This document shows positions 1 through 64,000 of a stretch of 64,000 nucleotides of DNA, one piece after another. The number at the start of each line of letters is the position of its first letter. Within the stretch, counting starts at the first letter, position 1. This DNA is from Candidatus Syntropharchaeum caldarium. GTDB lineage: Archaea; Halobacteriota; Syntropharchaeia; Syntropharchaeales; Syntropharchaeaceae. The stretch spans positions 39,777 to 103,776 of the forward strand of contig LYOS01000002.1 of assembly GCA_001766815.1 (NCBI GenBank), read 5' to 3'. The notes under the pieces were generated by a model. The model did not search any database and was not told where the DNA came from. It saw only the letters and a list, made by a program, of their open reading frames with translations. A program made the position numbers and the translations under genes.

Positions 1-318
1 ACAAACAGCGAGCTTACAGGAGAAATAACGGCATTTATAGGTATCGTGATCGAGAATGGTGATGTGATGGGGGTGGTGGATGAACTAAAAAAAAGACCGG
101 ATATTCTCGAGATTTATGAGACGCTTGAACCATACGATATCTTCCTGAAAGTGAGAACCACCGATATCCATACGCTTAAGAACGAACTCATAAATCCGAT
201 TTCAGAGATCGATGGTGTTGTTGAGATCAGAAGCATATTAACAACTCGCCGACACAAGGAACAAACCACAAAGATTGGCATGAATGTAAAAGAGGATCTG
301 AGGAGTTTAAATGTATGA
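1..318 (+). CDS. Lrp/AsnC-family regulator, C-terminal ligand-binding (RAM) domain; 5' end outside window
   Basis: Frame open from nt 1 to stop at 316-318. 'ILEIYETLEPYDIFLKVRTTDIHTLKNELINPISEIDGVVEIRSILT' fits the AsnC C-terminal pattern (G.YD....V......l..f....l..i.GV..t.T). Confidence 0.5.
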   Translation, partial: TNSELTGEITAFIGIVIENGDVMGVVDELKKRPDILEIYETLEPYDIFLKVRTTDIHTLKNELINPISEIDGVVEIRSILTTRRHKEQTTKIGMNVKEDLRSLNV

Positions 319-336
319 AACTGGCGTGGAGGAATT

Positions 337-624
337 ATGATGCTTGATATCTTGGAGCAGATGAACGGGCTTATCACAGCAACGATTTTCCTGATAGGTG
401 GAGCACTGATCATCTTTATTTACGATGCGTATAAGCAAACACAGAATAAAAATCTTCTGGCTCTCGCACTCGGGCTTTTCATCCTGATAATTGCAGGCAA
501 TATCCCCTCGCTCGTGTATCTCTTTGCATCGGATAGAATAGAGCTGATCGAAGCGCTAACAATCTCTCAATACACACAGATGGCTGGTATCATTGTAATA
601 CTCTACTCTGCACTTAGAGCGTAG
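337..624 (+). CDS. small integral membrane protein, function unknown
   Basis: ATG preceded by GGAGG. 95 aa with three hydrophobic segments. Confidence 0.4.
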   Translation: MMLDILEQMNGLITATIFLIGGALIIFIYDAYKQTQNKNLLALALGLFILIIAGNIPSLVYLFASDRIELIEALTISQYTQMAGIIVILYSALRA

Positions 625-655
625 ATTTTGAGTTGTCAGGATGGAGACAGGATAG

Positions 656-1147
656 ATGGAACGATCTAAACGATTTGCACAGGAATGGCAGGCAATCGGG
701 CTGACAAGCCGCATGAAGTGGAGAAAGAACAGAAAGGGTGAGATCACTCCACTGGTTGCAGCAAAGATCGTTGAAACCTTCGGGGGAAAAGGGCTTGAGG
801 TGCTCTCTGCTGCTTATGAAGAAGTTGGAGAACACGACGGCTCAAAAATCGCAGAGAGTCTCCGTATCAAGAGTGAAGAAATTTCTGCTGCAATATCGGT
901 TGTAGAAACTCTATGCATCATCTATGGAATTCATTCAATCTGTGAGAGAGATGAAGATGGATCATTTGTACTGACACTTGATGCCTGTCCATTTGAGGAT
1001 ACACTGACACTTTACAGGGAGACGCTCTGCATATACTACCTGCGCGGACTCATACATGCGATAAACAGGGATATCGACGTTAAGATTACAGGAAAAATCT
1101 GTGAAGGCGATAAAACGTGCAGGTTCAGGTTTGAGATCAAATCATAG
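656..1147 (+). CDS. V4R (4-vinyl reductase)-like ligand-binding domain protein
   Basis: C-terminal 'LDACPFED...IYYLRGLIHAI...KITGKICEGDKTCRFRFEI' resembles the V4R Cys-containing C-terminus. Weak by-eye call. Confidence 0.4.
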   Translation: MERSKRFAQEWQAIGLTSRMKWRKNRKGEITPLVAAKIVETFGGKGLEVLSAAYEEVGEHDGSKIAESLRIKSEEISAAISVVETLCIIYGIHSICERDEDGSFVLTLDACPFEDTLTLYRETLCIYYLRGLIHAINRDIDVKITGKICEGDKTCRFRFEIKS

Positions 1148-1152
1148 TATGA

Positions 1153-1443
1153 TCAGACAAGAACTCCAACCATCGCTTCTGTGAGTTCGTCGAACTTTGA
1201 GATGATCCGATCCACTGCATCCTTCAGGATTGTACGGGGTCCACGATCTCCTTCTTTTGTCCTGATGTACATTATGGGGTTACTGATCGTCGGGAACTTG
1301 ATATCATAGGTTGCAACAAGCACATCTGGATCTTCAAGCAGGGACGATTTCAGGAGATTCATAAATGTATGCCCCTCGCCTACAAACTCAAGTTCAAGTT
1401 CTCCTGCCCCCTCTCGCAGAACTTTAAGCTCGATATCCTTCAT
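1153..1443 (-). CDS. rpoL: DNA-directed RNA polymerase subunit L (Rpo11)
   Basis: 96 aa. 'LELEFVGEGHTFMNLLKSSLLEDPDVLVATYDIKFP' is the Rpo11/RpoL signature. 4-nt overlap with upstream csl4, the conserved archaeal pairing. Confidence 0.85.
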   Translation of the reverse strand: MKDIELKVLREGAGELELEFVGEGHTFMNLLKSSLLEDPDVLVATYDIKFPTISNPIMYIRTKEGDRGPRTILKDAVDRIISKFDELTEAMVGVLV

Positions 1444-2042
1444 ACAAGACCTTTCCCATAGTCACTCGATATCTTTCGGGTCTCGGTTCGCTCACATTCT
1501 GGACACTCAAGCACCTTATTCTTGCGTATCATTCCAACCTTGCACTTTGAACAGAATGCTTTGATAACGCCGTGGCGAGGATGAGTTGTATCAATCCTCA
1601 ACGTCGCAGGATCAAGTATACGCCCTTTTATAATATCCTGATATCCAAACTCATGCTTCAGATCTGAGACGTAGGATTTTTTTACATTTGAGACGTGGAT
1701 TGCAGCCATTATATCACCGGCAATCTCCCGATTTTCAGACCCCTCGATGAAAGCGAGGTCAACAAGCACAACAGAACTCTTGATCCCTGAAACGGTTCCA
1801 TAGACGATGTCCCCGCGCTTAATAACTGGTGGTGCATCACACAGTGGTTTTACACCGATAACCCGTTTCTTTGGGTCTTCAACGACCGTACCAACAATGG
1901 TCGCATATATATTACCCTTCTCATCAAAAGCTCCTTCTCCTGTGGTGTACTCCTCAGATATACCGATAATATCACCTGGCAATACGGTCTTTGCCCTTTC
2001 TGCTTTTGGTTCAGTCGCAGCCACGCCTTCTCCATCTACCAT
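1440..2042 (-). CDS. csl4: exosome complex RNA-binding protein Csl4
   Basis: S1-like core followed by a C-terminal zinc ribbon 'CSKCKVGMIRKNKVLECPECERTE'. The track start 2051 is GTG; ATG at 2042 sits 8 nt after AGGTG, so it is preferred. Confidence 0.85.
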   Translation of the reverse strand: MVDGEGVAATEPKAERAKTVLPGDIIGISEEYTTGEGAFDEKGNIYATIVGTVVEDPKKRVIGVKPLCDAPPVIKRGDIVYGTVSGIKSSVVLVDLAFIEGSENREIAGDIMAAIHVSNVKKSYVSDLKHEFGYQDIIKGRILDPATLRIDTTHPRHGVIKAFCSKCKVGMIRKNKVLECPECERTETRKISSDYGKGLV

Positions 2043-2154
2043 TCTTTTCACACCTGTGATTATCTACCCACCTGATTTAAATAAAGCTTTCGATGGACAG
2101 AGATCTAAATACGCAACCAAACCTAAATATACGATCAGATCGGATGGAAATAAT

Positions 2155-3069
2155 ATGAGCAGGAGAGGGCCACTTGAGCGTTACTTTGAGATCGTGAGAG
2201 GAAAGCGGGATGCTGCGTATCTTATGACAAAACAAACCATCATGGAGGATGGGAGAACGCTTCTTGACCATAAGCTTGCAGCAGCGGAAACAATGATGGA
2301 GAGCTGCCACCTATGTGAACGAAGGTGCAATGCAGACCGCAGGAGTGGAGAAGTTGGATACTGCGGTGTTGATGCCGTATCCAGGATTGCATCTGAGTTT
2401 CTTCATTTTGGTGAGGAGGAAGAACTTGTCCCATCCCACACGATCTTCTTTACAGGCTGCACATTCTCGTGTGTTTACTGTCAGAACTGGGATATTGCAA
2501 CATCTCCACAGTCAGGCACACCAGCCCTCCCTGAAATTGTCTGTGAGGCGATTGTGCGGCGCAATATCGAGGGTGCAAGGAATGTTAACTTTGTTGGCGG
2601 CGATCCAACACCACACATCCCAACAATACTTCGGATTCTCAACCGCTGCAATGTAAACACACCCATCATCTTCAACTCAAATATGTATCTATCAAACGAG
2701 GGGATGGAACTGCTCGATGGTATCGTTGATCTGTATCTCGGTGATTTCAGGTATGGGAATGATGCCTGTGCAAAGAAATACTCAAATGTTGATCGATACT
2801 GGGAGGTTGTAACACGAAACTTCATGTCTGCAGCCGCAGATGCCGAGGTTCTCATCAGACATCTCGTTCTCCCAGGACATCTTGACTGCTGCACCCGTCC
2901 AATAATGGAGTGGACGGCAGCAAATATGGATAGAGTACGGTTCAATCTGATGTTTCAGTACCATCCATCTTACAGGGCAAATCTCTACCCTGAGATTGAC
3001 AGGCGCCTCACACACGATGAGATGGCATATGCGACGGAGATGTATAACAGCTTACTTGCTGAACCATGA
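2155..3069 (+). CDS. radical SAM protein, PflX-like (pyruvate formate-lyase activase homologue family)
   Basis: CxxxCxxC motif 'CTFSCVYCQNWD', plus an N-terminal Cys cluster 'CHLCERRCNADRRSGEVGYCG'. The track ORF 1807..3069 is extended antisense to csl4; first plausible ATG is 2155. Confidence 0.8.
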   Translation: MSRRGPLERYFEIVRGKRDAAYLMTKQTIMEDGRTLLDHKLAAAETMMESCHLCERRCNADRRSGEVGYCGVDAVSRIASEFLHFGEEEELVPSHTIFFTGCTFSCVYCQNWDIATSPQSGTPALPEIVCEAIVRRNIEGARNVNFVGGDPTPHIPTILRILNRCNVNTPIIFNSNMYLSNEGMELLDGIVDLYLGDFRYGNDACAKKYSNVDRYWEVVTRNFMSAAADAEVLIRHLVLPGHLDCCTRPIMEWTAANMDRVRFNLMFQYHPSYRANLYPEIDRRLTHDEMAYATEMYNSLLAEP

Positions 3070-3911
3070 GAAAAAAACCAGAAAGTGATCCGGATCTGAT
3101 CGCACAGGCAGCCCAGCTTGCGATGCTTCTTGAGGTATCTGCATCCCCAAAGGCTGGAAATGTTGATAGGTGCCACGACTACCCTGATACCAGGTATGAG
3201 GACTTTCTTGCATCCTCTGTCGCTGTATATCCTGTCTTTAGAAAAGCGGCATTAAAGGACACTGGGGTGGGAAAACTCATCTTTGAGGCGGTTGAAGCAA
3301 GTAAAAGGTGGCACACCGGCGGTAACACGCATTTTGGAGCGTTTATACTACTCATCCCACTTGTAATGGCAGGAGGGGTACAGGATCTTGCAAAAGAGAT
3401 TGTTAGAGGCACTGGGTGGCAGGATGCCATAGATTTCTACCGTGCATTCGCTATCGCAGGTGTAAGGGTTGGAAAGGTCAATGATCTCAATCTTGGTAGC
3501 CAGGAGTCTCTTGATCGAATAAGGGAGGAAAAAATTACGCTCTTTGATATATTCAAGATCTCATCATCTTACGATTCGGTATCTGCTGAGTGGATAAACG
3601 GCTTTGAACGATCATTCAAATACGCGTGGATTGTTGGCACCAATGTCCGCGAGTACGGGATGAACGACGGTATTGTCCTAACATTCATGCAACTACTTGC
3701 GGAATATCCTGATACATTCATCGCGATGAAATCTGGAAATGAAACCGCACTCGATATCTCAGCGACTGCCTCAAAACTTGCCTGTGAGTTTGATCTTGAT
3801 AAAATCAGGTCGTTCGATGAAGAACTCATTGAAAGAGGAATAAACCCTGGTGCCACGGCCGATATGATCATCGCATCCATATTTATAGCACTCATCAAGG
3901 GGTGGCTTTAG
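3066..3911 (+). CDS. triphosphoribosyl-dephospho-CoA synthase (CitG/MdcB) family protein
   Basis: 'SPKAGNVDR', 'GGNTHFGAFILL' and 'INPGATADMIIAS' resemble CitG family motifs. ATGA overlap with the radical SAM gene. Confidence 0.7.
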   Translation: MRKKPESDPDLIAQAAQLAMLLEVSASPKAGNVDRCHDYPDTRYEDFLASSVAVYPVFRKAALKDTGVGKLIFEAVEASKRWHTGGNTHFGAFILLIPLVMAGGVQDLAKEIVRGTGWQDAIDFYRAFAIAGVRVGKVNDLNLGSQESLDRIREEKITLFDIFKISSSYDSVSAEWINGFERSFKYAWIVGTNVREYGMNDGIVLTFMQLLAEYPDTFIAMKSGNETALDISATASKLACEFDLDKIRSFDEELIERGINPGATADMIIASIFIALIKGWL

Positions 3912-5948
3912 ATGCTGTATGATATCATCATCTGGTATCTTTTTTTCCTTTTAGCAGGGCTGATCGCGCTCCCGTTTGTTAAAGATATTGGGTATGCATC
4001 TTCAAAGGCTGTTGCCATTCTTGTTACAACTTATCTCACATTTATAACAGGTTATCTGTATTGCTATGATCTCATAACCGTTGTTACCTCTTTTCTTCTC
4101 CTTGCGACGATTGCTGCAGGATATATGATATATCGCAAGGATTTTAAGATTCAGTGGAAGGTTTTTATCGAGTTTGAACTGGTGTTTGCGGTCGCTTTTT
4201 TCATTTTCGCGCTGGTGCGTGCATTCTCCCCTGAGATCTACTTCACAGGTGGTGAGAAGCTTGGTGAGCTCGGATTTTTGAATGCGATCCTGAGATCGGG
4301 ATCCTTCCCACCGTACGATCCCTACTTTGGCGGTGAGCCGATGCAGTACTACTATTTTGGGCATCTGATCGTTGCAAACATCATAAAACTCACGGGTATA
4401 AGCCCTGAAGTAGGATTTAACCTTGCAACAGCCTCTCTTTTTGCCCTGAGTGTTCAGATTGCATACGGTCTCGGATTCAGGCTGAATATTCGTCGCGCAT
4501 ACGCTATGATAACCGTAGTCTTTCTTCTGATACTTGGAAATCTATCAGGTATCATCCAGTTTCTGCTTCAACATGCATCAGACCCATCTTCTGCCATCTA
4601 CTTCAACTACTGGTATGCATCGCGGATAATCCCGGATACGATCAATGAATTCCCGTACTTCAGCTTTCTGCATGGTGATCTGCACCCCCACATGATCGCG
4701 ATACCGTTTAAAATTATGCTCCTGACCCTCTTTCTACAACTTCTTTCTGAAAAAAAAGATAATACAGCTTTCGTAATTGCAGCTGGATTCTTCACAGGTT
4801 TTTTAGCACCACTTAACACCTGGGATTATCCTGTATTTTTATTGTTGCTTCTTATAATCCTATGGACTGGACGATACGGTCTTGATAAGATTGCTCTTTC
4901 GATATCAGCTGCCATAATCCCCTATCTACCGTTTCTCCTCTCAACCACAGGACGCGGAATCGGTTTTGTCACAGAACGAACAGAGCTTATCAACTTCTTT
5001 GTAATACATGGTTTATTTCTTTTCATACTCTTCTCATACCTCTTATTGAGGCTTGAGAGAAAATATCAGAACTATCTCATCATTATGATCCTTATTCTGC
5101 TTCCGATATCTTATCTCATACAGTTCCAGACACTATTTCTGCTACTGCCGCTCATCATCCTGCCGCTGTGGCTTCGATTCTGGGATGGTGGAGCAGATCA
5201 CGCCTTTATAGATATTCTCATTCTTGTCGGGGCTCTTATCGCGCTTGGTTGCGAACTCTTCTACGTCGATGATGCTTTCACTGGAAAAATTGAGCGCCTG
5301 AACACGGTATTCAAGCTCTACCTGAATGTATGGATCTTCTGGGCAATTGCATCTGCTTATGCACTCAGAAATATCCTCATGCAACCTGGAAGACATGGTA
5401 TGATGAGACGTATCTGGACGATCACACTTACGATACTTCTGATCTCAGCCTCGATCTATCCTGTTTTTGCAACATCGGGGAGATCTCATGCATTTGGGGT
5501 TAAACCAACGCTTGATGGCTTAGCATGGGCAAGAGATGAGTTTACATCTGATATGGATGCTCTTGATTGGATAAATAAGAACATAGATGGACATCCAGTA
5601 TTTCTAACCGTGCCTGCACAGGACTACAGGTGGGATTCGAGGGTTGCATCTGTAACAGGAGTTCCCATCATAATTGGATGGATGGGAGAGGAGATAATGT
5701 GGAGAGGGGATCGCGAAGAAGTTAACAGGAGATTGAAGGATGTATCAAAGGTGCTATCTTCAGATAAAATCGATTCTGAGGTGATAGCGATCCTTGAAGA
5801 TTACAATGTAAGTTATATCTACATAGGGGAGATTGAAAGGACGAAGTTTCCTGAGGGTGTTCTGAAGTTTGATGGCTGGAGTGGGTGCGAGGCTGTCTTT
5901 AAGAATGAGGGGGTTACAATCTTTGAGCTTCTGGATGAAAACGCTTAA
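3912..5948 (+). CDS. polytopic membrane protein of the Chlor_Arch_YYY / DUF2298 family
   Basis: 678 aa, many TM segments, diagnostic 'PMQYYYFGH' motif. Starts immediately after the citG-like stop. Confidence 0.7.
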   Translation: MLYDIIIWYLFFLLAGLIALPFVKDIGYASSKAVAILVTTYLTFITGYLYCYDLITVVTSFLLLATIAAGYMIYRKDFKIQWKVFIEFELVFAVAFFIFALVRAFSPEIYFTGGEKLGELGFLNAILRSGSFPPYDPYFGGEPMQYYYFGHLIVANIIKLTGISPEVGFNLATASLFALSVQIAYGLGFRLNIRRAYAMITVVFLLILGNLSGIIQFLLQHASDPSSAIYFNYWYASRIIPDTINEFPYFSFLHGDLHPHMIAIPFKIMLLTLFLQLLSEKKDNTAFVIAAGFFTGFLAPLNTWDYPVFLLLLLIILWTGRYGLDKIALSISAAIIPYLPFLLSTTGRGIGFVTERTELINFFVIHGLFLFILFSYLLLRLERKYQNYLIIMILILLPISYLIQFQTLFLLLPLIILPLWLRFWDGGADHAFIDILILVGALIALGCELFYVDDAFTGKIERLNTVFKLYLNVWIFWAIASAYALRNILMQPGRHGMMRRIWTITLTILLISASIYPVFATSGRSHAFGVKPTLDGLAWARDEFTSDMDALDWINKNIDGHPVFLTVPAQDYRWDSRVASVTGVPIIIGWMGEEIMWRGDREEVNRRLKDVSKVLSSDKIDSEVIAILEDYNVSYIYIGEIERTKFPEGVLKFDGWSGCEAVFKNEGVTIFELLDENA

Positions 5949-5990
5949 TATATATACTGCTGCTTTAATTTAATATCTGGAGGATCGTCC

Positions 5991-6863
5991 TTGAATCCAT
6001 GTGAATGGGAAGAGAAGCAGCTAATCGAGAATCGACTGAATCGCATTCTTGATGAGATCGATGACTGGCCCCACAACAGGGAAATCATGCAGTATATAAT
6101 TCGTTCAGGTGGTAAACGAACCCGTTCAATCATCGTTCTCCTCACATGCGAGCTTACTGGTGGCGATGCACGTGATGCGGTCGATGCCGCGGTCGCGGTT
6201 GAGTTCTCGCATATCGCATCACTCATTCATGATGACATCCTCGATGCAGGCAAGATGCGGCATGGAATCCCAACGATTTACGAGAAGTACGGGCTCGATC
6301 AGGCGATATTGATCGGTGATTTTCTTATATCAAACTCAATCTTTCTTGGATCAACGTATGACGAGGCTGTGATAAAGGATCTTGCTCTGGCTACGATGAA
6401 CATGGCAGAAGGAGAGATCCTCGATACAGCAAGCAGAACCGATCCATATTTTGACGAGGATAAATACTATGACCTGATAGAAAAAAAGACAGCCTCACTC
6501 TTCTCAGCTGCTGCCTCTATCGGTGGCAGAATCGGGGGTGCATCAGAGAAGGAGGTTTTAATGCTTAAGGAGATTGGCACAAAGGCAGGAATCGCATACC
6601 AGATCCTTGATGACCTTCTTGAATTTTTAAACCTTGAGATAGACAAACACTCAAGCGATGCATCCGTTACACTACCCCTAATTCTAAACAAAACGATGGA
6701 AGAGGAAGAAGTTAAATTTGAATGTATCGAGCGGATCAGGTCGCTTGTTGGTGGCTGCATGGATCTTATAAACGCGTTTCCAGAATCACCTGCTCGCAAA
6801 CGCCTGATTCAGGTGATTGAGTACATGACCCTCGAACAGCTCAAAGATGAATGCTATCTCTGA
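5991..6863 (+). CDS. polyprenyl (geranylgeranyl-type) diphosphate synthase family protein
   Basis: First Asp-rich motif 'LIHDDILD'; second motif region 'YQILDDLLE'. TTG start 8 nt after GGAGG; the first in-frame ATG would remove 32 aa. Confidence 0.8.
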   Translation: MNPCEWEEKQLIENRLNRILDEIDDWPHNREIMQYIIRSGGKRTRSIIVLLTCELTGGDARDAVDAAVAVEFSHIASLIHDDILDAGKMRHGIPTIYEKYGLDQAILIGDFLISNSIFLGSTYDEAVIKDLALATMNMAEGEILDTASRTDPYFDEDKYYDLIEKKTASLFSAAASIGGRIGGASEKEVLMLKEIGTKAGIAYQILDDLLEFLNLEIDKHSSDASVTLPLILNKTMEEEEVKFECIERIRSLVGGCMDLINAFPESPARKRLIQVIEYMTLEQLKDECYL

Positions 6864-7479
6864 TCTTATCAACCGTCTTCCATGAGTGCCTGATGACGCG
6901 CAACATAGACTCGTCCTGACGCTTCAGTGCTTCAGCCACAAACGCGCGGCTTTCAGGATCCGCGGGGTATCCACTCCCGATCGTGCATCCAAGCTCTTCT
7001 TCGAGTTTCATCATCAGGTTATCTCTTGTGACCTTTGCAACAATCGATGCCGCAGATACGATCAGATATTTTACATCAGCGTTGTGCTCTGATGTGATCT
7101 TTGCAGGAGAAGCGAGAAGCTTTTTGAGATTCAGTCCAAAACGCTGGGCATTTACGTCTGCAGCATCAACATATACTTCATCGGGCATGATCCTGTTGAT
7201 CACCTGTGCATGTGCTTTTAAAACGATCTCATTCATCGTCATAACTTTTCTCAGTTCATCGATCATCTGAGCACCAACCTCAAGCACGTGCCATGATGTG
7301 ATCTCTTTGATCTCAACGGCAAGCGCTTCACGCTTCTTCTTTGAGATCTTCTTTGAATCTTTAATACCAAGCGTTTCAAGATTGTGGAGATCTGCTTTTT
7401 CGAGTGCAACACACGCAACACACATCGGTCCAACAACAGGTCCCTTTCCTGCCTCATCAACGCCCGCAACAACTACCAT
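6841..7479 (-). CDS. rnhB: ribonuclease HII
   Basis: 'VAGVDEAGKGPVVGPM' catalytic N-terminus and 'GSGYPADP'. Track start 7482 is TTG; the adjacent ATG at 7479 is used. Confidence 0.9.
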   Translation of the reverse strand: MVVVAGVDEAGKGPVVGPMCVACVALEKADLHNLETLGIKDSKKISKKKREALAVEIKEITSWHVLEVGAQMIDELRKVMTMNEIVLKAHAQVINRIMPDEVYVDAADVNAQRFGLNLKKLLASPAKITSEHNADVKYLIVSAASIVAKVTRDNLMMKLEEELGCTIGSGYPADPESRAFVAEALKRQDESMLRVIRHSWKTVDKIRDSIHL

Positions 7480-7521
7480 CAATCAGAAACTACTTATCTT
7501 ACCACGACTATTAAAGTTATC

Positions 7522-8559
7522 ATGCAGGAGAAATCTAACCATGATCGTATCTTTTATATTATTTGCGGGATTGTCCTGCTTCTTGCATTTCTACTTTTAC
7601 TGAGGGCTGTCTCCCCGCTCTTTGATGGGATTATCCTGGGAGTCGTCTTTGCCTATGTTGCAAGACCGATAAAGAGAAAGCTTACGGTTCTTGGCGAGGT
7701 GCTTTCATCAGCGATCGCAACACTGTGTATCATCATCCCGATCGTATTAATCGTTATACTGGGGATTAGTGAGGCGATACGGCAACTTATCTGGCTAAGT
7801 TCGAAGCAGGAAGAGATCCTGAGTAAAACGTTGGGACTTCTGGGTTCAGATTTAGTTCCAGCGGATATCACAAATATGATCCATCAACGGCTACCAGAGA
7901 TCCTGGATTACGTCACACCCATCCTTCACTCGATAATATCCATCGAGACGACGATAAACATGGGTATCCTCCTCCTTAATGTCTTTGTACTCATCGTTGT
8001 TGCCTACTACCTCCTTGCAGATGGTTCAAAGATCGTCACCGCCATCCTCAAGCTTGTACCTCTCGGAAAAGAGGATGTGGCATTGCAATACATACGTGAG
8101 GTCGATGATATAATTGCAGGGATATATGTTGGAAACTTCTTTGTCGCACTCCTGATCGGTCTTTTATCTGTTCCTTTCCTCTTTGCCTTCAAAGTGCCGA
8201 TGGTTGCGCTGATTGCAAGCCTCGTATTTCTTGCGGCTCTGGTACCACTTCTTGCAAAGTGGATGATCTGGGTTCCAATCTCAATCTATCTCTTCTACAC
8301 ATCCGGGATATATCCTGCAATCGCTTTCTTCATTCTGGTTCTGATTTTCATCGACGTCGCACCTGAGTTTTTTATACGACCAAAGCTCATAGGCTTGACG
8401 TCAAAGATACACCCGCTCCTGCTGCTTCTTGCTTTCATCGGTGGCGGCATTACAGGTGGTATCGCAGGATTCTTTGGGGCGCCTGTACTTGTTGGAATCC
8501 TCGTAGGATCGTATAACGTCTATACCATGAGTGAGAAAGAGGAAGAAACGGAGGTATGA
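7522..8559 (+). CDS. AI-2E (PerM/UPF0118) family transporter
   Basis: About 8 TM segments. Typical 'PLFDGIILGVVFAYVARPI' N-terminus and 'FIRPKLIG' motif. The track ORF start 7384 is antisense overlap with rnhB. Confidence 0.7.
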   Translation: MQEKSNHDRIFYIICGIVLLLAFLLLLRAVSPLFDGIILGVVFAYVARPIKRKLTVLGEVLSSAIATLCIIIPIVLIVILGISEAIRQLIWLSSKQEEILSKTLGLLGSDLVPADITNMIHQRLPEILDYVTPILHSIISIETTINMGILLLNVFVLIVVAYYLLADGSKIVTAILKLVPLGKEDVALQYIREVDDIIAGIYVGNFFVALLIGLLSVPFLFAFKVPMVALIASLVFLAALVPLLAKWMIWVPISIYLFYTSGIYPAIAFFILVLIFIDVAPEFFIRPKLIGLTSKIHPLLLLLAFIGGGITGGIAGFFGAPVLVGILVGSYNVYTMSEKEEETEV

Positions 8560-8562
8560 CCA

Positions 8563-9489
8563 ATGGGCTCCAGACACTTCGAAGGCGGACTTACTGGACT
8601 CGCTATCGGTGACGCACTCGGAATGCAGGTTGAAGGTTTAAGCTCCTATGAGTTTATCAGTGATTATGGTGATGCAAGGGTTGATTCTGTGAATTACCCG
8701 CTCAAAGCAGGCCAGTACACCGATGATACGCTTCAGATGCTCATCCTCACCGATTCAATCCTTGAGGCAGGTGGGTTTGATATTTCATCCTTCACAGCAG
8801 CACTTAAATCATGGGGCAGGGAGATCATGAATGATCTGACCCTATCCCGTGGGATTGGACCAACCAGTATCGATGCGATCCAGAAACTACTCGATGGTGT
8901 ACACTGGGAAAAATCAGGGGGCATGAATCCAACGTGTGGTTCTGCAATGAGGGTTGCACCGATAGGACTGCTTTATTCTCATGATCTTGATCTGACAGCC
9001 GAAATGGCGGCAAAATCGAGTATTCCAACACACAGAAGTGATGAATCAATTGCAGGAGCTGTTGCAGTGGCTGTTATTATTGCAGGGGTAGCTTCAGGGA
9101 TTGATATATTAAATGCAGCAAAAAAAGCAGTAGATTATGCAGAAGCATACTCAAAAAAGTTTTCTGATAAGATTCGGCTTGCAATCTCGCTCAGAGACGA
9201 TCCACCAGAGATGGTGTTTAAGACAATCGGGACGTCGATTCTCGCCATCGAGAGTGTTCCAGCCGCGATATTTGCTGCACTTCATGGGAGAAACTTCGAG
9301 GATGCGCTGCTCATTGCGGTTAATCATGGCGGTGATACCGATTCAATCGGGGCAATGACAGGTGCGATCAGAGGTACGATGCATGGTCTTGATGGCATAC
9401 CACAGAGATGGCTCGATGGACTTGAGGATTGTGCCAGGATCACCAGCTATGCAAAAAGATTATATGCCTTGCATGAAATGATCTTCTGA
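8563..9489 (+). CDS. ADP-ribosylglycohydrolase family protein
   Basis: 'GLAIGDALGMQVEG', 'QYTDDTLQM' and 'GGDTDSIGAMTGAIRG' motifs. GGAGG upstream. Confidence 0.8.
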   Translation: MGSRHFEGGLTGLAIGDALGMQVEGLSSYEFISDYGDARVDSVNYPLKAGQYTDDTLQMLILTDSILEAGGFDISSFTAALKSWGREIMNDLTLSRGIGPTSIDAIQKLLDGVHWEKSGGMNPTCGSAMRVAPIGLLYSHDLDLTAEMAAKSSIPTHRSDESIAGAVAVAVIIAGVASGIDILNAAKKAVDYAEAYSKKFSDKIRLAISLRDDPPEMVFKTIGTSILAIESVPAAIFAALHGRNFEDALLIAVNHGGDTDSIGAMTGAIRGTMHGLDGIPQRWLDGLEDCARITSYAKRLYALHEMIF

Positions 9490-10001
9490 TGAGTACGCCA
9501 GAAGAACACAGGAAAGGAGCGAGAGAGCGGTTTGACCTATCTCTGATCACGATATCAACTTCCAAGTACTTTGATCGTGAGCGTGATGACCTGTCAGGTA
9601 AACTTGCAAGAGCGATACTCGAGAAAGCTGGGCACACGGTTTCATCAATGATTATTCTGCCTGATCAGAAAGATATGATCAGACGTGAGCTGCTCCGACT
9701 TATATTATCTGATACAGATGCAATCATAACAAGCGGAGGCACAGGACTTACCCCCGATGATCTCACGATCGAGACGATCGCACCACTCTTCAAGAAAGAG
9801 ATCACTGGTTTTGGTGAGCTATTCAGGAGATTGAGCTATGAGCAAATCGGTACAGCCTCAATGCTTTCGCGTGCTGCTGCTGGTGTGATCGAAGGGAAGC
9901 TGATCATCTGCCTGCCTGGCTCACCAGATGCGGTAAAACTCGCGCTCGAAGAGATAATCGTGCCAGAGCTTCCTCACCTGATGCGCCACATATCAGGGTA
10001 G
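9489..10001 (+). CDS. moaB: molybdenum cofactor biosynthesis protein B (MoaB/MogA family)
   Basis: 'IITSGGTGLTPDDLT' and 'LPGSPDAV' motifs. 1-nt overlap with the upstream gene. Confidence 0.85.
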   Translation: MSTPEEHRKGARERFDLSLITISTSKYFDRERDDLSGKLARAILEKAGHTVSSMIILPDQKDMIRRELLRLILSDTDAIITSGGTGLTPDDLTIETIAPLFKKEITGFGELFRRLSYEQIGTASMLSRAAAGVIEGKLIICLPGSPDAVKLALEEIIVPELPHLMRHISG

Positions 10002-10047
10002 ATAACAATACTTATTTAAAACAGCGTGGATAATCACCTGTGATTCA

Positions 10048-11289
10048 ATGAGATATACGATACTGATTCTCGCTATCCAGCTTGCACTTCTAATAATTGC
10101 CCCAACCGCGGCAGGTGCCACAACACCAGTTACTGACTCTTCTGTCACAGTTGCAAACTATACCCTCGATCCACCGATCTTTATATCTGGTGATAAAGGC
10201 ACACTCACGGTTACTATCATCAACAGGGATACGACATCATCCGAGACAACGACCACATCAACCACGACAACAACCGGCACCACATCAACAACATCCACCT
10301 CTCTGATCAAGACAAAGATCGATGACGTCCGCCTTTATAGCAGAAATATCGAGTCGGTTGGAGAAGATGGAAAACGAGTGATATATGACAACCCTGGTGC
10401 ACTTTCACCCGGGGAGAGTATGACACTGACATTCCCGCTTGAGGCAGATGTCGAGGATGGCACGTACTTCCCTGAACTCAGGATCACAGTTGAGGATGGA
10501 ATAAATACTCGCTATCCAATCCCGATAACAGTTGATAGCTCACCCGTTGAGATCATCCCGATCGACATTCCAGGAGAGATCCCGGTCAAAGGATCGCAGT
10601 TGATCCAGCTTGCAGTTGCAAACACAAGACAGAACAGTGTAGAAAGCGTCAGAATCACTCCCAGATCCAGTATCTTTAAATTTGCACCTGAGAGCATCTT
10701 CATCGGCAGGATGGCTCAGAATGAAGAGGTTAACGCCAACTTCACACTCACTCCACTTATTGATGGTGCAGGCGTAGATACGATCACGTTTCGGCTCGAT
10801 TACAGAAACGGAGACAACACCCATGTATCTACACTCGAAAAACGTGTCGAGGTCGTTGAGAGGGAGGATCTGAGAGTTATTGTTGTCTCATATCCTCAAT
10901 CGATACCTGTGGGTGGTACTGGAAGAGTCGAACTGGATATCGCAAACGGCAGATCGAGCGATCTTTCAAGCGTACGTGTGGTGCCGATTACAGATGGGTT
11001 CACACTCTCACCGAAAGAGGTTTTTATAGGTGATATGGAGCAGGATGATGTTTTTTCCGCTGAGTTTGACCTGCGCCCGGTCTCAGGACCAGGTACGTTT
11101 GAAGAGGTCTCATTCAGGGCAATATATCGAGATCTTGGTAATGACAAACTCTATGAGACAGAACCGATCACACTCACAATTGAGATTGGCGAAGAAGAGA
11201 AGGAATCGCCTGCCCTCTCTCCAATTGCGCTTCTTATCGGGTTTGTTATCGCAGTTCGCCTTATTTCCCGTACTCGTCAACATTCTTGA
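10048..11289 (+). CDS. secreted, C-terminally anchored surface protein with repeated CARDB/S-layer-like (COG1361-type) domains
   Basis: Signal peptide, Thr/Ser-rich linker 'TTSSETTTTSTTTTTGTTSTTSTS', repeated beta-sandwich-like units, C-terminal TM plus basic tail. Confidence 0.5.
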   Translation: MRYTILILAIQLALLIIAPTAAGATTPVTDSSVTVANYTLDPPIFISGDKGTLTVTIINRDTTSSETTTTSTTTTTGTTSTTSTSLIKTKIDDVRLYSRNIESVGEDGKRVIYDNPGALSPGESMTLTFPLEADVEDGTYFPELRITVEDGINTRYPIPITVDSSPVEIIPIDIPGEIPVKGSQLIQLAVANTRQNSVESVRITPRSSIFKFAPESIFIGRMAQNEEVNANFTLTPLIDGAGVDTITFRLDYRNGDNTHVSTLEKRVEVVEREDLRVIVVSYPQSIPVGGTGRVELDIANGRSSDLSSVRVVPITDGFTLSPKEVFIGDMEQDDVFSAEFDLRPVSGPGTFEEVSFRAIYRDLGNDKLYETEPITLTIEIGEEEKESPALSPIALLIGFVIAVRLISRTRQHS

Positions 11290-11408
11290 AGAGCAGAATT
11301 CAAGCCAACCTGATCTGCACCATTGATCACGGTGCAAATCCGCCGATCGGGATAGATTTTATAATACAGCCCGATCAAGTGTTAATGAAAAAGGTGATTT
11401 GATCGAGT

Positions 11409-13613
11409 ATGCGAGGGATGGAAGAGGTTGAATTGAGCCGTGATATGGGGCTTTTCCATATCACGATGATCGGTATCGGTGCGATGATCGGGGCCGGAAT
11501 ATTTGTTCTGACCGGTATTGCAGCGGGTATCGCAGGACCTGGTTTCATACTCGCGTTTCTTTTAAATGGCATCATCGCAGGCTTAACCGCGATGGCATAC
11601 GCAGAGCTTGGTTCGTGTATGGCAGAGGCAGGTGGCGGGTATGTATGGATAAAACGGTCACTGCCGAATCCACTTGGATTCTTAAGCGGATGGATGGATT
11701 GGTTCGCACACTGCATCGCCTGCAGCCTCTATTCACTCGGATTTGGTGCGTATTTTGTTATTCTTCTGGAGATGGCAGGCGTAAACTTCATGGGAATAGA
11801 TAAAGGAATTCTAATAAAGGTTTTTGCAGTTATTATCTGCGCATTTTTTGCATACATCAATTTTAAGGGTGCATCTCAGACAGGAAAAGCAGAAAGCGTT
11901 GTTACAATGATAAAAATTATAATTCTCGTTATGTTCATCGGATTTGGCGTCCTCGCAATTATAAGAAACGGAGATTATACAAATTTCACGCCCCTCTTCC
12001 CTAAAGGATTTTTCGCGGTCTTCACAGCGATGGGATTGACCTACATTGCCTTTGAAGGCTATGAGATAATCGCCCAGGCAGGGGAAGAGGTTGTAAACCC
12101 AAAGAAGAATATCCCCAGAGCGATATTTATATCACTTTTAATTGTAATTCCGTTATATCTGCTCGTTGGATTTGTCGCTATCGGTGCAACCCATATTGAG
12201 GGGATGGAAACATATCTATATCTTGGCCAGAGTGGTGAGACAGCGATGGTTGAAGCCGCAAAGACTTTTATGCCCGCGGGTGCGCTGATTCTTCTGATAG
12301 GCGGCCTCATGTCGACTGTCTCAGCGCTCAATGCAACGATTTATTCATCCTCCCGTGTCTCGTTTGCGATGGGGCGGGATCATGATCTCCCTGAAGTTTT
12401 TGGCAGAATTCACAACAGAACACGCACCCCCCATATTTCTATTTTCATATCAGCCACACTGATAATCCTGATGGCGATCCTCCTGCCAATCGAGGATGTA
12501 GCGTCTGCAGCAGGTATATTTTTCCTCCTTATTTTCATTGGAGTCAATATCGCCATGATACGAATAAGAAAACAGATGCCAGAACTTGATCGAGGATTTA
12601 TAACGCCCTTATTTCCATTTATCCCGTTATTTGCAATCATAGCTCAGCTTTTCATTGCAGCCTATCTCTTTGGCTACAGCCCTGTTGCCTGGTACACCGC
12701 GTTTTTCTGGATCATAATCGGTGTGATTGCATTCTATCTCTATCCTGTGAAGAAGGAGCGTGAGGAGATCGAAGCACAGATTGTATATGAAGAAAAGGAG
12801 ATCGAGAAGAGACCTTATCGAATCCTTGTTCCAATTGCAAACCCTGAAACCGTAAAGGATCTGATAACGCTTGCATCGATCATCGCAAGAGAGAAAGATG
12901 GTGAGATACTTGCAATGGCAGTCATAAAGGTCCCTGAGCAACTTCCGGTATCAAGCGGCAGAGAGTTCGTGGATGAGAAGAAACCGATCATACAGGATGC
13001 AGTAGAGGCATGTCCTGATGATATACCAATAAATACCCTGATCAGGGTGGGACACAGCATTCCCAGGGCAATTACAGAAACTGCGAAGACAAGAAATTGC
13101 GATCTCATAATACTCGGATGGAGGGGCTGGACGTGGCGGCAGGAGCGTATACTGGGGAGCACAATCGATCCCGTTGTTATTCATGCACCCTGCGATGTTA
13201 TCATCGCCAGGTTCAGGGATTTTGTACCAGAGATGGTAAAAACGATACTTGTTCCAACCATAGGCGGTGTACATGCCAACTTTGCCTATGAGATCGCCAA
13301 AATTTTTGAGCGTGCAGGTGGCAGGATAAGAGCCGTGCGAATTGTGAAAGATCTGAAAGAAGAAAAGACACACATCACCGAGGATGAAATGGATATTGAG
13401 CTTATTCGTGCACCATCTGTTCGAGCCAAGCTTATTGAGCTATCAAAAGAGTCTGATCTGCTCGTGATTGGAGCAACAGAGGAACCGATCTTTAAACGCC
13501 TGGTATTCGGCATTGTTCCTGAAACTGTTGCACGTTCGGCAGACTGCACGGTGATCATGGTCAAACGGTATGAGAATAAGGTTGTATCGATCCTCAAGCG
13601 CTGGCTTGGCTGA
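11409..13613 (+). CDS. APC-family amino-acid permease fused to two universal stress protein (UspA) domains
   Basis: About 12 TM N-terminal region ('GIGAMIGAGIFVLTG'), then two USP-like modules ('ILVPIANPET...DLIILGWRG', 'ILVPTIGG...DLLVIGATE'). Confidence 0.85.
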   Translation: MRGMEEVELSRDMGLFHITMIGIGAMIGAGIFVLTGIAAGIAGPGFILAFLLNGIIAGLTAMAYAELGSCMAEAGGGYVWIKRSLPNPLGFLSGWMDWFAHCIACSLYSLGFGAYFVILLEMAGVNFMGIDKGILIKVFAVIICAFFAYINFKGASQTGKAESVVTMIKIIILVMFIGFGVLAIIRNGDYTNFTPLFPKGFFAVFTAMGLTYIAFEGYEIIAQAGEEVVNPKKNIPRAIFISLLIVIPLYLLVGFVAIGATHIEGMETYLYLGQSGETAMVEAAKTFMPAGALILLIGGLMSTVSALNATIYSSSRVSFAMGRDHDLPEVFGRIHNRTRTPHISIFISATLIILMAILLPIEDVASAAGIFFLLIFIGVNIAMIRIRKQMPELDRGFITPLFPFIPLFAIIAQLFIAAYLFGYSPVAWYTAFFWIIIGVIAFYLYPVKKEREEIEAQIVYEEKEIEKRPYRILVPIANPETVKDLITLASIIAREKDGEILAMAVIKVPEQLPVSSGREFVDEKKPIIQDAVEACPDDIPINTLIRVGHSIPRAITETAKTRNCDLIILGWRGWTWRQERILGSTIDPVVIHAPCDVIIARFRDFVPEMVKTILVPTIGGVHANFAYEIAKIFERAGGRIRAVRIVKDLKEEKTHITEDEMDIELIRAPSVRAKLIELSKESDLLVIGATEEPIFKRLVFGIVPETVARSADCTVIMVKRYENKVVSILKRWLG

Positions 13614-13658
13614 TTAAATATTTATATCATTAGATTAAACATTAGACGAGGGATACTG

Positions 13659-14033
13659 ATGTCTAAAGGATTCTTGAATAAGTTATTAGATCCACATGCG
13701 CGAACGAGAGAGGAAGAGTACATCGATCTGGATCTTGCTGAGTACGAGGAGATTCTTGATGAAGAACCTGCTGCACTCTTTGTCAAACTTGCAGAGTTGA
13801 CAGGCGTGAACGACCTCCCGGAGATCAAGAAAGAGGTGTATAACGGTAATATCGTAATTGTAGATATCTCACTTATCAAGAATGATAAGATCACGATGGA
13901 CAGGACGACCAAAGAGCTTAAGCAGGTTGTGGCAGATATAAAGGGAGATATAGCGATGACAGAGCATGATCTGGTGATCGTAACGCCTTCAAATGTCAGG
14001 GTTGATCGGAAGAAACTTGTCAGAAAGTACTGA
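13659..14033 (+). CDS. sepF: cell division protein SepF (DUF552)
   Basis: 124 aa. Acidic N-terminus then 'IKKEVYNGNIVIVDISLI...TKELKQVVADIKGDIAMTEHDLVIVTP', typical of the SepF fold. Confidence 0.7.
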   Translation: MSKGFLNKLLDPHARTREEEYIDLDLAEYEEILDEEPAALFVKLAELTGVNDLPEIKKEVYNGNIVIVDISLIKNDKITMDRTTKELKQVVADIKGDIAMTEHDLVIVTPSNVRVDRKKLVRKY

Positions 14034-14403
14034 TCCAGCAACATCAAGGATCAAATCTGATACGAGGGGAAGAAGGTTTGAGTTTAGAATTATATCATGT
14101 GAGGACCTTCTGGTAAGGGTCATACGGGCTGAAACCTGTCAGATTGAGATTCCTGAACTTGGTGTTGTGATAGAACCTGGTAACGCCTCTGAAGGATTTA
14201 TCACAAATGTTGAGGGGGTGCTTTTGCGCATCGAGAAGGTTCTTGGTATGACGAAGAACTGGGCGATCAGAGACGGTGATAAAGATAAAATAGAACAGAT
14301 TGAAGAACTCTCTAACCGAATTGATGCGGTGAAAAATGGAGAATTTGCGATAACACTTATTCTGGAGGATGAAACAGGAAACTCGGCAATTCTCGGAGAG
14401 TAA
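13993..14403 (+). CDS. ZPR1-type domain protein lacking the zinc-finger module
   Basis: 'EDLLVRVIRAETCQIEIPELGVVIEPGNASEGFITNVEGVL' resembles the ZPR1 beta-helix/A-domain. No CxxC pairs. The only in-frame starts (ATG 13993, TTG 14002/14017) overlap sepF. Confidence 0.45.
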   Translation: MSGLIGRNLSESTDPATSRIKSDTRGRRFEFRIISCEDLLVRVIRAETCQIEIPELGVVIEPGNASEGFITNVEGVLLRIEKVLGMTKNWAIRDGDKDKIEQIEELSNRIDAVKNGEFAITLILEDETGNSAILGE

Positions 14404-14406
14404 TAT

Positions 14407-16236
14407 TCAATCATCAAACTTCGCCTCAATCTCACGTGGAGGTATTCCGTTCTCATCCCAGCCCCGTCGTTTGTAATACAGCGAGAGCAGTTTCTGGAAT
14501 TCATCTTTATCGATCACCTTTCCTGCATTGGGTCCGGTGAGAACGGGTCTGGCATAAACCTTGTAGGGCAGTGTATCATCCTTGCGGTTCACACCCATTC
14601 TTGTATTTATCAATCTCGTCAGATCATAGATATCCTTCGATCGTTCCAGCAACTCTTCGAGCGAGGTTTCTCTGCCGGTCACATATCTGTAGAAATTCTC
14701 ATAGTGACGTTCATTCAACCCCAGTTCAATCCATGGCAACCGACAGACTCCCAGCATATCAAAGAGTGGTCGTAGCGTCTGGTGATAGATCACGATCTCG
14801 ACCTTCTCCTCATCTGTCCAGTTCTGCCCTTCTTCCATCTCCTTGGCGATGGTCCATGCACGTGTGTGGTGCGCACCGATATCAGAGGTAGCATATCCAA
14901 GTGCCATTGATATACCCGCACGACTGTCATAAGCCGACTGTTCAAGCCCTTTGACATGCAGAATTATCTTCTCCATCTCAGGCCACCGTTCAATGATCCT
15001 GAGCGATCCCTGTGAAAGTATATCGCCGACTCCTTCTCTGAATGCGATCTTACGGATAAGGTTAAGGATTGCATCCTCATCTCCCCATGCTATCTCTTCA
15101 TTGTCAATATCAGCAAGCGATAGTATGCCCTGCTCATAACCCTCGATCACAGCCCCTATAATATTGCCGGTGGAGATCGTATCGATACCAAGTTCGTCAC
15201 AAAGCCTGTTGGCAGCAAGCACCGCAGCGAAGTTATCGACACCAAGATTTGAGCCAAGCATCGCGCATGACTCATATTCTGGACCCTCGGTGACGGTTCC
15301 GGTGTATTTACCATTCTTGACCAGGCATATATTACCACAGGTCATGGAACAGGCGAAACAGGCACTATCACCTATCTTGTAACGATCGAGCATCTCTTCG
15401 CCATTTATTCTATCATGTCTTACAAATACCGTATCCCTGAAGTTGTAGGTGGGTAAAATTCCATGCTCATTCGCATACTCAATGACGTTCATCAATCCCT
15501 GCTGCTGCCAGAGTTCAAAATATTTGTGCTTTGATAGGTATTCATAGGCGCGATCAGCCTCTGCCACCAGGCCGTTAACATCATAGACAGGAAGATCCTT
15601 GTGGCCTCTTACAGCGATTGCTTTGAGGTTCTTTGATCCCATAATGGCGCCTATACCCGTCCTTCCCGCATTACGACTCCAGTCAGTATTTACACATGCA
15701 AAAAGAACCTGATTCTCGCCACCAACACCAATGGCAGCAATGTGCATCGCATATGTGCCCAGCTTCTCGAATATGATCCCTTCTGTTTCAAGGCAACTCT
15801 TACCTTTGAGTTCAGGCATTGGTATGATCTCGGTTGAGTCGTTGTCGATGAAGAGAATCGAAAGCTCAGGAGCCCTGCCCTTTATTGAGAGGACATCGAT
15901 TCCTGACTGGCGAAGCTCAACCCCGAATGCACCCCCTGCAGATGAGTCACCATACATCCCTGTAGCAGGCGATATGGAGATGAAAGAGCACTTACCTGAG
16001 GATGGTAAGTACACCCCTGTAAGCGGCCCAGGCGCGATGACAAGCAGATTCTCTGGACCAAGTGGATCAATCTTAAAGTCGTGCATCCTGAGGTTATCCC
16101 AGACAAGTTTTGCACCAAACCCTCTGCCCCCGATATACTTTTCAAGGAAGGTTTCTGATAAATCCAGACGTTCAATCTCTCCATCGGTAAGATTGACATG
16201 GAGATGTTTCCTGAAATACCCGCTCCTGATGTTCAT
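14407..16236 (-). CDS. aor: aldehyde:ferredoxin oxidoreductase (tungsten-pterin AOR family)
   Basis: 609 aa. 'LEKYIGGRGFGAKLVWD' N-terminus and [4Fe-4S] Cys region 'DSACFACSMTCG'. Confidence 0.9.
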   Translation of the reverse strand: MNIRSGYFRKHLHVNLTDGEIERLDLSETFLEKYIGGRGFGAKLVWDNLRMHDFKIDPLGPENLLVIAPGPLTGVYLPSSGKCSFISISPATGMYGDSSAGGAFGVELRQSGIDVLSIKGRAPELSILFIDNDSTEIIPMPELKGKSCLETEGIIFEKLGTYAMHIAAIGVGGENQVLFACVNTDWSRNAGRTGIGAIMGSKNLKAIAVRGHKDLPVYDVNGLVAEADRAYEYLSKHKYFELWQQQGLMNVIEYANEHGILPTYNFRDTVFVRHDRINGEEMLDRYKIGDSACFACSMTCGNICLVKNGKYTGTVTEGPEYESCAMLGSNLGVDNFAAVLAANRLCDELGIDTISTGNIIGAVIEGYEQGILSLADIDNEEIAWGDEDAILNLIRKIAFREGVGDILSQGSLRIIERWPEMEKIILHVKGLEQSAYDSRAGISMALGYATSDIGAHHTRAWTIAKEMEEGQNWTDEEKVEIVIYHQTLRPLFDMLGVCRLPWIELGLNERHYENFYRYVTGRETSLEELLERSKDIYDLTRLINTRMGVNRKDDTLPYKVYARPVLTGPNAGKVIDKDEFQKLLSLYYKRRGWDENGIPPREIEAKFDD

Positions 16237-16769
16237 TATAACTCCTCTTTTCCTATCTCAGCATACTGAATGACCTTCTTCTCACCCTTCTCATAGAACT
16301 CGATCTCCTTCATCTGGGTGTAGCTAAGGACATTGTTGAGGCGCCTGACTTCTCCAAGCGCTGCCTCTGGTATGAGCCTGAGTGCGCCCTTCGGGCATTT
16401 TTTAACACATTCTGGGTCTCCGCCACACATATCACACTTGATTGGAAACTCACAGTCCTCATGGGCATATATCGCACCAAATGGACATGCTTCGATGCAT
16501 TTGAAGCACGAGATACAGACGTCCTTATCCAGCTGCACCACACCATTATCCCGGCGCAGTGCACCCACAGGACATACCTCTTCACATGTTGACCGCTTAC
16601 ACTGGCTGCAAACGATCGGCATTCGCAGAACAGGATGTGGATATACAACAATCACCCTGATTGCCGCCTTTTTGGGGTTGTTCACACCAAATTGCCTGAT
16701 TGAACAGACAAGCTCACATATTTTACAACCAGAACACTGCTCTGGGATTACGGTCAGTTTCCTGGACAT
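16236..16769 (-). CDS. 4x[4Fe-4S] ferredoxin-domain protein (AOR electron-transfer partner)
   Basis: Four Cys clusters: 'CSGCKICELVC', 'CSQCKRSTCEEVC', 'CISCFKCIEAC', 'CDMCGGDPECVKKC'. 1-nt overlap with aor. Confidence 0.85.
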   Translation of the reverse strand: MSRKLTVIPEQCSGCKICELVCSIRQFGVNNPKKAAIRVIVVYPHPVLRMPIVCSQCKRSTCEEVCPVGALRRDNGVVQLDKDVCISCFKCIEACPFGAIYAHEDCEFPIKCDMCGGDPECVKKCPKGALRLIPEAALGEVRRLNNVLSYTQMKEIEFYEKGEKKVIQYAEIGKEEL

Positions 16770-16841
16770 GATATAGATCTCCCATATATCTATCTGTTAT
16801 TGAGCTATTTATTAAAAACTGTATCTGTACTTTTGGAGATC

Positions 16842-17519
16842 TCATACAGCCATCACATTGAGCAGCCGTTTCATCTCCCCCACACTCATCTGTCCTGGTG
16901 CAACCGCTTCTCTCACAAATCCATAGTTCAGGGCTGATCCATAGATTGGCGCAATGACTCTTGCATGCCTCCCCAGTTCACCCATCGTTATAACAGAAAG
17001 TCGCATCGGAGAATCAAGCAGAAGCTCAAACAGTCTCAGACAGTCATGGAGGTCGTTGACCATCGTCGCAATCTTTCCAATATCGGCTCCACACGCTTTC
17101 ATCCTTGAAACGATCATGGAGAGTTCATCCTCATCTGGAGTTAGCTCAAAGTTGTGGCAGGAGACAATCACTTCAACTCCCTGCTCCTTGGCCTTCCTGA
17201 TCACATCATCCCGCACCCCGCATTCAAGCTCAATATCGACGTAATCAAGAATATCCAGCATGTGAATCAAAAACTCGATTCGAGCCTCTTCATCCTCTTT
17301 AAATCTTCCACCCTCAAGCTCCCATCTGTTTGTTCCGATGATTTCAAGACCGATCCTTTTAAGTTTCAGGAGGAATCGCCTTGTATCCTCCAGTGAGAGC
17401 CCCCAGAGATCGAGCCTCGCCTCAAGGACGTCTGCACCATCCTTCTTTGCAAGTTGAGCACTCTTGAGATCTGGTTCATCGATTACACCAACGATCAGTG
17501 GTTTGAGTTCATCGCCCAT
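16842..17519 (-). CDS. aroD: 3-dehydroquinate dehydratase, type I
   Basis: 'ADVLEARLDLW', 'SCHNFELTP', 'GADIGKIATM' (Schiff-base Lys region). Track start 17522 is TTG; ATG 17519 overlaps the upstream stop (TGATG). Confidence 0.85.
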   Translation of the reverse strand: MGDELKPLIVGVIDEPDLKSAQLAKKDGADVLEARLDLWGLSLEDTRRFLLKLKRIGLEIIGTNRWELEGGRFKEDEEARIEFLIHMLDILDYVDIELECGVRDDVIRKAKEQGVEVIVSCHNFELTPDEDELSMIVSRMKACGADIGKIATMVNDLHDCLRLFELLLDSPMRLSVITMGELGRHARVIAPIYGSALNYGFVREAVAPGQMSVGEMKRLLNVMAV

Positions 17520-18676
17520 CAATCGAGTTCCTCCATAAACTCCCTGATGCGAGTCATGGCCTCCCTTATGTCATCAACCGAGACTGCATAGGCACATCTA
17601 ACAAAACCCTTACCACATTCTCCAAAGACCTCACCAGGGACAACAGCAACCTTCTTCTCATTAAAGAGACGCTCTGCAAACTCAGTTGAATTTAGTCCGC
17701 TCGCCTCTATCGAGGGGAATGTATAGAATGCACCGCGTGGGTTGAAGCATTCAAGCCCAGCCTCTTCAAGCCCAGCCACCATCAGCCGCCTGCGTCTGTT
17801 GTACTCATCCACCATCTCGGTACAGGCGTCTTCGCCATTTCGCAAAGCCTCACAGGCTGCGAGTTGTGACTGTATTGGAGCACAGAGCATTGTGTACTGG
17901 TGTATCTTCATCATCGCCTCAATTACATCTCTGTTTCCACAGGCATACCCGATTCTCCATCCTGTCATCGCATAGGACTTTGAGAATCCATTCAGGAGTA
18001 TCGTTCTCTCCCGCATACCGTCCAGGGATGAGAAGCATGTGTGTTTTCCATTATAGGTCAACCTGCTGTAGATCTCATCAGATACCACAAATAAATCATG
18101 CTCGTTTGCAATATCTGCGATTTCTTCCAGCTCTTTTTTTGATAGAATTGCACCTGTAGGATTATTTGGATAACCAAGTATCAATGCTTTTGTTTTCTCT
18201 GTTATCTTCGATTTAATGTCCTCTACAGTTGGTTTGAACTCGTTTGAACTCTCGGTTGGCACAACCACAGGTTTACCATAAGCAAGAATGATGCAGGGCT
18301 TGTATGAGACGTAGCACGGCTCAATCACGATAACCTCATCCCCTGGATCAAGGAGTACACGCATCGCGATATCAAGCGCTTCTGATACACCGCTTGTGAC
18401 GAGCACCTCGCCATGCATATCATAATCAACGTTGCAATCACACTTTACCGACTCTGAGATCAACTCTCTGAGTTCAATTAGACCCCAGTTTGAGGTATAG
18501 GATGTGCGTCCGTCCTCAAGCGCCTTTATCCCTGCTTCTCTGATGTGCCATGGTGTGACAAAGTCGGGCTCTCCAACACCGAGCGAGATCACATCAGGCG
18601 TGTTCAGTATCAGATCGAAGAACCTTCTTATCCCTGATGCAGGTATATCATTTAACCGCTGCGAGATTGGTTTCAT
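17519..18676 (-). CDS. class I/II pyridoxal-phosphate aminotransferase (aspartate aminotransferase-like)
   Basis: 'YPNNPTGA' and 'SFSKSYAMTGWRIGY' (PLP-Lys motif). Confidence 0.9.
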   Translation of the reverse strand: MKPISQRLNDIPASGIRRFFDLILNTPDVISLGVGEPDFVTPWHIREAGIKALEDGRTSYTSNWGLIELRELISESVKCDCNVDYDMHGEVLVTSGVSEALDIAMRVLLDPGDEVIVIEPCYVSYKPCIILAYGKPVVVPTESSNEFKPTVEDIKSKITEKTKALILGYPNNPTGAILSKKELEEIADIANEHDLFVVSDEIYSRLTYNGKHTCFSSLDGMRERTILLNGFSKSYAMTGWRIGYACGNRDVIEAMMKIHQYTMLCAPIQSQLAACEALRNGEDACTEMVDEYNRRRRLMVAGLEEAGLECFNPRGAFYTFPSIEASGLNSTEFAERLFNEKKVAVVPGEVFGECGKGFVRCAYAVSVDDIREAMTRIREFMEELD

Positions 18677-19161
18677 AGCGATACCGCCAGTCGCCCTCCT
18701 CCATCCCGCTGGTAAACGATCTCACCTTCATCCTTGTACATCTTGAGTGAGAAATGAGTGACCGTGCGCTGAACATTATGGATCGTTGCGATCTTATCCT
18801 CGACAAAATATGCCACATCCTTGAGCGTCCTGCCACGCACTACAACTGAGAGATCGTAGCTACCTGATACAAGCCGTACCGATCGAACTTCGGGGAACTC
18901 TGCGATTCGCTTTGCCACAACATCATATCCCTCACCCTCTTCCAGATTGATACTGATCTCAATCAGGGCGTAGACGTACTCCTGTCCTGCCTTCTCCCAG
19001 TCGATCATCGTCTTGTACTTGTGTATGATACCCTCCTCCTCAAGTTGCTTTATCAGAGCTTCGACCTCTTCAACCGATCTTCCAACCATCTTTGCGATCT
19101 CTTCAGTCGGAGTTCTTGCATTCTTCTCAAGAATATCAAGTACATCCATCATAAAGGTCAT
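18673..19161 (-). CDS. Lrp/AsnC-family transcriptional regulator
   Basis: HTH 'ILEKNARTPTEEIAKMVGRSVEEVEALIKQLEEEGII' plus a RAM domain. 4-nt overlaps on both sides. Confidence 0.85.
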   Translation of the reverse strand: MTFMMDVLDILEKNARTPTEEIAKMVGRSVEEVEALIKQLEEEGIIHKYKTMIDWEKAGQEYVYALIEISINLEEGEGYDVVAKRIAEFPEVRSVRLVSGSYDLSVVVRGRTLKDVAYFVEDKIATIHNVQRTVTHFSLKMYKDEGEIVYQRDGGGRLAVSL

Positions 19162-20201
19162 TTAACTATCCCTCGCTCCACTGCGAATACTTCGGCATTG
19201 AGGACAGACGCTCCAACAGCACCCCTTATCGTGTTGTGCCCCATGGCGATGTACTTCAATCCCATACTATCTGCCCGTATCCTCCCGACAGAGACCGTCA
19301 TCCCCCTGCCAAGATCGCGATCAAGGCGTGGCTGTGGACGATCTTCCTCTTCCATCACCATGATCGGCATCTCTGGAGATGTGGGAGACTCAATCTCTCT
19401 CCTGAAGTCATAAAAAGCCTTTTTAATTTCACTAACTGAGGGATCGGATGTGAACTCAACCCAGATCGCTTCTGTATGTCCATCTATCACAGGAACTCGA
19501 TGGCAGCTCGCACTTATCTTGAAGTTTGCAGGTTTCACGACATCACCATCAAGCTCACCGAGGATCTTCAAAGGCTCTGTTTCCATCTTTCCCTCTTCAC
19601 CACCAATGAAGGGTATGACATTGTCGTGTATCGCCATCGCAGGCAAGCCCGTATATCCTGCACCAGAGATCGCCTGCATCGTTGCAACCCGCACATGCTT
19701 AATCCCAAATTGCATGAGTGGTTTGAGCGTCATGGTCATCACGATGGTTGAACAGTTCGGATTTGTGATGATGCACCCATCCCAGCCGCGCTTTCTTTGC
19801 TGGACCTCGATCAACGCGAGATGATCACGGTTAACCTCAGGAATTACAAGTGGAACATCTGCATCCATACGGTGAGCTGCTGCGTTGCTTGCCACGGTAA
19901 AACCGGCCTCTGCAAATTCGACTTCAGTCTTTTTAGCGATATTTGCAGGTATAGCTGAGAATAGAAGTTCAATATCACTATTTTTGAGTGATTCGGGTCT
20001 TGCAAGCTTGACCTCCATCGTCTTGAGATCTTCGGGCAACGCTGTCTCGATGAGCCACTTTGTAGCATCCCTGTACTTCTTTCCAGCACTTCGTTCAGAT
20101 GCAAGAAGTTCTGTAATCTCAAACCATGGATGTTCTGAGAGTATCTGGATAAAACGTTGTCCCACAGCTCCTGTTGCTCCAAGTACGCCTACTTTTATCA
20201 T
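19158..20201 (-). CDS. asd: aspartate-semialdehyde dehydrogenase
   Basis: 'KVGVLGATGAVGQRF' Rossmann N-terminus, active-site 'NPNCSTI', 'RVPVIDGH'. Confidence 0.9.
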   Translation of the reverse strand: MIKVGVLGATGAVGQRFIQILSEHPWFEITELLASERSAGKKYRDATKWLIETALPEDLKTMEVKLARPESLKNSDIELLFSAIPANIAKKTEVEFAEAGFTVASNAAAHRMDADVPLVIPEVNRDHLALIEVQQRKRGWDGCIITNPNCSTIVMTMTLKPLMQFGIKHVRVATMQAISGAGYTGLPAMAIHDNVIPFIGGEEGKMETEPLKILGELDGDVVKPANFKISASCHRVPVIDGHTEAIWVEFTSDPSVSEIKKAFYDFRREIESPTSPEMPIMVMEEEDRPQPRLDRDLGRGMTVSVGRIRADSMGLKYIAMGHNTIRGAVGASVLNAEVFAVERGIVK

Positions 20202-20334
20202 TTTATACCCACCTTTAAAACCTACAAATCTACTCCTTTATATACTTATACTTTTCGATTGACCGTATTTTACCCACAAATTCACATATCCCTCACCAAT
20301 TCTTTAATAGATCCAGCATCATATATTTATCTAC

Positions 20335-21210
20335 ATGATCGAAGTGAGGGAGTTGCGAAAGGAGTATGGCAAATTTGTAGCGGTTGAGGGTCTGGATTTT
20401 ACGGTTGAAAAAGGCGAGATATTTGGTATTGTGGGCCCAAACGGGGCTGGAAAGACGACAACTCTCAAGATGATCTCAACACTCATCCAGCCAACCTCTG
20501 GAAAAGTGCGCATTGGAGGTTTTGATGCGATTGATGATGAGATCGAGGTCAGGAAACGACTTGGTTTTCTGCCGGAAGAATCACCACTCTATGAAAACAT
20601 GACGATCGATGGGTATCTCCTTTTTTTCTCAGAGCTTTATGGACTTGAACCAGAGGATGCACTTTTGAAAATAGATAAGCTACTGTCAATGCTTAATTTA
20701 GAGAACAATGGAAAGAGACTCGGTAATCTCTCGAAAGGAATGAAAAGAAAGGTCGTAATTGCAAGATCTCTCCTGAACGACCCTGATGTTTTGATCTATG
20801 ATGAGCCAACATCTGGACTTGACCCAATGACCTCAAAGCAGATCATTGACTTCATTTATGAGATGAAACAGGAAGAGAAGACGATTGTTTTCAGTGCACA
20901 CAATCTCTATCAGGTTGAGAAGATCTGTGACAGAATTCTGATCATGAAAAATGGTAGATCAGTTGTTATCGGGACTGTTGACGAGATTAGAAAAAGATGG
21001 GGCGAGGAGAGCTATTTTGTGGAGTTTGTCTCCGCGAACCCTCCTCAGGGAGATCTCTGGCGTGAGAACGGACATTATAAAATGAAGTGCAGAGGTTCAC
21101 ACGAGATGAACGATGTGACGCGCTTCATACTGGAGCATGGGGGAGAGATCCTCAGGATAACGCCATACGAATCAACGCTCGAGGAGATCTTCATACGTGT
21201 TGTGGAGTAG
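20335..21210 (+). CDS. ABC transporter ATP-binding protein (ABC-2/CcmA-like); no permease gene adjacent
   Basis: Walker A 'GPNGAGKTT', signature 'LSKGMKRKV', Walker B 'LIYDEPTSGLD'. Confidence 0.85.
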   Translation: MIEVRELRKEYGKFVAVEGLDFTVEKGEIFGIVGPNGAGKTTTLKMISTLIQPTSGKVRIGGFDAIDDEIEVRKRLGFLPEESPLYENMTIDGYLLFFSELYGLEPEDALLKIDKLLSMLNLENNGKRLGNLSKGMKRKVVIARSLLNDPDVLIYDEPTSGLDPMTSKQIIDFIYEMKQEEKTIVFSAHNLYQVEKICDRILIMKNGRSVVIGTVDEIRKRWGEESYFVEFVSANPPQGDLWRENGHYKMKCRGSHEMNDVTRFILEHGGEILRITPYESTLEEIFIRVVE

Positions 21211-21221
21211 ATGTAACACCA

Positions 21222-22613
21222 TCAGGCTTGCTGTTCAAGTAGTGCTATCGCAAAAGTAATCATATTCTTGTACTGATCATCCACCCGCTCTTTTGCATCA
21301 CGCAGAGCGTCGATAACACTTTTATCCCCCAGATACCCAAGTGCAACCGCTGCACCACCAGTAAGATCCCCATCCTCTGAGTTTAGAAGCTCAGTGAGCA
21401 GATCACGGGCGCCTTCAACGCCTTTCATCTGTGCGAGACAGTTGAATAGAATCACTGCCCTGTTTCTTCTATTATAAGATTCTGAACTTGTGAGTTCCTC
21501 TTTCAGGAATGGAAGCATGTCTTCGCCTGATTCAACAATTTTATCCACAAACGCACCGATGACAGCCTCATCAAAGACTTTGATTCCGTCGATCATAACC
21601 CTTTTAGATGAGTCACCACCGATCTTTGAAAGGATCTCAGGTGCATCCAGTGAAATTGGATCACCGCGCAGGATGGCAGATCGAAGATATGGTATCGCAT
21701 CCTCGCCGAGCTCAACGATCTCATCAACTTCACCGCCCGCAACGATCGCGCAAAGATCAGAGTCCGTGTCAACAGTGCCTGCTGATTCAAGTGCCATGAT
21801 CTCATTCACGCGCCATATCAGGTTATCAAACTCCTCTCGATTAAGATATCTGGTCTCTGGATCACCAGCATGCTCATTATATTTTATTGCGAGTTCTACT
21901 CCCTCTTCTGCGAGTTTTAAAGCCTCATCATAGGTGCCGGTCTTTATCATGCCCTCGATCAGTTTTGCACGGCTTAAAAGATCCTCTGGGTAGCGTGATG
22001 CGATCTTACCCCCAACCTCGATAAGCTCATCAACCCGGTTCTCCCGGTCAAAGAATGCCATGAGATTTACAAGGGCTGAATAATCGTCTGGATTAACCTC
22101 CAGAACCTCCTTAAATTCTTTCTCAGGATCTTTTACCTCCACATATCCTGCAACAAGGTAATCAGCGAGCCTATCAAAGATCTCTTCCCCTCTTGCCTCT
22201 TCTACAATTGAGATTGCACGCTCAAGATCTGCTATCTCACGTCTCACAATGTGATACTCTCTGCTTTCCTCGTCGAGCTTCTCACATAATTCCTTGCCAT
22301 GCTTTGACATCTCTTCAAGGCGCGTCTTGAGTGCATCAACCCAGACGGGGTCATTGATATCCTTCAAGTTCTTGAGCCTGTAGCCTGTCTCGATCTGATC
22401 AAAAACGGGCATCATCTCACGAGCTATAAGTTTCCATGCTCCATTCTCTATTGTTCCAACGTCTATGGGCTTGAATTCTTTGATCTGGTCATAAAATTTA
22501 GCGATGCGTTCTGCAAACTCCTTCTGTGACTCAGTACCACGTTTTTTAAGCAGTCTTATGGCACGCCTGACCTCTTTCTCCGGTTTATTCCTTGCCATAC
22601 TATCACATTCCAT
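21222..22613 (-). CDS. HEAT/PBS-lyase-repeat protein, function unknown
   Basis: Helical repeat protein. C-terminal 'AVALGYLGDKSVIDALRDA' type HEAT-like repeats. Confidence 0.5.
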   Translation of the reverse strand: MECDSMARNKPEKEVRRAIRLLKKRGTESQKEFAERIAKFYDQIKEFKPIDVGTIENGAWKLIAREMMPVFDQIETGYRLKNLKDINDPVWVDALKTRLEEMSKHGKELCEKLDEESREYHIVRREIADLERAISIVEEARGEEIFDRLADYLVAGYVEVKDPEKEFKEVLEVNPDDYSALVNLMAFFDRENRVDELIEVGGKIASRYPEDLLSRAKLIEGMIKTGTYDEALKLAEEGVELAIKYNEHAGDPETRYLNREEFDNLIWRVNEIMALESAGTVDTDSDLCAIVAGGEVDEIVELGEDAIPYLRSAILRGDPISLDAPEILSKIGGDSSKRVMIDGIKVFDEAVIGAFVDKIVESGEDMLPFLKEELTSSESYNRRNRAVILFNCLAQMKGVEGARDLLTELLNSEDGDLTGGAAVALGYLGDKSVIDALRDAKERVDDQYKNMITFAIALLEQQA

Positions 22614-22743
22614 GCGACATACTACACCATACTAAAAAGTATTTTCCTGTTCCCGTCTGCCATGAGATAGATCAGATAGATCATCAGACAACTCTTATAT
22701 AGACTGTTAAATCTATTTTTTTAAGTACGCGAGGTGCAAAGGT

Positions 22744-24336
22744 ATGACAACAGCGGGAAGCTCTCCCATCGTTATTCTCAGTAAAGGTACAGCCAGTTCA
22801 AGGGGAACTGAGGTGCAAAACAATAACATTTCTGCAGCAATGGCAGTTGCAGAAGCAGTAAGAACAACACTCGGACCACGAGGAATGGACAAGATGCTTG
22901 TCGATACAATTGGAGATGTGGTGATCACAAACGATGGCAGCACAATCCTCAAGGAGATCGATATTGAGCATCCTGCGGCAAAGATGGTCGTCGAGATCTC
23001 AAAGACACAGGATACAGAAGCAGGTGATGGAACAACAACCGCGGTTGTGATCGCTGGTGAACTCCTGAAAGGTGCAAAAGAACTTATTGAACTTGACGTG
23101 CACCCCGCCGCAATCATCTCTGGCTATCGCAGCGCGCTCAAACTGGCGAAAGAAGCGCTCGATGAGATCGCGATCGATATGGACGCAATTGAGAATGATG
23201 AAACGCTCCTCAAGATCGCAAGAACATCACTCACTGGCAAGGGCGTTGATGTGGCACACGATCATCTCGCTGAGGTTGTGGTTGCTGCTGCAAGGGCGGT
23301 TGCAGACGAGGAGGGGGTTGATATCGATCGAATCAATGTGGAGCGGAAGGTCGGAGGCAGGGTGAATGATACATTCATGATAAATGGGGTTGCGATCGAC
23401 AAGGAGAAGGTACATTCAGGTATGCCTGATAGAATCAGGGACGCAAAGATCGCACTCATCAACTCATCGCTTGAGATTAGAAAGACCGAGTTCAGTTCAG
23501 AGATCGCCATAAAAAGCCCTGATCAGCTTCAGACATTTTTGGAGCGGGAAGAGGCGTTGATGAAGGAGATGGTGGAGAAGATCAAAGCGAGCGGTGCAAA
23601 CGTTGTTTTCTGCCAGAAAGGAATGGATGATCTGGTACAGTTTTATTTCGCAGATAAAGGTATACTCGCCCTAAGGAGAGTCAAAAAAAGCGATATGGAG
23701 CGTATTTCAAGAGCGACAGGGGCACAGGTCATCACAAACATCGATATGATCGATGAAGAAGCTCTTGGAAGGGCAGAACTTGTCGAGGAGCGGCGGTTTG
23801 GTGGGGATAAGATGACGATCATAGAGGGATGTCTCGATCCAAAAGCAGTATCGATTGTTCTGCGCGGTGGGACGGATTATGTTGTTTCAGAGTTAGAACG
23901 GGCGATTCACGATGCATTGAATACGGTTGGGTCTGCGATTGAGGATAGAAAGATTGTAGCTGGCGGAGGATCACCAGAGGTCGAACTCGCGATGCGGTTG
24001 CGGTCATACAGCAGCAGACTCAAAGGAAAGGAGCAACTCGCTCTTAAGAAATTTGCAGATGCGCTTGAGGTGATACCAGAGACACTTGCCGAGAACTCAG
24101 GATTTGATCCAATGAACAAACTCGTTGAACTGCGTGCTATGCACAATAAAGGTCAAAAAACGGCTGGAATCGATGTCCAAACTGGAAAAATCAGCGATAT
24201 GCTTGAGCAGGGTGTGATCGAACCGTTGCGCGTGAAGCGCCAGGCTTTAAACTCGGCTGTAGATGCCGCAACGATGCTCCTGCGAATAGATGATGCAATT
24301 CCTATGAAAGGATCATCGCCCGGGGAGAGAAAGTGA
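22744..24336 (+). CDS. ths: thermosome subunit (group II chaperonin)
   Basis: '[12 protein letters not shown]', '[21 protein letters not shown]', 'GDGTTTAVV', '[11 protein letters not shown]' signatures. Confidence 0.95.
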
Positions 24337-24362
24337 TATGCCTCCGGTGATATTATATTACT

Positions 24363-25694
24363 ATGCAACATATGGATCTGAGTACAATCAATATCAGCAC
24401 AAAGGATAGAGAACTACTGAAGAAGAACGGTATCCGTACTGTGGAGGCGCTCGCGATTTTAACTCCAGGCGAGCTCCCGTTCGGAAAGCAGAAAGCAAGT
24501 GCGATGATACAGAACGCAAGGAATGTGATCGCATCGAATAATATCGAAGCGATCGAGATAGAAGATGAAGAGGTGAGGGTGATCTGTTCTGAGCTTGATC
24601 CTGTGATTGAAGCATCGATCAAAGCAGTACTCGGGCTTGATAACCCACACAATCTCATCGAGGTCGAGGATAAAGAATTTTTGATAACTCCAAAGTGGGG
24701 GGCTGAACTCACATGGCGAAGGCTTGTCCTACCACAGATCGTTAAATGGAAGTATGTACTCGATAGTTCAAAAGAGGAACTTCTAAAGGAAAACAGTGGC
24801 TTATCGCTTGATCCAAGCGCAATCATCGATTTTGCTAAGAGCAAAGGCTTTGATGGCTTCTGCAGAGATGTTTTTGAGGATATAAAGGGCAATGAGATCA
24901 TGAAGATGGCGATCACAACCGCACTCTTCTCCACTTTTGATGAACCTGTTCATATTGCGATTGTGGGACCACCCGCATCATCAAAGACCCTTGCACGGGA
25001 GATAATCTCTGACAATATCTCATCTGTTGAGCGAATTGGTGGGAACAGCACAAGAGCAGGGCTTGTTATAAATTATTCTACAGGAGAGCTTGGATCGATC
25101 GCTTATGCAGATGAGCGTCTTGTGCTTGCAGATGAGTTTGATAAAGTCCCGAAAGGAGATATCGAGATGATCTATGAGCTCATGAGCAACGGAACCTGCG
25201 ATGTCCACTCGGGCAGGGTCCACAGAACGATACGCTCAAAGTTCATCATGATAGCAACGATGAATCCCAGAAGAGATGTATTCTCAGCCAATGCGATCGA
25301 AGATATCGGACTGCCACCGACACTGGCATCAAGGTTTGCACTGATCGTTAAGACCGACGATCTCGGTAAACCTGACAGGCTTGATCTCTTCAAAAAGAAG
25401 TTTTACACAGGAAATGAACTCAAAAAGTTCTCGCTCTACTTTGATGAGTGGGTAAAACTTGCACGGACTCATGAACCAGGTATTGTAGCCTCAAACGTTG
25501 ATGAATACCTTGAGAAGATCAATGAGATCGTTGAGGAGTTTGGGTCATCGCCCCTGAGGCGAGATAACAGAATGGGGGAATATGCAAGAAATATTGCATT
25601 CGCGATCGCAAGGTCTGAGTTTACCGATGTCGACGATCGTGTGCTTGATAAGGCACTGGAGATCATCGAAGGTTCTGTGAGGGAGTGGTTGTAA
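24363..25694 (+). CDS. short MCM-family-like AAA+ ATPase with N-terminal helix-hairpin-helix-like segment
   Basis: 'IKGNEIMKMAITTALF', Walker A 'GPPASSKT', Walker B 'LVLADEFDK', 'ATMNP', Arg-finger-like 'SRFALIV'. N-terminal 'LLKKNGIRTVEALAILTPGEL'. Confidence 0.5.
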   Translation: MQHMDLSTINISTKDRELLKKNGIRTVEALAILTPGELPFGKQKASAMIQNARNVIASNNIEAIEIEDEEVRVICSELDPVIEASIKAVLGLDNPHNLIEVEDKEFLITPKWGAELTWRRLVLPQIVKWKYVLDSSKEELLKENSGLSLDPSAIIDFAKSKGFDGFCRDVFEDIKGNEIMKMAITTALFSTFDEPVHIAIVGPPASSKTLAREIISDNISSVERIGGNSTRAGLVINYSTGELGSIAYADERLVLADEFDKVPKGDIEMIYELMSNGTCDVHSGRVHRTIRSKFIMIATMNPRRDVFSANAIEDIGLPPTLASRFALIVKTDDLGKPDRLDLFKKKFYTGNELKKFSLYFDEWVKLARTHEPGIVASNVDEYLEKINEIVEEFGSSPLRRDNRMGEYARNIAFAIARSEFTDVDDRVLDKALEIIEGSVREWL

Positions 25695-26951
25695 TCAGAG
25701 CGCCTGCATAATCTCCCTGGCTCGATCCATACGAATTGCTCCTTCTTTAATCATGATCTCCGCGACCTTATCGATCTGATCGCCTGTTGCACCCGCTGCA
25801 ATCGCGATATTCTTTGCATGAAGTTTCATATGTCCACGCTGTATCCCCTCGGTTGCAAGCGCTCTCAGTGCTGCAAAATTCTGGGCAAGCCCTACTGCAG
25901 CGATCACCTCAGAAAGCTCTGACGCGGTTTTAACACCAAGCATCCTGATCGAAGCCCTTGCTACAGGATGTGTTCTCGTTGCACCACCCACAAGTCCCAC
26001 CGCGACAGGCATCTCGATTGTACCAGCAAGATCTCCGTTCTCGGTCTTTTCCCATCTTGTAAGTGGCTGGTAGTTACCGTTTCTGGCAGCATACGCATGT
26101 GCACCTGCCTCGATCGCCCGTGTATCGTTTCCTGTTGCAAGCACAACCGCGCTGACGCCGTTCATTATCCCTTTGTTATGGGTTGCCGCCCGATAGGGAT
26201 CAAGCTTTGCAAGCCTGTAGGCATCGATGATCCGATCAACGACCTCTTCCCCCCCGATCACATTTTTGGGAAAGATCGCCCCAGCCATCGCAACCCTTCT
26301 ATCTGCAAGATTTGAAATAATCTTCAAAATCGCTTCTCCACCTGTAATCTCCTCAAGAATTGGGGAAACACTCTCTGCCATTGTGTTAACAGCATTTGCA
26401 CCCATTGCATCGCGACAATCGACCAGCAGATGTACTACAAGCATCGACTCTCTGCCATCCTCGATGACGCGTACCTCAAGATCCTTTGCACCACCCCCCA
26501 TCTTAACAAGCATTGGATCCTGTGCATTTGCGTGCTCTATAATTCTCTTCTGTGCCTTAAGTACCTCAAACCTTGCAGCAAAAGGATCTTTGATACCAAC
26601 AAGCTGTATCTGACCAATCATTACTGGATCACTCGAACTTGTCGTGAATCCGCCCCCCTCTCGCGCCATCTTTGCCGCGTTGCTCGCTGCTGCAATAACA
26701 GAAGCTTCTTCTATCGCCATGGGGATGAGGTAATCCTTATCATTTATCCTGAAGTTCAGTCCCACCCCGAGCGGCATCTCCAGATAGCCGATCACATTCT
26801 CAACCATCCGATCGAGATCCGTAATCGTTGCACCGCTGCCAGCAATCGCTGATGTTTCTTCGTCAGAGAGATCGGCGAAAGCTTTCACGATTTCAAGCCG
26901 CTCTTCGGGATTTTTCTTGAAAAAACCTGAGATCCTTGAGTTTTTCTCCAC
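25695..26951 (-). CDS. hmgA: hydroxymethylglutaryl-CoA reductase, class II (bacterial-type)
   Basis: '[44 protein letters not shown]...[16 protein letters not shown]' matches class II enzymes. GTG start 7 nt after GGGGG; no nearby in-frame ATG. Confidence 0.9.
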
Positions 26952-26991
26952 AATTGCGCCCCCTTATGAACGCTATGCTATGATCATTATC

Positions 26992-28170
26992 CTACAGTAT
27001 TCCAACAAGATCTTTCAGTATCAATGGATTCTTCCTGATGATCCTGATTATGAACTCGGTGCTGCTTAACCCCTCGATATCTTCCCCATCAAGCGAGGCT
27101 GCGATTCTGTTAAGCTCAGCATCACTCAGTTTTAATAAAACATTCTTTGTCCTGAGCATCTTACTGAGTTTCTTGCCGATCTCTTCGCGCCATCGCACCT
27201 CATACTCATCAAGCCCGCTGGCAGATGTATCACCACGCGATATGGCATCTGCTGCAACCTCACCTGCGATGACCCCTGCATTCATTGCGTTGATAATTCC
27301 ACCCCCTGTCAATGGATCGCTCTGTCTCGCAGCATCGCCGACAAGCATCAAACCATCTGCAACTGTCTGTTTGATCGGTCCACAAACTGCAACACCGCCA
27401 AGAACAACCTCAAGGATCTTTCCCTCAGGAAACCTGGATTTTACGAATCGGTTGAGGTAATCGATCGGCCTGAGATCGCCCATCATCGTGCTATTGAGCC
27501 CTATGCCGACGTTTGCCATCTGCTCACCCTTGGGAAAGACCCACGCATAGCCGCCTGGGGCAATCTCATTCCCAAGATAGAACTCGGTGAAGAAGCCATC
27601 AAGCTCAATCCCTGTGATTAAATACTGGGCGCATGTTACAATATCCTCCAGTCCGAGGCAGGTATCAATTCCACCCCACCTTCCAACCTTCGACTCAATC
27701 CCATCTGCACCGACCACAATATCAGATTTTATACTGTGATGTTCACCAAGATGGACAACCTCGACACCAGCAATCCTACCATTATCAAACAGAAGCCCTG
27801 ATGCCCGACACTTGACAACCACATCGGCACCAGCTCTAACCGCATTCTGTGCAAGTACACGATCAAATATCTTACGCTCAAGGATGCATCCGCTTTTACT
27901 GGCACTTGCGATCTTGAGGTGAGACCCGTTTGGCGCATATATCTTTGCAGCCTCAATTTCACATGCTATCCAGCGATCATCCAGGGTTACATAGCGAGCC
28001 AGCTCTTTTGTACCAACCCCTTCCGCACATCTAACAGGCGTCCCGATCTCCTGTCGCTTCTCGATCATGAGAACTTCAAGTCCTGCTTCTGCAGCAGTCT
28101 TTGCCGCCATCGATCCCCCTGGACCTGCGCCAACAACTATGAGGTCATATTTATCCTTAAATTCCATCAT
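26992..28170 (-). CDS. geranylgeranyl reductase family flavoprotein (digeranylgeranylglycerophospholipid reductase-like)
   Basis: 'YDLIVVGAGPGGSMAAKTAAEAGL' FAD fold, 'RCAEG', 'GDAA' motifs. Confidence 0.9.
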   Translation of the reverse strand: MMEFKDKYDLIVVGAGPGGSMAAKTAAEAGLEVLMIEKRQEIGTPVRCAEGVGTKELARYVTLDDRWIACEIEAAKIYAPNGSHLKIASASKSGCILERKIFDRVLAQNAVRAGADVVVKCRASGLLFDNGRIAGVEVVHLGEHHSIKSDIVVGADGIESKVGRWGGIDTCLGLEDIVTCAQYLITGIELDGFFTEFYLGNEIAPGGYAWVFPKGEQMANVGIGLNSTMMGDLRPIDYLNRFVKSRFPEGKILEVVLGGVAVCGPIKQTVADGLMLVGDAARQSDPLTGGGIINAMNAGVIAGEVAADAISRGDTSASGLDEYEVRWREEIGKKLSKMLRTKNVLLKLSDAELNRIAASLDGEDIEGLSSTEFIIRIIRKNPLILKDLVGIL

Positions 28171-28343
28171 TCAACCTCCATCGCGAGAGCACCGACAGGA
28201 CAGACATCGACACATGACCTGCAATCTGAACAGCTATCCTGATCGATCTCAAGCCACAACTCAATAAGATCGAGTGCGTTTGACGGACAGACGCCAACGC
28301 ATGTTCCACAATAGCCACATTTATATCTGTTTACAAGAATCAA
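28167..28343 (-). CDS. 2x[4Fe-4S] ferredoxin coupled to the geranylgeranyl reductase
   Basis: 'CGYCGTCVGVCP' and 'CSDCRSCVDVCP'; ATGA overlap with the reductase gene. The track start 28388 overlaps the tRNA, so the in-frame TTG at 28343 is proposed. Start uncertain. Confidence 0.7.
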   Translation of the reverse strand: MILVNRYKCGYCGTCVGVCPSNALDLIELWLEIDQDSCSDCRSCVDVCPVGALAMEVE

Positions 28344-28364
28344 AACCTCATCACCCCTGAGCAA

Positions 28365-28439
28365 TAGCGGGGGATGGATTCGAACCATCGATCTTCGGGT
28401 TATGAGCCCGACGGGATCTCCTGACTACCCCACCCCGCT
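28365..28439 (-). tRNA. initiator tRNA-Met (anticodon CAT)
   Basis: Minus strand reads AGCGGGGTGGGGTAGTCAGGAGATCCCGTCGGGCTCATAACCCGAAGATCGATGGTTCGAATCCATCCCCCGCT+A. It has an A1:U72 pair, three G:C pairs closing the CTCATAA anticodon loop, and a GGTTCGAATCC T-arm. CCA is not encoded. Confidence 0.9.
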
Positions 28440-28461
28440 AATGTAACCTAATAACGATGGG

Positions 28462-28470
28462 TTAATAAAG
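28462..28470 (-). promoter_or_regulatory. candidate TATA box for the tRNA-Met gene
   Basis: Minus strand 'CTTTATTAA' centred about 27 nt upstream of tRNA position 1. Confidence 0.35.
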
Positions 28471-28530
28471 GTTGTGGATTGTTTTCGCTGATGGCAATAT
28501 TGATTAACAGCTTCTCATATATTTAATACA

Positions 28531-29577
28531 ATGAATTCCAGAACGATTAGATTACTCACACTTCAGATCATCATCGTCTCACTTCTAATTCCAATAATAG
28601 CGGCAGCCCAGCCTGTAATTGAGATCAACTACTTCTATGGCAAAGACTGCCCACACTGCCAGGCTCTCAATCCCATAATCGATGAGATCGAAGCTGATCA
28701 TCCCAACCTGGTAATTCACCGCTATGAAGTCTATTATAATGACACAAACTACGAGATATTCGATGAGTTTCGAGATCGTTATGGGATAAAAGTCGGGGGT
28801 GTGCCGGTAATTTTCTTCAACGATACATACCTCTCAGGCGATATCACAAAAGAAGAGATTGAACGCGAGATCGCGCGGATAGAGGCAGGTGAAACGGACA
28901 AAACGCCTGAATCAAAGGTTTCAATCCCTTTTCTGATTATTTCAGGTATTGTAAATGGTCTGATCAACCTCTGCACATTCGCTGTCTTCATACTTCTTTT
29001 AACATCACTTCTCATCCTCAATGACCGGCGAAAGATAATTATAATCGGGATTACATTCATCATTGCAGTTTATCTGACCTATCTACTCGTTGGAGTCGGT
29101 CTGATAAACACATTCCTCTTTGCAGGCACAGAGCGGTATATAAGAAGTGCTGTAATCATCATAGCGCTTCTGGCAGGGGTTATAAACATAAGAGACTTTT
29201 TCACAGGCGAATCAACGCTTGCAATTCCCAAATTTGCAAAACCAGGGATCAAACGGATGATCGAGTACGCTTCACTCCCCACAGCAGGGGTGCTTGGTGT
29301 GTTTGCAACACTTGTCGGACTTCCCTGCACGGTTGGTGTCTATCTGCCAGTTCTGACTGCACTCTCTGCTGAGCCACCACTTCAGGCAATTCTCTACCTC
29401 CTGTTTTATAATATCATCTATATCTTACCATTATTTGGGATAATCGCACTCGTTTACTTTGGTACAGACCCTGAGGAACTCGATGAGATGAGAGAAAGTA
29501 AAAAAAGATATGTCAGACTCTTTGGAGGTATTGTGATACTTTCAATCGGAATATTGATGCTTATAGGGGTTATATAG
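28531..29577 (+). CDS. thioredoxin-like (CPHC) domain fused to a CcdA/DsbD-family thiol-disulfide transporter
   Basis: Signal/anchor, 'YFYGKDCPHCQAL', then 6 TM with membrane Cys residues 'LINLCTFAVF' and 'GLPCTVGVYLP'. Confidence 0.7.
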   Translation: MNSRTIRLLTLQIIIVSLLIPIIAAAQPVIEINYFYGKDCPHCQALNPIIDEIEADHPNLVIHRYEVYYNDTNYEIFDEFRDRYGIKVGGVPVIFFNDTYLSGDITKEEIEREIARIEAGETDKTPESKVSIPFLIISGIVNGLINLCTFAVFILLLTSLLILNDRRKIIIIGITFIIAVYLTYLLVGVGLINTFLFAGTERYIRSAVIIIALLAGVINIRDFFTGESTLAIPKFAKPGIKRMIEYASLPTAGVLGVFATLVGLPCTVGVYLPVLTALSAEPPLQAILYLLFYNIIYILPLFGIIALVYFGTDPEELDEMRESKKRYVRLFGGIVILSIGILMLIGVI

Positions 29578-29586
29578 GATGGAAAA

Positions 29587-29843
29587 ATGATCTTCGATTT
29601 TCACATGGAAACCTTTAGAAGAGAGGTTTTTGAAAGTGAAGAGATTATGGAAACTTTTGTTGCAGAAGGGGTAGTGTAATGAAGTTCCCAAAAGATGCAT
29701 AGGCGAAAGGTCATAAAAATGGGACTAAAACTCCTTTAACCATGCCTAACCATGATAGGATAAAAGGTTCGAGACTGAGAGTTATTTGCAGGCAATCAGG
29801 TATAAAGTGGGAGGAGTTTTTAAAAGCTTATGAAGAAACATGA
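29587..29843 (+). pseudogene. decayed HicA/YcfA-like toxin gene (frameshift plus in-frame TAG)
   Basis: Frame a (29587-29679): 'MIFDFHMETFRREVFESEEIMETFVAEGVV*'. Frame b (29679-29843): 'MKFPKDA*AKGHKNGTKTPLTMPNHDRIKGSRLRVICRQSGIKWEEFLKAYEET*'. The C-terminus resembles HicA (..kG(S)H....vP.H...ikkGtLr.Il.qaGi..eeFl). Confidence 0.45.
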
Positions 29844-29850
29844 GCAACTT

Positions 29851-29945
29851 CGCATAACAGCGTGTATCTGGCTCCGTGCCTTAGGCACTCCGCTCAAATT
29901 CCACCTGCGGGAACTTCGGATACACTCGGAACGTTATATGAAATT
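29851..29945 (+). repeat. structured intergenic repeat, copy A
   Basis: CGCATAACAGCGTGTATCTGGCT...CTTCGGATAC...CGTTATATGAAAT. Termini CATAAC/GTTAT are inverted; internal hairpin GTGCC-TTA-GGCAC. Confidence 0.5.
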
Positions 29946-30045
29946 GAAAAGGGGGCTTTGGCTTTTTTAGTGGTTGATGTTTGGCTTATTGCTTATAGCA
30001 AGTATTTTATAGCAATTGCTACACAATGTATAGCAGGCGATATAG

Positions 30046-30345
30046 ATGACAACACAGATAAATGTCAAGTTAGAAGAACAGTTGCTTAGAGAAGTTGATG
30101 CTTTAACTAAAGTATTGCACATTTCCCGAAGCGAATGGCTCAGGAATAAAATCGCGTACGCTGTGAAAGAAGAAGCACTTCATCTTAGAGAAGCTATTGT
30201 GATGGAATATGCAAGAGGGCATATCACTGAGGAAGAACTTGAGGAGTTGTTAGGTGCTGATGCAGAGGATGTTGAATATATTTTAAGGAAGGTCCAGGAG
30301 GGGAAGGGCAGGGTTGATGAGATGTTGAAGAAGTGTAACATATGA
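30046..30345 (+). CDS. ribbon-helix-helix (CopG/VapB-like) antitoxin
   Basis: 'TQINVKLEEQLLREVDALTKVLHISRSEWLRNKIAYAV' fits RHH beta-strand plus two helices. ATGA overlap with the downstream PIN-like gene. Confidence 0.6.
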   Translation: MTTQINVKLEEQLLREVDALTKVLHISRSEWLRNKIAYAVKEEALHLREAIVMEYARGHITEEELEELLGADAEDVEYILRKVQEGKGRVDEMLKKCNI

Positions 30346-30809
30346 AGGTGACCTTTGGATTCGATACATCTGCTTTGGTATCATTAGGACATACAGGTTT
30401 AGTAGAGGAGATAGTTAATACATGTAACATCGTTGTCACGGAAAGTATCTTGGATGAATTATACGACATAGGGAATTGGGGTGACCTAGATGCTAAATCA
30501 GCCAAAATGTGGTTAAAATGCTTAGGAGATTTAGATGTAAGATATTCTGAAAGACGAGAAAACGCAGAAGACGAGTTATTTATCATTTGCAACCAGGAAG
30601 GTATACCTATAGTGATTGATGACATTAAAGCATTTAAGAGGTTTGATGGCCTGATTGAGTGCTTATTCAGCGTTCATATAGTGTATTTCTTATACAAGAG
30701 CAACAAGATTACTCGGGAGAGTGCCTTGCTTTCTATTGAAAAGATGAGGGTAGAAAGAGATTGGAAAAGAAACATAATAGCGCTTACTGGGTGGATACTC
30801 TTTGAGTAA
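30342..30809 (+). CDS. PIN-like domain protein (putative VapC-type toxin)
   Basis: N-terminal 'FGFDTSALVSL', 'ILDEL', 'IPIVIDDIKAF' supply candidate acidic PIN residues. Confidence 0.5.
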   Translation: MKVTFGFDTSALVSLGHTGLVEEIVNTCNIVVTESILDELYDIGNWGDLDAKSAKMWLKCLGDLDVRYSERRENAEDELFIICNQEGIPIVIDDIKAFKRFDGLIECLFSVHIVYFLYKSNKITRESALLSIEKMRVERDWKRNIIALTGWILFE

Positions 30810-30810
30810 T

Positions 30811-30935
30811 CATAACCCGCTCAAGCCAAAGCCATTTCCCCTTTCAACTCTGCGGAAACCTTCGGTTTCCTCGCCTTCGCTACGCTACGCCCAAATTGCC
30901 CTCGGGAACTTCTTTTATCCGCAATCCGTTATGCG
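30811..30935 (+). repeat. structured intergenic repeat, copy C (longest)
   Basis: CATAACCCGCTC...GGAAACCTTCGGTTTCC (perfect hairpin)...GCCCAAATTGCCCTCGGGAACTTC...CCGTTATG. It shares the termini and the CAAATT..CGGGAACTTC block with copy A. Confidence 0.5.
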
Positions 30936-31001
30936 CCATCGGCTTTAGAGGCCCAAGGCAAAAGTATTTTTATGTTGGGTAATCAAAGAGGTGATTGAGA
31001 G

Positions 31002-31370
31002 ATGTCGAATATCATCGAGTGGTATATAGCGGTCATAGTTGCTTTTCCTACCATCCTCATGCTTGCAGATGCGTATATTGGGTATAAAAAGGGTGGAAGT
31101 GCCCTTAAGGGAATATCCGGTTTTCGCAGAGCCATCATAGCTCTTACTGTAATTTTAATCCTTGGCATAGCCGTCTTTCACCTACTTGTCAATGATACTG
31201 ATTCTAACTCCAGAGCAGTGGTCAACAACATTCTGAGCATGCTTGCAGGACTCGTTTCTGCCATCGCTGGATTTTACTTCGGAGGTAGATTTACAGAAAA
31301 GAGAGCTGAAGATGCGGAGAGAAGGGCGAAAGGGGTTGAAGAAAGAGCAAGGAAAGCTGAGGAAGAGTAG
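31002..31370 (+). CDS. small membrane protein with charged C-terminal tail, function unknown
   Basis: GAGGTG 7 nt upstream. Three hydrophobic segments, then 'EKRAEDAERRAKGVEERARKAEEE'. Confidence 0.4.
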   Translation: MSNIIEWYIAVIVAFPTILMLADAYIGYKKGGSALKGISGFRRAIIALTVILILGIAVFHLLVNDTDSNSRAVVNNILSMLAGLVSAIAGFYFGGRFTEKRAEDAERRAKGVEERARKAEEE

Positions 31371-31385
31371 AAATGTTTCGTTGAC

Positions 31386-31455
31386 GCGTATAACAGCGTC
31401 TATCTGGCTTTGGCTTACGCTTTCGGATACCCCGCCGCCCGTTATATGAAATGCG
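31386..31455 (+). repeat. structured intergenic repeat, copy B (short)
   Basis: CGTATAACAGCGTCTATCTGGCTTTGGCTTACGCTTTCGGATACCCCGCCGCCCGTTATATGAAATG. It shares ATAACAGCGT.TATCTGGCT, TTCGGATAC and CGTTATATGAAAT with copy A. Confidence 0.5.
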
Positions 31456-31491
31456 AACGAGCCAAATGAAATGTTATTAAAGGTTTAAATC

Positions 31492-31683
31492 ATGAATATG
31501 AGAAAAAGTGAAATAATCGTCCTGGGGATAATTCTTTTCTCCTTCATCGTTGGTATTTATTTTTATCCTCAGATGCCAGAGCAGATGGCATCGCACTGGA
31601 ATGCTCAGGGACAGATGGATGGATATATGTCAAAATTCTGGGGATTGTTCCTGATGCCGCTGATCTCTGTGGCACTATTTTAA
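31492..31683 (+). pseudogene. N-terminal fragment of a DUF1648/SdpI-like membrane protein
   Basis: 63 aa: 'YFYPQMPEQMASHWNAQGQMDGYMSKFWGLFLMP' matches the DUF1648 start (P..iP.HWn..G..dgy.sk). The ORF stops after about 1.5 TM segments, whereas family members are several-fold longer. Confidence 0.45.
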
Positions 31684-31741
31684 TATCGTACTACCAAGAC
31701 TTAAATCTATCCTGAATTAACTAATTCCTCAGGAGAGAAGG

Positions 31742-32293
31742 ATGATTGCTGTTGTGATGGCAGGCGGTAAAGCTACAAGGCTTGGATGTGTGGAAAAACC
31801 AATGGTTAAGCTTGGAGGCATTCCACTTATAGACCATGTCATGCGCCCGCTCATTGAACTGGATATTGAGACCATTGTTGCTGTATCGAAGAATACACAG
31901 GATACGACCGTCTACTGTCAGCGATCAAATTATGAGGTCGTGATGACATCGGGAAATGATTACCACGAGGATCTATTCCATCTCACAGAACAGTTCGGTG
32001 CGATCCTTACGATTGTATCAGATATCCCTTTCCTGACTCCTGCTCACATCAAGGCGATTTTAAAGGCAGATCGAATGAGAGATTCTGTTGTTGGATGCAC
32101 GATGGTGCATGATGTGATCACGCCTTTTGGACTCAACATCGTTGATGGAACCACGGATCGCTATCTGCTTTTTGATGATTATTATGTCGGTATCAATATC
32201 AACTCACAGGAAGATCTTGATCTTGCAGAAAAGATTTCTGGAGAGGTAGATTACAACCGCACGGTTGGATCAAAGCTTCTTGAGAAGATTTAA
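31742..32293 (+). CDS. cobY: adenosylcobinamide-phosphate guanylyltransferase (archaeal CobY-like NTP transferase)
   Basis: 'AVVMAGGKATRLGCVEKPMVKLGGIPLIDHV' matches the CobY N-terminus. About 180 aa. Confidence 0.65.
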   Translation: MIAVVMAGGKATRLGCVEKPMVKLGGIPLIDHVMRPLIELDIETIVAVSKNTQDTTVYCQRSNYEVVMTSGNDYHEDLFHLTEQFGAILTIVSDIPFLTPAHIKAILKADRMRDSVVGCTMVHDVITPFGLNIVDGTTDRYLLFDDYYVGININSQEDLDLAEKISGEVDYNRTVGSKLLEKI

Positions 32294-32320
32294 AAAAGAA
32301 AAAATAGTCTGTTTCCAGAC

Positions 32321-33394
32321 CTATTTTAGCTGACCGTACTTCCTGGTTGCTGCAACCATTGCCTCGATGTTTTCATCAGGTGTCTTCACGAAGAAATCGC
32401 ATCCAGGAGAGACAACATCGATCTTTGCATTTTCGATGATATTTTTCACCCACGCATCGATCTTATCCGCACTATTCTTCTTCTTGAGAAGTGACATCGT
32501 TGGCAGGTTTCCAGCGAGCGCGACACCTGTTCCAGCAGAATCAACACTCTCCCGTGCCTTTACTGCATCGGTCTTCTCATCGATTACAATCATCTTTGCA
32601 CCAACCTCGGCACAATCTTTCATGATTGGCCCGGCTGTACCTGACATTGTAAGAATCTCCATTGGAGATTTTGCAAATATCTCGCTGATTGGTGCTTTGA
32701 ATAGATCAACAAAGTCCTTTGGTGAGACATTGTCACAGCAGGCACCGTCTTCCCTGTACACGACATAGTCTGCGCCTGCTTCCTTGTAGATCTTTCCGAG
32801 TTCGATCGGAAGATCCAGCACTGCATTATAGAACGCCTTCACCTTCTCTGGATCCGTCCTCACCAGCATCATGAACTGGATCGTATCAAGGACGTATCCG
32901 AGCAATGTCGTGAAAATTCCCATTGACCAGACAAATATTGGTACCTCACCATAGTACTTTTCATGGAGTATCTTGAGGGCCTCTGTGATCACAGGAACCC
33001 TTCCTGAATTTGCGATATCATCCGGGATTGTGAGATCAGAGGGCTCCTTAATCTCGACACCATCTTTTGTGAAGCCAGGTCGCAGAACACCTGGCCAGAG
33101 GATCTTACCCTTCTTGAGCTGTTTCTCCCTGAAGTCCACAGCCATACCAAGTATCTCTGCCTCGACTACCGCATCAAATGGCACAACCACACTTTCAAGC
33201 CCAAATTTCTCATAAGCCGCGGAACCGAGTATAGCCATCTTTTCAGGATCTTTGTGAGCTTCAGGCCATCCTGCATTGAATTCCTTCATCAGGTTCTCTG
33301 TGTATGTCCCAACTCCCGGGCAGGCGCAGGGTATCCGATCGATCTCCCCTTTCTTGCCTTCCAGGATCAACTTCATCCTCTCGTACGAATTCAT
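32321..33394 (-). CDS. uroporphyrinogen decarboxylase (URO-D) family protein, MtaA/MtbA-like methyltransferase
   Basis: 357 aa. 'ERMKLILEGKKGEIDRIPC' N-terminus, 'VVVPFDAVVEAEILG'. A canonical HxC zinc motif is not obvious. Confidence 0.65.
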   Translation of the reverse strand: MNSYERMKLILEGKKGEIDRIPCACPGVGTYTENLMKEFNAGWPEAHKDPEKMAILGSAAYEKFGLESVVVPFDAVVEAEILGMAVDFREKQLKKGKILWPGVLRPGFTKDGVEIKEPSDLTIPDDIANSGRVPVITEALKILHEKYYGEVPIFVWSMGIFTTLLGYVLDTIQFMMLVRTDPEKVKAFYNAVLDLPIELGKIYKEAGADYVVYREDGACCDNVSPKDFVDLFKAPISEIFAKSPMEILTMSGTAGPIMKDCAEVGAKMIVIDEKTDAVKARESVDSAGTGVALAGNLPTMSLLKKKNSADKIDAWVKNIIENAKIDVVSPGCDFFVKTPDENIEAMVAATRKYGQLK

Positions 33395-33513
33395 CCTATC
33401 ACACCTTCATCTCTTTGTTAAACCATGTATTTGATTCATAATCTTCTCTGTCGTTTATAAGGATTTGGGTTTGCATCGTTGAAGGCGTGATTAAAAGTAA
33501 ACTGGGTAAATAG

Positions 33514-34443
33514 TTACAAGAAAAAAAGATAAACGACGATCGCACACAGCAACAGCAACAGGAGAACTATCATCACATCCGTGCTCTTTATGATAAGCGT
33601 CTTCTTATCCTTTAATACACCATCGAACGGGGCAAGCTTCTCATGCAACCACAGCCTGCTCTTTTCTGTATCTGGGGGTCTAAACGCGGGTAAATTGAAG
33701 ACAAGAACACCTTTTTTGTGATATAGCGCCCATGAATAGTAAACCAGTACAAAGACCGCAAGACCTCCAAAAAGGATGCCGATCATCGCATTGAGGCTGA
33801 AGAGTGCATGGAGGAAGATCGCACCTATCGGAATAATGAGTATCGGGATCGCTACAAATATCCATGCGGCAGTCTCCTCAAATAGCTCAAACTCATTGGT
33901 GATGAATAGCCACCATACAAGATAAAAAATGAGTGTTACATAATGCGCCACACCTATAGGAAACTCAAGCACGTAGAGAAAGCCAGCCATCGTAAATATC
34001 GCAAGGAGCATTGTTTTTGTAGCAAACTTCGGCGTGACTCCAGGTGCAATTATCTCAGGTGATCTATTTACCTGCTCATCTATCAATGCTGCCACCTTGC
34101 GATTTACAAGATCAATCTCTTCTTTCATCTCATCGATCTCAACCCCAACCTCTGCAACTTTCCGCAGGACCGGCTCAAGCCGACGATAAATCCCCTTCTC
34201 AAAAGAGGCATCGATGACCTTTTCATAATAGAGAACCTTTCCAAATGTGCGAGTCGCAAATAATCCAACCTCAAAAGCAATGAAGATAAATATGATATCA
34301 AGAAGAATGCCCGTTGGGTTAAACTCCACAAAAAAATCGATGACAAATGAGTATAATGCGATGAAGAAAAGGATAATACTCGCTGTAAGTGAGCCTACCA
34401 GTCCAACTTTATCAGATAAGGATGTCTTACTCTTAACTTCCAT
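33514..34443 (-). CDS. polytopic membrane protein with central coiled-coil segment, function unknown
   Basis: 309 aa, at least 7 hydrophobic segments. No recognisable motif. Confidence 0.4.
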   Translation of the reverse strand: MEVKSKTSLSDKVGLVGSLTASIILFFIALYSFVIDFFVEFNPTGILLDIIFIFIAFEVGLFATRTFGKVLYYEKVIDASFEKGIYRRLEPVLRKVAEVGVEIDEMKEEIDLVNRKVAALIDEQVNRSPEIIAPGVTPKFATKTMLLAIFTMAGFLYVLEFPIGVAHYVTLIFYLVWWLFITNEFELFEETAAWIFVAIPILIIPIGAIFLHALFSLNAMIGILFGGLAVFVLVYYSWALYHKKGVLVFNLPAFRPPDTEKSRLWLHEKLAPFDGVLKDKKTLIIKSTDVMIVLLLLLLCAIVVYLFFL

Positions 34444-34609
34444 GCCTGCATCACGTCTACTCTTTCATTTCCATCTATTTATATGAACCTTTCTATTTTT
34501 CAACTTCCCCCCTTCTTACCAGAACCCCACAGCAAAAACTGCTACGATCCAGGCAGAGCCTCCAAACCCTGGCGTTCTCTGCTGCTATAACTCATGAGAA
34601 CATCGAGAT

Positions 34610-34644
34610 TAAAATAAAATTAAAAAAGAAGGGATTGACCCTTC
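34610..34644 (-). terminator. hairpin plus oligo-T terminator of the left cytochrome gene
   Basis: Two nt after the TAA stop (34647-34649), the minus strand reads GAAGGG-TCAAT-CCCTTC followed by TTTTTTAATTTTATTTT. Confidence 0.45.
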
Positions 34645-34646
34645 AC

Positions 34647-35381
34647 TTATGGGTAGGTATAACTTTCCACATAGGCGTTTTCGTAGCCAGACTCTGTCAC
34701 GTTGTCACCGAGTGCCTGGAAGTTATCGACTGTCCACTCGCCATCCTCATCCTCTTCGGCATCGAAATCAAGGACAACATTCTTCGTCCATGAGATGTTG
34801 ACACCAACGCGGGTATGACATCCAATGCATGCCTCGTTCGAGTCGATCATAAGGTCATCATCGATCGCCTGCTGGATGAATGCGTTGTGTGCGGCCTTCG
34901 TCCCATTTCTGCCACCGGCATCATAGGAGTACTGGTAAGGATCGTTTGTCTCATCGCCGTTGTAATCACCAACACCATCTGGCTGATCGAATCCACCCGC
35001 GTGTGGGTAACCACCGAGCCCATCATTTCCATACTCATGGCAGATCATACATGCGATCGTCTCTGCTGCGTGCGAGGTCGTACCTGGGGTTGAACCTGAG
35101 GTATCACCTGATGCAACACCTGTTGGCTTCTGCACCTGTGAGGAGTTCACCCTGTGACAGTCACACCCAGGGGATGCAAGGCCTTTGTGCACACCATTAT
35201 CAGAATCGATCATCTCTGCGTTGATATCGCCATGACACTTCACACAGGGTAGCTGGTTTCCATCATCACTCAGGTTATACCAGCTGTGCTGTCCACTGAA
35301 GAGTGCTGCTGTCTGTGGGAGTGCGAATATTCCGATTGCTACGATTGCAACCAGTAGCAGTCCAGTTGTATTCCTTCTCAT
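34647..35381 (-). CDS. membrane-anchored multihaem c-type cytochrome (3 CxxCH + 1 CxCH)
   Basis: N-terminal TM anchor. CVKCH, CMICH, CIGCH plus 'GCDCH'. GGAGGTGA 5 nt upstream. Paralogue of 42871..43566. Confidence 0.85.
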   Translation of the reverse strand: MRRNTTGLLLVAIVAIGIFALPQTAALFSGQHSWYNLSDDGNQLPCVKCHGDINAEMIDSDNGVHKGLASPGCDCHRVNSSQVQKPTGVASGDTSGSTPGTTSHAAETIACMICHEYGNDGLGGYPHAGGFDQPDGVGDYNGDETNDPYQYSYDAGGRNGTKAAHNAFIQQAIDDDLMIDSNEACIGCHTRVGVNISWTKNVVLDFDAEEDEDGEWTVDNFQALGDNVTESGYENAYVESYTYP

Positions 35382-35671
35382 CTATCTCACCTCCTTCTCA
35401 GTTGTTCAGATTTTGATTTCTGGGTTTCTCTCGTCTCCAGATTTTTTAGTTTTGAAAGAGGTGGTACGAGATTTTAAATTTTATCGCATCTCTTCCTCTT
35501 ACCTCTACGTCTATCTACTCGCGTATAGTTTATAAAAGAGATGGGTGTGATCATTTAGAAAAAAAGTTAATATTAATGATTAATACTCACTTTTGACCGA
35601 TTTTAATAAATATAACATAGTTATTTCATAATTGTAATAAAAAATCCCTAAGAGATAGTCCGGGACGAAAG

Positions 35672-36160
<489 letters not shown>

Positions 36161-36166
36161 TTAAAA

Positions 36167-37075
36167 CTATACTGTCTCAGATGAGAAATAGATCGTATCA
36201 CCTGTTTTCAGATCATTGAGAAGTTCACGGTTTTCTGTCACTGTGCCCACGATGTTACTTGCTTTGAAGTTCTCGCCTGTTGGCCCATATTTTTCACTTG
36301 GTTTGAGTCGTATGCCTATCGTCCCCGCACCTTCTTTTGCCATATTTGTCACACCAATTGTAAAGCTCTCCATCACATCAGGGGTATTCTCTGGCATTAT
36401 ACTCCGCTTATATCCTGCTCGTTCATCGAAGAGAACGAACGCACGGTATTTCTTCTTGACGCTCAGTTTTCCAACACCAGCCCTCATAAAGGTTGCATAT
36501 CTGAAGTAGTGAAGTGTCTGGTCTATATTTTCACATAGTTTTATCCTGAGGATCTTATCTGATGATATGCCGTATGTCCTGACCTCTCCTGTTTTAAGAA
36601 TGGATATCGTATAGACTGGGTTCTGTTCTACAATGATTGCGTCGTCCTCGATCGCGCCCTCCCGGATTTGATGGATTCCACGCGCACTGAGCATCCTGTA
36701 TGCCTCCTCCTGTTGCATTCCGATCGCCATTATTCGTGGTGGTTCAACAGAAAGCATAACCTCATCGGATGCCTTCAGCCCTTCCAGAACCTCTGTATTC
36801 TCCAGTATGCCCACAACATCGTGCGATCTTGAGGGTAAAACATTGCGTCGATAGATGTAAACATTACCAATGCCATTTCCCGTGTTTCTCACTGTTACAG
36901 TGTTACTTGAACGAAAACCTGTGGGATCGTCACCATTTCCATAGAAATCAGCCGACCCCACGATCTTTACGTACGTATCGTTAATCTCTTCTACCTTCAA
37001 AGTTCGATCTGCTACGACGTAGATATAGTCGCTTGCCTCATTCTCACTGATGACCTTCAATCGTATTTCTTTCAT
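36167..37075 (-). CDS. methanogenesis marker protein 3 (Mmp3/UPF0288)-like, short form
   Basis: C-terminal half 'MPENTPDVMESFTIGVTNMAKEGAGTIGIRLKPSEKYGPTGENFKASNIVGTV' matches my memory of the Mmp3 signature (PEN.P...G.iGvTN....G.iGvR....fGPTGE). ATGA overlap with the upstream gene. Confidence 0.6.
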   Translation of the reverse strand: MKEIRLKVISENEASDYIYVVADRTLKVEEINDTYVKIVGSADFYGNGDDPTGFRSSNTVTVRNTGNGIGNVYIYRRNVLPSRSHDVVGILENTEVLEGLKASDEVMLSVEPPRIMAIGMQQEEAYRMLSARGIHQIREGAIEDDAIIVEQNPVYTISILKTGEVRTYGISSDKILRIKLCENIDQTLHYFRYATFMRAGVGKLSVKKKYRAFVLFDERAGYKRSIMPENTPDVMESFTIGVTNMAKEGAGTIGIRLKPSEKYGPTGENFKASNIVGTVTENRELLNDLKTGDTIYFSSETV

Positions 37076-37617
37076 GTCTGCAGGCTCTGGAAGACCTGAT
37101 CAAGTCTTTGTGTACTCAGGACTTCCTCTGATGCTACCACCAGAAGTGCGTTCTTCTCTTTCTTTACATTCCATATCCTGAACCCCTCTGGCGCCAGTAA
37201 TTCAAGGAAGGTGATGATATCGTCGAGAAATTCTTCAGACGGCTCAAATATGACAGATTGCATGAAATCCTCCTCTATCTCGGTCTTTACCAAAATTTCA
37301 AGTCTATTTGGCTGTTCCACCATACTGCGTCCAAAGGCATCCCAGAGGTATCGAAGCAACGTTGGCGCGTATGTTTCATCCTTTATGCGAAATATCGTCT
37401 CTCCATCTTCACTTTCGCTCTCCGCTATATTTGCTATTGTAACAAATGATCCACGAGCTTCTTTATAGGCAAGACGAGCCGCAAAGACTCCTTCTTCGGG
37501 ATCAATCTCCATCTCTATCTTATCTATTTCTACTGGAAAGTCATGTGCTCTGATCTCTGCAACTCTGCGATAGGCATCAGCCCCCTTTGCATCCTGGGAT
37601 CTTACAATAATATCCAT
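37072..37617 (-). CDS. methanogenesis marker protein 17 (Mmp17)-like
   Basis: 181 aa acidic soluble protein. Assignment rests mostly on size and its position between A2 and Mmp3-like genes. No motif verified. Confidence 0.45.
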   Translation of the reverse strand: MDIIVRSQDAKGADAYRRVAEIRAHDFPVEIDKIEMEIDPEEGVFAARLAYKEARGSFVTIANIAESESEDGETIFRIKDETYAPTLLRYLWDAFGRSMVEQPNRLEILVKTEIEEDFMQSVIFEPSEEFLDDIITFLELLAPEGFRIWNVKKEKNALLVVASEEVLSTQRLDQVFQSLQT

Positions 37618-37620
37618 CTT

Positions 37621-39189
37621 TCAGATAATGCCACTTTTCAGTGCGTATTCGATGCCTGTGTCAGTATCTCCGGTGAAGATCGCCTTGCCCTTATCCATTA
37701 CCGTAACCCTGTCACACACGAGCCGTACAAACTCAAGGTCATGGCTCACGATAAGAAACGTGGTCTTATGTTCGTTGCGACGGTTAATAATAGAGTTGGT
37801 TATCTGGTACATTGTCATCTCATCCAGTGTGCCTGTTGGTTCATCCAGTATCATTATCTTGGGGTCCTTGAGGATAATCGATGCAAATATTATCCGATGC
37901 TTCTCTCCCTCGCTAAGCTCATCGGGATATCGTTTCAAAATTCCCTCAATTCGTTCTTCACTAAACCCAACAAGCTCAAGGACGTCATAAATTTTCTCCT
38001 CTAAGATCTCTTCCGGCACTCCTGGTACAAATCCCTGCATATTTCTGTAAACTGTCTGGTATGCGGATAGCCCATATTCCTGGTGAAGTATGGCGATCTT
38101 TTCTTTGACACGCCCCCTTTGTATGCCACGTTCACGCATATCCACACGTTCACCATCCAGTCGAACTGTGCAGACACCTTCAAATTCGGAACTGTCACCA
38201 TTGATAATTGTAACAAGTGTTGTCTTACCTGCACCGCTATGTCCCAGAATCCCGTGTATCTCGCCTTCATAAATATCGAGCGATACGCCATCCAGTGCTT
38301 TTATAACACCCTCATCCACCGTGAAGTATTCCCTGCGAAGATCTCTGCACTGAATTATTGGTTCACCTTCAAAGTTAACAACCTGTTTCTTCGACAGACG
38401 TCGTTCAGCGATGAAACGTTCCATTACCTTGCTTGTCTCTCCCTCAAAGACTGCCTTTCCTTCTATAAGCAATATCGATCGCGGGGCCACCTCAGGTATA
38501 TACGATGTCAGATGTGACGCGATGAACGTTGTTCGCTCTTTCGAGATCTCTTTTATCACATCATACATCTCTTCTGATGATTTGGGGTCAAGCGTTCCCG
38601 TAGGCTCATCAAGCAGAAGCACCATCGGATCTTTTGCGATCTGTCTTGCCATCACGACTCTTTGCTTCTCACCGCCGCTCAGGTCCCGTGCAATATGTTT
38701 GATCCTGTGTTCAAGTGAGACGATCTTCACGATCTCATGTGCCCGTTCCATACGTGCATCGATCGGATAATCAGAGCTATGCAGAGCTGCAAGCACATTC
38801 TCGATAACAGACCGCATCGAATAAATCCCGGTGGCTTCCTGAAACATGATCGCAACCCGCCGTTTTATCACATCGCGCATACCTTTATCAATCTCCCAGA
38901 AGTCAACCCGCTGGAGTTCCATCGCCGAACCACAGCGCGGGCATTCTGTGCGTGATGGAGTATCAACCCGCTCGCAATTCTCACAAAAGCGAATGTTGTA
39001 GTATATATGCCCGGCTGTTGGTCTATATTCCTCCATGCCGCGCAATGTGTACATTAGTGCGCTTTTTCCAGCTCCACTTGCTCCAATAACACCGATTATA
39101 TCGTTTTCTTCCACGCTCAGGTTTATATTATCGAGTATCTTGTTGCCTCCCTTTTCGATGGAAAGATTTTCTATCTCTATAATCTTCAT
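37621..39189 (-). CDS. atwA: methyl-coenzyme M reductase system component A2 (AtwA), double ABC ATPase
   Basis: Two ABC cassettes (Walker A 'GASGAGKSA' and 'GHSGAGKTT'; signatures 'LSGGEKQRV' and 'LSEGEKHRI'). Cys4 insertion 'CENCERVDTPSRTECPRCG' after the first P-loop. Track start 39207 is TTG; ATG 39189 gives the 'MKIIEIENL' start. Confidence 0.8.
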   Translation of the reverse strand: MKIIEIENLSIEKGGNKILDNINLSVEENDIIGVIGASGAGKSALMYTLRGMEEYRPTAGHIYYNIRFCENCERVDTPSRTECPRCGSAMELQRVDFWEIDKGMRDVIKRRVAIMFQEATGIYSMRSVIENVLAALHSSDYPIDARMERAHEIVKIVSLEHRIKHIARDLSGGEKQRVVMARQIAKDPMVLLLDEPTGTLDPKSSEEMYDVIKEISKERTTFIASHLTSYIPEVAPRSILLIEGKAVFEGETSKVMERFIAERRLSKKQVVNFEGEPIIQCRDLRREYFTVDEGVIKALDGVSLDIYEGEIHGILGHSGAGKTTLVTIINGDSSEFEGVCTVRLDGERVDMRERGIQRGRVKEKIAILHQEYGLSAYQTVYRNMQGFVPGVPEEILEEKIYDVLELVGFSEERIEGILKRYPDELSEGEKHRIIFASIILKDPKIMILDEPTGTLDEMTMYQITNSIINRRNEHKTTFLIVSHDLEFVRLVCDRVTVMDKGKAIFTGDTDTGIEYALKSGII

Positions 39190-39224
39190 AGACCCACTCC
39201 GTTGCAAACTTAAATCAAGGCTTA

Positions 39225-40004
39225 TTAATTCTTTTCTGTTTTTGCAGACAATGGCATGAGCGTAGAGGTTCTGTAATATAGATCATTTATACGCGCATAT
39301 TTTGCACCCCAGAACTCAACCACCTCTTCAACCGTGCCTGCTGTACCTGTGGCAGTATAGGTAACCTCCATCCCCTCCTCAATCTCTGGTGCTGTTTCGA
39401 TGGCTTTCTCTTCGCCAGACTCGACAAAGACGATTCGTTTTATTTCCTCAGTACTTCGCAGTGGAGTGATATGCCCCCTGATGACACCTGTGATAATACC
39501 AACAACCCTACCTTTTGTGAGTCTCTTCTCTGGTAGGGGGCGAACATACTTGGTATCAACCCCCTCACGTGCCAGATCCTCGTAATCGATTGGACACTGG
39601 CATATCACGATCGATGGCTTATCGAAGAGTTTGAGAAAGTAGATTTGCTTATAAATTATATGTCGTGCGACATTGCCGTGGTGAAATATGAGTAGTTTTG
39701 AACGTTCGATCCGTTCGCGCTCATCCTCTTCCAGTTTGAATTCAACCTTCACAAAATGCTGTTCCGCCTTGATACCTTTTCCCTTACGAAGGACAAGCAC
39801 CGATGCTTTGATCCCATACGCACGCAACCGCTGTGTTATATCACAGACTGGATATGGGATGTGTCGATCCGAAAAGTCCATCGCGATTATCAGTGCATCC
39901 TCGCCATACTCATCCGAGTGCGTGCCTCCACGCGCTATACCGTAACCAAGCCCCCCTCCAAACTTTGCCCTACAGTTGACATAGTGGGCCTTTCTGCCTA
40001 TCAT
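39225..40004 (-). CDS. mcrC: McrC-like protein (MCR operon protein C homologue) with C-terminal extension
   Basis: 'MIGRKAHYVNCRAKFGGGLGYGIARGG', 'YPVCDITQRLR', 'ASVLVLRKGKG', 'PSIVICQCPIDYEDLAREGV', 'TKGRVVGIITGVIRG' follow the McrC pattern. About 60 extra C-terminal residues. AGGTG upstream. Confidence 0.75.
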   Translation of the reverse strand: MIGRKAHYVNCRAKFGGGLGYGIARGGTHSDEYGEDALIIAMDFSDRHIPYPVCDITQRLRAYGIKASVLVLRKGKGIKAEQHFVKVEFKLEEDERERIERSKLLIFHHGNVARHIIYKQIYFLKLFDKPSIVICQCPIDYEDLAREGVDTKYVRPLPEKRLTKGRVVGIITGVIRGHITPLRSTEEIKRIVFVESGEEKAIETAPEIEEGMEVTYTATGTAGTVEEVVEFWGAKYARINDLYYRTSTLMPLSAKTEKN

Positions 40005-40018
40005 AAATCACACCTTTC

Positions 40019-40879
40019 TTATACAGATGGAACACTCAGCGGAAGTTCAATGATTATATCGTCCTGTGTGCCCCTCTTTATGCTGCCAAACTCACCGAGT
40101 TTACCAAAGTAAAATTCCATCTCTCCGAGTTTCTCTGCATATTCATCATAGGATGCGTTCACTCTGAGACCGCTCATTTTGAGTACCACGTTCACACCAA
40201 ACTTTGATTCAATCTCGGTTTTTATATAGGGATAGGTTGCAGGAACATCAGGTCGAAGGCTTCCGATGATCGAGATTACACTCTCCATAAATGCACCTAT
40301 TATCCGTTTATCATCAGGATCATCGAACATCGTTGGTATCCTTGTAATAGACGGGATGAAAATCAGCTCATCATCAGACTCAAGATCTGCATAGCCTGTC
40401 ACGATCACAGGTACATTAAGCCTTCTGCAGAGTTCCATCTTCTCACGGATACAGTGCTCAAAACATCCAAACATGAAGATCGCCAGATCGTGCTCCTCGA
40501 TCATCATCCGCTCTTCCCTCATCAGAATCGCCTTTCTGCCAACGCCTCTTGCAGGTGCGATTGTGTTCACCTTTGCGCCAGCCTGCCGCAGTGTCTCAAC
40601 CGTGCTGCAGTGTGGAAAGGGTGTGTGATGAAGATTAAATGAGGGGATGATCACCGCAACTTCGATACCATAGAGCGGTACAGTGATAACCCTTCCTGAA
40701 TGCTTACGGAGAGCTGCCCGTTTACGCAGAATGTTCACCGATTCATGATCTATCATCACATCAAATTCTGCAACACCACCCATCTGGTCTATGTTCAGGA
40801 CAAAACCGCCAAGATCCTCTATGAACTCAATTATTTCGTCTGATTCAAACGCATTTCCGATATATTTTAGCGGCATCAT
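40019..40879 (-). CDS. methanogenesis marker protein 7 (Mmp7)-like
   Basis: 'EFIEDLGGFVL', 'NLHHTPFPHCSTVETLRQAGAKVNTIAPARGVGRK', 'IEEHDLAIFMFGCFEHCIREK', 'NVPVIVTG' resemble the Mmp7/McrC-related pattern as I recall it. Confidence 0.6.
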   Translation of the reverse strand: MMPLKYIGNAFESDEIIEFIEDLGGFVLNIDQMGGVAEFDVMIDHESVNILRKRAALRKHSGRVITVPLYGIEVAVIIPSFNLHHTPFPHCSTVETLRQAGAKVNTIAPARGVGRKAILMREERMMIEEHDLAIFMFGCFEHCIREKMELCRRLNVPVIVTGYADLESDDELIFIPSITRIPTMFDDPDDKRIIGAFMESVISIIGSLRPDVPATYPYIKTEIESKFGVNVVLKMSGLRVNASYDEYAEKLGEMEFYFGKLGEFGSIKRGTQDDIIIELPLSVPSV

Positions 40880-40897
40880 TTTTATTCCACGCCGTAT

Positions 40898-42679
40898 TCA
40901 GCTCAGATGGAAATACCTGTATGCATCTCCCGTATCCTCAATCTCACCGCCTTTTGAGACAAAGTCGGCGTACTTTCGATTGACAAATTCATTACAGATA
41001 GTCTCAGGATCGCCTGTCATCAGAATTTCGCCACGGTGTATCAGCAGTGCCCGGTGTGCAAGCTCCTTCACCGCATCCAGTTGATGGCTCACGAGGATTA
41101 TTGTGAGGTTGTGCTCCTTGTTGAGGGTTTTTATTGCATTTATACATTTACGCAGCGAGATAGGATCGAGATCTCCGAAAGGCTCATCGAGCAAGAGGAC
41201 CTCTGGCTTCTCCGTCATGTGAAGAGCAAGCGCAACCCGTATCTGCTCACCTGCACTGAGTTCATATGTATAGTGATCCATGAGAGAAAGAGGAAGATCG
41301 AGCGCTTCAAATATGGGTTTCATCCGCTTTTTAGCTTCGTCTGCAGGTATCGTTGGGAATAACTTCCTCAGAATCCCTGGATCAAGTTTCAGCTCCCTGA
41401 GCATGTCTTTCATCTCATCTTCTGGCAGATCTGCAAGTCTATAAAGTACATCCAGCTTCACGTCACTTAGTCCCATTTCTCTCGCCCGTTCGACCACCTC
41501 AGGCAGGAATCGCACGTCCTTTAGCCCAAGTTTCTGCTCAAAGAGGTGCAGCACGATTTCATAGTGCGTGAGCGCAAACTCCTGATGTAACGTTGAGATG
41601 TTAAGACGCGCCTTTACAGCATCATAACCATAGGTACAGATATTTGTCCAGCGCTCTTCACCACCATCGTTGATCCTGTAGGTAACCTCACCAAACTGAG
41701 GAGGTTCAAGTCCTGCAAGCAACCTGATCAGTACTGTCTTTCCAGCAGCACATGGTCCAACGAGTGCAAGTATCTCGCCTTCGTAGATATCGAAGTTGAG
41801 ATTTTTCATCTGGATCGTCTCGATAAACTTTGCACCTGATGTGGTTATCTGGTAACGCTTCCAGAGGTTGGTGAGGCGCATCTTCGGCACTTCTCGTGGT
41901 ATCGATGGCTCAACGGGTTGATCGATCTTTGCAACAAACTTTTTAATGATCTCATCTGGTTTCCCCTCATCAACCACCTTTCCTTCCTCAATCCAGAGCA
42001 CCCTATCAGCGAGAGTTTCGTGTATTTCTGGCATATGAGAGACAAATACAACAGTAACACCAGCATTCTCATTTATTTTTTTTATCGCATCAAGCATCAT
42101 CCCTCGACCAACAGGATCTATCATGGTGGCTGGTTCATCTACAAGAAGAACACGTGGATTTGCTGCGAGCTGTCTCGCAAGCAGAACACACTGCTTCTCA
42201 CCGCCGCTGAGGATATTGTAGTAGTAATACTTCTTATCCAACATGCCAACAATATCAAGAATCTCGGAGGCCCGTTTGAAGAGTCGTTTATAGTCGTTTG
42301 AACCTGTTGTAGGTATCTCTTCAAAACCTGTCTCAAGCTTTCCCAGTTTTCGCATCACATTATTTATCACACTCTCAGGCCATAGTGCAAACGAACGTTG
42401 CAGATGCAGTGCGGTTATCTTCTGGAGTTCAAGCTGTTCATTGGAATTAGAGTCAGGTGTGAGTGTGATACCATCAACCCTTACAGATCCTTCTTTAAAT
42501 GATTCCACGCCCCTTAAAATTCGCAAGAGTGTGGTTTTTCCTGCACTGCTCCTTCCTAATATACCCAGAACTTCACCCTCATCGACTGAGAACGAGACGT
42601 TCTCAAGAGCAGTGTGTTCTTTCTCAATCTTTGAGATCTGATAAGTCTTCGTTAAATTTTCTACTTCGATGATCTTCAT
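40898..42679 (-). CDS. second component-A2-like double ABC ATPase (paralogue without Cys4 insertion)
   Basis: 'GILGRSSAGKTTLLRILRGVE' (A2-like first P-loop), 'LSGGEKQCVLLARQLA', second cassette 'GPCAAGKTVL' / 'LSAGEQIRV'. GGAGG upstream. First gene of the operon. Confidence 0.75.
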   Translation of the reverse strand: MKIIEVENLTKTYQISKIEKEHTALENVSFSVDEGEVLGILGRSSAGKTTLLRILRGVESFKEGSVRVDGITLTPDSNSNEQLELQKITALHLQRSFALWPESVINNVMRKLGKLETGFEEIPTTGSNDYKRLFKRASEILDIVGMLDKKYYYYNILSGGEKQCVLLARQLAANPRVLLVDEPATMIDPVGRGMMLDAIKKINENAGVTVVFVSHMPEIHETLADRVLWIEEGKVVDEGKPDEIIKKFVAKIDQPVEPSIPREVPKMRLTNLWKRYQITTSGAKFIETIQMKNLNFDIYEGEILALVGPCAAGKTVLIRLLAGLEPPQFGEVTYRINDGGEERWTNICTYGYDAVKARLNISTLHQEFALTHYEIVLHLFEQKLGLKDVRFLPEVVERAREMGLSDVKLDVLYRLADLPEDEMKDMLRELKLDPGILRKLFPTIPADEAKKRMKPIFEALDLPLSLMDHYTYELSAGEQIRVALALHMTEKPEVLLLDEPFGDLDPISLRKCINAIKTLNKEHNLTIILVSHQLDAVKELAHRALLIHRGEILMTGDPETICNEFVNRKYADFVSKGGEIEDTGDAYRYFHLS

Positions 42680-42870
42680 GTTAAAACCTCCTTAGAATCC
42701 TCAGAATCATCATAATCTTAACCTGTTCATCATATATAAGAAGATCTATTTTTGGATTGAGGAGGGTTAATCATTTAATTTTTCTAAAGAGCTGTCATGT
42801 CCACAACCTTTATATCTCGCACATGCGATAAGTTAATGTAAGGTAAAGAGTCAGAAATGATCAGCGAAAG
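42680..42870. promoter_or_regulatory. divergent promoter region between the MCR-activation operon and the cytochrome operon
   Basis: 191-nt AT-rich spacer. TATA-like 'TTTATATC' at 42809-42816 (+), 55 nt before ATG 42871. 'TTATATAT' on the minus strand at 42732-42739, about 55 nt before ATG 42679. Confidence 0.3.
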
Positions 42871-43566
42871 ATGAAAAAACACACACCGCTTCTGCTCATG
42901 ATCGCCGTACTTGCGATCGGTATATTCGCACTCCCCCAGAGCGTTGCGCTTTTCTCAGGTCAGCATTCATGGTATAATCTCACTCCACAGGGTAACGATG
43001 TACCCTGTGAAAAATGTCATGGCGACATCGCTTCAGAGATTGCATCAAGTGGTGCACACAAAAATATCGAGTGCGGCGGATGTCACAGAGCAGATGCAAG
43101 GGTTGGCTATGCCGGGGACTGGGAGGGGGATGTGGATCCAGGACAGGGTGCACACGCGGCATCGACTATTGAGTGTATGATCTGCCATGACAGGGGCACA
43201 AACTTCACACACTCCAATATCGGAAGTGATGAGTGTTCTGACTGTCACACCTCGCCTTTTGTGGCGCCTGGGGCAGGAGGCTTCAATCTGACTGATCCTT
43301 CTGTCTTGCCGTCTGATACCGGCACAAAAGCCGCACACATGCAGTTTGTCCATGACGCGATCAACGAGACGCTCATGGAGGGTGCAAACGAAGCCTGTAT
43401 AGCATGTCATACGCATGTGGGTGTCAACATCACATGGACGAAGAACGTGGTGCTCAACTTTGAAGCATCAGAGAATGAGACTGGAAGCTGGTCGATCCCT
43501 GAGTTTTCAGCAACAGGGGATAATGTGACAGAATCAAACTATACAAACACCTGGGTAAATACTTAA
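42871..43566 (+). CDS. membrane-anchored pentahaem c-type cytochrome
   Basis: N-terminal TM anchor. CEKCH, CGGCH, CMICH, CSDCH, CIACH. Paralogue of 34647..35381. Confidence 0.85.
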
Positions 43567-43579
43567 AAGGGGGGTTAAA

Positions 43580-46500
43580 ATGAATGAAGGAATGAAAAAG
43601 GTCAAAATCTTTATTCTCGTATTGCTTATGATCGCATCACCGTTTTCGATGCTTACTGCAGGTGCTGCTATCGATGGCTCAAAGCATGACTTCACGTTTG
43701 AGAGTGAACTTACGCCAAATGGTGCGTGTTCCGCCTGCCATGAGTGGCGTACCATGACGTGGGCACGAAACCTGAGTGAAGAGGAGGCTTATTTTAACCA
43801 GACAGAAGATCCAAACTACGTCCATGATCCTACCATAAAATGCTATGACTGTCACAGTGGCACTGCGGCAGACAATGATCCCAGTTACACGCTTTTTATC
43901 AATACAACACTTGGCAGATATATCCCGCAGGACGTTGCCTTTGATGCCAATATGAAGGGAAACGATCTATCCTATGACAGCTCACCCTCTGATGATGAGA
44001 CCGGATACTACGAGTCATCGACATCAGGCCACTACATAAAGACGAACGCAACAGGCCTGACGAATATTGAACCTGGTGATAAGCTCCCATGCACCGACTG
44101 TCATGAACCACACGAGACAGAACCCACAAATGAGGTCTTCATAAAAGGAAGCTCCGAATATCCACTTGGTGGAAAGGTTGTATCAAACTTAAAAGCAAGC
44201 ACAAACACCCGATCTGGTACTGGCACTGGACGTGAGATCTGTGCGGTATGTCATGGATACAGCGATTCAGGCATAGCTGTCAGGTTTGTTGATGTTAATC
44301 CCCTCTATGGCTCGACCGATAGGATCGTTCAGACCCCGTCAACGGTATCCCAGCATGCAGAGAATGATTCAACACCATGCACAGACTGCCACTCACATAG
44401 CACCCCGGCATCGTATTTTGTCGGAATCAGCAGCCACAACACCCACTTAACCGCCGAGTTTGGACCCAAAATATCCTCGTGCACAGGTGCCGATGGCTGT
44501 CACAGTGAGGGAAACTTCAGCCGCTTCAACGACAACCTCACACTCTCAGCGACTCATGCCTGCGATAACTGCCACAGCCCGAATGGAACATACAATGGTG
44601 TCACCCTTGCCAAGGCAAGCTGGGAAGAAGGCGTCTACAACGGCACAGACTTAAAATCAAGCAAGGAGAAGTGGTGTGCAAGCTGTCATGATAAAGAACC
44701 TGCCAGCTCTATGGGGAATGGAAGCGGTATAAACGCCCCGAATATCGTCGGGATGAATCTAAGCGGTAGCTGGCAGAGCCCCGTCGCTATTATAACAAAT
44801 CAGACGGAAAACGTCAGTGATGCAACAAACCTGCTGGATGGTGACGTTGAGACCGGTGCGAGTGTGAGTGGGGCATCCCAGATCGTCTTTGATCTTGGAG
44901 AGAGTACAGAAGTCTCCCATATCAGGCTTTACACATCTGCCAGTTCCACGGTCAAGTGGGAGGTGTACGGGAGCAATGATCTTTCAAACTGGACGAGAAT
45001 ACTCTATGGTCAGGATGTGATCTTTTCCGCTCCTGCATGGCTTACAGGTGAAGATGAGGGATGGGATGAGAGCAGGGTTGACAGGATCATACCTGTGAGA
45101 TACATCAAGCTCTACAAGAGGAGTCCGTGGCCCGTGGGGAGTGGTTCTCAGCGTGAGTTTGAGTATAAAGCAGATATACGGTATGGATACTATACCACCG
45201 GTCACAAGATTGCCTGCACCAACTGCCACAATAGAAGTAGCGCGCATATCGATGGAACCTCACAGACCTACAACACAACCCTTGATAACTATCAGACAGG
45301 TTTCAGGCTGAAATATCTTGAGGTTGAGAATGAAACCGTCCCCTCACTTGAGATACCAAGAGTCGACTGTAACTGGGGTGATTATCCAAAAACCTCAAAC
45401 GACTTTGCACTCTGTTTCTCATGCCACAACAAGTATAACCTCCTCGGGGATGCGAGTGGTACAGGCGACTACCATAAGGATCCACCCCAGACAAACTTCA
45501 GGAACAACACCACAAACGCCCACCTCATCCATCTGCAGGGAAGGGGATACTGTGGAAACAATCCTGACTGGGACTCAGACTGGAACGGCACAGCAGACTC
45601 ACCACAGAGTTGCACCGCGTGTCACAATGTTCATGGCTCTCCTGCTCCTGCGATGACAAGACACGGAGAACTTGTGAGTATCAACGATACCCTTGAGAAG
45701 GCTCCCCTCCTGAACCTGAAGTACATAAACGCAGACGGAGAGCTTGATCATAATCTCTCAGATGCCACCCAGAGTATCGGCGGAAGGACACAGTTCTATG
45801 GTGCAGGACCCGGAAACGTTGCGAAGAATAAGGTGTGTAACATGTGCCACAATGATCAGATTACCTATTATCGCACACCAGTACCTCCCACCGTAACCTG
45901 TGGTAATGGATCAGGAACAGGAGGCTGCCACAGCCCCACCGCATACTCTTCCTCTGCAGCAGGCAGCCACAATACTCATCTAACCGCACCCAGGGGACCA
46001 AACATAACATCCTGCACAGGTGCTGATGGCTGCCACAAAGGCAACCACACCGGTCTCTTCAACGATGGTTTACCGCTATCAACAACCCACAGATGTGATA
46101 ACTGCCACAGCCCGAACGGGACATACGATGGTGTGAATGACTCCACAATCGGAGCAAAACCCAACTGGGAAAATGGAGTGTACAACAATTCCACGACATT
46201 AAAGTCAGGCAAAGAGAAGTGGTGTGCAGGATGCCATGATGACGAACCGGCGTATAGTAAGGCAGAGTACAGCGAGGTCATCGTGGATAACACCGAAGCT
46301 TCTTTTGCTGGTTCATGGAGTACATCCTCTCACTCAACCGATTATGGAAGCAACTACAGATACAATGGTGCAGGTTCAGGCACTGAAACAGCAACGTGGA
46401 CACCTAACCTGCCAGAATCTGGTAATTACTCGGTCTATGCATGGTGGCCCATATATGTTTCAGGAAGAGCAACGAATGCACCGTACACCGTGTACTACAG

Positions 46501-49500
46501 CAGCGGGTCTGAGACGGTAAGGGTGAACCATAAAGCAGGAGGGGGTGGCTGGAACTACATCGGCACATGGAACTTCTCTGCTGGAACATCAGGTTACGTT
46601 GTGCTCAGTGATGATGCCGATGGAATTGTAATGGCTGATGCCATCAGATTTGTTAAAGGCGGGAATGCCACGTACGCACCCAATATCATCGGTGATAATA
46701 CAAGCTATGGGTTCTATGCAACAGGTCATGGTCGAAGCGGTGTTGTGGATTGCCTGTCCTGTCATGATTCAGATAAAACCCATATCGATGGAATTCAGCG
46801 AACGTATGAAGCAAATGAGACAACAGGTGATGCGATCACACCCTACAATAACAGCTACCGTTTAAAGGATCTTGATGGGTTGCCAGCGATGGTAATGCCA
46901 AGAAAAACAACATCCACATTTAATATGCAGGCCTACTGGCGGGATTTTAACCTCTGTTTTGACTGTCACAACAGGTTTGAGGTGCTGGGTGAAACATCAT
47001 CGGATATCAGTAACACCAACTTCTGGAATAATGATTCAAGTATCTCAAACTCACACTGGCTCCATCTCGGGATAGATAGCAAGCACTTTGACTCTGATTA
47101 TGACAGTTCTGCAGACTCACGTGAGAGCTGCATCGCATGCCACAACGTACACGGTTCGCCAACAGGACCGATGATAAGACATGGAGAACTTATAAGCTAT
47201 CCAAGTACAGCGAACAAGGAGCCTGCGCATAATTTCTACTATCTTCTCCCTGGAGATGGTTCAGCCACTGCCAGGTTTACACCCACACTTGCAGGCGGAA
47301 CATATGATATCTATGCATGGTGGAGCTCGCACTCAAACCGTGCGACAAATGCAAAGTATATAATATACCATGATGGTGGTAGCGCTGAGGTAATCGTCAA
47401 TCAGGAGGAGAACGGCTCACAGTGGAACCTCCTTGGCGAGTACAATATTACAACTTCAAACGGCACGGTCGTTCTGACATCAGATGGCGCCAACGAGTAC
47501 ATCATGGCAGACGGAATCCAGTGGAACAGAACAGATGGCGGAGATACTGTCTATGTTGATGAACCTGATGCCACCTATACTGGAAGCTGGACTGTGGAGA
47601 CCTCAAACCCAGACAAATATTACGGAGATAGCACGAGATACTACTATGCACCCATCAGGAATGCGACTGCAAACGTGAATAAGAGTACTGGCGGCACCTT
47701 CTATGTAAGCGGTGTAATCACTGCAAATCATCTCTGTCAGATGTGTCATAGCAACGTCCAGTACAACAGAGACCCGTATACCGGACCAAGAGTTCCATAC
47801 AGTGATGCAACCCCTGATAACATCTCAAACTTTGAGAGTAACACTGTAACATTCACGGCTTTCGTTACCGATGTGGATGAGAACATAGCAAATGTTACCA
47901 TCGATCTCTCAAGTTTTGGTGGTAACGTTAGCCAGAGGATGTACGATGACGGAACCCACGGTGATACCAAGGCAAATGATGGTGTGTATAGCTACCAGTT
48001 CACAGTGCCTGCAGGTGTTGATGATGGTCCAAGGAGTATCACAGTCACCGCAACAGACGATGATGGTAATAGCGGTGAAGGTCTGATCGATCTTACCGTC
48101 TATCAGCCAGGCGCACTGATCATCGATGATGAAGATGCAAGCTTCACCGGAACATGGGGAGAATCCACGGCAGACGAGACGACGTATGGAACAGGATACC
48201 GCTGGCATGCTTCAGGCACCGGGAGCAATACAGCAACGTGGAGTGTCAACATCACAACCGCCGGTAACTACACCGTCTACGCACGATGGGTTACAGGAAG
48301 CAACCGTGCTACAGATGCACCCTACACGATTAACTATGAAGGAGGCAACGAAACAGTAAGGGTTTCACAGCGGATAAAAGGAGGAAAGTGGAACCGTCTT
48401 GGCAACTACTACTTTGACGTCGGCGAGTACTCGGTCGTTCTCACAGATGATGCTGATAACTACGTTATAGCTGATGCGATAAAGCTTGAATCTGAAGCCC
48501 CTCCAGCTTACCACCCATGGCCAATCGCCGACAATCCCGATGCTGAATACAACGGAACAGGATGGTATACTGGAACAGCCGATAGCGGTTATTATGGCTC
48601 AGACTTCTACTACCATGCCTCAGGCACAGGAGAAAATACCGCAACATGGACACTCGCAGTTCCAGAAGCTGGAAAGTACGATGTGTACGCATGGTGGGCA
48701 GACGGCTCAAACCGTGCAACCAATGCACCCTATATGATTAACTACGAAGGAGGCAGTGAAACAGTAAGGGTTTCACAGAAAATAAATGGAGGAAAGTGGA
48801 ACCTGCTTGGGACATATTCATTCAATGCAGGTAACTATTCAATAGTACTCAGTGACGATGCAGATGGATTCATCATTGCCGATGCAGTGAAGTTTGAGCT
48901 TAACCAATCTGTATGGCTCACCCCTTCCTCAATCCAGTGCACAAACCTCACCAACGCTTCACTCCTGATCGATAACAGCACATCAACTGCCAACGCGCTT
49001 GATACCGGAGATGAACAGTATGTGGTCTTTGATCTTGGTGCAAGATACACCGTTCCATCGATCAAGATGTACACTGATGGTAGCGGCAACTACACATGGG
49101 ATGTCTATATGGGGGATAACATATCTGATCCTGCCTGTTGCAACCATTCAAGCTGGGGCACGCCTGTCCTTGAGAACTGGACTCCCTCTACTTCGGGGTG
49201 GAACGAGGTCAACCTGACAACACCCGCCACAGCGAGATACATAAAGCTCATGCGAAACGATACAGGTGATGATCTTGCCGCAGACAGCCTCTATGAGTTC
49301 ATGTTCGACCCACCAACGGCAACGCTCACCTTTGAACTCCACTCATACGCTGATATGCATATCTATGACCCGGAGGATCGCCATCTCGGGATGAACTACA
49401 CGACAGGCGAGATCGAGAACCAAATTCCCGGAGCAGTATATGACTTCGGTGATGTCCAGACTGCTACCCTGCCAAAGCTTGCAGTGGGGGAGTACAGGGT

Positions 49501-50482
49501 GATACTCAAAGGAACGGGGACAGGTGGATATGAACTGACCGTCACGGGCGAGGATGATGATGGTGTACTCACCAGTGAGACCGTTGCTGGAAATATCACA
49601 GCAGGTGAGATCCATGATGCAACCGCAGCGGTTAACACCACAGACATCACAAACATCACGATAGCACTCGAAGATGAGCCAGAGCCAACGATCAATGCAG
49701 ACGGAGTTGATAATGTCACACTCGCTGATCTCTATCCTGATATCGATGAGGTTGATATCGACCCCCTCGATCCTGAGACGATCGATACCACAGGGATGCC
49801 AGATATTGCCATTCACACCGCCTACATGGTCAACGCCTCAGGAGATGGTGAGTACACACTGAGGTTTGAGGATGTGGAGAACGCTGAGCTTATCACTGCA
49901 GTCTATAAGATCAATGAAGAGGGTGAATGGATCGAGCTTCCAGCAGTGATCAATGGATCGAGAGTTGAGGTTACGATGGAAGCAGGTGATCCACCGGTTA
50001 TTTTTGCATATCCAGCACCAGAAACACCGACTACAGATGACACAAACACCGCATCAACAGGTGGTAGTGGTGGTGGGGGCGGCGGAGGTGCAGGCCCGAA
50101 GGACTCAGATGGTGATGGTGTACCCGATCGTCAGGAGCAGCTTGATGGGACAGATCCTCTCAACCCTGATACAGATCATGATGGACTGAACGACTTTGAG
50201 GAGCGTGTGGCAGGAACAGACCCGAACAATCCTGATACCGATGGTGACGGAATAATCGATGGTGAAGATCCGGATCCAGCGATTATGAACTTCACACAGA
50301 AGGTGAAGAAGACCTTCTCTGATATTTCAGATACCATCTTTAGATCGGGTTCAGAGAATGCGCCGGTACCATCTTCAGAGAGCGGTGCAGAAGAGAAGAC
50401 GCCAGGGTTTGGAAGCTTTGCCTGGATCGTAGCAGTTCTTGCTATGGGGTATCTGGTAAGAAGGGAAAAAGTTGAAAAATAG
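43580..50482 (+). CDS. giant secreted multihaem c-type cytochrome with discoidin-like and golvesin-C-like domains, TSP3 repeats and PGF-CTERM anchor
   Basis: GGGGGG 6 nt upstream and a signal peptide. 17 CxxCH, 2x CTGADGCH and 1x [11 protein letters not shown], all within about the first 1390 aa. Poly-Gly linker, 'DSDGDGVPD...DTDHDGLND...[14 protein letters not shown]', and terminal '[27 protein letters not shown]'. Confidence 0.9.
48134..48900 (+). repeat. tandem duplication (period 408 nt) inside the giant cytochrome gene
   Basis: AACCGTGC at 48302 recurs at 48710. The GAAACAGTAAGGGTTTCACAG...GGAGGAAAGTGGAAC block is nearly identical in both units. Each unit encodes one about 136-aa golvesin-C-like domain. 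Confidence 0.8.
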
Positions 50483-50503
50483 AAAAGGCTGGATTCACTT
50501 AAA

Positions 50504-51814
50504 TTAAAATATCTGCTGTGGAGGAGTGTTAGCTCCTCCCGGTGTTGTATTCTCAAAGATTGCAAAGTCGTTGCTATCAACGTCTGTATCCATGCCATCG
50601 GGGTATCTGCCTGCAGACGCACCATCTTCTGGTGCCTCAGCATTGTCTGAAACGTCGCCATCATCGAAGTCACCGTATGTAACTCTATCGATCACATTCC
50701 CGCCATTTTTCAGGATGATGGTATCTCCGCCATTGTTGAGTCCGAACGAGAAATCAGTGGACTTGTTCAGCAGCAAGAACCCATTTGCAGGTATTGTTTT
50801 TCCGTTTAGACTTGCAGGTGAAGCAGTGTTATCCTCGATCGTCCAGTCATCAAGCGAAATATCCTCGTCCATCAGGTTGTAGAGTTCGATCCATTCTGAA
50901 TCACCTGGTAAAGGATCTGAAAGAAACTCATTCACAACAACCTTCGGGACAGCATCACCCGCTTCGATCGTAAATGTCCCATCAACCACCCTATGTGTGA
51001 TCTCATCCACACCGTCTGTGAGTGATATAACCGTAAGATCGAGTGGGCTTGTGTCACCAATAGCCCCAACTGCTTCAAAGGTAATCTGAGCAAAGACCAC
51101 ATCGCCTGTAAGGCTCGTTGGGAAGTTGAGGGCTGTGTACTGGATAGATCCAGCGCTGTTGTTGATATCTCTATATAGCGGGAAGTTGAACTCGCCATCG
51201 GCAACATCAAGCACCTGCACGACATCTGGGTCGAAGTTCAGGATGATGTTTGCTCCCAGTCCCTGGTAGAGGTTCTCGATCATGATCGGAACTGTGGTAG
51301 TCTCACCTGCTTCACAGCTTAGATTCTCTATCGATACGATCGTATCAAGCACGGTAAATGTCCCGTCAACCACTGTATGCGTGATCTCATCCATGCCGTC
51401 TGTGAGTGATGTAACCGTAAGATCGAGCGGGCTTGTGTCACCACCCTCACCAACTGCCTCAAAAGTTACCTCTGCAAAGACCACATCGCCTGTAAGGCTC
51501 GTTGGGAAGTTGAATGCCGCGTACTGCACATATCCTGCCTCATTATCGATCTGGCTATAAACCGGGAAGTTGAAATCACTTCCATCTATATCAAGCACCT
51601 GCACGACATCTGGGTCGAAGTTCAGGATGATATTTGCTCCCAGTCCGCCATCAAGATTCTTGATTATGATTGGAACGGTCACACTCTCGCCTTTGCCAGC
51701 AGCCACATCCTCGATCGAGATGACCGTCTCTTCGTTTGCAGCTGCTGTAATTACAAGAGCTGATGCTACAATGAGTATGGCAACCACAGATGCAGCCAGT
51801 TTATGCCTCATCAT
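50504..51814 (-). CDS. secreted protein with two cohesin domains and a lamin-tail (LTD) domain
   Basis: Signal peptide. Two 128-aa units 'GE..TVPI.I.NL..GLGANIILNFDPDVVQVLD...LTGDVVFA..TFEAVG..GDTSPLDLTV.SLTDG.DEITH.VVDGTFT'. Then 'VVVNEFLSDP..DSEWIELYN...ISLDDWTIED....GGDTIILKNGGNVIDRVTYG'. Confidence 0.75.
   Translation of the reverse strand: MMRHKLAASVVAILIVASALVITAAANEETVISIEDVAAGKGESVTVPIIIKNLDGGLGANIILNFDPDVVQVLDIDGSDFNFPVYSQIDNEAGYVQYAAFNFPTSLTGDVVFAEVTFEAVGEGGDTSPLDLTVTSLTDGMDEITHTVVDGTFTVLDTIVSIENLSCEAGETTTVPIMIENLYQGLGANIILNFDPDVVQVLDVADGEFNFPLYRDINNSAGSIQYTALNFPTSLTGDVVFAQITFEAVGAIGDTSPLDLTVISLTDGVDEITHRVVDGTFTIEAGDAVPKVVVNEFLSDPLPGDSEWIELYNLMDEDISLDDWTIEDNTASPASLNGKTIPANGFLLLNKSTDFSFGLNNGGDTIILKNGGNVIDRVTYGDFDDGDVSDNAEAPEDGASAGRYPDGMDTDVDSNDFAIFENTTPGGANTPPQQIF
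50960..51727 (-). repeat. tandem duplication (period 384 nt) = the two cohesin modules
   Basis: CCGTAAGATCGAG at 51031 recurs at 51415. Long near-identical nucleotide stretches occur in both units. Confidence 0.8.
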
Positions 51815-51825
51815 GGTAAACCACC

Positions 51826-52737
51826 TCAGCGAAGCAGTTCATAGCCAGCAATCCCGTTAATATGTGATGCCAGATAGACCGCATCGAGCAGGTTGACAAC
51901 ACCGCTGCCATCAACGTCTGCAATTCTCTCGTTCAGGTCATATCCAGGGACCCCGAGTGCATAGCATCCAAGATACACAACGTCATCCTCATCCACATCA
52001 CCATCATCATCGACATCGCCGTTCTTTTTCACAGTGAGCTCAACACTGACCGATGTCTCTGAGAGACCGGGTGCATTTGTTGCGTTGACTGGCAGGAGAT
52101 ACGTACCTGGTGTGGTTCCATCACTTGCATTTGTTACAATTGTGTAAACACCTCCGCCAGTATCAGTCATCACTGCTTCACTATCTCCACCTATCTGAGA
52201 TAGATCGATCGTAACCGAATCGATAGCGCAGATATCGGTGACAGTAACAGATAGCTCTGCTTCTTCTCCCCAGAGAGGGGTATCATCCGTATCGTCAGGG
52301 ATTATCGCAGGATTTGCAGATGGATCTGTCACAAGTGGTGGTGCAACTCCGGTCAGATCAACTTTTCTCGGTGGCTGCATGCGCCCCCATTCTGCAGTCT
52401 CCTGTGCAGTCATCACCCTTCCATCAGGTAGCGTTATCACGAATGTAATTATCTTTCCACGATCATATAGCGTGCCTGTAACCGCCAGATAATTGAGATT
52501 GTTTCCATATTCTCCTTCAATACCTACTGTTGTAGTTCCTCTGAGTTCACCATCGATATACGCCTCTATGATTGTATCTGTGGGCGCGTCAACACCGTTA
52601 ACGCTCACATTTCCCCAGAATTTATTTGGTAGTGCTGGAGGAGGGGAAACCGCTGTTGCTGCTATCACACCAAGCAATAAGAGCAGGCTAATAATAAGAA
52701 TGCCTCCAGTTACCTTTTTCGTTACTTCTTTTTGCAT
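51826..52737 (-). CDS. secreted dockerin-domain protein
   Basis: Signal peptide 'MQKEVTKKVTGGILIISLLLLLGVIAATAV'. C-terminal dockerin with two Ca-binding loops 'DVDDDGDVDEDD' and 'DVDGSGVVNLLD'. ATG 52737 follows GGAGG by 7 nt (track start 52797 less likely). 11 nt upstream of the cohesin gene. Confidence 0.7.
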   Translation of the reverse strand: MQKEVTKKVTGGILIISLLLLLGVIAATAVSPPPALPNKFWGNVSVNGVDAPTDTIIEAYIDGELRGTTTVGIEGEYGNNLNYLAVTGTLYDRGKIITFVITLPDGRVMTAQETAEWGRMQPPRKVDLTGVAPPLVTDPSANPAIIPDDTDDTPLWGEEAELSVTVTDICAIDSVTIDLSQIGGDSEAVMTDTGGGVYTIVTNASDGTTPGTYLLPVNATNAPGLSETSVSVELTVKKNGDVDDDGDVDEDDVVYLGCYALGVPGYDLNERIADVDGSGVVNLLDAVYLASHINGIAGYELLR

Positions 52738-53014
52738 ACACATGCCTCCATTCCTCGTGGTGGCCAACCTACATCTCTTCAAAAGCAGTCGCATCAAAAT
52801 GACAAAATGCCATAATTATTTGACATTTCTTGTACTGTTGGACTGCTATATGACCACCAGAAGCGCATCATCGTTTATACTATTTAAAACTATCGATCTC
52901 AAATATCGTTGTTCTGATGTGAATTTGACAGATGAATAAAAATACAAAAAGAACAAATAAGTCAATCATGGAAGTAATGATAAATTTAAATTGATAAGAC
53001 CCTGAACTGGATTA

Positions 53015-53704
53015 TTACAATACGATGAGTCCGTCGACCGCAAGCACACCCTTCTCATATCCGAGAAGTGGATTTATATCAAGCTCGGTTATCGCTTCGA
53101 ATGTCTCCATAATCGTTGCAACCTTCAATATAACATCAATAATCGCCTCAATATCGAGTGGGGGCATCCCCCTGAAACCATCAAGCACAGGCGCACCCTT
53201 GATCTCACGCACCATTCTGCGGGCTTCTTCTCGATCGATGGGAGGTATGCGAATCGATACATCATCGAGAATCTCGGTAAATACACCTCCAAGACCGAAA
53301 ATAAGTGCAGGACCAAATGTTGGATCTCGTTTTGAGCCCACAAGAAGCTCCTGACCCGCTTCTGCCATCTCCTGCACGAGAAATGCGAACTCAATTCCTT
53401 CTGCCAGCGCTTGCTCTCTGATATTGGAAGCTGCCAGCTCAAGTTCTGCCTCATCCCTGAGTCCCACGTACACACCACCAAAGTCTGATTTGTGACGCAC
53501 GTCAGGAGAAGAGATCTTTAAAACAAGTGGATAACCGATCTTTGCACCTGCTGCAATCGCATCTTCAATTGTTTCTGCAAGTATTTCTTCTGTTACGGGT
53601 ATTCCAGCTGCCCTAAAGATCTTCTTTGATTCATACTCTGTCAAAACTCTACCATTACCTGTCCCTACCCCTTCCAGCAGATTTTTTGCAACTTTCGATT
53701 GCAT
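53015..53704 (-). CDS. ADP-forming acetyl-CoA synthetase beta-subunit-like (ATP-grasp) protein
   Basis: 'LTEYESKKIFRAAGIPV', 'GYPLVLKISSPDVRHKSDFGGV', 'ELDINPL' fit the AcdB/ATP-grasp_5 pattern. Confidence 0.7.
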   Translation of the reverse strand: MQSKVAKNLLEGVGTGNGRVLTEYESKKIFRAAGIPVTEEILAETIEDAIAAGAKIGYPLVLKISSPDVRHKSDFGGVYVGLRDEAELELAASNIREQALAEGIEFAFLVQEMAEAGQELLVGSKRDPTFGPALIFGLGGVFTEILDDVSIRIPPIDREEARRMVREIKGAPVLDGFRGMPPLDIEAIIDVILKVATIMETFEAITELDINPLLGYEKGVLAVDGLIVL

Positions 53705-53986
53705 TTAAACTTCAATACTTGCCAGGTCACGGGTGTCGTACCTGAGTTTATTCATATCGATGGTTACAACATCCTTTGCAGCTTTGACCGCCACAAATGG
53801 AATGCGTATAAAGTCACCCTCCATATCTAAACCACTTGTATCAAAACTTATATCTGGCTTTATAAGAATATTGATGAGTTCACCTGTTCGCATATCTGCT
53901 ATAACACTCTCAAGTTTCCCCACTTCAGTTCCATCAGTTGCCACAACCTTCTTTCCAGTAAGACCTTTTGCATAGATGCTTGGCAT
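53705..53986 (-). CDS. PRC-barrel domain protein
   Basis: 'LTGKKVVATDGTEVGKLESVIADMRTGELINILIK' is a typical PRC-barrel. Abuts the downstream gene. Confidence 0.65.
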   Translation of the reverse strand: MPSIYAKGLTGKKVVATDGTEVGKLESVIADMRTGELINILIKPDISFDTSGLDMEGDFIRIPFVAVKAAKDVVTIDMNKLRYDTRDLASIEV

Positions 53987-54012
53987 CCAATCACCCCATA
54001 ATATGATGAACT

Positions 54013-56214
54013 CTATCCTATATAAGCGTTGGCTTCCACTGATCTCCTGCTGCCCCTGAAAATGCGTTCCATTCGCTCATAGAAGTCACGAGCATTCTCA
54101 TCCATCGTTGGCTTGACAATTGACAGTGCCTCTATAAAATGCCTCATCTTCACGCTGGTGGCGTCAAAATCCTCTCTCAGCGCTATAAGTCCTGCTTCTG
54201 TGCATAACGCCTCAATATCAGACCCCAGATAATCTTCTGTTAGATCTACAAGCTCACTGAGATTGACATCATCTGAAAGCGGCATAGAAGCAGTATGTAT
54301 CTGGAATATCTGCCTTCGATCCTCTTTTGATGGTGGCGATACAAAGATGATCCTGTCAAACCTACCAGGTCGCAAGATGGCAGGATCAATTGCATCATAG
54401 GATCGGTTCGTTGCAGCAAGCATAACAACTCCTTCAAGCCCCCTGATTCCATCCATCTCCGTTAGAAGCTGGTTCACAACCCGTTCTGATGTCTGTGACC
54501 CATTCATGCCTCTGGCGGGTGCTATTGCATCAATCTCATCGAAGAATATTATAGAGGGTGCAGCCTGCCTCGCCTTCCTGAATATCTCCCTTATTCCGCG
54601 TTCTGATTCTCCGAGCCACTTTGACAAGATCTCAGGACCATTGACCGCGATGAAGTTTGCAGATGACTCATGTGCGATAGCTTTGGCAATGAGTGTCTTG
54701 CCGCAACCGGGCGGACCGATCAAGAAGATGCCACCTGAAGTTTTAATTCCCATCCGTTCAAGATGCTCGGGGTATTTGATTGGCCACTCAACCATCTCAA
54801 TAAGCTTCTTCTTAACATCTTCAAGACCCCCAACATCCTTCCAACCAACCTTTGGCGTCTCGATAAGAACGTCTTTTATTATCGATGGTTCGAGATCGTT
54901 CAAAGCCATCTTGAAATCTTCGGACGTTACAACCAGTTCTTCAAGCCTCTCTTCAGGTATTGAATCGTCTTCAAGCTCGATCCCTGAGAGGAATCTTCTC
55001 AAAGCACACATCGCAGCTTCTCTGCAGACTGCCTCAAGATCTGCCCCGACATACCCGTGCAGCTTTTCCGAGAGCTTCGCAAGATCAACATCCTTCCCAA
55101 GCGGCATATTGCGGGTATGGACCTGTATGATCTCAAGGCGATCCTCATAATCAGGTACCTTGAGTTCGATCTCCCTATCAAATCTGCCAGGACGCCTCAG
55201 TGCGGGATCGATCGCGTTCAACCTGTTTGTCGCTCCGATCACAACGATCTCACCACGATCCACCAGCCCATCCATGATCGTTAGAAGCTGCGCAACCACC
55301 CTCCGTTCGACTTCTCCCGAAACTTCCTCGCGTTTTGGGGCAATTGAATCTATTTCATCAATAAAAATGATAGAGGGAGCATTTTCACGCGCTTTTTCGA
55401 ATACTTCTCGAAGGTGTTTCTCGGATTCACCGTAATACTTTGATACGATCTCCGGTCCTGCGATATCGAAGAAACTTGCGCCTGCTTCGTTAGCCACAGC
55501 TTTTGCGATCAGGGTCTTGCCACACCCGGGGGGACCATGCAGAATCACGCCTTTTGGGGGTTTCACGCCAAGTCGGTTGAATACCTCAGGGTGCTTGAAC
55601 GGCAGCTCTATCATCTCTCGGACTCGCTGTATCTCAGTTTTCAATCCACCAATATCCTCATAGGTGATTCCAGATAGGTTAAAATCTGTTTCAGCCTCGA
55701 TCGCGTCGGTGAGAAGTTCAACCTCTGTATCTGCTGTCACAACAACCGCGCCATCTGGTTCGAGATCGCGGACAACAAATGGCAGAAACTCACCAAGCGT
55801 TGTGTTACTCATTACAGGGATAATGTCCCCCTTGCAGAGCGCACGTTTCATGATCTGAGCATGTACAAGTTCTGTAACGTTCTTTCCACCAAAGACAACG
55901 TGACTTCCTTCAATTGGGGCAAGTTTGACACGAATTGCATTATTGATTTCCACTCGCCTCAGAACAACCCGCTCTCCGATCGCGACATTTGCATTCTCAC
56001 GAGTGTAACGATCGATCTTCACGATTCCTTTCTCCCAATCCTGTTTACTGAGCCTTGAAAGTCGTGCAACCGTCTTTCGTTTCCCCTCAATCTCGATAAC
56101 ATCCCCATAAGAGACTTTTAGATTGATCACGACATCGGGAGATACAGCTGCTCGCCCTCGCTCAAGATCTCTCGGATACGCCTTTGATACAATAAGATCT
56201 ACTTCTTCCTTCAT
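54013..56214 (-). CDS. cdc48: CDC48/VCP-type AAA+ ATPase
   Basis: N-domain plus two AAA modules (Walker A 'GPPGCGKTL' twice; 'IIFIDEIDS', 'IIFFDEIDA'). Track start 56220 is GTG; ATG 56214 follows GAGGGGTGA. Confidence 0.95.
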
Positions 56215-56216
56215 TT

Positions 56217-57266
56217 TCACCCCTCAAACAAACTCTTCTGATAGCTTTTTATTCGTTTAACTGCATCCTCTGCTATCGCCGGATTTATCTCGTACCCAGC
56301 ACCATCCCGTTTCAAATCCCTTGCAGCAACCAGAGTCGTTCCTGAGCCCAGAAAAGGATCAAGCACCGTCTCTCCGATGAAACTGTATGCCTTTATTAGC
56401 CTGTAAGGCAGTTCATAAGGAAATGGTGCAACATGATCCCGTCTATCTCCACTTCCCTCTGGATTTATCAACCACACATCACTCTTCTTAAGCGAGAGCC
56501 AGAACTCTTTATCGAGCTTTGATGCTTCCTTTGCTTCAGGAGTGAGGTGTGCGTACTTTCTATAACCTGCTGGAGATGGCTTCTCAAACTCAAGGATAAA
56601 CTCATGGGCATGATTCAAAAGGATACCACCAGGATAGGGGTACGTCCCAAAATGCGCCCTTACCGAGTTTGTCTTATGCCAGATAATATCCCGTTTGAAG
56701 ATGAATCCGATCCTCTCACAGAGGTCGATCGTTCTTCCCACAAGATTTAAAGTTTTAAAACTCCCCTCTGTCCTTATCGGCAGGTTCATGATATTGATAA
56801 ATGCCTTTCTTCCGGGCTGTAAAACCCTGAAGACCTCCTCCCAGACATTGCTGATCTCATCAAACCATTCATCCAGGTCATGAATATCGCCAAGATCGCT
56901 CTCTATAGGCTCTCTGGAGTACATCTTTGCATTAAAATACGGTGGAGAGGTTACCATTAAGTGTATCGAGTTATCCTCTATCTCAGACATCACCTGTGCA
57001 TTCCTGACATAGATACGTTGACTGGTCCCGTTGACCTCAATGACGCTGGTTTCGCCGAGCACACTGCCTGTTTCATTCCTGCTAAACCCCTCGACTTCAA
57101 TTTTCTGTAACGCATCAAGTGTGAATCGATATTGTCCACTGGCTGATCTGTACGTCTCTATGGCATTTCGCTTAACAAGCTCATGGAGGTTACTCACCGA
57201 TATTCCAAGATATTTTGCAGCTTCTCCTGATGATAGGTAACTTCTATTCCTATAATCTGTTATCAT
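56217..57266 (-). CDS. beta-class N4-cytosine/N6-adenine DNA methyltransferase with N-terminal excisionase/MerR-type HTH
   Basis: HTH 'LSSGEAAKYLGISVSNLHELVKRNAI'. Motif IV 'TSPPY' precedes motif I 'DPFLGSGTT'. Track start 57296 is GTG; ATG 57266 forms an ATGA overlap with the upstream small ORF. Confidence 0.8.
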   Translation of the reverse strand: MITDYRNRSYLSSGEAAKYLGISVSNLHELVKRNAIETYRSASGQYRFTLDALQKIEVEGFSRNETGSVLGETSVIEVNGTSQRIYVRNAQVMSEIEDNSIHLMVTSPPYFNAKMYSREPIESDLGDIHDLDEWFDEISNVWEEVFRVLQPGRKAFINIMNLPIRTEGSFKTLNLVGRTIDLCERIGFIFKRDIIWHKTNSVRAHFGTYPYPGGILLNHAHEFILEFEKPSPAGYRKYAHLTPEAKEASKLDKEFWLSLKKSDVWLINPEGSGDRRDHVAPFPYELPYRLIKAYSFIGETVLDPFLGSGTTLVAARDLKRDGAGYEINPAIAEDAVKRIKSYQKSLFEG

Positions 57267-57427
57267 CGCTTTATGACTATTTTTATCTCTTTCCACTCTT
57301 TATCAACGCCATTGAGTTCCCCCACAAAGCCGCCAATAACGCCAAGTGTCAGTCTTCTAACAAATGGATTTGTATCAATCTCCTGTCCGTCAGCAACAAT
57401 CGTAACCTCAATATCCTTCTCATCCAT
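57263..57427 (-). CDS. unannotated 54-aa ORF between moaA and the methyltransferase
   Basis: Below the track cut-off. 'MDEKDIEVTIVADGQEIDTNPFVRRLTLGVIGGFVGELNGVDKEWKEIKIVIKR'. GAGGGGGAG 5 nt upstream of the ATG; the stop overlaps the methyltransferase ATG. Confidence 0.35.
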   Translation of the reverse strand: MDEKDIEVTIVADGQEIDTNPFVRRLTLGVIGGFVGELNGVDKEWKEIKIVIKR

Positions 57428-57444
57428 GATGACTCCCCCTCGTT

Positions 57445-58392
57445 TTATCCTTTAAAGAACGGTTCTCTCAGAGCCAGTGATCTCATAAATGCGTCCATGA
57501 TGGCATCATTTCCCAGATCCTCGATCGCAACGAGGTTATCATCCCTCAGGAGACATGGTTTAAACTTTCCGTCAGATGTCACCCTCAATCGGTTGCAGTT
57601 TGCGCAAAACTCCGAGTTATCCATCGGACGCACCACTTCCACCTCTACTTCATCTATTAAATACTTTCGCCTGTGGTGCATCGTTCTACACCTGATTGAA
57701 TCACATTTAAGAGCAAGTTCGCTTTCAATCGCCTTCATGTTACCCCTCAGTTCTTCAATTCCGTTAAAATCAAGCAGTTCAATGAGCTGAAGTATCACCG
57801 ATCCCTTACCCCAGCGGGCATTGAGTTTGCGGATGTATTCCACCACATCCCAGATCTCATCATCGTTGATACCCTGTAGCAACACAAAATTGAGTTTAAG
57901 TGGAGAGAATCCAAGTTCACATGCCCTGTTAATCCCTGCAAGGGTGCGAGCAAGCATTTTTCCAGGTGCACCGGTAATCCGCGCATATCGCTCAGCCCTC
58001 AATGTATCAAGACTCACGTTTATACGAAGTCCACAAGCTGGAAGCGATGGTGCGACATCTTCAAGGAGTGTGCCATTTGTTGTGAGTGAGATATCACTTA
58101 ACGCTGGCAACGCTGCAAGAATCTCCGGGAGGTCATCTCTGAGGAGTGGTTCCCCTCCTGAAAACTTGACTCGATCAATACCAGCAGTAGTTTTCAGTAC
58201 CTCAACGATCTTTACAACCATCTCTGCGCTGATCTCGTCATTCTGCTTCTTATTATTATGATTCTCACCTTCGTGGTGACAGTACAGGCAATTGAGGTTA
58301 CATCGCTGGGTAAGTGATATCCTGAGGCTCCTTATCTGCCGACCATACAGGTCACAGAATATCCGAGGTTGTTTCATCGTATCAGCGCGCAT
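57445..58392 (-). CDS. moaA: GTP 3',8-cyclase MoaA (radical SAM)
   Basis: 'SLTQRCNLNCLYCH' radical SAM cluster and C-terminal 'CANCNRLRVTSDGKFKPCL' second cluster. Confidence 0.9.
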   Translation of the reverse strand: MRADTMKQPRIFCDLYGRQIRSLRISLTQRCNLNCLYCHHEGENHNNKKQNDEISAEMVVKIVEVLKTTAGIDRVKFSGGEPLLRDDLPEILAALPALSDISLTTNGTLLEDVAPSLPACGLRINVSLDTLRAERYARITGAPGKMLARTLAGINRACELGFSPLKLNFVLLQGINDDEIWDVVEYIRKLNARWGKGSVILQLIELLDFNGIEELRGNMKAIESELALKCDSIRCRTMHHRRKYLIDEVEVEVVRPMDNSEFCANCNRLRVTSDGKFKPCLLRDDNLVAIEDLGNDAIMDAFMRSLALREPFFKG

Positions 58393-58499
58393 GCTCTACA
58401 TCAGCTGATTGGAAGACGTTACATAAAAATATTATTAAAAATGACCTGTACGGATAACATTTATCAGCTATCTGCAGATTAAGTTAATAGGTGTCTTTG

Positions 58500-60125
58500 A
58501 TGAGCAAGAGAAGAAGCAGTCGTGTCCTATCCGGGATTGAACGAGCACCACATCGAGCGTTGTTCAGAGCGGTTGGGCTTGGTGAAGCAGATTTTAAGAA
58601 ACCACTTGTTGCGATCGCAAACTCATACAACGAGATAGTGCCAGGGCATATCCACCTCAACGAGCTTGCAAAGTTTGTAAAAGAAGGTGTGAGAGAAGCA
58701 GGGGGAGTTCCACTTGAGTTCAACACGATCGGTATATGTGATGGAATAGCGATGTCACACGAGGGCATGAAGTCATCACTCCCATCAAGAGAGATTATCG
58801 CAGACTCTGTTGAGCTTATGTTGAATGCTCATGCCTTTGATGCCGTGGTTGCGATCGCATCATGTGATAAGATCGTGCCAGGGATGCTGATGGCACTTGC
58901 ACGCTGCAACATTCCATCAATCATGTTAACAGGTGGTGCGATGCTCCCGGGTGTTCTTGACGGGAAGAACTGCGACCTTGCCGATGTCTTTGAGGCCGTT
59001 GCACCCGTGAAGACTGGATCAGCAGATTCTGAGAAGATCGATAGACTTGAGCAAATTGCATGCCCTGGTGCTGGATCATGTGCAGGGATGTTCACGGCAA
59101 ATACGATGCAGTGCCTCACCGAGGCGATGGGGATGTCACTTCCAGGCTCTGCGACCGTGCCTGCTGTATCTGGAGAGAAACGTGCGATCGCAAAGGCGAC
59201 AGGAGTGAAGGTGATTGAACTTCTTGAGAAAGGTATAACACCTGAGAAGATCATAACACCCCAATCGATTGATAATGCCATCACCGTTGATCTGGCACTT
59301 GGCGGTTCAACAAACTCGGTACTTCACATAATGGCGATTGCCAATGAAGCAGGGGTTGAGCTTGAGATTGAGCGCTTCGATGAGTTATCGAGGCGTGTAC
59401 CTCATCTGTGCAATATGTCACCTGCAGGCGATCACATGATTGTGGATCTGGATGAGGCTGGGGGAATTCCTGCGCTTATGAACGAACTGAGAGATCTTTT
59501 GAACCTTGATGTCATGACTGCATCTGGCATGGTACTGGAGGATGCAATAAAGGGTGCTGCTGTTACAAGGCGTGATGTAATCCGCACTGTATCGGATCCG
59601 TACCATCCAGAGGGGGGGCTTGCGATCTTAAAAGGCAGTCTTGCACCTGATGGATCTGTCATCAAGCAGTCTGCGGTATCTGAAGCGATGCAGATACACA
59701 GCGGGCCTGCACGGGTCTTTGACTCGGAGGAGGAGGCAGCAGATGCGATATATGGTGGTAAGATCGAGAACGGTGACGTGATCGTGATACGATACGAAGG
59801 AGCGAAAGGAGGGCCTGGTATGCGTGAGATGCTTGGACCCACTGCCGCAATCACAGGGATGGGGCTTGATCGGGTTGTGCTCATCACGGATGGGAGGTTT
59901 TCAGGTGCAACCCGTGGTCCGTGTATCGGTCATGTGATGCCCGAGGCAGCGGTGGGCGGTACGATCGCGCTTGTGAAGGATGGAGATACAATCAGTATCA
60001 ATATACCCGAGAGAAGGGTTGATATTGAGGTTGATGAGGAGGAACTTTCACGCCGCAGGGCGGAGTGGAGGGCGCCACCACCGAAAGTTAAGAAGGGAGC
60101 ACTACTCAGGTTTGCAAAGGGATAA
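58500..60125 (+). CDS. ilvD: dihydroxy-acid dehydratase
   Basis: '[13 protein letters not shown]', 'CDKIVPGM', '[14 protein letters not shown]', 'TDGRFSGAT' signatures. Track start 58491 is GTG; ATG 58500 follows AGGTG by 6 nt. Confidence 0.95.
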
Positions 60126-60205
60126 GTTTAATCCCATAGATTCTTATCAGTATTCGAGGATAATTATATTAAGATAACCGAAGTATATTGATGTAGAATC
60201 ATTTA

Positions 60206-60967
60206 ATGAATGATGGAGGGGTTAGCATAACACTGGAACGGGTAGCTACCGGAATTATGGGACTGGACGAGTTGATTGGTGGCGGTTTTCCCGCAAAGAC
60301 CGTAAATCTTATTTCAGCACCTTCAGGTAGTGGAAAGACACTCTTTGCCATGCAGTATATATACAATGGTGCGAAGGATCATGGAGATGTTGGAATCTTT
60401 ATCACGACAGAGGAAGGCTATGGCAGCATACAGCGGGCAATGAGTGCATTTGGAATGGATATCACCAGATACGAAAACGAAGGTAAACTTTTCATCTTCG
60501 ATATCGCAGAACTGAGGAAAGAGATTGGTATCTCTAAATCCGAAAGACAGATAATGACGTTTGAGGCATTGCAGGATGCACTGGCGGGGATATTGAAGTA
60601 CACCCGAGCAAAAAGACTCGCTCTTGACTCACTTGTGGGAATAGGACTTGCGTACCATTCTAACACCAGTCTGCGTGAAGATATCTTCAGGTTCAGCTGG
60701 TATCTTCGCGATATGAATCTAACATCACTTTTGACGACCGAGTCTGTTGAAGGCGTAGCAGGACTTACAAGATATGGGGTCGAACAGTTCATCTCAGACT
60801 CACTCATTGTTCTCGGGCTTGAGGATAACAACGGCGAACTCGTGCGAACGATCAGGGTGAGAAAGATGCGTTTTACAGCGCATGATCGTGGAAAACACCC
60901 GTTCCTCTTCACTTCAAAGGGTATAGAGGTCTCACCCGGAGAGAAGATTTTTTTAGTTCATGGATGA
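60206..60967 (+). CDS. single-domain KaiC/RecA-superfamily ATPase
   Basis: 'TGIMGLDELIGGGFPAKTVNLISAPSGSGKTLFAMQYI' (intact Walker A), Walker B 'RLALDSL'. Confidence 0.75.
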   Translation: MNDGGVSITLERVATGIMGLDELIGGGFPAKTVNLISAPSGSGKTLFAMQYIYNGAKDHGDVGIFITTEEGYGSIQRAMSAFGMDITRYENEGKLFIFDIAELRKEIGISKSERQIMTFEALQDALAGILKYTRAKRLALDSLVGIGLAYHSNTSLREDIFRFSWYLRDMNLTSLLTTESVEGVAGLTRYGVEQFISDSLIVLGLEDNNGELVRTIRVRKMRFTAHDRGKHPFLFTSKGIEVSPGEKIFLVHG

Positions 60968-62501
60968 AGCCGTAGCAATATCGTCTCGATTGCTGGAAGG
61001 AGTGATAAGAGAGATTGGTCTGATCATCGGTTCAGACCCGATCAGAATGTTGATCTCGCGCCTATCCAGGGATGAAGAGGTTCTGAAATCACTTGAAGTT
61101 GGAGATAATTTCAGTGTGTGTTTTGCTGGTCTCAATAACTCAGATATCGATTCCGGGCAAACATTGAATGCACTGAAAATACTCATGGATCACCTCGTAG
61201 ATTTTTCAGCGAATATTTTTGGTGATGAAGCTTCAGAAAGGATGATGGCTCGTGCACTGGAACCCTTTGATCAGGAGATTGCACGAATGTGCGAACTCAA
61301 TCTTGCAGCGTTTCTCCCTCGCATTGTTGATACTGAAATACACGAGAAGAAGCGGGGTGTGGCTGCAATAATTGACAAAAACAGGATTGAACAGGTTCTT
61401 GTGATATTTGAAGATATTTTATCTGCTTATCTGGAAGATGCGAGTGCCATCGGCTTGATTGAGCTCTACAGACGAAAGATAAGTTCACTACCACCCATCA
61501 ACTCCATATCTTCACCAATAGTGATTACAGATGATGGTAGTGTAAGCCTCTCCAGACTTAATAATGCTGATCTGGATGTGAGACTGCTGGTTGATGAACT
61601 CGCATCGATATCCGACTCATTTATCGATACCGCATCTTTTCTAATCGGAAAAAAAGAGGCACTAAGTCGCGCAGAAAACAGTATAAACCCGGTCCTTGCA
61701 AGATTTCAGCCTTTAACCGATGAACTCGGGATAACAGATAAAATTCTAAAAGGTAATCTTGCAAGACGAATCTCAACAGGTGTGAACGGTTTTGATGAGA
61801 TTATTGAAGGAGGTTTCCCACGATCAGGCTCGATTCTTCTGCAGGGACCACCGGGCATTGAGAAAGACGCTTTCATCAACGCATTCCTGAGATCAGGACT
61901 TTCAAAGGGTTATGCTGCGATGGCGGTTCTTTCAAAGTACACGCCAGCAGACCTCAGGATTCAGATGCGAGATACTGGAATTGATTTGATCAAGTACGAG
62001 GATGAAAATGTATTTGGCATGGTTGACTGGAACGCATGGCGCGGGGAAAACGTGAACGGGGTTGAGGAGGGAGATCGGAGTTCGGTTCTTCGATCATCAA
62101 GGGATCTTTCGTATCTGAGTATAGCTATAAACAAGGTACTTGCCAATCTTGATGAAGTTCCGACACGGCTCGCAGTCATTGATATACTCTCACCTGCCAT
62201 AAATGACTTTGATTTTGAGACGGTTTACGATTTTACCCAATCACTCAGGATAAAATTCAAGAAAGAGGATGTTACAGCTTTATTTTTGATAGATAATGAG
62301 ATGCATGATGGTAAATCACTATCTGCGATTCAGGAGATCTTCGATGGAGTGATCGAGATCGAGCGTCAACGGGTAGATGATCAGATCATAAGAAAGATCG
62401 GTGTGATACACATGGATAGAACATACTTTGATTCAAAATATAAGACGCTTAAACTCTCAAGGGAAGGTATTAAAGTTGTATCAGAGGAGGAATCGTTATG
62501 A
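60960..62501 (+). CDS. KaiC-like protein with degenerate P-loop and about 270-aa N-terminal domain of unknown function
   Basis: C-terminal 'STGVNGFDEIIEGGFPRSGSILLQGPPGIEKDAF', where GIEKD replaces G.GK[ST]. 8-nt overlap with the upstream KaiC-like gene. Confidence 0.55.
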   Translation: MDEAVAISSRLLEGVIREIGLIIGSDPIRMLISRLSRDEEVLKSLEVGDNFSVCFAGLNNSDIDSGQTLNALKILMDHLVDFSANIFGDEASERMMARALEPFDQEIARMCELNLAAFLPRIVDTEIHEKKRGVAAIIDKNRIEQVLVIFEDILSAYLEDASAIGLIELYRRKISSLPPINSISSPIVITDDGSVSLSRLNNADLDVRLLVDELASISDSFIDTASFLIGKKEALSRAENSINPVLARFQPLTDELGITDKILKGNLARRISTGVNGFDEIIEGGFPRSGSILLQGPPGIEKDAFINAFLRSGLSKGYAAMAVLSKYTPADLRIQMRDTGIDLIKYEDENVFGMVDWNAWRGENVNGVEEGDRSSVLRSSRDLSYLSIAINKVLANLDEVPTRLAVIDILSPAINDFDFETVYDFTQSLRIKFKKEDVTALFLIDNEMHDGKSLSAIQEIFDGVIEIERQRVDDQIIRKIGVIHMDRTYFDSKYKTLKLSREGIKVVSEEESL

Positions 62502-62806
62502 ACGGAATTGAGATGTCTTTTGACCTTTTAAAGACAGTGGCTGCGTTTGCCCTCTTTGTCTATACGATCAGGATGGCGGGTAGTGTCAGGCGTGGAACAA
62601 CCGCATGGGTCTTCTTCGCAATGATGGGTGCGTTCTTTGTATTTGCAAGGATATACGACTGGATAGGACTTATCGCACCGATCGTGGCAGGGACGGTCCC
62701 AGCATGGGAGATGATGTTCACTCTCTCAGAGGAACTGAGCAATCTATTTGCGATCTTCTGCGGGATGATGGGCGTGAAAGAGCTGTATGATGTTATGGTG
62801 AGGTGA
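62498..62806 (+). CDS. small three-TM membrane protein
   Basis: ATGA overlap with the upstream gene; GAGGAGG upstream. 102 aa. Confidence 0.4.
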   Translation: MNGIEMSFDLLKTVAAFALFVYTIRMAGSVRRGTTAWVFFAMMGAFFVFARIYDWIGLIAPIVAGTVPAWEMMFTLSEELSNLFAIFCGMMGVKELYDVMVR

Positions 62807-62811
62807 GCGTG

Positions 62812-63138
62812 ATGAACGAGATTGTGACATTTGTGGTGCTACAGGAAGTTATGAATGGTCTCACCTTTGTTACGGTGATGCTTGCAGGAAGTTTGGCTCT
62901 CATGGCTGCGATGCTTGCAACGATCACATACAGCGTGCTCAAAGGTGGAACGATCGCATGGATGTATCTGATGCTTGGGTTCTGGATGTTTCTTGTATCA
63001 TTCATTTTGAGGCTCTTTGGGGATGCATGGGTAACTATGGGAATTGCAACCGATATCTCTTACCTCTTTGGGCTTGCAATGATGATCGCGGGCTTCAAAG
63101 AGCTATCAGGTATCTACGTTGATTACCAGCAGACTTAA
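62812..63138 (+). CDS. small three-TM membrane protein (similar layout to the preceding one)
   Basis: ATG 62812 follows GGTGAGGTGA by 5 nt (track GTG start 62803 also possible). Both small proteins end with '...MMG/IAGxKEL...'. Confidence 0.4.
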   Translation: MNEIVTFVVLQEVMNGLTFVTVMLAGSLALMAAMLATITYSVLKGGTIAWMYLMLGFWMFLVSFILRLFGDAWVTMGIATDISYLFGLAMMIAGFKELSGIYVDYQQT

Positions 63139-63187
63139 ATATGGTTGGATGATTCTAAGGCATAAAGAGATAGGGTAAGGTGAAGGT

Positions 63188-63376
63188 ATGCCGACGTTTC
63201 AGGTAAAGGGTGTATTCAAGATGGGTAGCAGAAATAACCGATTTACAAAGGTAATCGAGAGTAACAACGAGAAAAATGCGATCGAGAAGGTTTACTCGCT
63301 TCTTGGTAGTGAGCAGCGATTGAAGCGAAGAAACATCAAAATAAAAGAGGTGATGGCGTATGGCAACGAATATTGA
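63188..63376 (+). CDS. rplX: large-subunit ribosomal protein LX (L18Ae/eL20 family)
   Basis: 'FQVKGVFKMGSRNNRFTKVIESNNEKNAIEKVYSLLGSEQRLKRRNIKIKEV' matches the archaeal LX pattern. Conserved LX-pfdA-ftsY order. Confidence 0.75.
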   Translation: MPTFQVKGVFKMGSRNNRFTKVIESNNEKNAIEKVYSLLGSEQRLKRRNIKIKEVMAYGNEY

Positions 63377-63794
63377 TAAAGAAACTGTTCAGGGAATGAT
63401 TATCAAGCACAGACAGCTCCAGCTTCAGGCTGAGAGCTACACGCAACAGATCGGTGTAATCCAGGCATCACTGGAAGAGCACGAAAAAGCCCTTACAACC
63501 ATGAAAGCACTCGAGAATATAGAGGAGGGTGGAGAACTGCTTGTATCTATTGGTGCTGGTACTGCCATATATGCAACGCTTGATAGAAAGGATAAAGTTA
63601 TCGTCTCGTTCGGGGGTGGGGTGAGCGCTGAAAAGGATCTTAAAAGCGCAATCGATATTGTTACAAAACGTCAGAAAGATCTTTTGGAGACCCAGAAACG
63701 GCTTGCAGAGGCGGTTTCAGGTGTTGAAGCAGAAATACAGAAACTTGAGCAGAATCTTCAGGTGGTTGCAGCACAGATGGAACACAAAGGATAA
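63360..63794 (+). CDS. pfdA: prefoldin alpha subunit
   Basis: Coiled coil, beta hairpins ('LVSIGAGTAIYATL...KVIVSFGGGVSAE'), coiled coil. Confidence 0.85.
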   Translation: MATNIDKETVQGMIIKHRQLQLQAESYTQQIGVIQASLEEHEKALTTMKALENIEEGGELLVSIGAGTAIYATLDRKDKVIVSFGGGVSAEKDLKSAIDIVTKRQKDLLETQKRLAEAVSGVEAEIQKLEQNLQVVAAQMEHKG

Positions 63795-63797
63795 TCA

Positions 63798-64000
63798 ATG
63801 TTTGGAAAGTTAAAAGAAAAGCTTACAAATTTTAAAAAGAACGTAAGCTCAACGATAAAAGAGAAACTCACGAAAGAAGAGAAGATCACGAAAGAAGAGA
63901 AGATTATTGAGGCAGAGCCACCCACACAGAAGGTAGAAGAGGAAAAGAAAAGTATTGGAGAGAAGATAAAGTCACTTGTCGTTGAGCGAGAGGTTACAAT
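63798..64000 (+). CDS. ftsY: signal recognition particle receptor FtsY, N-terminal part (3' end outside window)
   Basis: Not in the ORF track because there is no stop in the window. 'MFGKLKEKLTNFKKNVSSTIKEKL...' plus a Lys/Glu-rich A-region, in the conserved position after pfdA. Confidence 0.6.
   Translation, partial: MFGKLKEKLTNFKKNVSSTIKEKLTKEEKITKEEKIIEAEPPTQKVEEEKKSIGEKIKSLVVEREVT

Follow-up and report, generated by a model that had tools for sequence, protein, structure and literature searches.

The window, a 64-kb stretch of DNA from Ca. Syntrophoarchaeum caldarius, holds three related structured sequences, A, C and B in that order, which lie on the + strand and outside real genes, just where the first-pass annotation had placed them. 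A + strand ORF ends 1-20 nt before each of them, and together the three sequences divide a run of small genes into units that we describe as cassettes. GC content is down to 0.40-0.42 across 29-31 kb. A leave-one-out covariance model of 41 elements, from which the window was excluded (R3), finds no copies elsewhere in the 64 kb.

The content of the cassettes is of a typical kind, with a HicA remnant, a ribbon-helix-helix (RHH) gene and its partner gene, and a gene for a small membrane protein. Cassette 1 contains the HicA toxin remnant (29679-29844, + strand), of which the C-terminal half alone is recognisable (Pfam HicA_toxin, E 0.0056, profile positions 28-58 only) and which carries an in-frame TAG; no left border of this cassette, whether attI or an upstream R' box, was found. 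Cassette 2 (29934-30928, + strand) holds the RHH gene (30046-30345; RHH_1, E 8e-5) and, overlapping it by 4 nt, a gene for a 155-aa protein (30342-30809). Judged from sequence, the two appear to form a pair of toxin-antitoxin-like kind. The partner matches no Pfam family; it seems PIN-like by eye (FDTSALV), and we withhold that label because Pfam support is absent. Terminal inverted repeats flank this cassette (29944-29964 and 30823-30847), with a score of 26 against a shuffle mean of 13 that was reached in 1 of 500 shuffles. Cassette 3 (30929-31441, + strand) encodes a 122-aa membrane protein (31002-31370), and the last unit (31442-31741, + strand) carries a truncated DUF1648 gene (31492-31683, 63 aa, E 4e-22). 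No site separates this unit from the core MobA-like gene at 31742, as neither R3 nor the family covariance model R1 described below has a match downstream. Gene callers also place a 75-aa ORF (29862-30089) over A, which has no Pfam match and is probably spurious.

Homology to two relatives (86% and 77% identical) stops at 29585 and 29576, just past the stop codon of a 348-aa gene. The genes that follow differ in both relatives, and the array stretch has no counterpart in these nearest relatives; no empty site was found, the region past the 348-aa gene being rearranged differently in each. This 348-aa ORF, which lies beside tRNA-Met, was considered as an integrase and is a thioredoxin-like membrane protein. 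Its product matches a Ca. S. caldarius protein encoded on a 410-kb contig at 100% identity, which places the array in an archaeal host. A GTTATAT at 29569-29575 was likewise considered as the left recombination junction or a secondary insertion site, and was rejected as the native end of the 348-aa gene because relatives lacking the array end the gene alike and stay homologous for 8 nt beyond its stop. When the proteins of the cassette genes were looked up by exact match, only two short Logan contigs, with the same array, were returned. A tblastn search of the 64-kb window revealed no tyrosine recombinase, and so nothing shows the array to be active.

Anatomy of the three sites

Site A (29847-29949, + strand) is an intact member of its family, scoring 91.3 bits with R1 and 83.8 bits with R3 (E 1e-14, whole window, filters off). 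It consists of an R'' box, GCATAAC (29852-29858), the stem P1 (29860-29870 paired with 29917-29927), the hairpin P2 (29876-29888), the hairpin P3 (29896-29902 paired with 29910-29916) with the A.C mismatch of the family, a 3' spacer GGAAC (29928-29932), and an R' box, GTTATAT (29933-29939), followed by GAAAT (29940-29944). P2 is the GTGCC-TTA-GGCAC hairpin that had been picked out at first reading.

Site B (31383-31457, + strand; R1 22.4 bits, E 0.004) is a deletion derivative and a borderline match to R3 (21.8 bits, E 0.05, window). It keeps an R'' box, GTATAAC (31388-31394), the 5' strand of P1, and an R' box, GTTATAT (31441-31447), followed by GAAAT (31448-31452), while P2 and P3 are absent and the 3' strand of P1 is damaged. 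Its ends are near-identical to those of A. The likeness between A and B reported earlier holds well, as the shared motifs are collinear, in the same order and far above chance. One of them, ATAACAGCGT[G/C]TATCTGGCT, agrees at 19 of 20 bases between A (29854-29873) and B (31390-31409), with a BLAST E value of 0.013 for a search of the 64-kb window; the others are TTCGGATAC and CGTTATATGAAAT, the latter identical in the two copies (29932-29944 in A and 31440-31452 in B). The 10-mer GGCTTTGGCTT does recur, twice in the forward sense (29954 and 31406) and once as its reverse complement (30823).

Site C (30810-30934, + strand) is degenerate or composite. It opens with TCATAAC (30810-30816) directly after a stop codon and continues with an inverted-repeat arm (30823-30847) and the GGAAACC-TTC-GGTTTCC hairpin noted previously (30854-30870). 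The family core TTCGCTACGCTACGCCCAAATT (30876-30897) and a P3-like AAATTGCC...GGGAACTT follow, and the site ends in an R' box, GTTATGC (30928-30934). The 22-nt core is identical to that of two family members (L013 and L019), with chance matches in 0 of 100 shuffles. P1 complementarity is gone from C, and its true R'' may be either 30810-30816 or GGAAAC at 30854-30859, neither register restoring P1. With R1, C yields a local match of no more than 6.7 bits (E 2.4), and as a whole it went undetected in the R3 search of the window. The description of C as a third copy holds in part, for the core and the GTTATGC end, which are family sequence, and not for the rearranged 5' half; the fixed-spacing motif proposed for A and C fails as an exact fit to both because of an indel.

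Two further elements of the initial description need to be set aside. The CTTCGG/TTTCGG 'cores' of the three copies are not homologous, since they form a two-stem junction in A and B and a hairpin loop in C, and UUCG-type hairpins are not a defining trait of the site family. When A, B and C are folded singly, their stability is no better than that of shuffled sequence (z -0.8 to +0.6). These single-copy folds give no signal; support for the structure of the sites comes from comparison with relatives alone. The array looks like a decaying relic, given that the sites have decayed (A alone is complete, B lacks P2 and P3, and C lacks P1), that two cassette genes are truncated or pseudogenes, and that no recombinase lies within 64 kb.

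A folded site family in bacteria and archaea

The proposal that these sequences are a family of small structured elements is borne out by relatives in other genomes that share a covarying fold. The 20-mer of A occurs at 63 loci in GTDB genomes, compared with about 4 estimated by chance. Most of these loci are in Patescibacteria, with others in Asgard archaea and Methanosarcinaceae; overall, the 20-mer recurs in Patescibacteria, Chloroflexota, Omnitrophota, Asgard archaea and Methanosarcinales-related archaea, and viral contigs gave no exact match. Covariance model R1 collects 149 elements at E<0.001 (169 at E<=0.1) from 54 loci, none of which has elements on mixed strands (0/54). Elements are spaced at a median of 881 bp, and of the 94 intervals between them, 82 have a longest ORF that runs in the same direction as the elements, the ORFs being small. 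A full-text literature search returned no description of the site family, which is absence of evidence only.

Sites of the family are 73-217 nt long. Their 5' part comprises R'' (ACATC-RY-ATAAC), one A, the 11-bp stem P1, the optional hairpin P2 and CGCCCAWAT, and their 3' part comprises P3 with its conserved A.C mismatch, the 3' strand of P1, RAAC and R' (GTTA-nnn-GAAAT), with GTTAGGC and GTTAGAT among the R' boxes. The common fold, with ATAAC/GTTA termini, an 11-bp stem and a three-way junction, is supported by covariation among 141 elements: 89.9% of the cells are paired, as opposed to 35-42% when partners are slid, and compensatory changes occur in 25 of 28 pairs. AAC and GTT are nearly invariant, and the three AAC:GTT pairs are formed in 135, 134 and 120 of 137 elements. 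P1 is continuous over 11 bp, since insert columns inside it are filled in at most 7 of the 141 elements, and the spacers are equally regular, at 1 nt on the 5' side in 139 of 141 elements and 4 nt on the 3' side in 118 of 141. Stem G.T and A.C counts (72 versus 82) reveal no strand bias. Read on the bottom strand, the conserved A.C mismatch becomes G.T, a suggestive hint, and only that, of bottom-strand folding.

The arrays carry the signature of cassette exchange at their junctions. Of the 3 positions in its R'' triplet, an element complements on average 2.09 in the R' triplet of the element before it, compared with 1.32 in its own R' and 1.23 in the R' that comes next downstream (0 of 10000 in a permutation test). 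This complementarity between a 5' triplet and the upstream 3' triplet is the cassette-exchange signature of integrons, in which the crossover falls inside R' of an attC site and the bases after GTT pair with the downstream cassette's own R''. Within the window, 8 of 9 positions at the start of cassette 3, TTATGCGC, are complementary to the R'' sequence GCGTATAAC of the cassette's own site, B, an observation that is not decisive alone with only three sites present.

Relation to integrons and to Xer-like recombinases

The site family is large and attC-like, with a non-canonical architecture. Its sites lie at the 3' ends of short co-oriented ORFs in same-strand arrays (3 of 3 in the window, and in the family), each an imperfect palindrome with conserved ...AAC at its 5' end and GTT... 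at its 3' end, and the bases that follow GTT(A) are part of the next cassette, all as in integron attC arrays and CALINs (attC clusters without an integrase). The CATAAC/GTTAT termini, initially described as inverted, are the counterparts of the R''/R' core boxes in attC-type sites and not transposon inverted repeats. Both boxes (RYYYAAC and GTTRRRY) are present in A and B, and C has the R' box GTTATGC. Position 3 of the family R'' is A rather than Y, as it also is in some validated archaeal attCs, and GCATAAC and GTATAAC resemble the R'' of archaeal attCs recombined by IntI1 (Data S9 of PMC9668308). Archaeal CALINs are known, and archaeal integron examples are mostly integrase-less clusters (Ghaly et al. 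2022, PMC9668308). To count as a CALIN, a cluster needs two or more sites, spaced by less than 4 kb and away from any integrase; A, C and B, if accepted as attC-type, form one within 1.6 kb.

The inner architecture departs from that of canonical attC sites. L''/L' extrahelical bases (G and T on the bottom strand), for which both bulges are clear in the canonical set, are absent from the continuous 11-bp P1 of the family. The central spacer between the R and L boxes, unpaired and about 5 versus 5-6 nt long in canonical sites, is here 1 nt versus 4 nt. The variable part of attC gives way to a conserved three-way junction, an invariant A.C mismatch and a conserved CGCCCAWAT, R' is followed by a conserved GAAAT, and primary sequence is kept across phyla and domains. 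A canonical attC covariance model (R2, nine archaeal attCs plus attCaadA7), which is small and only moderately sensitive, scored two attCs of the R46 control at 62 and 41 bits and was marginal for its two oxa2 attCs (13 and 12 bits, E 1.9 and 2.9). With default filters, R2 retrieved no family element at E<=10; with filters off, its only match overlapping an element (L058, 3265-3382) scored 8.0 bits (E 9.9). Its scores on A (4.2 bits) and B (7.7 bits) are due to the R boxes alone.

Complete arrays elsewhere resemble integrons in being headed by a divergent tyrosine recombinase and an attI-like junction and in having toxin-antitoxin genes among their cassettes. A divergent tyrosine recombinase adjoins the array in 12 family loci, with 10 full-length ORFs of 268-289 aa and two fragments (L032 and L056). 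The distance between the recombinase start codon and the first element is 0.43-0.93 kb at 11 of these loci and 2.3 kb at the twelfth (L006), and most of the 12 have an attI-like junction resembling GTTAnnnGAAAT, 42-131 nt from the start codon. Among four recombinase loci picked by protein similarity alone, elements occur on the divergent side in all four and are adjacent in three.

On sequence comparison, these recombinases appear closest to XerA and to integron integrases, without the IntI-specific domain. Their best NCBIfam match is XerA (NF040815, 190-241 bits), whose cut-off is reached by 6 of 9. Nine recombinases were scanned with the integron integrase profile TIGR02249; they stay below its cut-off of 265, at 188-230 bits split between two stretches, and score lower still on XerC and XerD. 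When the L061 recombinase is aligned with IntI1, a 47-residue gap falls opposite IntI1 193-246. An adjacent IntI with its specific domain, as found in complete integrons, was seen neither in the window nor in the 12 recombinase loci, where the enzyme is instead about 270 aa long and lacks that domain, and no canonical IntI was present in any fetched family locus. In Patescibacteria they belong to a very large, conserved family (6841 proteins at E<1e-40), whose members have housekeeping-gene surroundings. The 'Cand' subgroup of Xer-related tyrosine recombinases (Smyshlyaev et al. 2021, PMC8138268), likewise short, Xer-like and from candidate phyla, is probably this same family. The paper suggests that class-specific simple recombinases may stand in for Xer, and its passages on the subgroup link neither cassette arrays nor folded sites to it.

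The nearest parallels among known systems each match only part of this picture. The arrays recall sedentary chromosomal integrons with homogeneous long attC sites, such as the Vibrio cholerae repeats, where the integrase has the IntI domain: they are chromosomal, have sites longer than 100 nt and mutually similar, and carry toxin-antitoxin and small unknown ORF cassettes. However, Vibrio site sequence is conserved within the genus, whereas the family 20-mer is shared by several bacterial and archaeal phyla. Xer-exploiting elements (IMEX elements, Acinetobacter pdif modules and the CTX phage, whose attP(+) folds from single-stranded DNA) similarly have modules bounded by recombination sites and a short Xer-like recombinase without accessory domains.

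Competing explanations and consequences

We consider it likely that A, C and B are attC-type sites ending successive cassettes of a small integron-like chromosomal array in Ca. Syntrophoarchaeum caldarius, at which recombination would have taken place; with no integrase nearby, the array is of CALIN type. Among the options originally listed, a recombination site is the one favoured by the same-strand arrays after ORFs, the adjacent recombinase in relatives and the cassette-junction signature. By this mechanism, a single DNA strand would fold and bring R'' to R', and a tyrosine recombinase would cut within GTT(A), leaving whatever follows this core to travel with the next cassette. Cassettes would leave as circles and re-enter at the attI-like site beside the recombinase gene, with the short recombinase presumably serving as the cognate enzyme.

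Going further, we tentatively suggest, as a possibility somewhat short of an even chance, that these arrays represent an unrecognised class of integron-like platform. Such a class would combine a short IntI/XerA-related recombinase lacking the IntI-specific domain with folded sites lacking extrahelical bases; it would be common in Patescibacteria, and cassettes or sites would have crossed into Asgard and methanogen-related archaea. In known integrases the IntI-specific domain contacts the extrahelical bases, and the lack of the one would accord with the lack of the other. The place of the extrahelical bases would be taken in this class by a centre that is paired, a bulge of 3 nt and the conserved three-way junction.

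Two alternatives retain recombination but assign it to other enzymes. Rather unlikely, in our estimation, is that the cassettes are Xer/dif-type modules of the IMEX or pdif kind, which exploit the chromosome-dimer resolvase of the host and pile up at a dif-like site beside xer without a dedicated integron. The XerA match and the very large, conserved Patescibacteria recombinase family amid housekeeping genes would fit this, as might R' plus GAAAT, which resembles a Xer-binding arm, and the CTX phage provides a precedent for a folded single strand as Xer substrate. However, no 28-bp dif-like duplex (two 11-bp arms and a 6-8-bp centre) is visible in the linear sequence at the cassette junctions on inspection of the sites. 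The sites are instead much longer folded elements with attC-type AAC/GTT cores and cassette-type exchange, they belong to an integron-type platform of divergent recombinase and attI-like junction, and the recombinases score lower on the XerC and XerD profiles than on that of integron integrases. Less likely still is that these are ordinary attCs, that a canonical IntI from some other place in the genome serves them, and that the short recombinase is incidental. The R boxes do fit canonical cores, the arrays, ORF orientation and junction signature match integrons, and CALINs have precedent in archaea, but the canonical attC model fails on the family, the L-box stem and spacers are not canonical, and the array-adjacent recombinases are of the short type in 12 of 12 loci.

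The alternatives that dispense with site-specific recombination fare worse. If the fold served RNA, the sites would be sRNA genes or 3'-UTR or terminator elements of upstream genes, and both the strong covariation and the position of every copy just downstream of a co-oriented ORF would suit RNA as well as DNA. Yet Rfam matched only tRNA-Met in the whole window and nothing below E 0.5 in the array region and four family loci, with no match to the sites at any threshold; B and C have lost stems while keeping their terminal boxes, and the adjacent recombinase, the attI-like junction and the triplet complementarity would go unexplained. Thus, the suggestion of an sRNA gene family, which context also fails to support, probably does not hold for A, B and C, and an RNA role is very improbable, even though the sites could still be transcribed within cassette mRNAs. 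Hardly credible is the remaining suggestion of MITE-like non-autonomous transposons with short terminal inverted repeats. Small size, inverted ATAAC/GTTAT termini and multiple copies are what prompt it, but no target-site duplication flanks A, B or C, every array keeps strictly to one orientation with regular spacing after ORF stop codons and never takes the form of dispersed insertions, only three copies exist in 64 kb, and the search of viral contigs for the family 20-mer found none.

If the sites are attC-type, a puzzling repeat in a butane-oxidising archaeon is explained as the scar of horizontal gene capture. The occurrence of the same site family in candidate-phyla bacteria and Asgard archaea would tie this archaeon to a cross-domain gene-exchange network. 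The consequences of a distinct platform class would be broader. How integron integrases came to use single-strand recombination is an open question, and the accepted view links this ability to the extrahelical attC bases together with the IntI-specific domain. A system that is widespread in nature and bears the cassette-exchange signature with neither feature would make that question directly testable, and its route to single-strand cassette recombination could be ancestral or parallel. Such platforms would presumably escape standard integron finders, and surveys that rely on the IntI domain and the canonical attC model would undercount cassette platforms, especially in candidate phyla. The conserved cassette 'frames' around varied ORFs could, under the same proposal of a new platform class, also bear on cassette genesis.

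Three repeat copies and their setting

The repeat finding is real. The three forward-strand stretches proposed by the first-pass annotation, at 29851-29945 (copy A), 30811-30935 (copy C) and 31386-31455 (copy B), are present as described, as are the hairpins and the recurring GGCTTTGGCTT. A and B agree at 19 of 20 positions of a common 20-mer (BLAST E 0.013 in the window), and also share TTCGGATAC and the exact 13-mer CGTTATATGAAAT in conserved order. The case for C as a third copy holds in part: it has the ATAAC/GTTAT ends and a CAAATT...GGGAACTTC segment in common with A, but its overall similarity is far lower. The window by itself does not confirm that the copies are structured, since single DNA folds do not exceed shuffled sequence in stability (z -0.8 to +0.6), although relatives have a covarying fold.

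R3, a covariance model of 41 family members from other genomes with the window left out, was applied to the whole 64 kb without filters. A scored 83.8 bits (E 1e-14) and B 21.8 bits (E 0.05); nothing else was reported, and C as a whole was not found. B keeps both ends and has lost its hairpins P2 and P3. The core of C, TTCGCTACGCTACGCCCAAATT, is identical to that of two members, L013 from Pelolinea and L019 from Sifarchaeum, and shuffled sequences gave no chance match; C also retains a GTTATGC end. By these scores and remnants, A is an intact member of the family and B and C are decayed ones.

Each copy begins 1-20 nt past the stop codon of a forward-strand ORF: a HicA toxin remnant (29679-29844) before A, a ribbon-helix-helix gene overlapping a 155-aa partner gene before C, and a 122-aa membrane protein before B. 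A truncated DUF1648 gene follows B. GC content drops to 0.40-0.42 at the array versus 0.45-0.49 around it, and the flanks carry archaeal core genes (HMG-CoA reductase, geranylgeranyl reductase, tRNA-Met). A neighbouring 348-aa protein is 100% identical to a Ca. Syntrophoarchaeum caldarius protein on a 410-kb contig, and the array is reproduced on two Logan contigs (runs SRR3669912 and SRR3679449). Because homology to 86% and 77% identical relatives ends at 29585 and 29576, directly past the 348-aa gene, where other genes come next, the 2.1-kb array stretch is lineage-specific.

The HicA-like frame has an in-frame TAG (MKFPKDA*AKGHK...), is missing the N-terminal half of its domain and is probably a pseudogene. 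Gene calls on the Logan contigs include a 75-aa ORF (29862-30089) that overlaps site A; it has no family match and is probably an artefact to which the site gave rise. The cassette between A and C retains terminal inverted repeats, as do many Patescibacteria cassettes. No recombinase was found within the 64 kb, two of the three sites are degenerate, the HicA gene is pseudogenised and the DUF1648 gene is truncated; on these grounds we see the array as a probable relic.

In Ca. Syntrophoarchaeum sp. WYZ-LMO15, a MobA-like gene (L068 10439-11023) with 61% amino-acid identity to its counterpart at window 31742-32293 lies 1.4 kb from the orthologue of the 348-aa gene, but on the opposite strand. 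The locus downstream of the 348-aa gene has been repeatedly rearranged within the genus.

A site family with a conserved fold and a recombinase

The array itself is modest; its interest lies in the site family that it exposes. Exact matches to the 20-mer ATAACAGCGTNTATCTGGCT occur in 63 stretches of GTDB genomes (about 4 estimated by chance), the majority Patescibacteria, with others labelled Gammaproteobacteria, Omnitrophota, Pelolinea, Heimdallarchaeota, Sifarchaeum and Methanosarcinaceae. Their flanks give an element that reads ACATC-RY-ATAAC / A / GCGTRTATCTG / GCT / (hairpin P2), followed by CGCCCAWAT- hairpin P3 / CAGATAYACGC / RAAC / GTTA-nnn-GAAAT. Trained on 15 short members, the covariance model R1 gave 169 matches at E<=0.1 across the 433 kb of 20-mer loci, 149 of them at E<0.001 and spread over 54 loci. 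The latter are 73-217 nt long, have a median spacing of 881 bp and fall on both strands in none of the 54 loci. In 82 of 94 intervals between adjacent elements, the longest ORF points the same way as the elements; it stops a median of 48 nt ahead of the next one.

Among 141 aligned elements, of which the majority do not contain the exact 20-mer, the proportion of pair cells that form is 89.9%, versus 35-42% with partners slid, and compensatory changes occur at 25 of 28 pairs. Fitting the alignment to the model biases it towards structure, but the margin is nonetheless large. The AAC/GTT pairs and the spacers (1 nt on one side versus 4 nt on the other) are nearly invariant, and the inner stem is continuous. 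The third pair of P3 is an A.C mismatch in 129 of the 141 elements (29898 and 29914 in the window). This mismatch would be G.T on the opposite strand, and the junction sequence CGCCCAWAT beside it is nearly invariant.

With an IntI1 query confirmed to match annotated intI1 at 100% identity, homologues were found in 12 of the 63 loci within the 8 kb searched per locus, 11 of them at 27-34% identity (E 1e-37 to 1e-20) and the twelfth, a truncated fragment in L056, at 25% (E 4e-6). The recombinase gene is divergent from the array in all 12, and its start codon lies 0.43-0.93 kb from the first element in 11; in L006 (3349-5690) the two are separated by about 2 kb that contains a large transposase-like ORF and resembles an insertion sequence that has entered the array head. 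Most recombinase loci have an attI-like junction (for example ...AAACGA-GTTATGTGAAAT-AGCC) at a distance of 42-131 nt from the start codon, and no full element precedes it. In four loci chosen by recombinase similarity alone rather than by DNA motif, elements lie on the divergent side in all four and are adjacent in three.

Ten full-length recombinase ORFs encode 268-289 aa. The best NCBIfam match of nine scanned was NF040815 (XerA-type, 'site-specific tyrosine recombinase/integron integrase'), at 190-241 bits against a cut-off of 220. The integron integrase model TIGR02249 gave them 188-230 bits in two separate stretches, short of its cut-off of 265 but above their XerC and XerD scores. This recombinase family is very large (6841 proteins at E<1e-40); most of its members are unnamed or carry an XerD or integrase annotation.

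A signature of cassette exchange and the relation to canonical integrons

In the 5' core box (R''), the variable triplet ahead of TAAC complements the variable triplet after GTTA in the 3' box (R') of the upstream element at a mean of 2.09 of 3 positions, and fully in 38 of 85 cases. Against the element's own 3' triplet the mean is 1.32, against the downstream element's 1.23, and by random pairing 1.3 (permutation test, 0 of 10000). Such complementarity is what integron cassette exchange predicts, since crossover in the GTT(A) core makes every cassette begin with the partner of its own R''. The data show a conserved fold joining R'' to R', arrays, and cassette-type exchange at the core, as well as, in genomes other than that of the window, a recombinase with attI-like adjacency. 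By analogy with integron biology (PMC9668308; PMC4792948), one DNA strand would fold, the recombinase would bind the R-box and P1 stem duplexes and cleave in GTT, and replication would resolve the product. The strand-marking role of extrahelical bases might pass to the 3-nt bulge and three-way junction.

The window array is best explained as a cassette array in decay that lacks an integrase, with sites that are members of a widespread attC-like family of non-canonical type. Archaeal integrons are known, mostly as clusters of attC sites lacking an integrase, Methanosarcinales included (PMC9668308), and a canonical integron with its IntI encoded elsewhere is one alternative, which we consider unlikely. 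A canonical attC model of nine archaeal attCs (Ghaly et al., Data S9, PMC9668308) plus attCaadA7, in whose alignment both extrahelical bases and the 5-6-nt spacers are clearly visible, found the aadA1 and orfD attCs of the R46 control at 62 and 41 bits and the two oxa2 attCs weakly (13 and 12 bits). It reported no family element with default filters, and with filters off only insignificant scores for A (4.2 bits), B (7.7 bits) and one L058 element (8.0 bits, E 9.9). Whereas canonical attCs have two extrahelical bases and 5-6-nt spacers, the family has an inner stem without bulges and spacers of 1 and 4 nt; whereas IntI1 has an IntI-specific domain (the 193-246 region), the L061 recombinase has a 47-residue gap opposite it in BLASTP. 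By these comparisons the system is integron-like in its working, yet it falls short on three defining features of canonical attC/IntI membership.

Xer/dif-type modules seem a doubtful but not negligible alternative, one that overlaps our reading since the point at issue is which enzyme family serves the sites. Among Xer-related recombinases, Smyshlyaev et al. (PMC8138268) distinguish a 'Cand' subgroup found in candidate phyla; the passages of that paper that were consulted link no arrays to it. That the copies represent a structured RNA is very unlikely, the covarying fold notwithstanding, and a MITE with inverted ends is barely credible. Full-text literature searches on integrons in Patescibacteria or candidate phyla, XerA with attC, and integron-like arrays turned up no account of the site family, which is not proof of novelty.

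Cassette frames and other repeats

In five Patescibacteria loci (L005, L018, L023, L030 and L061), unrelated ORFs occupy a single conserved cassette frame that is bounded by terminal inverted repeats of about 70 nt; the frame starts with TTATGTGAAAT-AGCCAGAAATTTCT...TTGGCAATTTATT and ends with AATAAATTGCCAAAA...AGAAATTTCTGGCT-ACATCACATAAC. A 210-nt long variant of the site, highly conserved in sequence across lineages, follows. A conserved frame around differing ORFs may bear on how cassettes are generated.

Elsewhere in the window, 34490-34580 and 50394-50485 form an inverted repeat of about 96 nt (pairs I1 and I2; 87-89% complementary, arms 15.8 kb apart) that could mark an invertible or mobile segment. 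Between the arms are paralogous segments resembling, by eye, ABC-transporter ATPase and CxxCH multihaem cytochrome genes. Several diverged direct repeats of 74-84% identity (D1, D2, D5, D6 and D14) in a CxxCH-rich region, at 44460-47000, 48300-48900 and 50970-51650, are apparently paralogous multihaem cytochrome segments.

Follow-up and report, generated by a model that had tools for sequence, protein, structure and literature searches.

The question raised by this locus is whether six clustered genes of Candidatus Syntrophoarchaeum caldarius specify a complete machine for the reductive activation of a nickel enzyme, and which enzyme that machine would serve. The locus lies in a 64,000-nucleotide stretch of DNA, referred to here as the window. 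One operon holds every helper known for switching on the nickel enzyme of methane and alkane metabolism, trimmed and partly fused, together with an extra ATPase. It is a known machine, here in a compact new variant.

Gene order and subunit identities

The operon is read in the order A2L, mmp7, mcrC::DUF2098, atwA (A2), mmp17, mmp3 (C-terminal half) and ribC (Table 1), A2L being the zinc-motif-less A2 homologue described below. The ORF coordinates bear out the original prediction of six tightly packed minus-strand genes with gaps of at most 35 nt, one ATGA overlap and ribC next in line. The intergenic distances from the first to the sixth gene are 18, 14, 35, 3 and -4 nt; the last is the ATGA overlap of mmp17 and mmp3, and the 35-nt gap before A2/AtwA narrows to 17 nt with an upstream TTG start. 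The mmp3-ribC gap is 30 nt, this adjacency is also present in a sister lineage, and ribC is probably the last gene of the transcription unit. The sole promoter-like element of the unit is upstream of the A2L gene, where a putative TATA-like box and a possible GGAGG ribosome-binding site 7 nt ahead of the first ATG can be read. A scan with a bacterial consensus, which is weak evidence for an archaeon, found no minus-strand terminator-like sites inside the unit. The short gaps, the overlap and the lack of an internal terminator-like site argue for co-transcription. The identical gene string is found in a separate Logan assembly (L001).

Table 1. Features of the putative activation operon and its flanks
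Feature	Position	Strand	Remarks
Six-gene operon	36167-42679	-	ribC likely seventh gene; proteins OFV67986-OFV67991
Candidate archaeal terminator, oligo-T run	35639..35644	-	~30 nt past ribC stop; read from sequence
Archaeal riboflavin synthase RibC	35672..36136	-	ribC_arch 233 bits (cut-off 100.6)
Mmp3, C-terminal half only, 302 aa	36167..37075	-	methan_mark_3 249 bits (cut-off 234)
Mmp17 homologue, 181 aa	37072..37617	-	methan_mark_17 113 bits (cut-off 67)
Component A2 / AtwA, 522 aa from ATG (528 aa from upstream TTG)	37621..39189	-	TIGR03269 (met_CoM_red_A2) 559 bits (cut-off 517)
McrC-DUF2098 fusion, 259 aa	39225..40004	-	met_CoM_red_C 180 bits, under cut-off 213.5
McrC domain of fusion	~aa 1-195
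DUF2098 domain of fusion	aa 207-258, ~nt 39231-39386	-	Pfam DUF2098 match
Mmp7 homologue, 286 aa, divergent	40019..40879	-	methan_mark_7 188 bits, under cut-off 349
Tandem-NBD ABC ATPase, A2L family, 593 aa	40898..42679	-	TIGR03269 291 bits, far under cut-off 517
TATA-like box, putative TTATATAT	42732..42739	-	~53 nt upstream of first ATG; read from sequence

Families were assigned with NCBIfam equivalog cut-offs and Pfam profiles, and the best PDB match of each operon protein is the corresponding chain of the Methanococcus maripaludis MCR activation complex (PDB 8S7V/9H1L; Ramirez-Amador et al., Nature 2025, PMC12176620). A2, Mmp17 and Mmp3 exceed their family thresholds. Mmp7 and McrC fall below theirs, a shortfall that the original prediction would count against itself, yet these two are unambiguous divergent orthologues, as shown by their reciprocal scores, their PDB matches and the conservation of their ligands. 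The Mmp7 homologue scores only 22 bits against the McrC profile, passes Pfam MCR_C (170 bits) and matches 8s7v_H (E 9e-31), and the McrC fusion matches 8s7v_I (E 6e-45). All seven Fe-S cluster ligands are conserved: C12, H49, C55 and H118 of McrC align to C11, H48, C54 and H115 and are invariant in 11 homologues, and the FeSIII/FeSII ligands H84, C90 and C143 of Mmp7 align to H85, C91 and C143. Mmp17 is further identified by Pfam DUF2113 (133 bits) and 8s7v_G (E 4e-12).

All ATPase motifs of the operon are likewise conserved. The 522-aa A2 aligns over its full length with 8s7v_K (E 6.5e-122) and retains the zinc-binding motif (CENC-x10-CPRC) and intact Walker and signature motifs; its latch-contact residues P396/F399 align to P/I. 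It groups with the two A2 genes of a locus (L005) in which they adjoin another McrC-DUF2098 fusion, separate from the ANME-1 A2 clades. This grouping away from the MCR-type A2 of ANME-1 accords with a report that A2 has co-evolved with either ACR or MCR (bioRxiv 10.64898/2026.03.18.712670).

McrC-DUF2098 fusion and half-length Mmp3

With DUF2098 carried on McrC, each of the six accessory subunits in the solved complex has a homologue in this operon by profile and PDB matches. The claim that all non-MCR activation subunits share one transcription unit thus holds, and the fusion makes it stronger than originally put. The AF2 model of the fusion (pLDDT 83, pTM 0.83) matches 8s7v_I with TMt 0.81. 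It also matches, with TMt 0.86, rmsd 1.1 Å and 37% identity, the 47-residue chain 8s7v_L, which is taken as the DUF2098 subunit of the solved complex. The DUF2098 protein co-purifies with the activation complex, in which it contacts a loop of McrC (PMC12176620); fusion would permanently fix this contact known from structure. Among the sampled sequences the fusion occurs in Syntrophoarchaeum, one Methanospirareceae-labelled MAG, all five genomes of the GoM-Arc1 ethane oxidisers and three metagenome proteins or contigs without an assignment. Besides the window's own, these are ten independent sequences (P0001, P0002/L005, P0003, P0146/L053, P0147/L054 and GoM-Arc1 loci L011-L015), and the fusion is absent from the 37 other McrC loci recovered, most of which come from ANME-1 and Methanosarcinales-labelled MAGs.

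The gene predicted to be Mmp3-like does match its family, as a half-length protein only. It covers profile positions 218-501 of 503, aligns to residues 214-495 of 8s7v_J, and no N-terminal half is present elsewhere in the window. In the set of homologues with E <= 1e-10, full-length proteins are ~500-519 aa, shorter entries are 417 aa and 168 aa (the latter labelled partial), and the 302-aa form otherwise occurs in one sister lineage only. There, in two JGI metagenomes, it is 82% identical and occupies the same ATGA-overlapped position behind mmp17. The sister lineage repeats the string A2-mmp17-mmp3(302 aa)-ribC with 82-97% amino acid identity and dN/dS values of 0.05-0.22 (A2, 0.11; Mmp17, 0.09; Mmp3, 0.22). 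At least four operon genes are under purifying selection. The mobile N-terminal half of Mmp3 has been lost, which suggests that this lineage can do without it. Mmp3 residues Y404/F405 clamp the McrA latch in M. maripaludis; the aligned positions here are K/K, so the latch contact must differ or be absent. The fusion, the short Mmp3 and the family identity of A2L went unmentioned in the original prediction.

Host and comparison with known systems

S. caldarius is a butane oxidiser that has four mcrBGA-type alkyl-coenzyme M reductase (ACR) operons without mcrC and mcrD and lacks canonical MCR (PMC9081873). This rules out the proposal of a housekeeping operon that activates the MCR of a methanotroph. 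Given this host, the operon is in all likelihood the reductive-activation module for its ACRs, and the four divergent ACRs would be the targets. The alternative proposal of a machine for a different target survives only in the sense that the target would be ACR rather than MCR. As predicted, mcrABG and mmp5/6/15 are missing from the rest of the window in a scan of its ORFs that left out a 2300-aa ORF and some short ORFs.

The mechanism is carried over by homology from the M. maripaludis complex (PMC12176620), and the S. caldarius proteins would assemble and work in the same way. McrC, Mmp7 and Mmp17 would scaffold three L-cluster-like [8Fe-9S-C] clusters, forming an electron wire that would end ~9 Å from F430. 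ATP-bound A2 would bind the gamma subunit, and its ATP hydrolysis would drive the reduction of Ni(II) to Ni(I).

The S. caldarius operon resembles the M. maripaludis system in its homologues of McrC, Mmp7, Mmp17, Mmp3, A2 and DUF2098, in the seven retained cluster ligands and in an A2 with two intact NBDs and the zinc motif. Unlike M. maripaludis, where mcrC lies in the mcr operon (PMC12176620), S. caldarius unites mcrC with the other accessory genes, fuses DUF2098 to McrC, lacks ~215 N-terminal residues of Mmp3 along with Y404/F405, and co-encodes the zinc-motif-less A2 homologue and ribC; its presumed client is a butane oxidiser's ACRs, not MCR. The Methanosarcina acetivorans 'MCR activation operon' comprises A2 (MA_3998), Mmp5, Mmp6, Mmp17, Mmp7, Mmp3 and Mmp15 (bioRxiv 10.64898/2026.03.18.712670). 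Both operons unite A2, Mmp17, Mmp7 and Mmp3 in one unit dedicated to activation. The S. caldarius operon lacks mmp5, mmp6 and mmp15, and an mmp5 orthologue lies elsewhere in Syntrophoarchaeum genomes (PMC6474303). It holds mcrC with DUF2098 and the zinc-motif-less homologue, whereas M. acetivorans has mcrC in mcrBDCGA and the presumed counterpart MA_3967 outside its operon. In ANME-1 A2-A2-mcrC loci, too, mcrC adjoins A2 and is not part of the mcrBGA operon. Most have two tandem zinc-motif A2 genes followed by an unfused ~200-aa McrC, with no mmp7, mmp17, mmp3 or DUF2098 within 10 kb except for a Mmp17-like ORF ~9 kb away in L033.

The first gene and alternative readings

An A2-related ATPase does lead the operon, as predicted, but not as a further copy of A2. 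Its best family profile is A2, and in the PDB its AF2 model (pLDDT 86) is closest to 8s7v_K (A2), with TMt 0.76. The protein retains both copies of the Walker A, Walker B and signature motifs, and NBD2 carries a conserved ~75-residue helical insertion. When it is aligned to A2 of 9H1L, the break falls exactly on the region of the zinc motif, and inspection of the sequence found no CxxC...CxxC. Members of the family from ANME-1, GoM-Arc1 and Methanobacteriaceae share 44-63% identity (mean column identity 62%). A recent A2 duplication is rejected for this protein, which belongs by its sequence to an old, highly conserved sister family of zinc-motif-less A2 homologues whose genes elsewhere mostly lie apart from those for activation. 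The MA_3967-type proteins, an outgroup in bioRxiv 10.64898/2026.03.18.712670, are set beside A2L by description: the shared traits are a pair of NBDs, the missing zinc motif and A2 as closest characterised relative. Methanogens, ANME and alkane oxidisers widely carry this type.

The likeliest reading of A2L is that the operon has recruited a further remodelling ATPase with an MCR/ACR-related function. That it is instead functionally unrelated to activation, a neighbour swept into the unit like ribC, leaving a five-gene module from mmp7 to mmp3, is a serious but somewhat less probable reading. A2L heads the activation operon in S. caldarius, whereas its orthologue is away from activation genes in ANME-1 (L006), Methanobacteriaceae (L008) and the MAG with L005/L009; in GoM-Arc1 and L010 it forms a closely spaced pair with an IF-2B-family gene, and the protein neither reaches the A2 HMM cut-off nor has the zinc motif. 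Against this, A2 is its closest relative in sequence and structure, and its gene is separated by 18 nt from mmp7 downstream and has the one promoter-like element in front of it. MCR-maturation genes repeatedly lie near A2L in GoM-Arc1 genomes: mmp17-mmp7 and CfbE in L007, a nitrogenase-like Oxidored_nitro gene with SufBD/SufC in L055 and L056, and DUF2102-DUF2112-BcrAD_BadFG, which we take to be mmp6-mmp5-mmp15, in L056. Among the best 120 matches all named members are archaeal, and those named to order or family are Methanophagales/ANME-1, Methanospirareceae, Methanosarcinales, Methanoperedenaceae, Argoarchaeum and Methanobacteriaceae, lineages that include MCR or ACR carriers.

The operon might also be a second, paralogous set specialised for some of the four ACRs or for a non-ACR target, with a canonical housekeeping set elsewhere, as originally entertained. 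The divergence of Mmp7 and McrC and the truncation of Mmp3 would suit this idea, as would the two distant A2 genes of Methanoliparia, one MCR-type and one ACR-type (bioRxiv 10.64898/2026.03.18.712670), and the tandem A2 genes of ANME-1. It is nevertheless improbable: the cluster ligands are fully conserved, purifying selection maintains the truncated arrangement in the sister lineage, a canonical set would have no canonical MCR to serve in S. caldarius (PMC9081873), and no second Syntrophoarchaeum-labelled homologue of McrC, Mmp3 or A2L came up in database searches with these three. The ACR activation module is probably the only set of its kind in the organism. In a MAG such as this genome, frameshifts or mis-joins can yield fusions and truncations, but an assembly or gene-calling artefact is effectively refuted by the independent assemblies: the Logan assembly has identical genes, the JGI metagenomes repeat the short Mmp3 in place, and the fusion, confidently modelled as one chain, recurs in ten other sequences.

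Subunit composition and host of the operon

The six proteins of the operon (OFV67986-OFV67991 by exact-sequence look-up) were assigned with NCBIfam and Pfam profiles using equivalog cut-offs in bits. The family-threshold check set for the original prediction held for component A2 (522 aa), Mmp17, and Mmp3 and failed for Mmp7 and McrC, which score below their cut-offs. The top PDB match of each operon protein is the corresponding chain of the Methanococcus maripaludis methyl-coenzyme M reductase (MCR) activation complex (8S7V/9H1L), with E values of 6e-45 for McrC against 8s7v_I, 9e-31 for Mmp7 against 8s7v_H, and 4e-12 for Mmp17 against 8s7v_G. GenBank names of the operon genes have been MCR-related ever since genome deposition.

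Features of the window and profile scores of the operon proteins
Feature	Coordinates	Strand	Length (aa)	Profile or motif evidence
Operon, six ORFs in order	36167-42679	-	593, 286, 259, 522 (528 from TTG start), 181, 302	
Zinc-motif-less A2 homologue		-	593	A2 as best family, 291 bits, cut-off 517 (far below)
Mmp7		-	286	188 bits, cut-off 349 (below); Pfam MCR_C 170 bits
McrC-DUF2098		-	259	McrC 180 bits, cut-off 213.5 (below); Pfam DUF2098 (PF09871) at residues 207-258
Component A2		-	522	TIGR03269, 559 bits, cut-off 517 (passes)
Mmp17		-	181	TIGR03291, 113 bits, cut-off 67 (passes)
Mmp3		-	302	249 bits, cut-off 234; covers profile positions 218-501 of 503 only
ribC	35672-36136	-		
c-type cytochrome, membrane-anchored	42871-43566	+	231	5 CxxCH
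c-type cytochrome, membrane-anchored	34647-35381	-	244	3 CxxCH
2300-aa protein, C-terminal membrane anchor	43580-50482	+	2300	17 CxxCH
MtaA/CmuA-family methylcobamide:CoM methyltransferase homologue	32321-33394	-		205 bits (below equivalog cut-off)
ADP-ribosylglycohydrolase, DRAG-like (ADP-ribosyl-[dinitrogen reductase] hydrolase)	8563-9489	+		102-120 bits (below cut-offs)
Aldehyde:ferredoxin oxidoreductase-like gene and 4Fe-4S partner gene	14407-16769	-		
KaiC-domain gene pair	60206-62501	+		

Cluster ligands were taken from the list in PMC12176620. The McrC FeSI/FeSII ligands C12, H49, C55, and H118 align to C11, H48, C54, and H115, which are invariant in 11 homologues, and the Mmp7 ligands H84, C90, and C143 align to H85, C91, and C143, so that 7/7 cluster ligands of the two proteins are conserved. 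The 522-aa A2 has the N-terminal Cys4 zinc motif (CENC-x10-CPRC), and each of its two NBDs carries Walker A, Walker B, and signature motifs. At the latch contact of A2, P396/F399 align to P/I, and at the latch clamp of Mmp3, Y404/F405 align to K/K. The original prediction that the operon holds homologues of all non-MCR subunits of the activation complex is borne out for all six: McrC and Mmp7 with their ligands, Mmp17, A2, DUF2098 as a fusion, and Mmp3 at half rather than full length. The operon would encode every known accessory subunit for an alkyl-CoM reductase (ACR) host, and binding to MCR/ACR, [8Fe-9S-C] clusters, and ATP-dependent activation of Ni(II) to Ni(I) are predicted.

The six ORFs are separated by 18, 14, 35, 3, and -4 nt, the last an ATGA overlap, and ribC starts 30 nt beyond the final ORF. 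Direct reading of the sequence places an oligo-T run ~30 nt past the ribC stop and a TATA-like TTATATAT ~53 nt ahead of the operon's first ATG, which is preceded by GGAGG. These signals were taken by eye; the promoter/terminator scan relies on consensus sequences for bacterial sigma-70 promoters and hairpins, which are inapplicable to an archaeon. The tight gaps, the oligo-T run, the TATA-like box, and GGAGG therefore indicate that the six ORFs and ribC probably form one seven-gene unit. The same genes are present in an independent Logan assembly (L001).

Ca. Syntrophoarchaeum caldarius is a thermophilic butane oxidiser with four mcrBGA-type ACR operons, all without mcrC and mcrD (PMC9081873). 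An ACR is the likely client of the module because of this metabolism and these operons, and the proposal that the operon activates the MCR of a methanotroph is abandoned on the same grounds. A profile scan of most of the remaining long ORFs detected no mcrABG or mmp5/6/15 in the window, as originally predicted. An mmp5 (TIGR03271) orthologue is reported in Syntrophoarchaeum genomes (PMC6474303) and is absent from the scanned window ORFs, so mmp5 must lie elsewhere. A literature search for Syntrophoarchaeum and atwA retrieved nothing past the 2025 structure paper, and the supplements of PMC12176620 and of the A2 preprint (bioRxiv 10.64898/2026.03.18.712670) contain no Syntrophoarchaeum entries.

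The accessory complex itself is already known from M. maripaludis (PMC12176620). The M. acetivorans MCR activation operon contains A2 with Mmp5, 6, 17, 7, 3, and 15, and mcrC is located in the mcr operon (bioRxiv 10.64898/2026.03.18.712670). In contrast, the S. caldarius operon has mcrC, DUF2098, and the zinc-motif-less A2 homologue instead, and no mmp5/6/15 was found in the ORFs scanned. New here are the six accessory subunits in a single operon of an ACR organism, the joining of DUF2098 to McrC, a truncated Mmp3 whose short form is conserved, and an orphan zinc-motif-less ATPase recruited into the operon. To our knowledge, a structural account of how an MCR-type nickel cofactor is reduced to the active form has existed only since 2025 and for a methanogen only, and we know of nothing on the activation of alkane-activating ACRs. 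Production of active ACR or MCR in heterologous hosts is limited by the activation machinery. The locus is a natural compact candidate cassette of six genes (~6.5 kb) that might be expressed alongside ACRs.

The McrC-DUF2098 fusion and the half-length Mmp3

In the M. maripaludis complex, a loop of McrC holds DUF2098 (10.6 kDa), which co-purifies with the other subunits (PMC12176620). In the window DUF2098 forms the C-terminal part of McrC itself, a covalent fusion. The AF2 model of the fusion (pLDDT 83, pTM 0.83) matches McrC chain 8s7v_I with a TMt of 0.81 and 44% identity, and the 47-residue chain 8s7v_L, which is taken to be the DUF2098 subunit, with a TMt of 0.86, an rmsd of 1.1 Å, and 37% identity. 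The fusion is independent "Rosetta-stone" evidence for DUF2098 as a true subunit.

Other carriers of the fusion are one metagenome sequence that is near-identical (P0001), the MAG labelled Methanospirareceae (P0002/L005), three metagenome proteins or contigs that are unassigned (P0003, P0146/L053, and P0147/L054; at 2-3 kb, the P0146 and P0147 contigs are too short to show gene context), and 5/5 GoM-Arc1 ethane-oxidiser genomes recovered (Argoarchaeum and Ethanoperedens; L011-L015). McrC is unfused and ~200 aa long in the 37 other McrC loci retrieved, mostly from ANME-1 and MAGs labelled Methanosarcinales, and DUF2098 was not found within 10 kb of it in these loci. In this limited sample, made up of 42 loci plus a few metagenome contigs, the distribution of the fusion follows that of ACR-bearing lineages, and all carriers in the sample that are assignable to organisms of known metabolism are alkane oxidisers. 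An McrC scan of a genome-contig collection in which S. caldarius is not included returned no relative, and a literature search for DUF2098 and McrC found no paper describing the fusion and nothing past the 2025 structure paper.

The S. caldarius operon proteins are most closely related (50-63% identity) to those of the MAG GCA_054798995.1, labelled Ca. Methanospirareceae (ANME-1c). Its locus (L005 5837-10899) has the order mcrC::DUF2098 - mmp7 - A2(557 aa) - A2(534 aa), and its zinc-motif-less homologue is on another contig (L009 3661-5382). The usual ANME-1 gene order is seen in a second Methanospirareceae MAG (L036). The GCA_054798995.1 MAG may represent an alkane oxidiser or a carrier of both system types.

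The 302-aa Mmp3 aligns to residues 214-495 of chain J, the Mmp3 of the solved complex, and corresponds to the C-terminal half only. Among homologues with E <= 1e-10, full-length proteins are ~500-519 aa and the 302-aa form is confined to S. caldarius and one sister lineage; shorter entries besides are one of 417 aa and one of 168 aa that is labelled partial. The sister lineage (two JGI metagenomes) has the identical layout A2(522)-Mmp17(181)-Mmp3(302)-RibC(154), and dN/dS values against it are 0.11 for A2, 0.09 for Mmp17, 0.22 for Mmp3, and 0.05 for RibC. The short mmp3 is predicted to be functional, and not a remnant or an artefact, because of this identical layout and the low dN/dS. No N-terminal half of Mmp3 was located elsewhere in the window by tblastn with the N-terminal halves of two full-length Mmp3 proteins as queries; their weak matches at 39751-39933 (+), antisense to mcrC (E 0.015-0.02, 27 bits), were judged spurious. 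The N-terminal domain of Mmp3 is mobile in the cryo-EM map, and its C-terminal domain and A2 form hydrophobic patches that hold the McrA latch (PMC12176620). The part absent from S. caldarius Mmp3 is the counterpart of the mobile domain and the retained part includes the latch-holding domain. The conserved half-length protein argues against a need for the mobile N-terminal domain.

The zinc-motif-less A2 homologue

In the 593-aa product of the first gene, the Walker A, Walker B, and signature motifs of each NBD are intact. The Cys4 zinc motif is lacking, and A2 residues 59-101 are skipped when the protein is aligned to A2. With neither a score at the TIGR03269 cut-off nor this motif it is not to be filed as A2, and its original description as an extra A2 paralogue is withdrawn. 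Two NBDs, no zinc motif, and A2 as the closest characterised relative place it in the zinc-motif-less (MA_3967-type) family, with MA_3967 itself a candidate orthologue. Members are 565-603 aa long and show 44-63% identity across ANME-1, GoM-Arc1, and Methanobacteriaceae; an alignment of 42 family sequences, from Methanobacteriaceae to Syntrophoarchaeum, has a mean column identity of 62% and includes a conserved helical insertion of ~75 residues in NBD2. The best structural match of the 593-aa protein is A2 (8s7v_K, TMt 0.76). In a simple neighbour-joining tree (no support values), it falls inside the zinc-motif-less clade, and the 522-aa A2 groups with both A2 genes of the Methanospirareceae locus L005, separately from the A2 clades of ANME-1. 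Zinc-motif-less homologues (MA_3967) serve only as an outgroup in the A2 preprint, with no function assigned (bioRxiv 10.64898/2026.03.18.712670).

Among the loci examined, the tightest association of this homologue with activation genes is in S. caldarius. It is unlinked to them in ANME-1 (L006), Methanobacteriaceae (L008), and L009, and in GoM-Arc1 and L010 its paired neighbour is a gene of the IF-2B family. Several maturation-type genes lie within ~10 kb of the GoM-Arc1 homologue. Locus L007 has mmp17-mmp7 and CfbE nearby, and L055 and L056 have an Oxidored_nitro (NifD/CfbD-like, nitrogenase-like) gene and SufBD/SufC on the opposite strand. In L056, DUF2102-DUF2112-BcrAD_BadFG, read as mmp6-mmp5-mmp15, follow ~7 kb downstream. 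The link to activation is suggestive but unproven because the genomic context outside S. caldarius is mixed. It is conceivable, if on balance doubtful, that the family is an unrecognised general MCR/ACR maturation or activation component, perhaps a second remodelling ATPase without the redox-sensitive zinc switch. In that case, the operon of S. caldarius would give the first direct genomic hint of what the family does. The operon position provides the first testable idea of how this ATPase, a highly conserved orphan in methanogens, might function. In GoM-Arc1-type genomes, the IF-2B-family gene is downstream of the homologue with a 2-nt gap or a 4-nt overlap (L055 10001-16735; L056 134-10889; L007; L010).

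Two tandem component A2 genes directly precede mcrC in the majority of the ANME-1 genomes recovered, as well as in several MAGs that are labelled Methanosarcinales or Halobacteria (L016, L024, L027, L030, L031, L035, L036, L038, L040, L042-L045, and L048-L052), at about 6.6-10.6 kb in full-flank loci. The full Cys4 zinc motif is present in every A2 copy of the 11 loci whose A2 genes were examined; seven of these 11 have two copies, which fall into two distinct clades, 'a' and 'b'. The A2 preprint describes a single A2 in methanogens that have several MCR isozymes and makes no distinction for ANME (bioRxiv 10.64898/2026.03.18.712670). The ANME-1 duplication seems worth a look because of that statement.

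Neighbouring genes

The 231-aa and 244-aa cytochromes are paralogues (49% identical), one on each side of the operon, and the 2300-aa protein adjoins these flanking cytochromes. GoM-Arc1 E37 has two paralogous 5-haem cytochromes, divergent beside mmp17-mmp7 (L007) and mcrC::DUF2098 (L012). Flanking-cytochrome paralogues recur within each of the two genomes. A conserved pairing of cytochrome and activation genes between S. caldarius and GoM-Arc1 was considered and rejected because the similarity is only at the level of haem motifs; the cytochromes are not clearly orthologous.

The MtaA/CmuA homologue is ~2.3 kb downstream of ribC and 3 kb from the mmp3 stop, with two unannotated genes and one cytochrome gene between it and the operon. 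The DRAG-like gene is curious beside nitrogenase-related MCR activation proteins; it is, however, 27 kb away. The aldehyde:ferredoxin oxidoreductase-like and KaiC-domain genes are ordinary context unrelated to the operon.

Follow-up and report, generated by a model that had tools for sequence, protein, structure and literature searches.

A zinc-less homologue of component A2 at the head of an MCR-activation operon in Candidatus Syntrophoarchaeum

Component A2 and its described relatives

The reference members of component A2 (AtwA) are M. maripaludis A2 (8S7V/9H1L chain K), M. thermautotrophicus AtwA and M. acetivorans MA_3998. A zinc-binding motif of four cysteines defines the family and is found in all A2 proteins (PMC12176620; bioRxiv 10.64898/2026.03.18.712670); it holds zinc in the cryo-EM structures 8S7V/9H1L, has been mutated in M. 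acetivorans, and is needed for MCR-stimulated ATPase activity. In the cryo-EM structure, A2 is seated on McrG, where it reaches the N-terminus of McrA; it makes no contact with McrC, Mmp7 or Mmp17. Zinc-less A2 homologues have already been reported (PMC12176620; bioRxiv 10.64898/2026.03.18.712670), among them M. acetivorans MA_3967, which served as an outgroup in Adler & Nayak 2026, and the extra Methanothermobacter AtwA copies named ‘AtwA1 and/or AtwA2’ (loci 151, 454 and 1015; MTBMA_c13970 and c06010) are apparently homologues of this kind (Kaster et al. 2011, PMC3087415). In the literature the MA_3967-type family has no assigned function and its gene context is not described. Two further groups invite comparison: the fused importer ATPases of M. 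tuberculosis (OppD Rv1281c and DppD; 8J5Q, 8WDB), which also have two cassettes per chain and dock on membrane permeases, and the ABCF proteins EttA/Uup together with ABCE1, which share the concept of a soluble ATPase clamp that performs no transport and uses insertions as client adaptors.

An activation operon with two A2-type ATPases

The window, i.e. the whole 64,000-nucleotide stretch analysed, comes from the butane-oxidising archaeon Candidatus Syntrophoarchaeum and contains an operon with genes for all subunits of the MCR activation complex as published. The operon has as its first cistron the gene of a 593-aa zinc-less A2 homologue, for which we use the working name A2h. The features are as follows.

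42732-42739, minus strand: putative TATA-like element of the operon, TTATATAT, read from the sequence
42687-42692, minus strand: putative Shine-Dalgarno sequence AGGAGG, 7 nt before the A2h ATG, read from the sequence
40898-42679, minus strand: A2h, zinc-less A2 homologue, soluble twin-cassette ABC ATPase, 593 aa (open reading frame)
41288-41524, minus strand: helical module in cassette 2 of A2h, residues 386-464
40019-40879, minus strand: Mmp7-like protein, divergent, 286 aa (TIGR03274 188 bits, under the cut-off of 349; Pfam MCR_C E 6e-50)
39225-40004, minus strand: McrC-like protein, 259 aa (TIGR03264 180 bits, under the cut-off of 213.5)
37621-39189, minus strand: component A2 (AtwA), 522 aa (TIGR03269 559 bits, above the cut-off of 517)
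38932-38985, minus strand: zinc-binding motif of A2, CENC-x10-CPRC (C69, C72, C83, C86; CxxC-x10-CxxC), from alignment and translation
37072-37617, minus strand: Mmp17, 181 aa (TIGR03291 113 bits, above the cut-off of 67; Pfam DUF2113)
36167-37075, minus strand: C-terminal half only of Mmp3, 302 aa (TIGR03268 249 bits, profile positions 218-501 of 503)
35672-36136, minus strand: archaeal riboflavin synthase RibC, the last same-strand gene (TIGR01506 233 bits)

The order is A2h, Mmp7, McrC-DUF2098 fusion, A2, Mmp17 and Mmp3 C-domain, with gaps of -4 to 35 nt: 18 nt separate A2h from the Mmp7-like gene and 3 nt separate A2 from Mmp17, which the Mmp3 half overlaps by 4 nt. The DUF2098 domain is fused to the C-terminus of the McrC-like protein (Pfam, residues 207-258, 39231-39386). 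A search of the whole window for the N-terminal half of Mmp3 returned none, and the RibC gene, 30 nt downstream of the C-terminal half, is a candidate operon member. Upstream of A2h lies a 191-nt intergenic region common to a divergent multihaem cytochrome gene; the elements between 42687 and 42739 are likely the expression signals of the operon. This linkage of an A2h gene to an MCR-activation operon seems new, and hints at the role of the functionally uncharacterised sister ATPase.

The initial annotation had described both ATPases as double ABC cassettes with A2-like first P-loops, and this holds: of the strings it quoted, GVIGASGAGKSALMYTLRGMEEY and CENCERVDTPSRTECPRCG are located in the minus-strand frame 39207/39189-37621 and GILGRSSAGKTTLLRILRGVESF in frame 42679-40898, and both cassettes are complete in each protein (GASGAGKS / LSGGE / VLLLDEP and GHSGAGKT / LSEGE / IMILDEP in the shorter; GRSSAGKT / LSGGE / VLLVDEP and GPCAAGKT / LSAGE / VLLLDEP in A2h). 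The shorter frame may start at an ATG (39189, 522 aa) or a TTG (39207, 528 aa), the 522-aa form being the one called in other assemblies. Its residues 2-511 align to residues 2-515 of the solved M. maripaludis A2 with a score of 411 bits, and it resembles A2 in its twin cassettes, Zn(Cys)4 loop, full-length collinearity and operon with Mmp17 and Mmp3. It differs from methanogen A2 proteins in sharing only ∼44% identity with them and in having ten rather than 12 residues between the Cys pairs; own-lineage matches reach 100% and 88%, and the closest relative beyond that lineage is 55% identical. The frame 39189-37621 is a genuine yet divergent component A2 that probably serves the alkyl-CoM reductases of Candidatus Syntrophoarchaeum.

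Also as annotated, four cysteines follow the first P-loop in the 522-aa protein and are missing from the 593-aa protein. These columns read CCCC in 13/13 aligned A2 sequences, the solved M. maripaludis A2 having CPHC...CEC at this position, whereas 44 of 45 A2h relatives have gaps there and in the 45th two of the four positions hold residues other than Cys. With 13/13 in A2 and 0/45 in the A2h relatives aligned, the motif is not a chance occurrence; it is a known trait of the A2 family rather than a local novelty, and the difference between A2 and a zinc-less sister has likewise been described.

A2h itself is closest to A2 by each comparison made. Its best NCBIfam model is TIGR03269 (291 bits, under the cut-off of 517), and A2 (8s7v_K) is its best PDB match both in sequence (201 bits) and in fold (E 7.3e-40, TMt 0.80, TMq 0.71), the AF2 model (pLDDT 86.9, pTM 0.82) being predicted to fold like A2. 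Both ATP sites are canonical and invariant family-wide; in 58 sequences (592-residue numbering) the invariant positions are K47, Q93, S157, G158, G159, D180, E181, H214, K313, Q365, S474, G476, D497, E498 and H531. A2h shares with A2 the twin-cassette fold and cassette order, and differs from it in lacking the zinc loop and in falling far under the family cut-off. From published descriptions it apparently belongs to the MA_3967/‘AtwA2’ type, with which it has in common both cassettes, the missing zinc motif, A2 as nearest family and an occurrence in many MCR/ACR-encoding archaea; in contrast to the described type, it stands inside an activation operon, here and in one Methanomethylicota genome.

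An ordinary ABC importer with A2h as its fused ATPase subunit is hardly credible. Generic importer models do score 190-250 bits, and the fused M. tuberculosis OppD and DppD ATPases are its second-best sequence and fold matches, but A2 ranks above every transporter model and structure (the best fused importer ATPase gives 132 bits, E 2.6e-34 and TMq 0.66), and neither the window nor any of the 12 genome loci examined has a permease or binding-protein gene next to A2h.

Family history and gene neighbourhoods

In a domain-wise neighbour-joining tree with a narrow outgroup of bacterial importer ATPases, first cassettes group with first cassettes in 188/200 bootstraps and second with second in 182/200, and the A2 and A2h families are each monophyletic (at least 194/200). 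The cassettes of the 593-aa protein join the matching A2 cassettes, in agreement with the NCBIfam, PDB sequence and fold comparisons and with the annotated view of the pair as A2-type paralogues rather than an A2 beside an ordinary transporter ATPase. An exhaustive HMMER search recovers ∼11 full-length A2h clusters at 50% identity (562-322 bits), below which, once fragments and a single degenerate Helarchaeota paralogue are set aside, full-length matches resume with zinc-motif A2 proteins at ∼222-196 bits. Full-length relatives are 44-63% identical to A2h. The distribution survey that had been proposed places the 593-aa type in methanogen and ANME lineages and in other archaeal phyla: members come from Methanococcus, Methanobacteriales, Methanothrix, ANME-1, ANME-2c, ANME-2d, Methanoliparum, Methanomethylicota, Hadarchaeales and Helarchaeota, and include M. 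voltae and Methanobacterium. Among hits that carry a name (many do not), all sources belong to archaeal lineages for which MCR or ACR genes are known or reported, although the labels ‘Bathyarchaeota’ and ‘Thermoproteota’ do not guarantee MCR. With orthologues of each across archaeal phyla and reciprocal monophyly, the sequences indicate that A2 and A2h are ancient paralogues, two sister families whose split predates the divergence of these phyla.

This history bears on the earlier proposal that the two proteins are local, sub-functionalised paralogues, one of which would dock on the Fe-S scaffold while its sister serves a different client, or that they form a heterodimer. Their presence in one operon, collinear and 28% identical, would suit such a scheme, and different roles are plausible, but the split is ancient rather than local and the contacts of A2 are with McrG and McrA rather than with the Fe-S subunits. 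A heterodimer is unlikely because each chain is already a complete intramolecular cassette pair and because the closest relative, like most genomes, has the A2 and A2h genes at separate loci. Overall, this scheme is very unlikely.

Gene context outside the window is mixed. The Methanomethylicota operon reads Mmp3-Mmp6-Mmp17-Mmp7-A2h with gaps of at most 12 nt and McrC/McrD divergent; GB37 has Mmp17, Mmp7 and Mmp10 within 4.3 kb of A2h, Methanoliparum has Mmp3 and Mmp17 within 5.4 kb, Methanoperedens has Mmp10 at 2.6 kb and a Methanotrichaceae genome has McrC at 6.9 kb. Only four neighbour families recur within 4 kb in at least 3/11 lineage groups, namely Mmp3, Mmp7, generic ABC ATPases and peptidase M48. 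An MCR-associated gene occurs within 10 kb in six of ∼13 lineage groups, two with tight operons, for which a rough binomial estimate gives ∼1e-3 on the assumption that 10% of the genome lies that close. The gene is solitary in most lineages: no Mmp gene was present in the A2h flanks of ∼76 metagenome loci (mostly Methanobacteriales and ANME-1), and no Mmp linkage was seen at the Argoarchaeum, ANME-1, ANME-2c and Helarchaeota loci.

Such solitary genes would fit a soluble ABC ATPase of general function with no relation to MCR, for which the operon position is incidental; it might be an ABCE/ABCF-like ribosome or translation factor, or a remodeller of another metalloenzyme such as corrinoid proteins. 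In Argoarchaeum and GB37 the gene directly after A2h, 3 nt downstream, belongs to the IF-2B family; in the closest relative A2h is followed by ribosomal proteins S4e and L5, and in Methanomethylicota by a RamA/AcsV-like corrinoid activase. ABCF and ABCE structures are significant fold matches. These are, however, far weaker than A2 (TMq 0.52-0.58 versus 0.71), their adaptors lie in the linker or N-terminus and their client is the ribosome, whereas A2h has neither the long ABCF-type linker nor the ABCE Fe-S domain. Given also the MCR/ACR-encoding sources and the six linked lineage groups, we consider an MCR-unrelated A2h unlikely, though not far-fetched.

A2h as a candidate second remodelling ATPase

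We favour, at a probability of roughly 0.6, the reading that A2 and A2h are ancient sister-family paralogues and that A2h is a second MCR/ACR remodelling ATPase rather than a partner subunit of A2. A link to MCR is suggested by gene context and homology, and the maturation of MCR/ACR probably involves A2h as a second remodeller driven by ATP. An alternative in which A2h is an isoenzyme-specific A2 for some of the several alkyl-CoM reductases of this organism appears extremely unlikely. Candidatus Syntrophoarchaeum reportedly has several mcr-like gene sets; A2h, however, also occurs in Methanothrix, M. voltae and Methanobacterium, which as far as is known have one reductase type each, and methanogens with MCR isoenzymes rely on a single A2. 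In Methanoliparia there are indeed two A2 proteins, tracking MCR and ACR, but both are members of the TIGR03269 set, and across all A2 sequences of that set the zinc motif is highly conserved (preprint).

As a second remodeller, A2h would close its two cassettes on ATP, as A2 does, and clamp MCR/ACR or the activation complex mechanically. It would do so without the zinc-thiolate gating that couples the A2 ATPase to MCR binding and redox state, and its enlarged cassette-2 module may grip a different surface or assembly state; such a protein would be a second remodelling ATPase of the maturation/activation pathway.

The initial annotation had placed the extra sequence of the 593-aa protein in the linker and the second cassette. 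The second location stands, with +31 and +26 aa in the helical subdomain, whereas the inter-cassette linkers show no length difference of four residues or more; cassette 1 has +11 aa in its helical subdomain, and A2 in turn has +27 aa around the zinc motif. The two cassette-2 insertions flank a kept ‘DLPExEAK’ helix, recognisable in both families as ‘LPxExAK’, whose A2 counterpart ‘ELPDEFAK’ clamps the displaced McrA N-terminus in the cryo-EM structure, P396 and F399 touching McrA; A2h has a conserved Glu where A2 has the aromatic contact residue. The module is conserved across 16 and 45 family members in two alignments, comprises about six predicted helices (block-mean pLDDT ∼79-93) and has no Pfam match, and these insertions around the equivalent of the McrA-clamp helix seem new. 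The 22 aa extra in the C-terminal tail of A2h are not conserved and are modelled at low confidence.

The activation operon and component A2

The stretch at 37621-42679, where the initial annotation had placed two A2-type ATPases, comprises four of seven closely spaced genes on the minus strand, with intergenic gaps of -4 to 35 nt.

Genes of the window operon, listed in the 5′ to 3′ direction and assigned with NCBIfam and Pfam
42679-40898, minus strand, twin-cassette ABC ATPase of 593 aa (A2h)
40879-40019, minus strand, Mmp7-like protein
40004-39225, minus strand, McrC-like protein with a C-terminal DUF2098 domain (DUF2098 part at 39231-39386)
39189-37621, minus strand, component A2, 522 aa (528 aa if an upstream TTG is used)
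37617-37072, minus strand, Mmp17
37075-36167, minus strand, Mmp3, C-terminal half
36136-35672, minus strand, archaeal riboflavin synthase RibC

The lead gene encodes A2h, a zinc-less homologue of component A2 (AtwA), and is preceded by a TATA-like TTATATAT and a strong AGGAGG. The deposited sequence OFV67991.1 / RLG32677.1 is identical over the 593 aa; its source, Candidatus Syntrophoarchaeum, is an archaeon that oxidises butane and employs alkyl-CoM reductases. The subunits that the operon encodes are precisely those found in the purified activation complex, namely McrC, Mmp7, Mmp17, Mmp3 and A2, with DUF2098 in addition. In the M. maripaludis cryo-EM complex a loop of McrC binds DUF2098, which there is apparently a separate protein (PMC12176620); the fusion of DUF2098 to the C-terminus of the McrC-like protein therefore provides independent support for this interaction. 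The Mmp3 of the window (302 aa) corresponds to profile positions 218-501 of 503, and so to the domain by which the N-terminus of McrA is clamped. Mmp3 is likewise short in the two nearest relatives (308-313 aa; L009 8020-8976 and L010 9822-10781), and full-length forms of 509-511 aa occur in Methanomethylicota and Methanoliparum. Neither the N-terminal half of Mmp3 nor Mmp6, Mmp8, Mmp10 or McrD was found within the 64-kb window. Scores for Mmp7 (188 bits, cut-off 349) and McrC (180 bits, cut-off 213.5) are low, and A2 shares ∼44% identity with the A2 proteins of methanogens and 55% with its closest relative beyond its own lineage. At the sequence level, such divergence of the whole set (36167-40879) would fit an activation machinery of the alkyl-CoM-reductase type.

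The 522-aa protein scores 559 bits against the A2 model TIGR03269, above the curated cut-off of 517.1, with residues 10-517 of the 528-aa form matching profile positions 1-514 of 530. The comparison with characterised AtwA proposed earlier bears this out, as the alignment with the solved A2 of M. maripaludis (8S7V/9H1L chain K; 411 bits, residues 2-511 against 2-515) spans the whole protein, both cassettes of which are canonical. Its CENC-x10-CPRC (C69, C72, C83 and C86, at 38932-38985) fits the pattern CxxC-x(10-12)-CxxC after the first Walker A helix. The four Cys columns are common to all 13 aligned A2 sequences, the solved M. maripaludis protein having CPHC...CEC at the equivalent position. 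Score, Cys4 and twin collinear cassettes all place the 522-aa protein in A2, and the Cys4 is the hallmark of that family, a predicted zinc-binding motif and not a local insertion. The zinc loop of A2 is seen by cryo-EM to be flexible and zinc-coordinating, and is conserved across methanogens and methanotrophs (PMC12176620). Mutation of the four Cys halves the basal ATPase activity and abolishes stimulation by methyl-coenzyme M reductase (MCR); a redox switch has been proposed, and the zinc motif is described as setting A2 apart from related ABC ATPases (10.64898/2026.03.18.712670). On binding ATP, A2 closes its cassettes, sits on McrG and helps to keep the McrA latch open (10.64898/2026.03.18.712670; PMC12176620), and it hydrolyses ATP only when MCR-bound and under reducing conditions (10.64898/2026.03.18.712670).

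Several other genes lie around the operon. RibC (35672-36136) is on the same strand, 30 nt 3′ of Mmp3, and possibly shares a transcript with the activation genes. Multihaem cytochromes are encoded on either side, namely a divergent gene for 231 aa (42871-43566), adjoining that for a 2300-aa giant (43580-50482), and one for 244 aa downstream (34647-35381). A 204-aa cytochrome in GB37 (L004 2366-2980) is likewise divergent from Mmp17-Mmp7, so that a cytochrome next to the activation genes may represent conserved synteny. Adjacent genes for a cohesin and lamin-tail-domain protein (50504-51814) and a dockerin-domain protein (51826-52797) lie beside the giant cytochrome, and the pair suggests an extracellular scaffold. 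A 357-aa protein of the URO-D family, which includes the MtaA/MtbA-type methyltransferases, is encoded ∼2.3 kb downstream of the operon (32321-33394). The interval from Mmp17 to the A2h gene of Methanoliparum contains URO-D-family genes along with one for a corrinoid protein.

Classification and distribution of the 593-aa protein

All strings quoted in the initial annotation are present in the window, and its description of double ABC cassettes is borne out, each cassette of either protein having its Walker A, signature and Walker B motifs complete. A2h and the 522-aa A2 are 28% identical and collinear through both cassettes. The Cys4 is confined to the 522-aa protein, as had been claimed, A2h being gapped throughout at the four columns and so lacking this defining feature of A2. 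The same holds across its family, where the Cys4 occurs in 0 of 45 members and 44 are gapped at all four columns. The extra length of A2h had been assigned to the linker and the second cassette. The latter is upheld, the helical subdomain of cassette 2 having two insertions, of +31 and +26 aa; the linker between the cassettes shows no length difference in the alignment, and the remainder resides in the helical subdomain of cassette 1 (+11 aa) and a non-conserved tail of 22 aa. A2 in turn has 27 aa more around its Cys4.

Against TIGR03269, A2h yields 291 bits in three stretches, below the cut-off of 517.1, and A2 is nonetheless its top NCBIfam family. A2 is also its top PDB sequence match (201 bits, the next chain 132) and the best fold match (E 7e-40, TMt 0.80) of its AlphaFold model (pLDDT 86.9, pTM 0.82). 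An HMMER pass over 1.84 billion representative sequences returned ∼11 full-length clusters of the A2h family at 50% identity (562-322 bits); leaving aside fragments and the Helarchaeota protein P0260, the full-length matches below these begin with A2 proteins that have the zinc motif (∼222-196 bits) and continue into generic ABC proteins. In domain-wise neighbour-joining, cassette 1 groups with cassette 1 of A2 (188/200 bootstraps) and cassette 2 with cassette 2 of A2 (182/200), and the two families are each monophyletic in at least 194 of 200 bootstraps. Profile, PDB, fold, HMMER and tree agree, and the placement among ordinary transporter ATPases that would have refuted the relationship first suggested is not borne out: A2h is almost certainly an A2 paralogue in a separate, old sister family. 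Its two cassettes, its lack of a zinc motif and its closest affinity to A2 make it a member of the zinc-less type. It also carries the hallmarks of its own family, cassette-2 insertions around 'DLPExEAK' and the Walker B region 'DEPFGDLDP', which are kept in all 16 members of the family alignment and in those from Methanococcus, Hadarchaeales, Helarchaeota and Methanomethylicota.

An A2 homologue with both cassettes and no zinc motif is described for many archaea, M. acetivorans (MA_3967) among them, and such proteins served as an outgroup (10.64898/2026.03.18.712670). Kaster et al. (2011) refer to 'AtwA1 and/or AtwA2' and list two and three AtwA genes for the two Methanothermobacter genomes (PMC3087415). 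The zinc-less homologue is given no function in either source (10.64898/2026.03.18.712670; PMC3087415). Judging by the preprint's description, A2h is apparently of this MA_3967 or 'AtwA2' type. The Cys4 difference between the two proteins is thus the published, by now textbook, distinction between A2 and its zinc-less homologue, and in itself unremarkable. No entry named 'ABC transporter' or 'ATP-binding' occurs in the supplements of the Nature paper.

Full-length relatives of A2h (565-584 aa, 37-63% identity) occur in many archaeal lineages: ANME-1, Argoarchaeum, Ethanoperedens, GB37, Methanoperedens, Methanogaster (ANME-2c), Methanothrix, Methanobacteriales, Methanococcus voltae (WP_013180635), Methanoliparum, Methanomethylicota, Hadarchaeales and Helarchaeota. 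Contigs labelled Bathyarchaeota and Thermoproteota gave matches that were partial or shorter. The named sources are all lineages known or reported to encode MCR or alkyl-coenzyme M reductase (ACR), many further matches being nameless. A scan of genome contigs with the full-length family alignment, including the generic Walker B 'LLLDEP[AGS]TM', returned mostly bacterial importers and five true members. A metagenome scan with a sub-alignment of the family-specific region gave 80 clean loci, 78 of which were assigned, 52 as Methanobacteriales-like and 22 as ANME-1-like.

Gene neighbourhoods of A2h in other archaea

The linkage of A2h to MCR-associated genes across lineages presents a mixed picture. 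One Methanomethylicota genome has a tight operon Mmp3-Mmp6-Mmp17-Mmp7-A2h with McrC and McrD divergent and Mmp8 nearby. In GB37, Mmp17, Mmp7 and Mmp10 lie at most 4.3 kb from the A2h gene, with an intervening integrase. Mmp3 and Mmp17 are within 5.4 kb in Methanoliparum, Mmp10 is 2.6 kb upstream in Methanoperedens, and McrC is 6.9 kb away in a Methanotrichaceae genome. Only four neighbour families, Mmp3, Mmp7, generic ABC ATPases and peptidase M48, recur within 4 kb in at least 3 of 11 lineage groups. By our own count an MCR-associated neighbour is found in 6 of ∼13 lineage groups, for which a rough binomial estimate, assuming that ∼10% of the genome is that near such genes, is ∼1e-3; we regard this as suggestive, not conclusive. 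MCR-gene linkage is absent from the genome loci of Argoarchaeum, ANME-1, ANME-2c and Helarchaeota, and none of ∼76 metagenome loci (mostly Methanobacteriales- and ANME-1-like) has an Mmp gene in its flanks. The main alternative, that A2h as a soluble ABC ATPase serves a client unrelated to MCR, draws on the A2h gene standing alone in most genomes and adjoining IF-2B-family or ribosomal-protein genes in some; we give it less weight than the reading proposed below, and more than any other alternative.

Two further features of these loci were observed. In Methanomethylicota, a RamA/AcsV-like ATP-dependent corrinoid reductive activase (544 bits; L013 9378-11306) begins 41 nt after A2h, and two reductive-activation systems therefore lie side by side. 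In GB37 and Argoarchaeum, an IF-2B-family gene, possibly for a sugar-phosphate isomerase or an eIF-2B-like protein, follows the zinc-less homologue after only 2 nt (L004 9743-10750; L005 9746-10774).

Three readings of A2h were considered and rejected as unlikely: an ABC importer subunit, the heterodimer with A2 raised in the initial annotation, and an ACR-isoenzyme-specific A2. Against the first, neither the window nor any of 12 genome loci has a permease or substrate-binding-protein gene adjacent to that for A2h. An ABCF/ABCE protein is disfavoured by a linker of the same length as that of A2 (no PtIM) and by weaker fold matches; for the ABCE type in particular, the N-terminal Fe-S domain was not found, the five Cys being scattered with no cluster.

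A candidate client-binding module and the proposed function

No catalytic residue at either ATP site varies across 58 sequences, so A2h is very probably an active ATPase. In A2, P396 and F399 of the cassette-2 helix 'ELPDEFAK' grip, with the Mmp3 C-domain, the displaced N-terminal helix of McrA (PMC12176620). The window A2 has Pro (P392) and a hydrophobic residue (I395) at these positions. In the A2h family the helix is recognisable as 'DLPExEAK', with a conserved Glu at the aromatic position, and is bracketed by the conserved insertions of 31 and 26 residues; the region is predicted to form a module of about six helices, to which no Pfam family matches. Outright replacement of the A2 latch segment was discounted, the multiple alignment showing altered retention with insertions on both sides. 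Judged from alignment and predicted structure, both client-facing specialisations of A2 are changed in A2h, the functional meaning of these changes being inferred.

MCR activation is a central open problem of methane biology, with the structure of the complex reported in 2025 and the ATPase activity of A2 in 2026. The window, from an organism that oxidises alkanes, contributes new members to both families and two clues to the function of the zinc-less one. The first is that its gene shares an operon with those for all activation-complex subunits in Syntrophoarchaeum, and with Mmp3, Mmp6, Mmp17 and Mmp7 in a Methanomethylicota genome; the second is a defined candidate client-binding module in cassette 2. 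Together they yield a concrete hypothesis, testable in M. acetivorans or Methanococcus, where orthologues and genetic tools are at hand. Our preferred reading, that A2h is a protein of the A2 sister family which would serve as a second ATP-driven clamp of the same MCR/ACR pathway as A2, is held as a whole at a probability of roughly 0.6. Taken by itself, the functional part is offered tentatively, at somewhat below even odds. The enlarged cassette-2 module would engage another surface or assembly state than A2 does, and A2h would operate without zinc-thiolate gating. A bolder and more speculative form of the proposal is that A2h might be a dedicated, overlooked ATPase of MCR/ACR maturation and activation across MCR/ACR-encoding archaea, its module taking hold, in a state that A2 does not handle, of either the N-terminal latch of McrA or the McrC/Mmp7/Mmp3 scaffold. 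Possible tasks would be to load or release the activation complex, or to serve the second active site. If true, reductive activation would need two distinct ABC motors with zinc redox-gating in one only.

A second paralogue of the zinc-less family was observed in Candidatus Helarchaeota. This protein, P0260 (557 aa, 221 bits), has a degenerate signature (LTTSE) and degenerate Walker B motifs (LDNP and LDEF), and by its motifs is probably a non-catalytic copy.

Follow-up and report, generated by a model that had tools for sequence, protein, structure and literature searches.

The giant multihaem cytochrome c gene lies on the forward strand of the window, by which we mean the whole 64-kb stretch of DNA that was analysed (Table 1). 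A census of CXnCH motifs in its 2300-residue product found 17 CXXCH, two CX5CH and one CX8CH. For each of the 20 'CH' dipeptides, a partner Cys lies at a spacing of 2, 5 or 8, and 40 of the 45 cysteines fall within these motifs. Pfam assigned four Golvesin_C domains (2.5e-127) and a Cytochrome_C7 match (3.7e-14) as well as Paired_CXXCH_1, Cytochrom_c3_2, F5_F8_type_C_2 and TSP3_bac, and the protein also carries NedA-like galactose-binding domains and TSP3 repeats. The scores for Cytochrome_C7 (PF14522; 52.7 bits) and Cytochrom_c3_2 (PF14537; 37.0 bits) exceed the gathering thresholds of 24.8 and 25, respectively. An exact-sequence look-up for the whole protein returned no match on record.

Read from the translation, the protein combines a signal-peptide-like start with a PGF-CTERM-like anchor, the features expected of an exported protein to which c-type haem is attached. 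The N-terminus indicates that the protein is exported to the membrane face on which haem c becomes attached. The C-terminal tail, which has no HMM match, was assigned by eye. A pentahaem cytochrome gene ends immediately upstream and is probably co-transcribed with the giant gene; equivalents of this 231-residue ORF are present in both related loci described below. Other neighbours encode McrC, A2-type ABC ATPases, and cohesin and dockerin proteins. No Ccm or Ccs gene was found in the window, and its six reading frames contained no ORF with the WWD domain of CcmF-like haem lyases.

Table 1. Positions in the window of the giant cytochrome gene, its four-haem modules and haem motifs, and the upstream cytochrome gene.
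Feature	Position	Strand	Description	Basis
Pentahaem cytochrome gene	42871..43566	+	231 aa; 5 CXXCH; 13 nt upstream of giant gene	Pfam Cytochrom_c3_2, Cytochrome_C7
Giant multihaem cytochrome c gene	43580..50482	+	2300 aa; 20 CXnCH motifs	ORF list, translation, motif census, Pfam
Signal-peptide-like N-terminus	43580..43666	+	29 residues	By eye from translation, no predictor
Four-haem module, copy A	44360..44740	+	aa 261-387; CTDCH, SHNTHL, CX5CH, CDNCH, CASCH	hmmsearch, alignments
CTDCH, copy A	44378..44392	+	Haem-1 site, canonical	CH aligns with CH of copy B CX8CH (BLASTP, MAFFT)
SHNTHL, copy A	44432..44449	+	His286, His289	Invariant columns H32, H35 of alignments
CX5CH no. 1, CTGADGCH	44480..44503	+	Haem-2 site of copy A; Cys301/Cys307/His308	Translation, 90-sequence alignment
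CDNCH, copy A	44561..44575	+	Haem-3 site; T-x-V-C-D-x-C-H-S-P-x-G signature	Motif census, alignment
CASCH, copy A	44675..44689	+	Haem-4 site; W-C-x-x-C-H-D signature	Motif census, alignment
Four-haem module, copy B	45881..46288	+	aa 768-903; CX8CH, SHNTHL, CX5CH, CDNCH, CAGCH	hmmsearch
CX8CH, 11 residues	45899..45931	+	Haem-1 site of copy B; Cys774/Cys783/His784	Translation, BLASTP, MAFFT
SHNTHL, copy B	45965..45982	+	His797, His800	Alignment with copy A
CX5CH no. 2, CTGADGCH	46013..46036	+	Haem-2 site of copy B; Cys812/Cys818/His819	Translation, alignment
CDNCH, copy B	46094..46108	+	Haem-3 site	Motif census
CAGCH, copy B	46223..46237	+	Haem-4 site	Motif census
PGF-CTERM-like sorting/anchor signal	50402..50479	+	26 residues	By eye from translation

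All three expanded motifs are in frame within the single ORF. The initial annotation had read SCTGADGCH at both CX5CH positions; CTGADGCH is encoded at both, and the Ser falls one codon upstream, a trivial offset. Translation bore out the 11-residue CX8CH where that annotation had placed it. From the amino acid composition, about 0.025 occurrences of C-x5-C-H would be expected by chance in the giant cytochrome, and chance co-occurrence of the expanded motifs is ruled out by the family-wide column conservation described below.

An old internal duplication holding both CX5CH motifs had been proposed, and BLASTP recovered it with 37% identity between residues ~270-716 and ~783-1222 (E = 7e-82). 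The conserved context said to be shared by the two CX5CH copies is real in the BLASTP and MAFFT alignments of the copies. Each copy begins with a four-haem unit of fixed order, in which haem 1 is followed by S-H-x-T-H, haem 2, T-x-V-C-D-x-C-H-S-P-x-G and W-C-x-x-C-H-D; copies A and B both contain its four haem motifs and invariant HxxH in this order, and over the four-haem unit alone they are 58% identical. As judged from their conservation, His286 and His289 are candidate distal haem ligands. Across the 56 best-conserved codons of the two copies, 40 residues are identical, 17 of these 40 use different codons, and nucleotide identity is 70%. These codon differences indicate that selection, rather than recent gene conversion, has kept the motifs identical, and recent gene conversion between copies A and B is thus ruled out.

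Relatives of the module were collected by an exhaustive HMMER scan of representative proteins in a 1.84-billion-protein library, using a profile built from copies A and B. The scan returned 559 module-bearing representatives at E <= 1e-3, of which 470 remained at the stricter cut-off of E <= 1e-10. The haem-2 site, which holds CX5CH in the giant cytochrome, was covered by 178 module instances from 150 representative homologues. Every one of these has a CXnCH motif at the site, and none lacks Cys...Cys-His. The canonical CXXCH accounts for about 90% of instances (162, comprising 161 plus one CDCCH); the remainder are five CX3CH, one CX5CH (CSGAGGCH) and ten CX6CH. An independent MAFFT alignment of 90 complete modules has only 13 invariant columns, all of them haem-motif Cys or His or belonging to HxxH, and Cys301, Cys307 and His308 occupy three of the 13 (C47, C53 and H54). 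The comparison with homologues that the initial annotation had called for thus found both cysteines and the His retained at the CX5CH position. Of the roles it had suggested for a functional CX5CH (haem site, or disulfide or metal site), this result clearly favours haem.

The longer spacings recur within the family. Forms with CX5CH or CX6CH at the haem-2 site span at least 12 distinct clusters at 50% identity. Ten separate clusters share the signature C-x-[SGTV]-G-[DN]-x-[GA]-C-H, and its counterpart in the giant cytochrome is C-T-G-A-[DN]-G-C-H. A simple ranking of module sequences by identity neither showed nor refuted a single clade of CX5CH and CX6CH forms. Among the 1972 'CH' dipeptides of the 150 homologues, a partner Cys occurs at spacings of 3, 4, 5 and 6 in 38, 68, 8 and 10 cases, respectively, well above background; each spacing from 10 to 30 occurs at most once.

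At the haem-1 site, the CX8CH of copy B aligns through its CH with the canonical CTDCH of copy A. Spacings here in the 90-sequence alignment are n = 2 (76 sequences), 3, 4, 5 and 8, and the first Cys is 99% conserved. No CX8CH was found among the 150 homologues, and the motif is known from three near-identical orthologues only. An analogue is the protein P0014, which has a Gly-rich CX9CH ahead of SHVTH. The case for CX8CH is thinner than that for CX5CH, and consists of positional homology and this one CX9CH analogue.

A genome scan found only two related loci, L001 and L002, both near-identical (94-98% identity) and so too close for a test of conservation. In the orthologues, at 94-95% identity, all three motifs are kept: CX8CH is unchanged in both, and a single D to N loop change, which makes the second CX5CH of L001 CTGANGCH, leaves its Cys and His intact. 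NCBIfam has no model specific to the four-haem module. A word-indexed protein search with the 121-residue module gave no match, and with a 34-sequence alignment gave two proteins only, while a metagenome scan for SHNTHLTA and SCTGADGC yielded no confirmed relative. Neither a two-sequence profile nor the first 1440 residues of the protein found a cytochrome relative in the PDB; the matches were confined to a xanthan-lyase C-terminal domain (in the Golvesin_C region) and CBM32-like domains. An AF2 model of the module, built free of haem, has a pLDDT of 82.5, and of about 88 across the motif-bearing residues 41-60.

The expanded motifs lie at positions where relatives have CXXCH, which points to haem sites with a lengthened loop. 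We consider it highly probable, on these alignments, that all three expanded motifs are genuine sites of c-type haem attachment, and that they arose from CXXCH when a short Gly-rich loop was inserted between the two cysteines. [quoted passage not shown] Looping out at the surface, the additional residues (T-G-A-D-G or G-N-G-S-G-T-G-G) would leave the Cys-Cys-His triad unmoved and probably alter the solvent exposure or redox potential of its haem. Haem attachment at such loops may be imperfect without special factors, by analogy with engineered motifs of n = 5 and n = 6, whose products are said to be heterogeneous. The resulting 20-haem protein, with its PGF-CTERM-like tail (which resembles a lipid anchor) and its sugar-binding domains, could act as a surface-anchored electron conduit in a 'Ca. 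Ethanoperedens'-like archaeon, and electrons from ethane oxidation may pass through it towards a sulfate-reducing partner.

An alternative is that the expanded motifs are degenerate sites refractory to the lyase, in which Cys301-Cys307, Cys812-Cys818 and Cys774-Cys783 form disulfides and leave a gap in the haem chain. In a protein that is exported, two cysteines separated by 5-8 residues could form a disulfide, the spacings 5 and 8 are absent from published lists of natural haem motifs, and CX8CH is limited to one narrow lineage. A disulfide would, however, have no need of the adjacent His, which is invariant. About 90% of relatives have a haem site at this position, so that its loss would break a conserved four-haem chain. 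Forms with CX5CH and CX6CH have lasted in 12 or more distinct clusters at 50% identity, and the motif has been kept in both paralogous copies over a long divergence. We regard this explanation as unlikely. The haem could instead be held by a single thioether to the second Cys, leaving the first Cys free or available for redox sensing or cross-linking. Single-cysteine haem motifs occur in trypanosomatid and euglenozoan cytochromes c, the longer loop may place the first Cys beyond the 2-vinyl group, and engineered motifs of n = 5 and 6 reportedly gave aberrant products. Against this, the first Cys is invariant at haem-2 (90/90) and nearly so (99%) at haem-1, which is unexpected for a dispensable residue. 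Both cysteines are used in haem sites of the CX15CH and CX17CH type. Those natural motifs bind haem although their loops are far longer (PMC11492766). A single thioether is a distinctly unlikely arrangement.

That the Cys-Cys-His set, perhaps with the loop Asp, binds Zn, Cu or Fe in place of haem is scarcely credible. Metal ions are often bound by Cys, His and Asp, and a D or N is conserved in the loop of the CX5CH and CX6CH variants. The residues are nevertheless homologous, column for column, to canonical CXXCH haem sites, no conserved fourth ligand particular to the expanded variants was seen, and the loop Asp gives way to Asn in one orthologue and to Gly in P0017. Haem attachment through a lengthened loop thus remains our preferred reading, and it admits a stronger form in which CX5CH, CX6CH, CX8CH and CX9CH make up an uncatalogued set of c-haem motifs whose loops are functional rather than merely tolerated insertions. 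We put this forward tentatively, as an outside prospect, because a signature recurs at the same haem of a module that is widespread. If it holds, the loop could tune or expose its haem as the module's entry or exit point, maturation could depend on a specialised CcmF paralogue of alkane-oxidising archaea, and surveys limited to CXXCH would systematically undercount the haems of this module family.

Whether a giant cytochrome can conduct electrons depends on how many haems it has and on whether their chain is unbroken. Counting CXXCH alone gives 17 haems here and leaves both four-haem modules broken; including the expanded motifs gives 20 haems and two complete modules. When extracellular electron transfer is surveyed by motif, expanded spacings should therefore be allowed for. 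At about 130 residues the module is a well-defined test case for the loop-length tolerance of archaeal Ccm and for the effects of such loops on haem properties in syntrophic ethane-oxidising consortia.

Natural haem binding has been reported for CX3CH, CX4CH, CX11CH, CX15CH and CX17CH, with CX3CH and CX4CH in, for example, tetrahaem cytochromes c3 and MmcA of Methanosarcina, and the three longest in MccA-type octahaem sulfite reductases (PMC11492766). The claim of the initial annotation that expanded motifs are already known to bind haem agrees with this list, from which the spacings of the giant cytochrome, 5 and 8, are absent. In ANME archaea the CX4CH of MmcA is exchanged for CXXCH (bioRxiv 2024.05.23.595608). 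The searchable literature yielded no cytochrome paper on natural CX5CH, CX6CH or CX8CH haem sites. Spacings of 5, 6, 8 and 9 at conserved haem positions would thus extend the published series of n = 2, 3, 4, 11, 15 and 17; expanded CXnCH motifs are well known as a class, and CX5CH and CX8CH here are a modest extension of it. The motifs of c3, MmcA and MccA likewise consist of Cys...Cys-His with n > 2 in an exported multihaem protein, at a position where the canonical CXXCH is replaced. In MccA systems dedicated CcsA1 or Sir-type lyase genes adjoin the structural gene, whereas the giant cytochrome has no adjacent lyase gene in the 64-kb window, and its spacings differ from those of the MccA-type CX15CH/CX17CH active site.

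Engineered motifs offer another comparison. In 2009, Allen et al. reportedly saw E. coli Ccm attach haem to CXnCH variants of cytochrome b562 with n = 2-6, and their products with n = 5 and n = 6 are said to have been heterogeneous and partly oxidised in E. coli. Those constructs would indicate that System I (Ccm) needs no dedicated lyase to handle CX5CH and CX6CH. They were artificial, made in a bacterial host and limited to n <= 6, whereas the giant cytochrome has naturally occurring, conserved motifs, one of which (n = 8) lies beyond the range covered.

The ANME multihaem cytochromes (MHC) of types A, B and C (Chadwick et al. 2022, PMC9012536) share with the giant cytochrome a proposed role in electron transfer to a syntrophic partner and nearby cohesin/dockerin genes. 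By Pfam, the giant cytochrome lacks their S-layer (DUF1608), peptidase-M6-like and pectin-lyase domains, and has in their place Golvesin_C, galactose-binding-like and TSP3 domains and the PGF-CTERM-like tail. The CcmF2 neighbour of type B has no counterpart, the CcmF-like WWD motif being absent from the window. OmcZ-type nanowire cytochromes of Geobacter, Methanoperedens and Borgs likewise have an expanded inter-Cys loop (CXnCH, n > 2) and act in extracellular electron transfer; their loop is described as solvent-exposed and is present in alkane- and methane-oxidising archaea (bioRxiv 2023.08.01.549754). No relationship of sequence or fold to OmcZ was detected, and the giant cytochrome differs in its shorter loops and in being a 2300-residue anchored surface protein rather than a polymerising nanowire subunit. 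The profile of the module weakly resembles the MtrA/MtrC/OmcA decahaem and cytochrome c7/c3 families, a likeness that stems from runs of CXXCH. A PDB search with the 34-sequence profile gave weak, repeat-driven matches only, to MtrA, MtrC, c7-like proteins and NrfA, and in the matched structures 6r2q (chains A and C), 6qyc and 8k9e (E = 2e-5 to 3e-4) the haem-2 column of the module aligns with real haem motifs.

Translation places three expanded haem-motif candidates in a single 2300-aa open reading frame, the giant cytochrome, and bears out the initial annotation, which had reported 'SCTGADGCH' twice together with a CX8CH motif. Both CX5CH sites (Cys301/Cys307/His308 and Cys812/Cys818/His819) read CTGADGCH, the preceding Ser lying one codon 5' of the starts originally assigned, a trivial offset, and the CX8CH (Cys774/Cys783/His784) is encoded as claimed. 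Alongside these the protein has 17 CXXCH motifs; CXnCH motifs account for 40 of its 45 cysteines, and all 20 'CH' dipeptides are paired with a Cys at a spacing of 2, 5 or 8. Arithmetic from residue counts gives an expectation of ~0.025 C-x5-C-H in this protein by composition alone. The inserted loops have a high content of Gly, Ser and Asp. The five remaining cysteines are at residues 597, 658, 1787 and 1853-1854, the last a Cys-Cys pair in the C-terminal galactose-binding-like region; Cys597 and Cys658 are present in copy A of the internal duplication only, and may form a disulfide.

Features of the giant cytochrome and its surroundings in the window
Feature	Position	Strand	Remark
244-aa ORF, three CXXCH	34647-35381	-	no Pfam match at E <= 1e-4
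Mcr/Acr-associated gene cluster	37621-42679	-	directly upstream of cytochrome genes
Double-ABC ATPase resembling component A2	37621-39207	-	
Second MCR_C+DUF2098 protein	39225-40004	-	
McrC homologue	40019-40879	-	
Double-ABC ATPase resembling component A2	40898-42679	-	
Pentahaem cytochrome, 231 aa			13 nt upstream of giant gene
Giant cytochrome, 2300 aa	43580-50482	+	contains all three expanded motifs
CX5CH no. 1	44480-44503	+	CTGADGCH, copy A
CX8CH	45899-45931	+	copy B
CX5CH no. 2	46013-46036	+	CTGADGCH, copy B
Cohesin + lamin-tail-domain protein	50504-51814	-	immediately downstream of giant cytochrome
Dockerin-containing protein	51826-52797	-	downstream of giant cytochrome
Cdc48-type AAA ATPase	54013-56220		
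N6/N4 DNA methylase with HTH_17 domain	56217-57296	-	adjoins Cdc48-type AAA ATPase

The old internal duplication proposed to hold both CX5CH copies is readily detected, residues ~270-716 (copy A) aligning with ~783-1222 (copy B) at 37% identity (E = 7e-82). Across the 56 best-conserved codons the copies share 40 identical residues, 17 of which use different codons; this rules out recent copying as the source of the motif identity and indicates that selection keeps CTGADGCH identical. The CH of the copy-B CX8CH aligns with the CH of a canonical CTDCH in copy A.

Each duplicated copy opens with a four-haem module in the order haem 1 (CXnCH), S-H-x-T-H, haem 2 (CXnCH), T-x-V-C-D-x-C-H-S-P-x-G (haem 3) and W-C-x-x-C-H-D (haem 4), with the CX8CH at haem 1 and the CX5CH at haem 2. 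A HMMER search with a two-copy profile, covering 1.84 billion representative proteins, matched 559 at E <= 1e-3 (470 at E <= 1e-10), and we aligned the 190 module instances from the best 150 of these 559 to the profile. Among the 178 instances spanning the haem-2 site, 161 have CXXCH, one CDCCH, five CX3CH, one CX5CH (CSGAGGCH) and ten CX6CH; none of the 178 lacks a Cys...Cys-His. The ten CX6CH share the loop pattern C-x-[SGTV]-G-[DN]-x-[GA]-C-H. They are carried by P0008, P0040, P0042, P0058, P0072, P0082, P0085, P0088, P0089 and P0100, one of which is from an Acidobacteriota MAG. In the multi-module proteins P0008, P0040 and P0072 the CX6CH is found in the first module only, which may point to a particular function of this loop.

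When 90 full-length modules were aligned independently with MAFFT, only 13 columns proved invariant. At haem 1 these are the second Cys and the His; the others are both His of HxxH, Cys301/Cys307/His308, and the complete Cys-Cys-His triad at haem 3 and at haem 4. The homologue alignment suggested earlier as a check on the CX5CH thus finds both Cys and the His kept. Haem-1 spacings in these modules are 2 (76 sequences), 3 (2), 4 (9), 5 (2) and, in the giant cytochrome, 8. Among the three motifs, support is weakest for the CX8CH, which is lineage-specific and is backed by positional homology and one analogue, a Gly-rich CX9CH (CSDTGAGDGFCH) immediately N-terminal to SHVTH in the homologue P0014. 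When the nearest upstream Cys was taken for 1972 'CH' dipeptides in the 150 homologues, spacings of 2, 3, 4, 5, 6, 7, 8 and 9 occurred 1818, 38, 68, 8, 10, 2, 0 and 1 times, respectively.

All three expanded motifs therefore occupy conserved haem positions at which the Cys-Cys-His triad is strongly constrained. The initial annotation had allowed the CX5CH to be a functional haem, disulfide or metal site, and the homologous columns and the invariance of Cys and His favour haem. A dead site with a structural disulfide, attachment through a single thioether and a non-haem metal site are, even taken jointly, unlikely, as each leaves unexplained at least one of the His invariance, the first-Cys invariance and the column-for-column homology with canonical sites. 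Judged from sequence, the pattern is that of haem sites with an insertion-tolerant inter-cysteine loop, rather than of a site of changed function. The expanded-site assignment is well supported comparatively; the CX5CH sites probably bind haem, and the CX8CH is predicted to do so with somewhat lower confidence.

The nearest genomic loci belong to 'Candidatus Methanoperedenaceae archaeon GB37' GoM-Arc1_E37 (LR991653.1) and a MAG labelled Syntrophoarchaeum. Their orthologues are 94-95% identical to the giant cytochrome and retain all three expanded motifs, the second-copy motif of one reading CTGANGCH, with a changed loop and intact Cys and His. These orthologues span 5221-10344 (locus L002) and 5215-10548 (locus L001), against 43580-50482 in the window. 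That of L002 matches residues 1-891 and 1779-2297 at 95-98% identity, its middle part being swapped for a different segment with a CX4CH (CGGSMCH), and the L001 ORF stops at residue 1777. The gene is mosaic between strains, which suggests shuffling of domains, or differences in assembly, within the sugar-binding and cytochrome repeats. GoM-Arc1 takes in 'Ca. Ethanoperedens', a thermophilic ethane oxidiser with high cytochrome expression that hands electrons to 'Ca. Desulfofervidus' (PMC7175092).

The giant cytochrome carries export and anchoring signals, its translation appearing by eye signal-peptide-like at the N-terminus and PGF-CTERM-like at the C-terminus, and has 66 N-x-S/T sequons. Pfam identifies cytochrome c7, c3 and paired-CXXCH models, four Golvesin_C, galactose-binding-like domains and TSP3 repeats. 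In the proposed model the apoprotein would be exported by Sec, after which an archaeal Ccm system would form two thioether bonds per motif. Proximal ligation would fall to the motif His, and the distal ligands would include the conserved His286 and His289; the inserted residues would bulge to the surface and may change that haem's exposure or potential. The 20 haems could then act together as a conduit within a surface glycoprotein touching the extracellular matrix or a partner cell. The initial annotation noted that expanded motifs may need dedicated lyases; no Ccm or Ccs genes were found within the 64-kb window. The 244-aa ORF may be another small multihaem cytochrome, and the methylase/Cdc48-type ATPase pair has no relation to the haem motifs.

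The few named relatives, from Chlorobiota, Bacteroidales, Nitrospiraceae and Acidobacteriota MAGs, are annotated as 'cytochrome c3 family', 'choice-of-anchor X domain-containing', 'SBBP repeat-containing', 'right-handed parallel beta-helix repeat-containing' or hypothetical. The module is not represented by any NCBIfam model, and PDB sequence searches with it gave no close solved relative, the matches to MtrA, MtrC, c7-like proteins and NrfA being weak and repeat-driven. Identity with ANME MHC type A, B or C was rejected because Pfam finds no S-layer or pectin-lyase domain. The spacing does not fit an MccA-like protein, and no lyase gene adjoins the cytochrome gene, so this identity was rejected as well. 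In work by Allen et al. in 2009, E. coli Ccm reportedly attached haem to engineered motifs of n = 2-6, with side products at n >= 5. The present sites are of practical use for counting haems correctly and as a compact system in which to test the range of Ccm substrates. Expanded haem motifs are already known as a class, and the earlier statement to this effect agrees with a recent list of natural haem-binding CX3CH, CX4CH, CX11CH, CX15CH and CX17CH motifs (PMC11492766); spacings of 5 or 8, and those of 6 or 9 in relatives, were not found in that list or the searchable literature. For OmcZ-type CXnCH motifs the loops have been described as exposed to solvent (bioRxiv 2023.08.01.549754), and Chadwick et al. 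(PMC9012536) noted that ANME archaea have lengthened motifs as well as paralogues of CcmF. The cohesin and dockerin genes, a pair that may tether surface proteins, recall cohesin/dockerin systems reported for ANME archaea.
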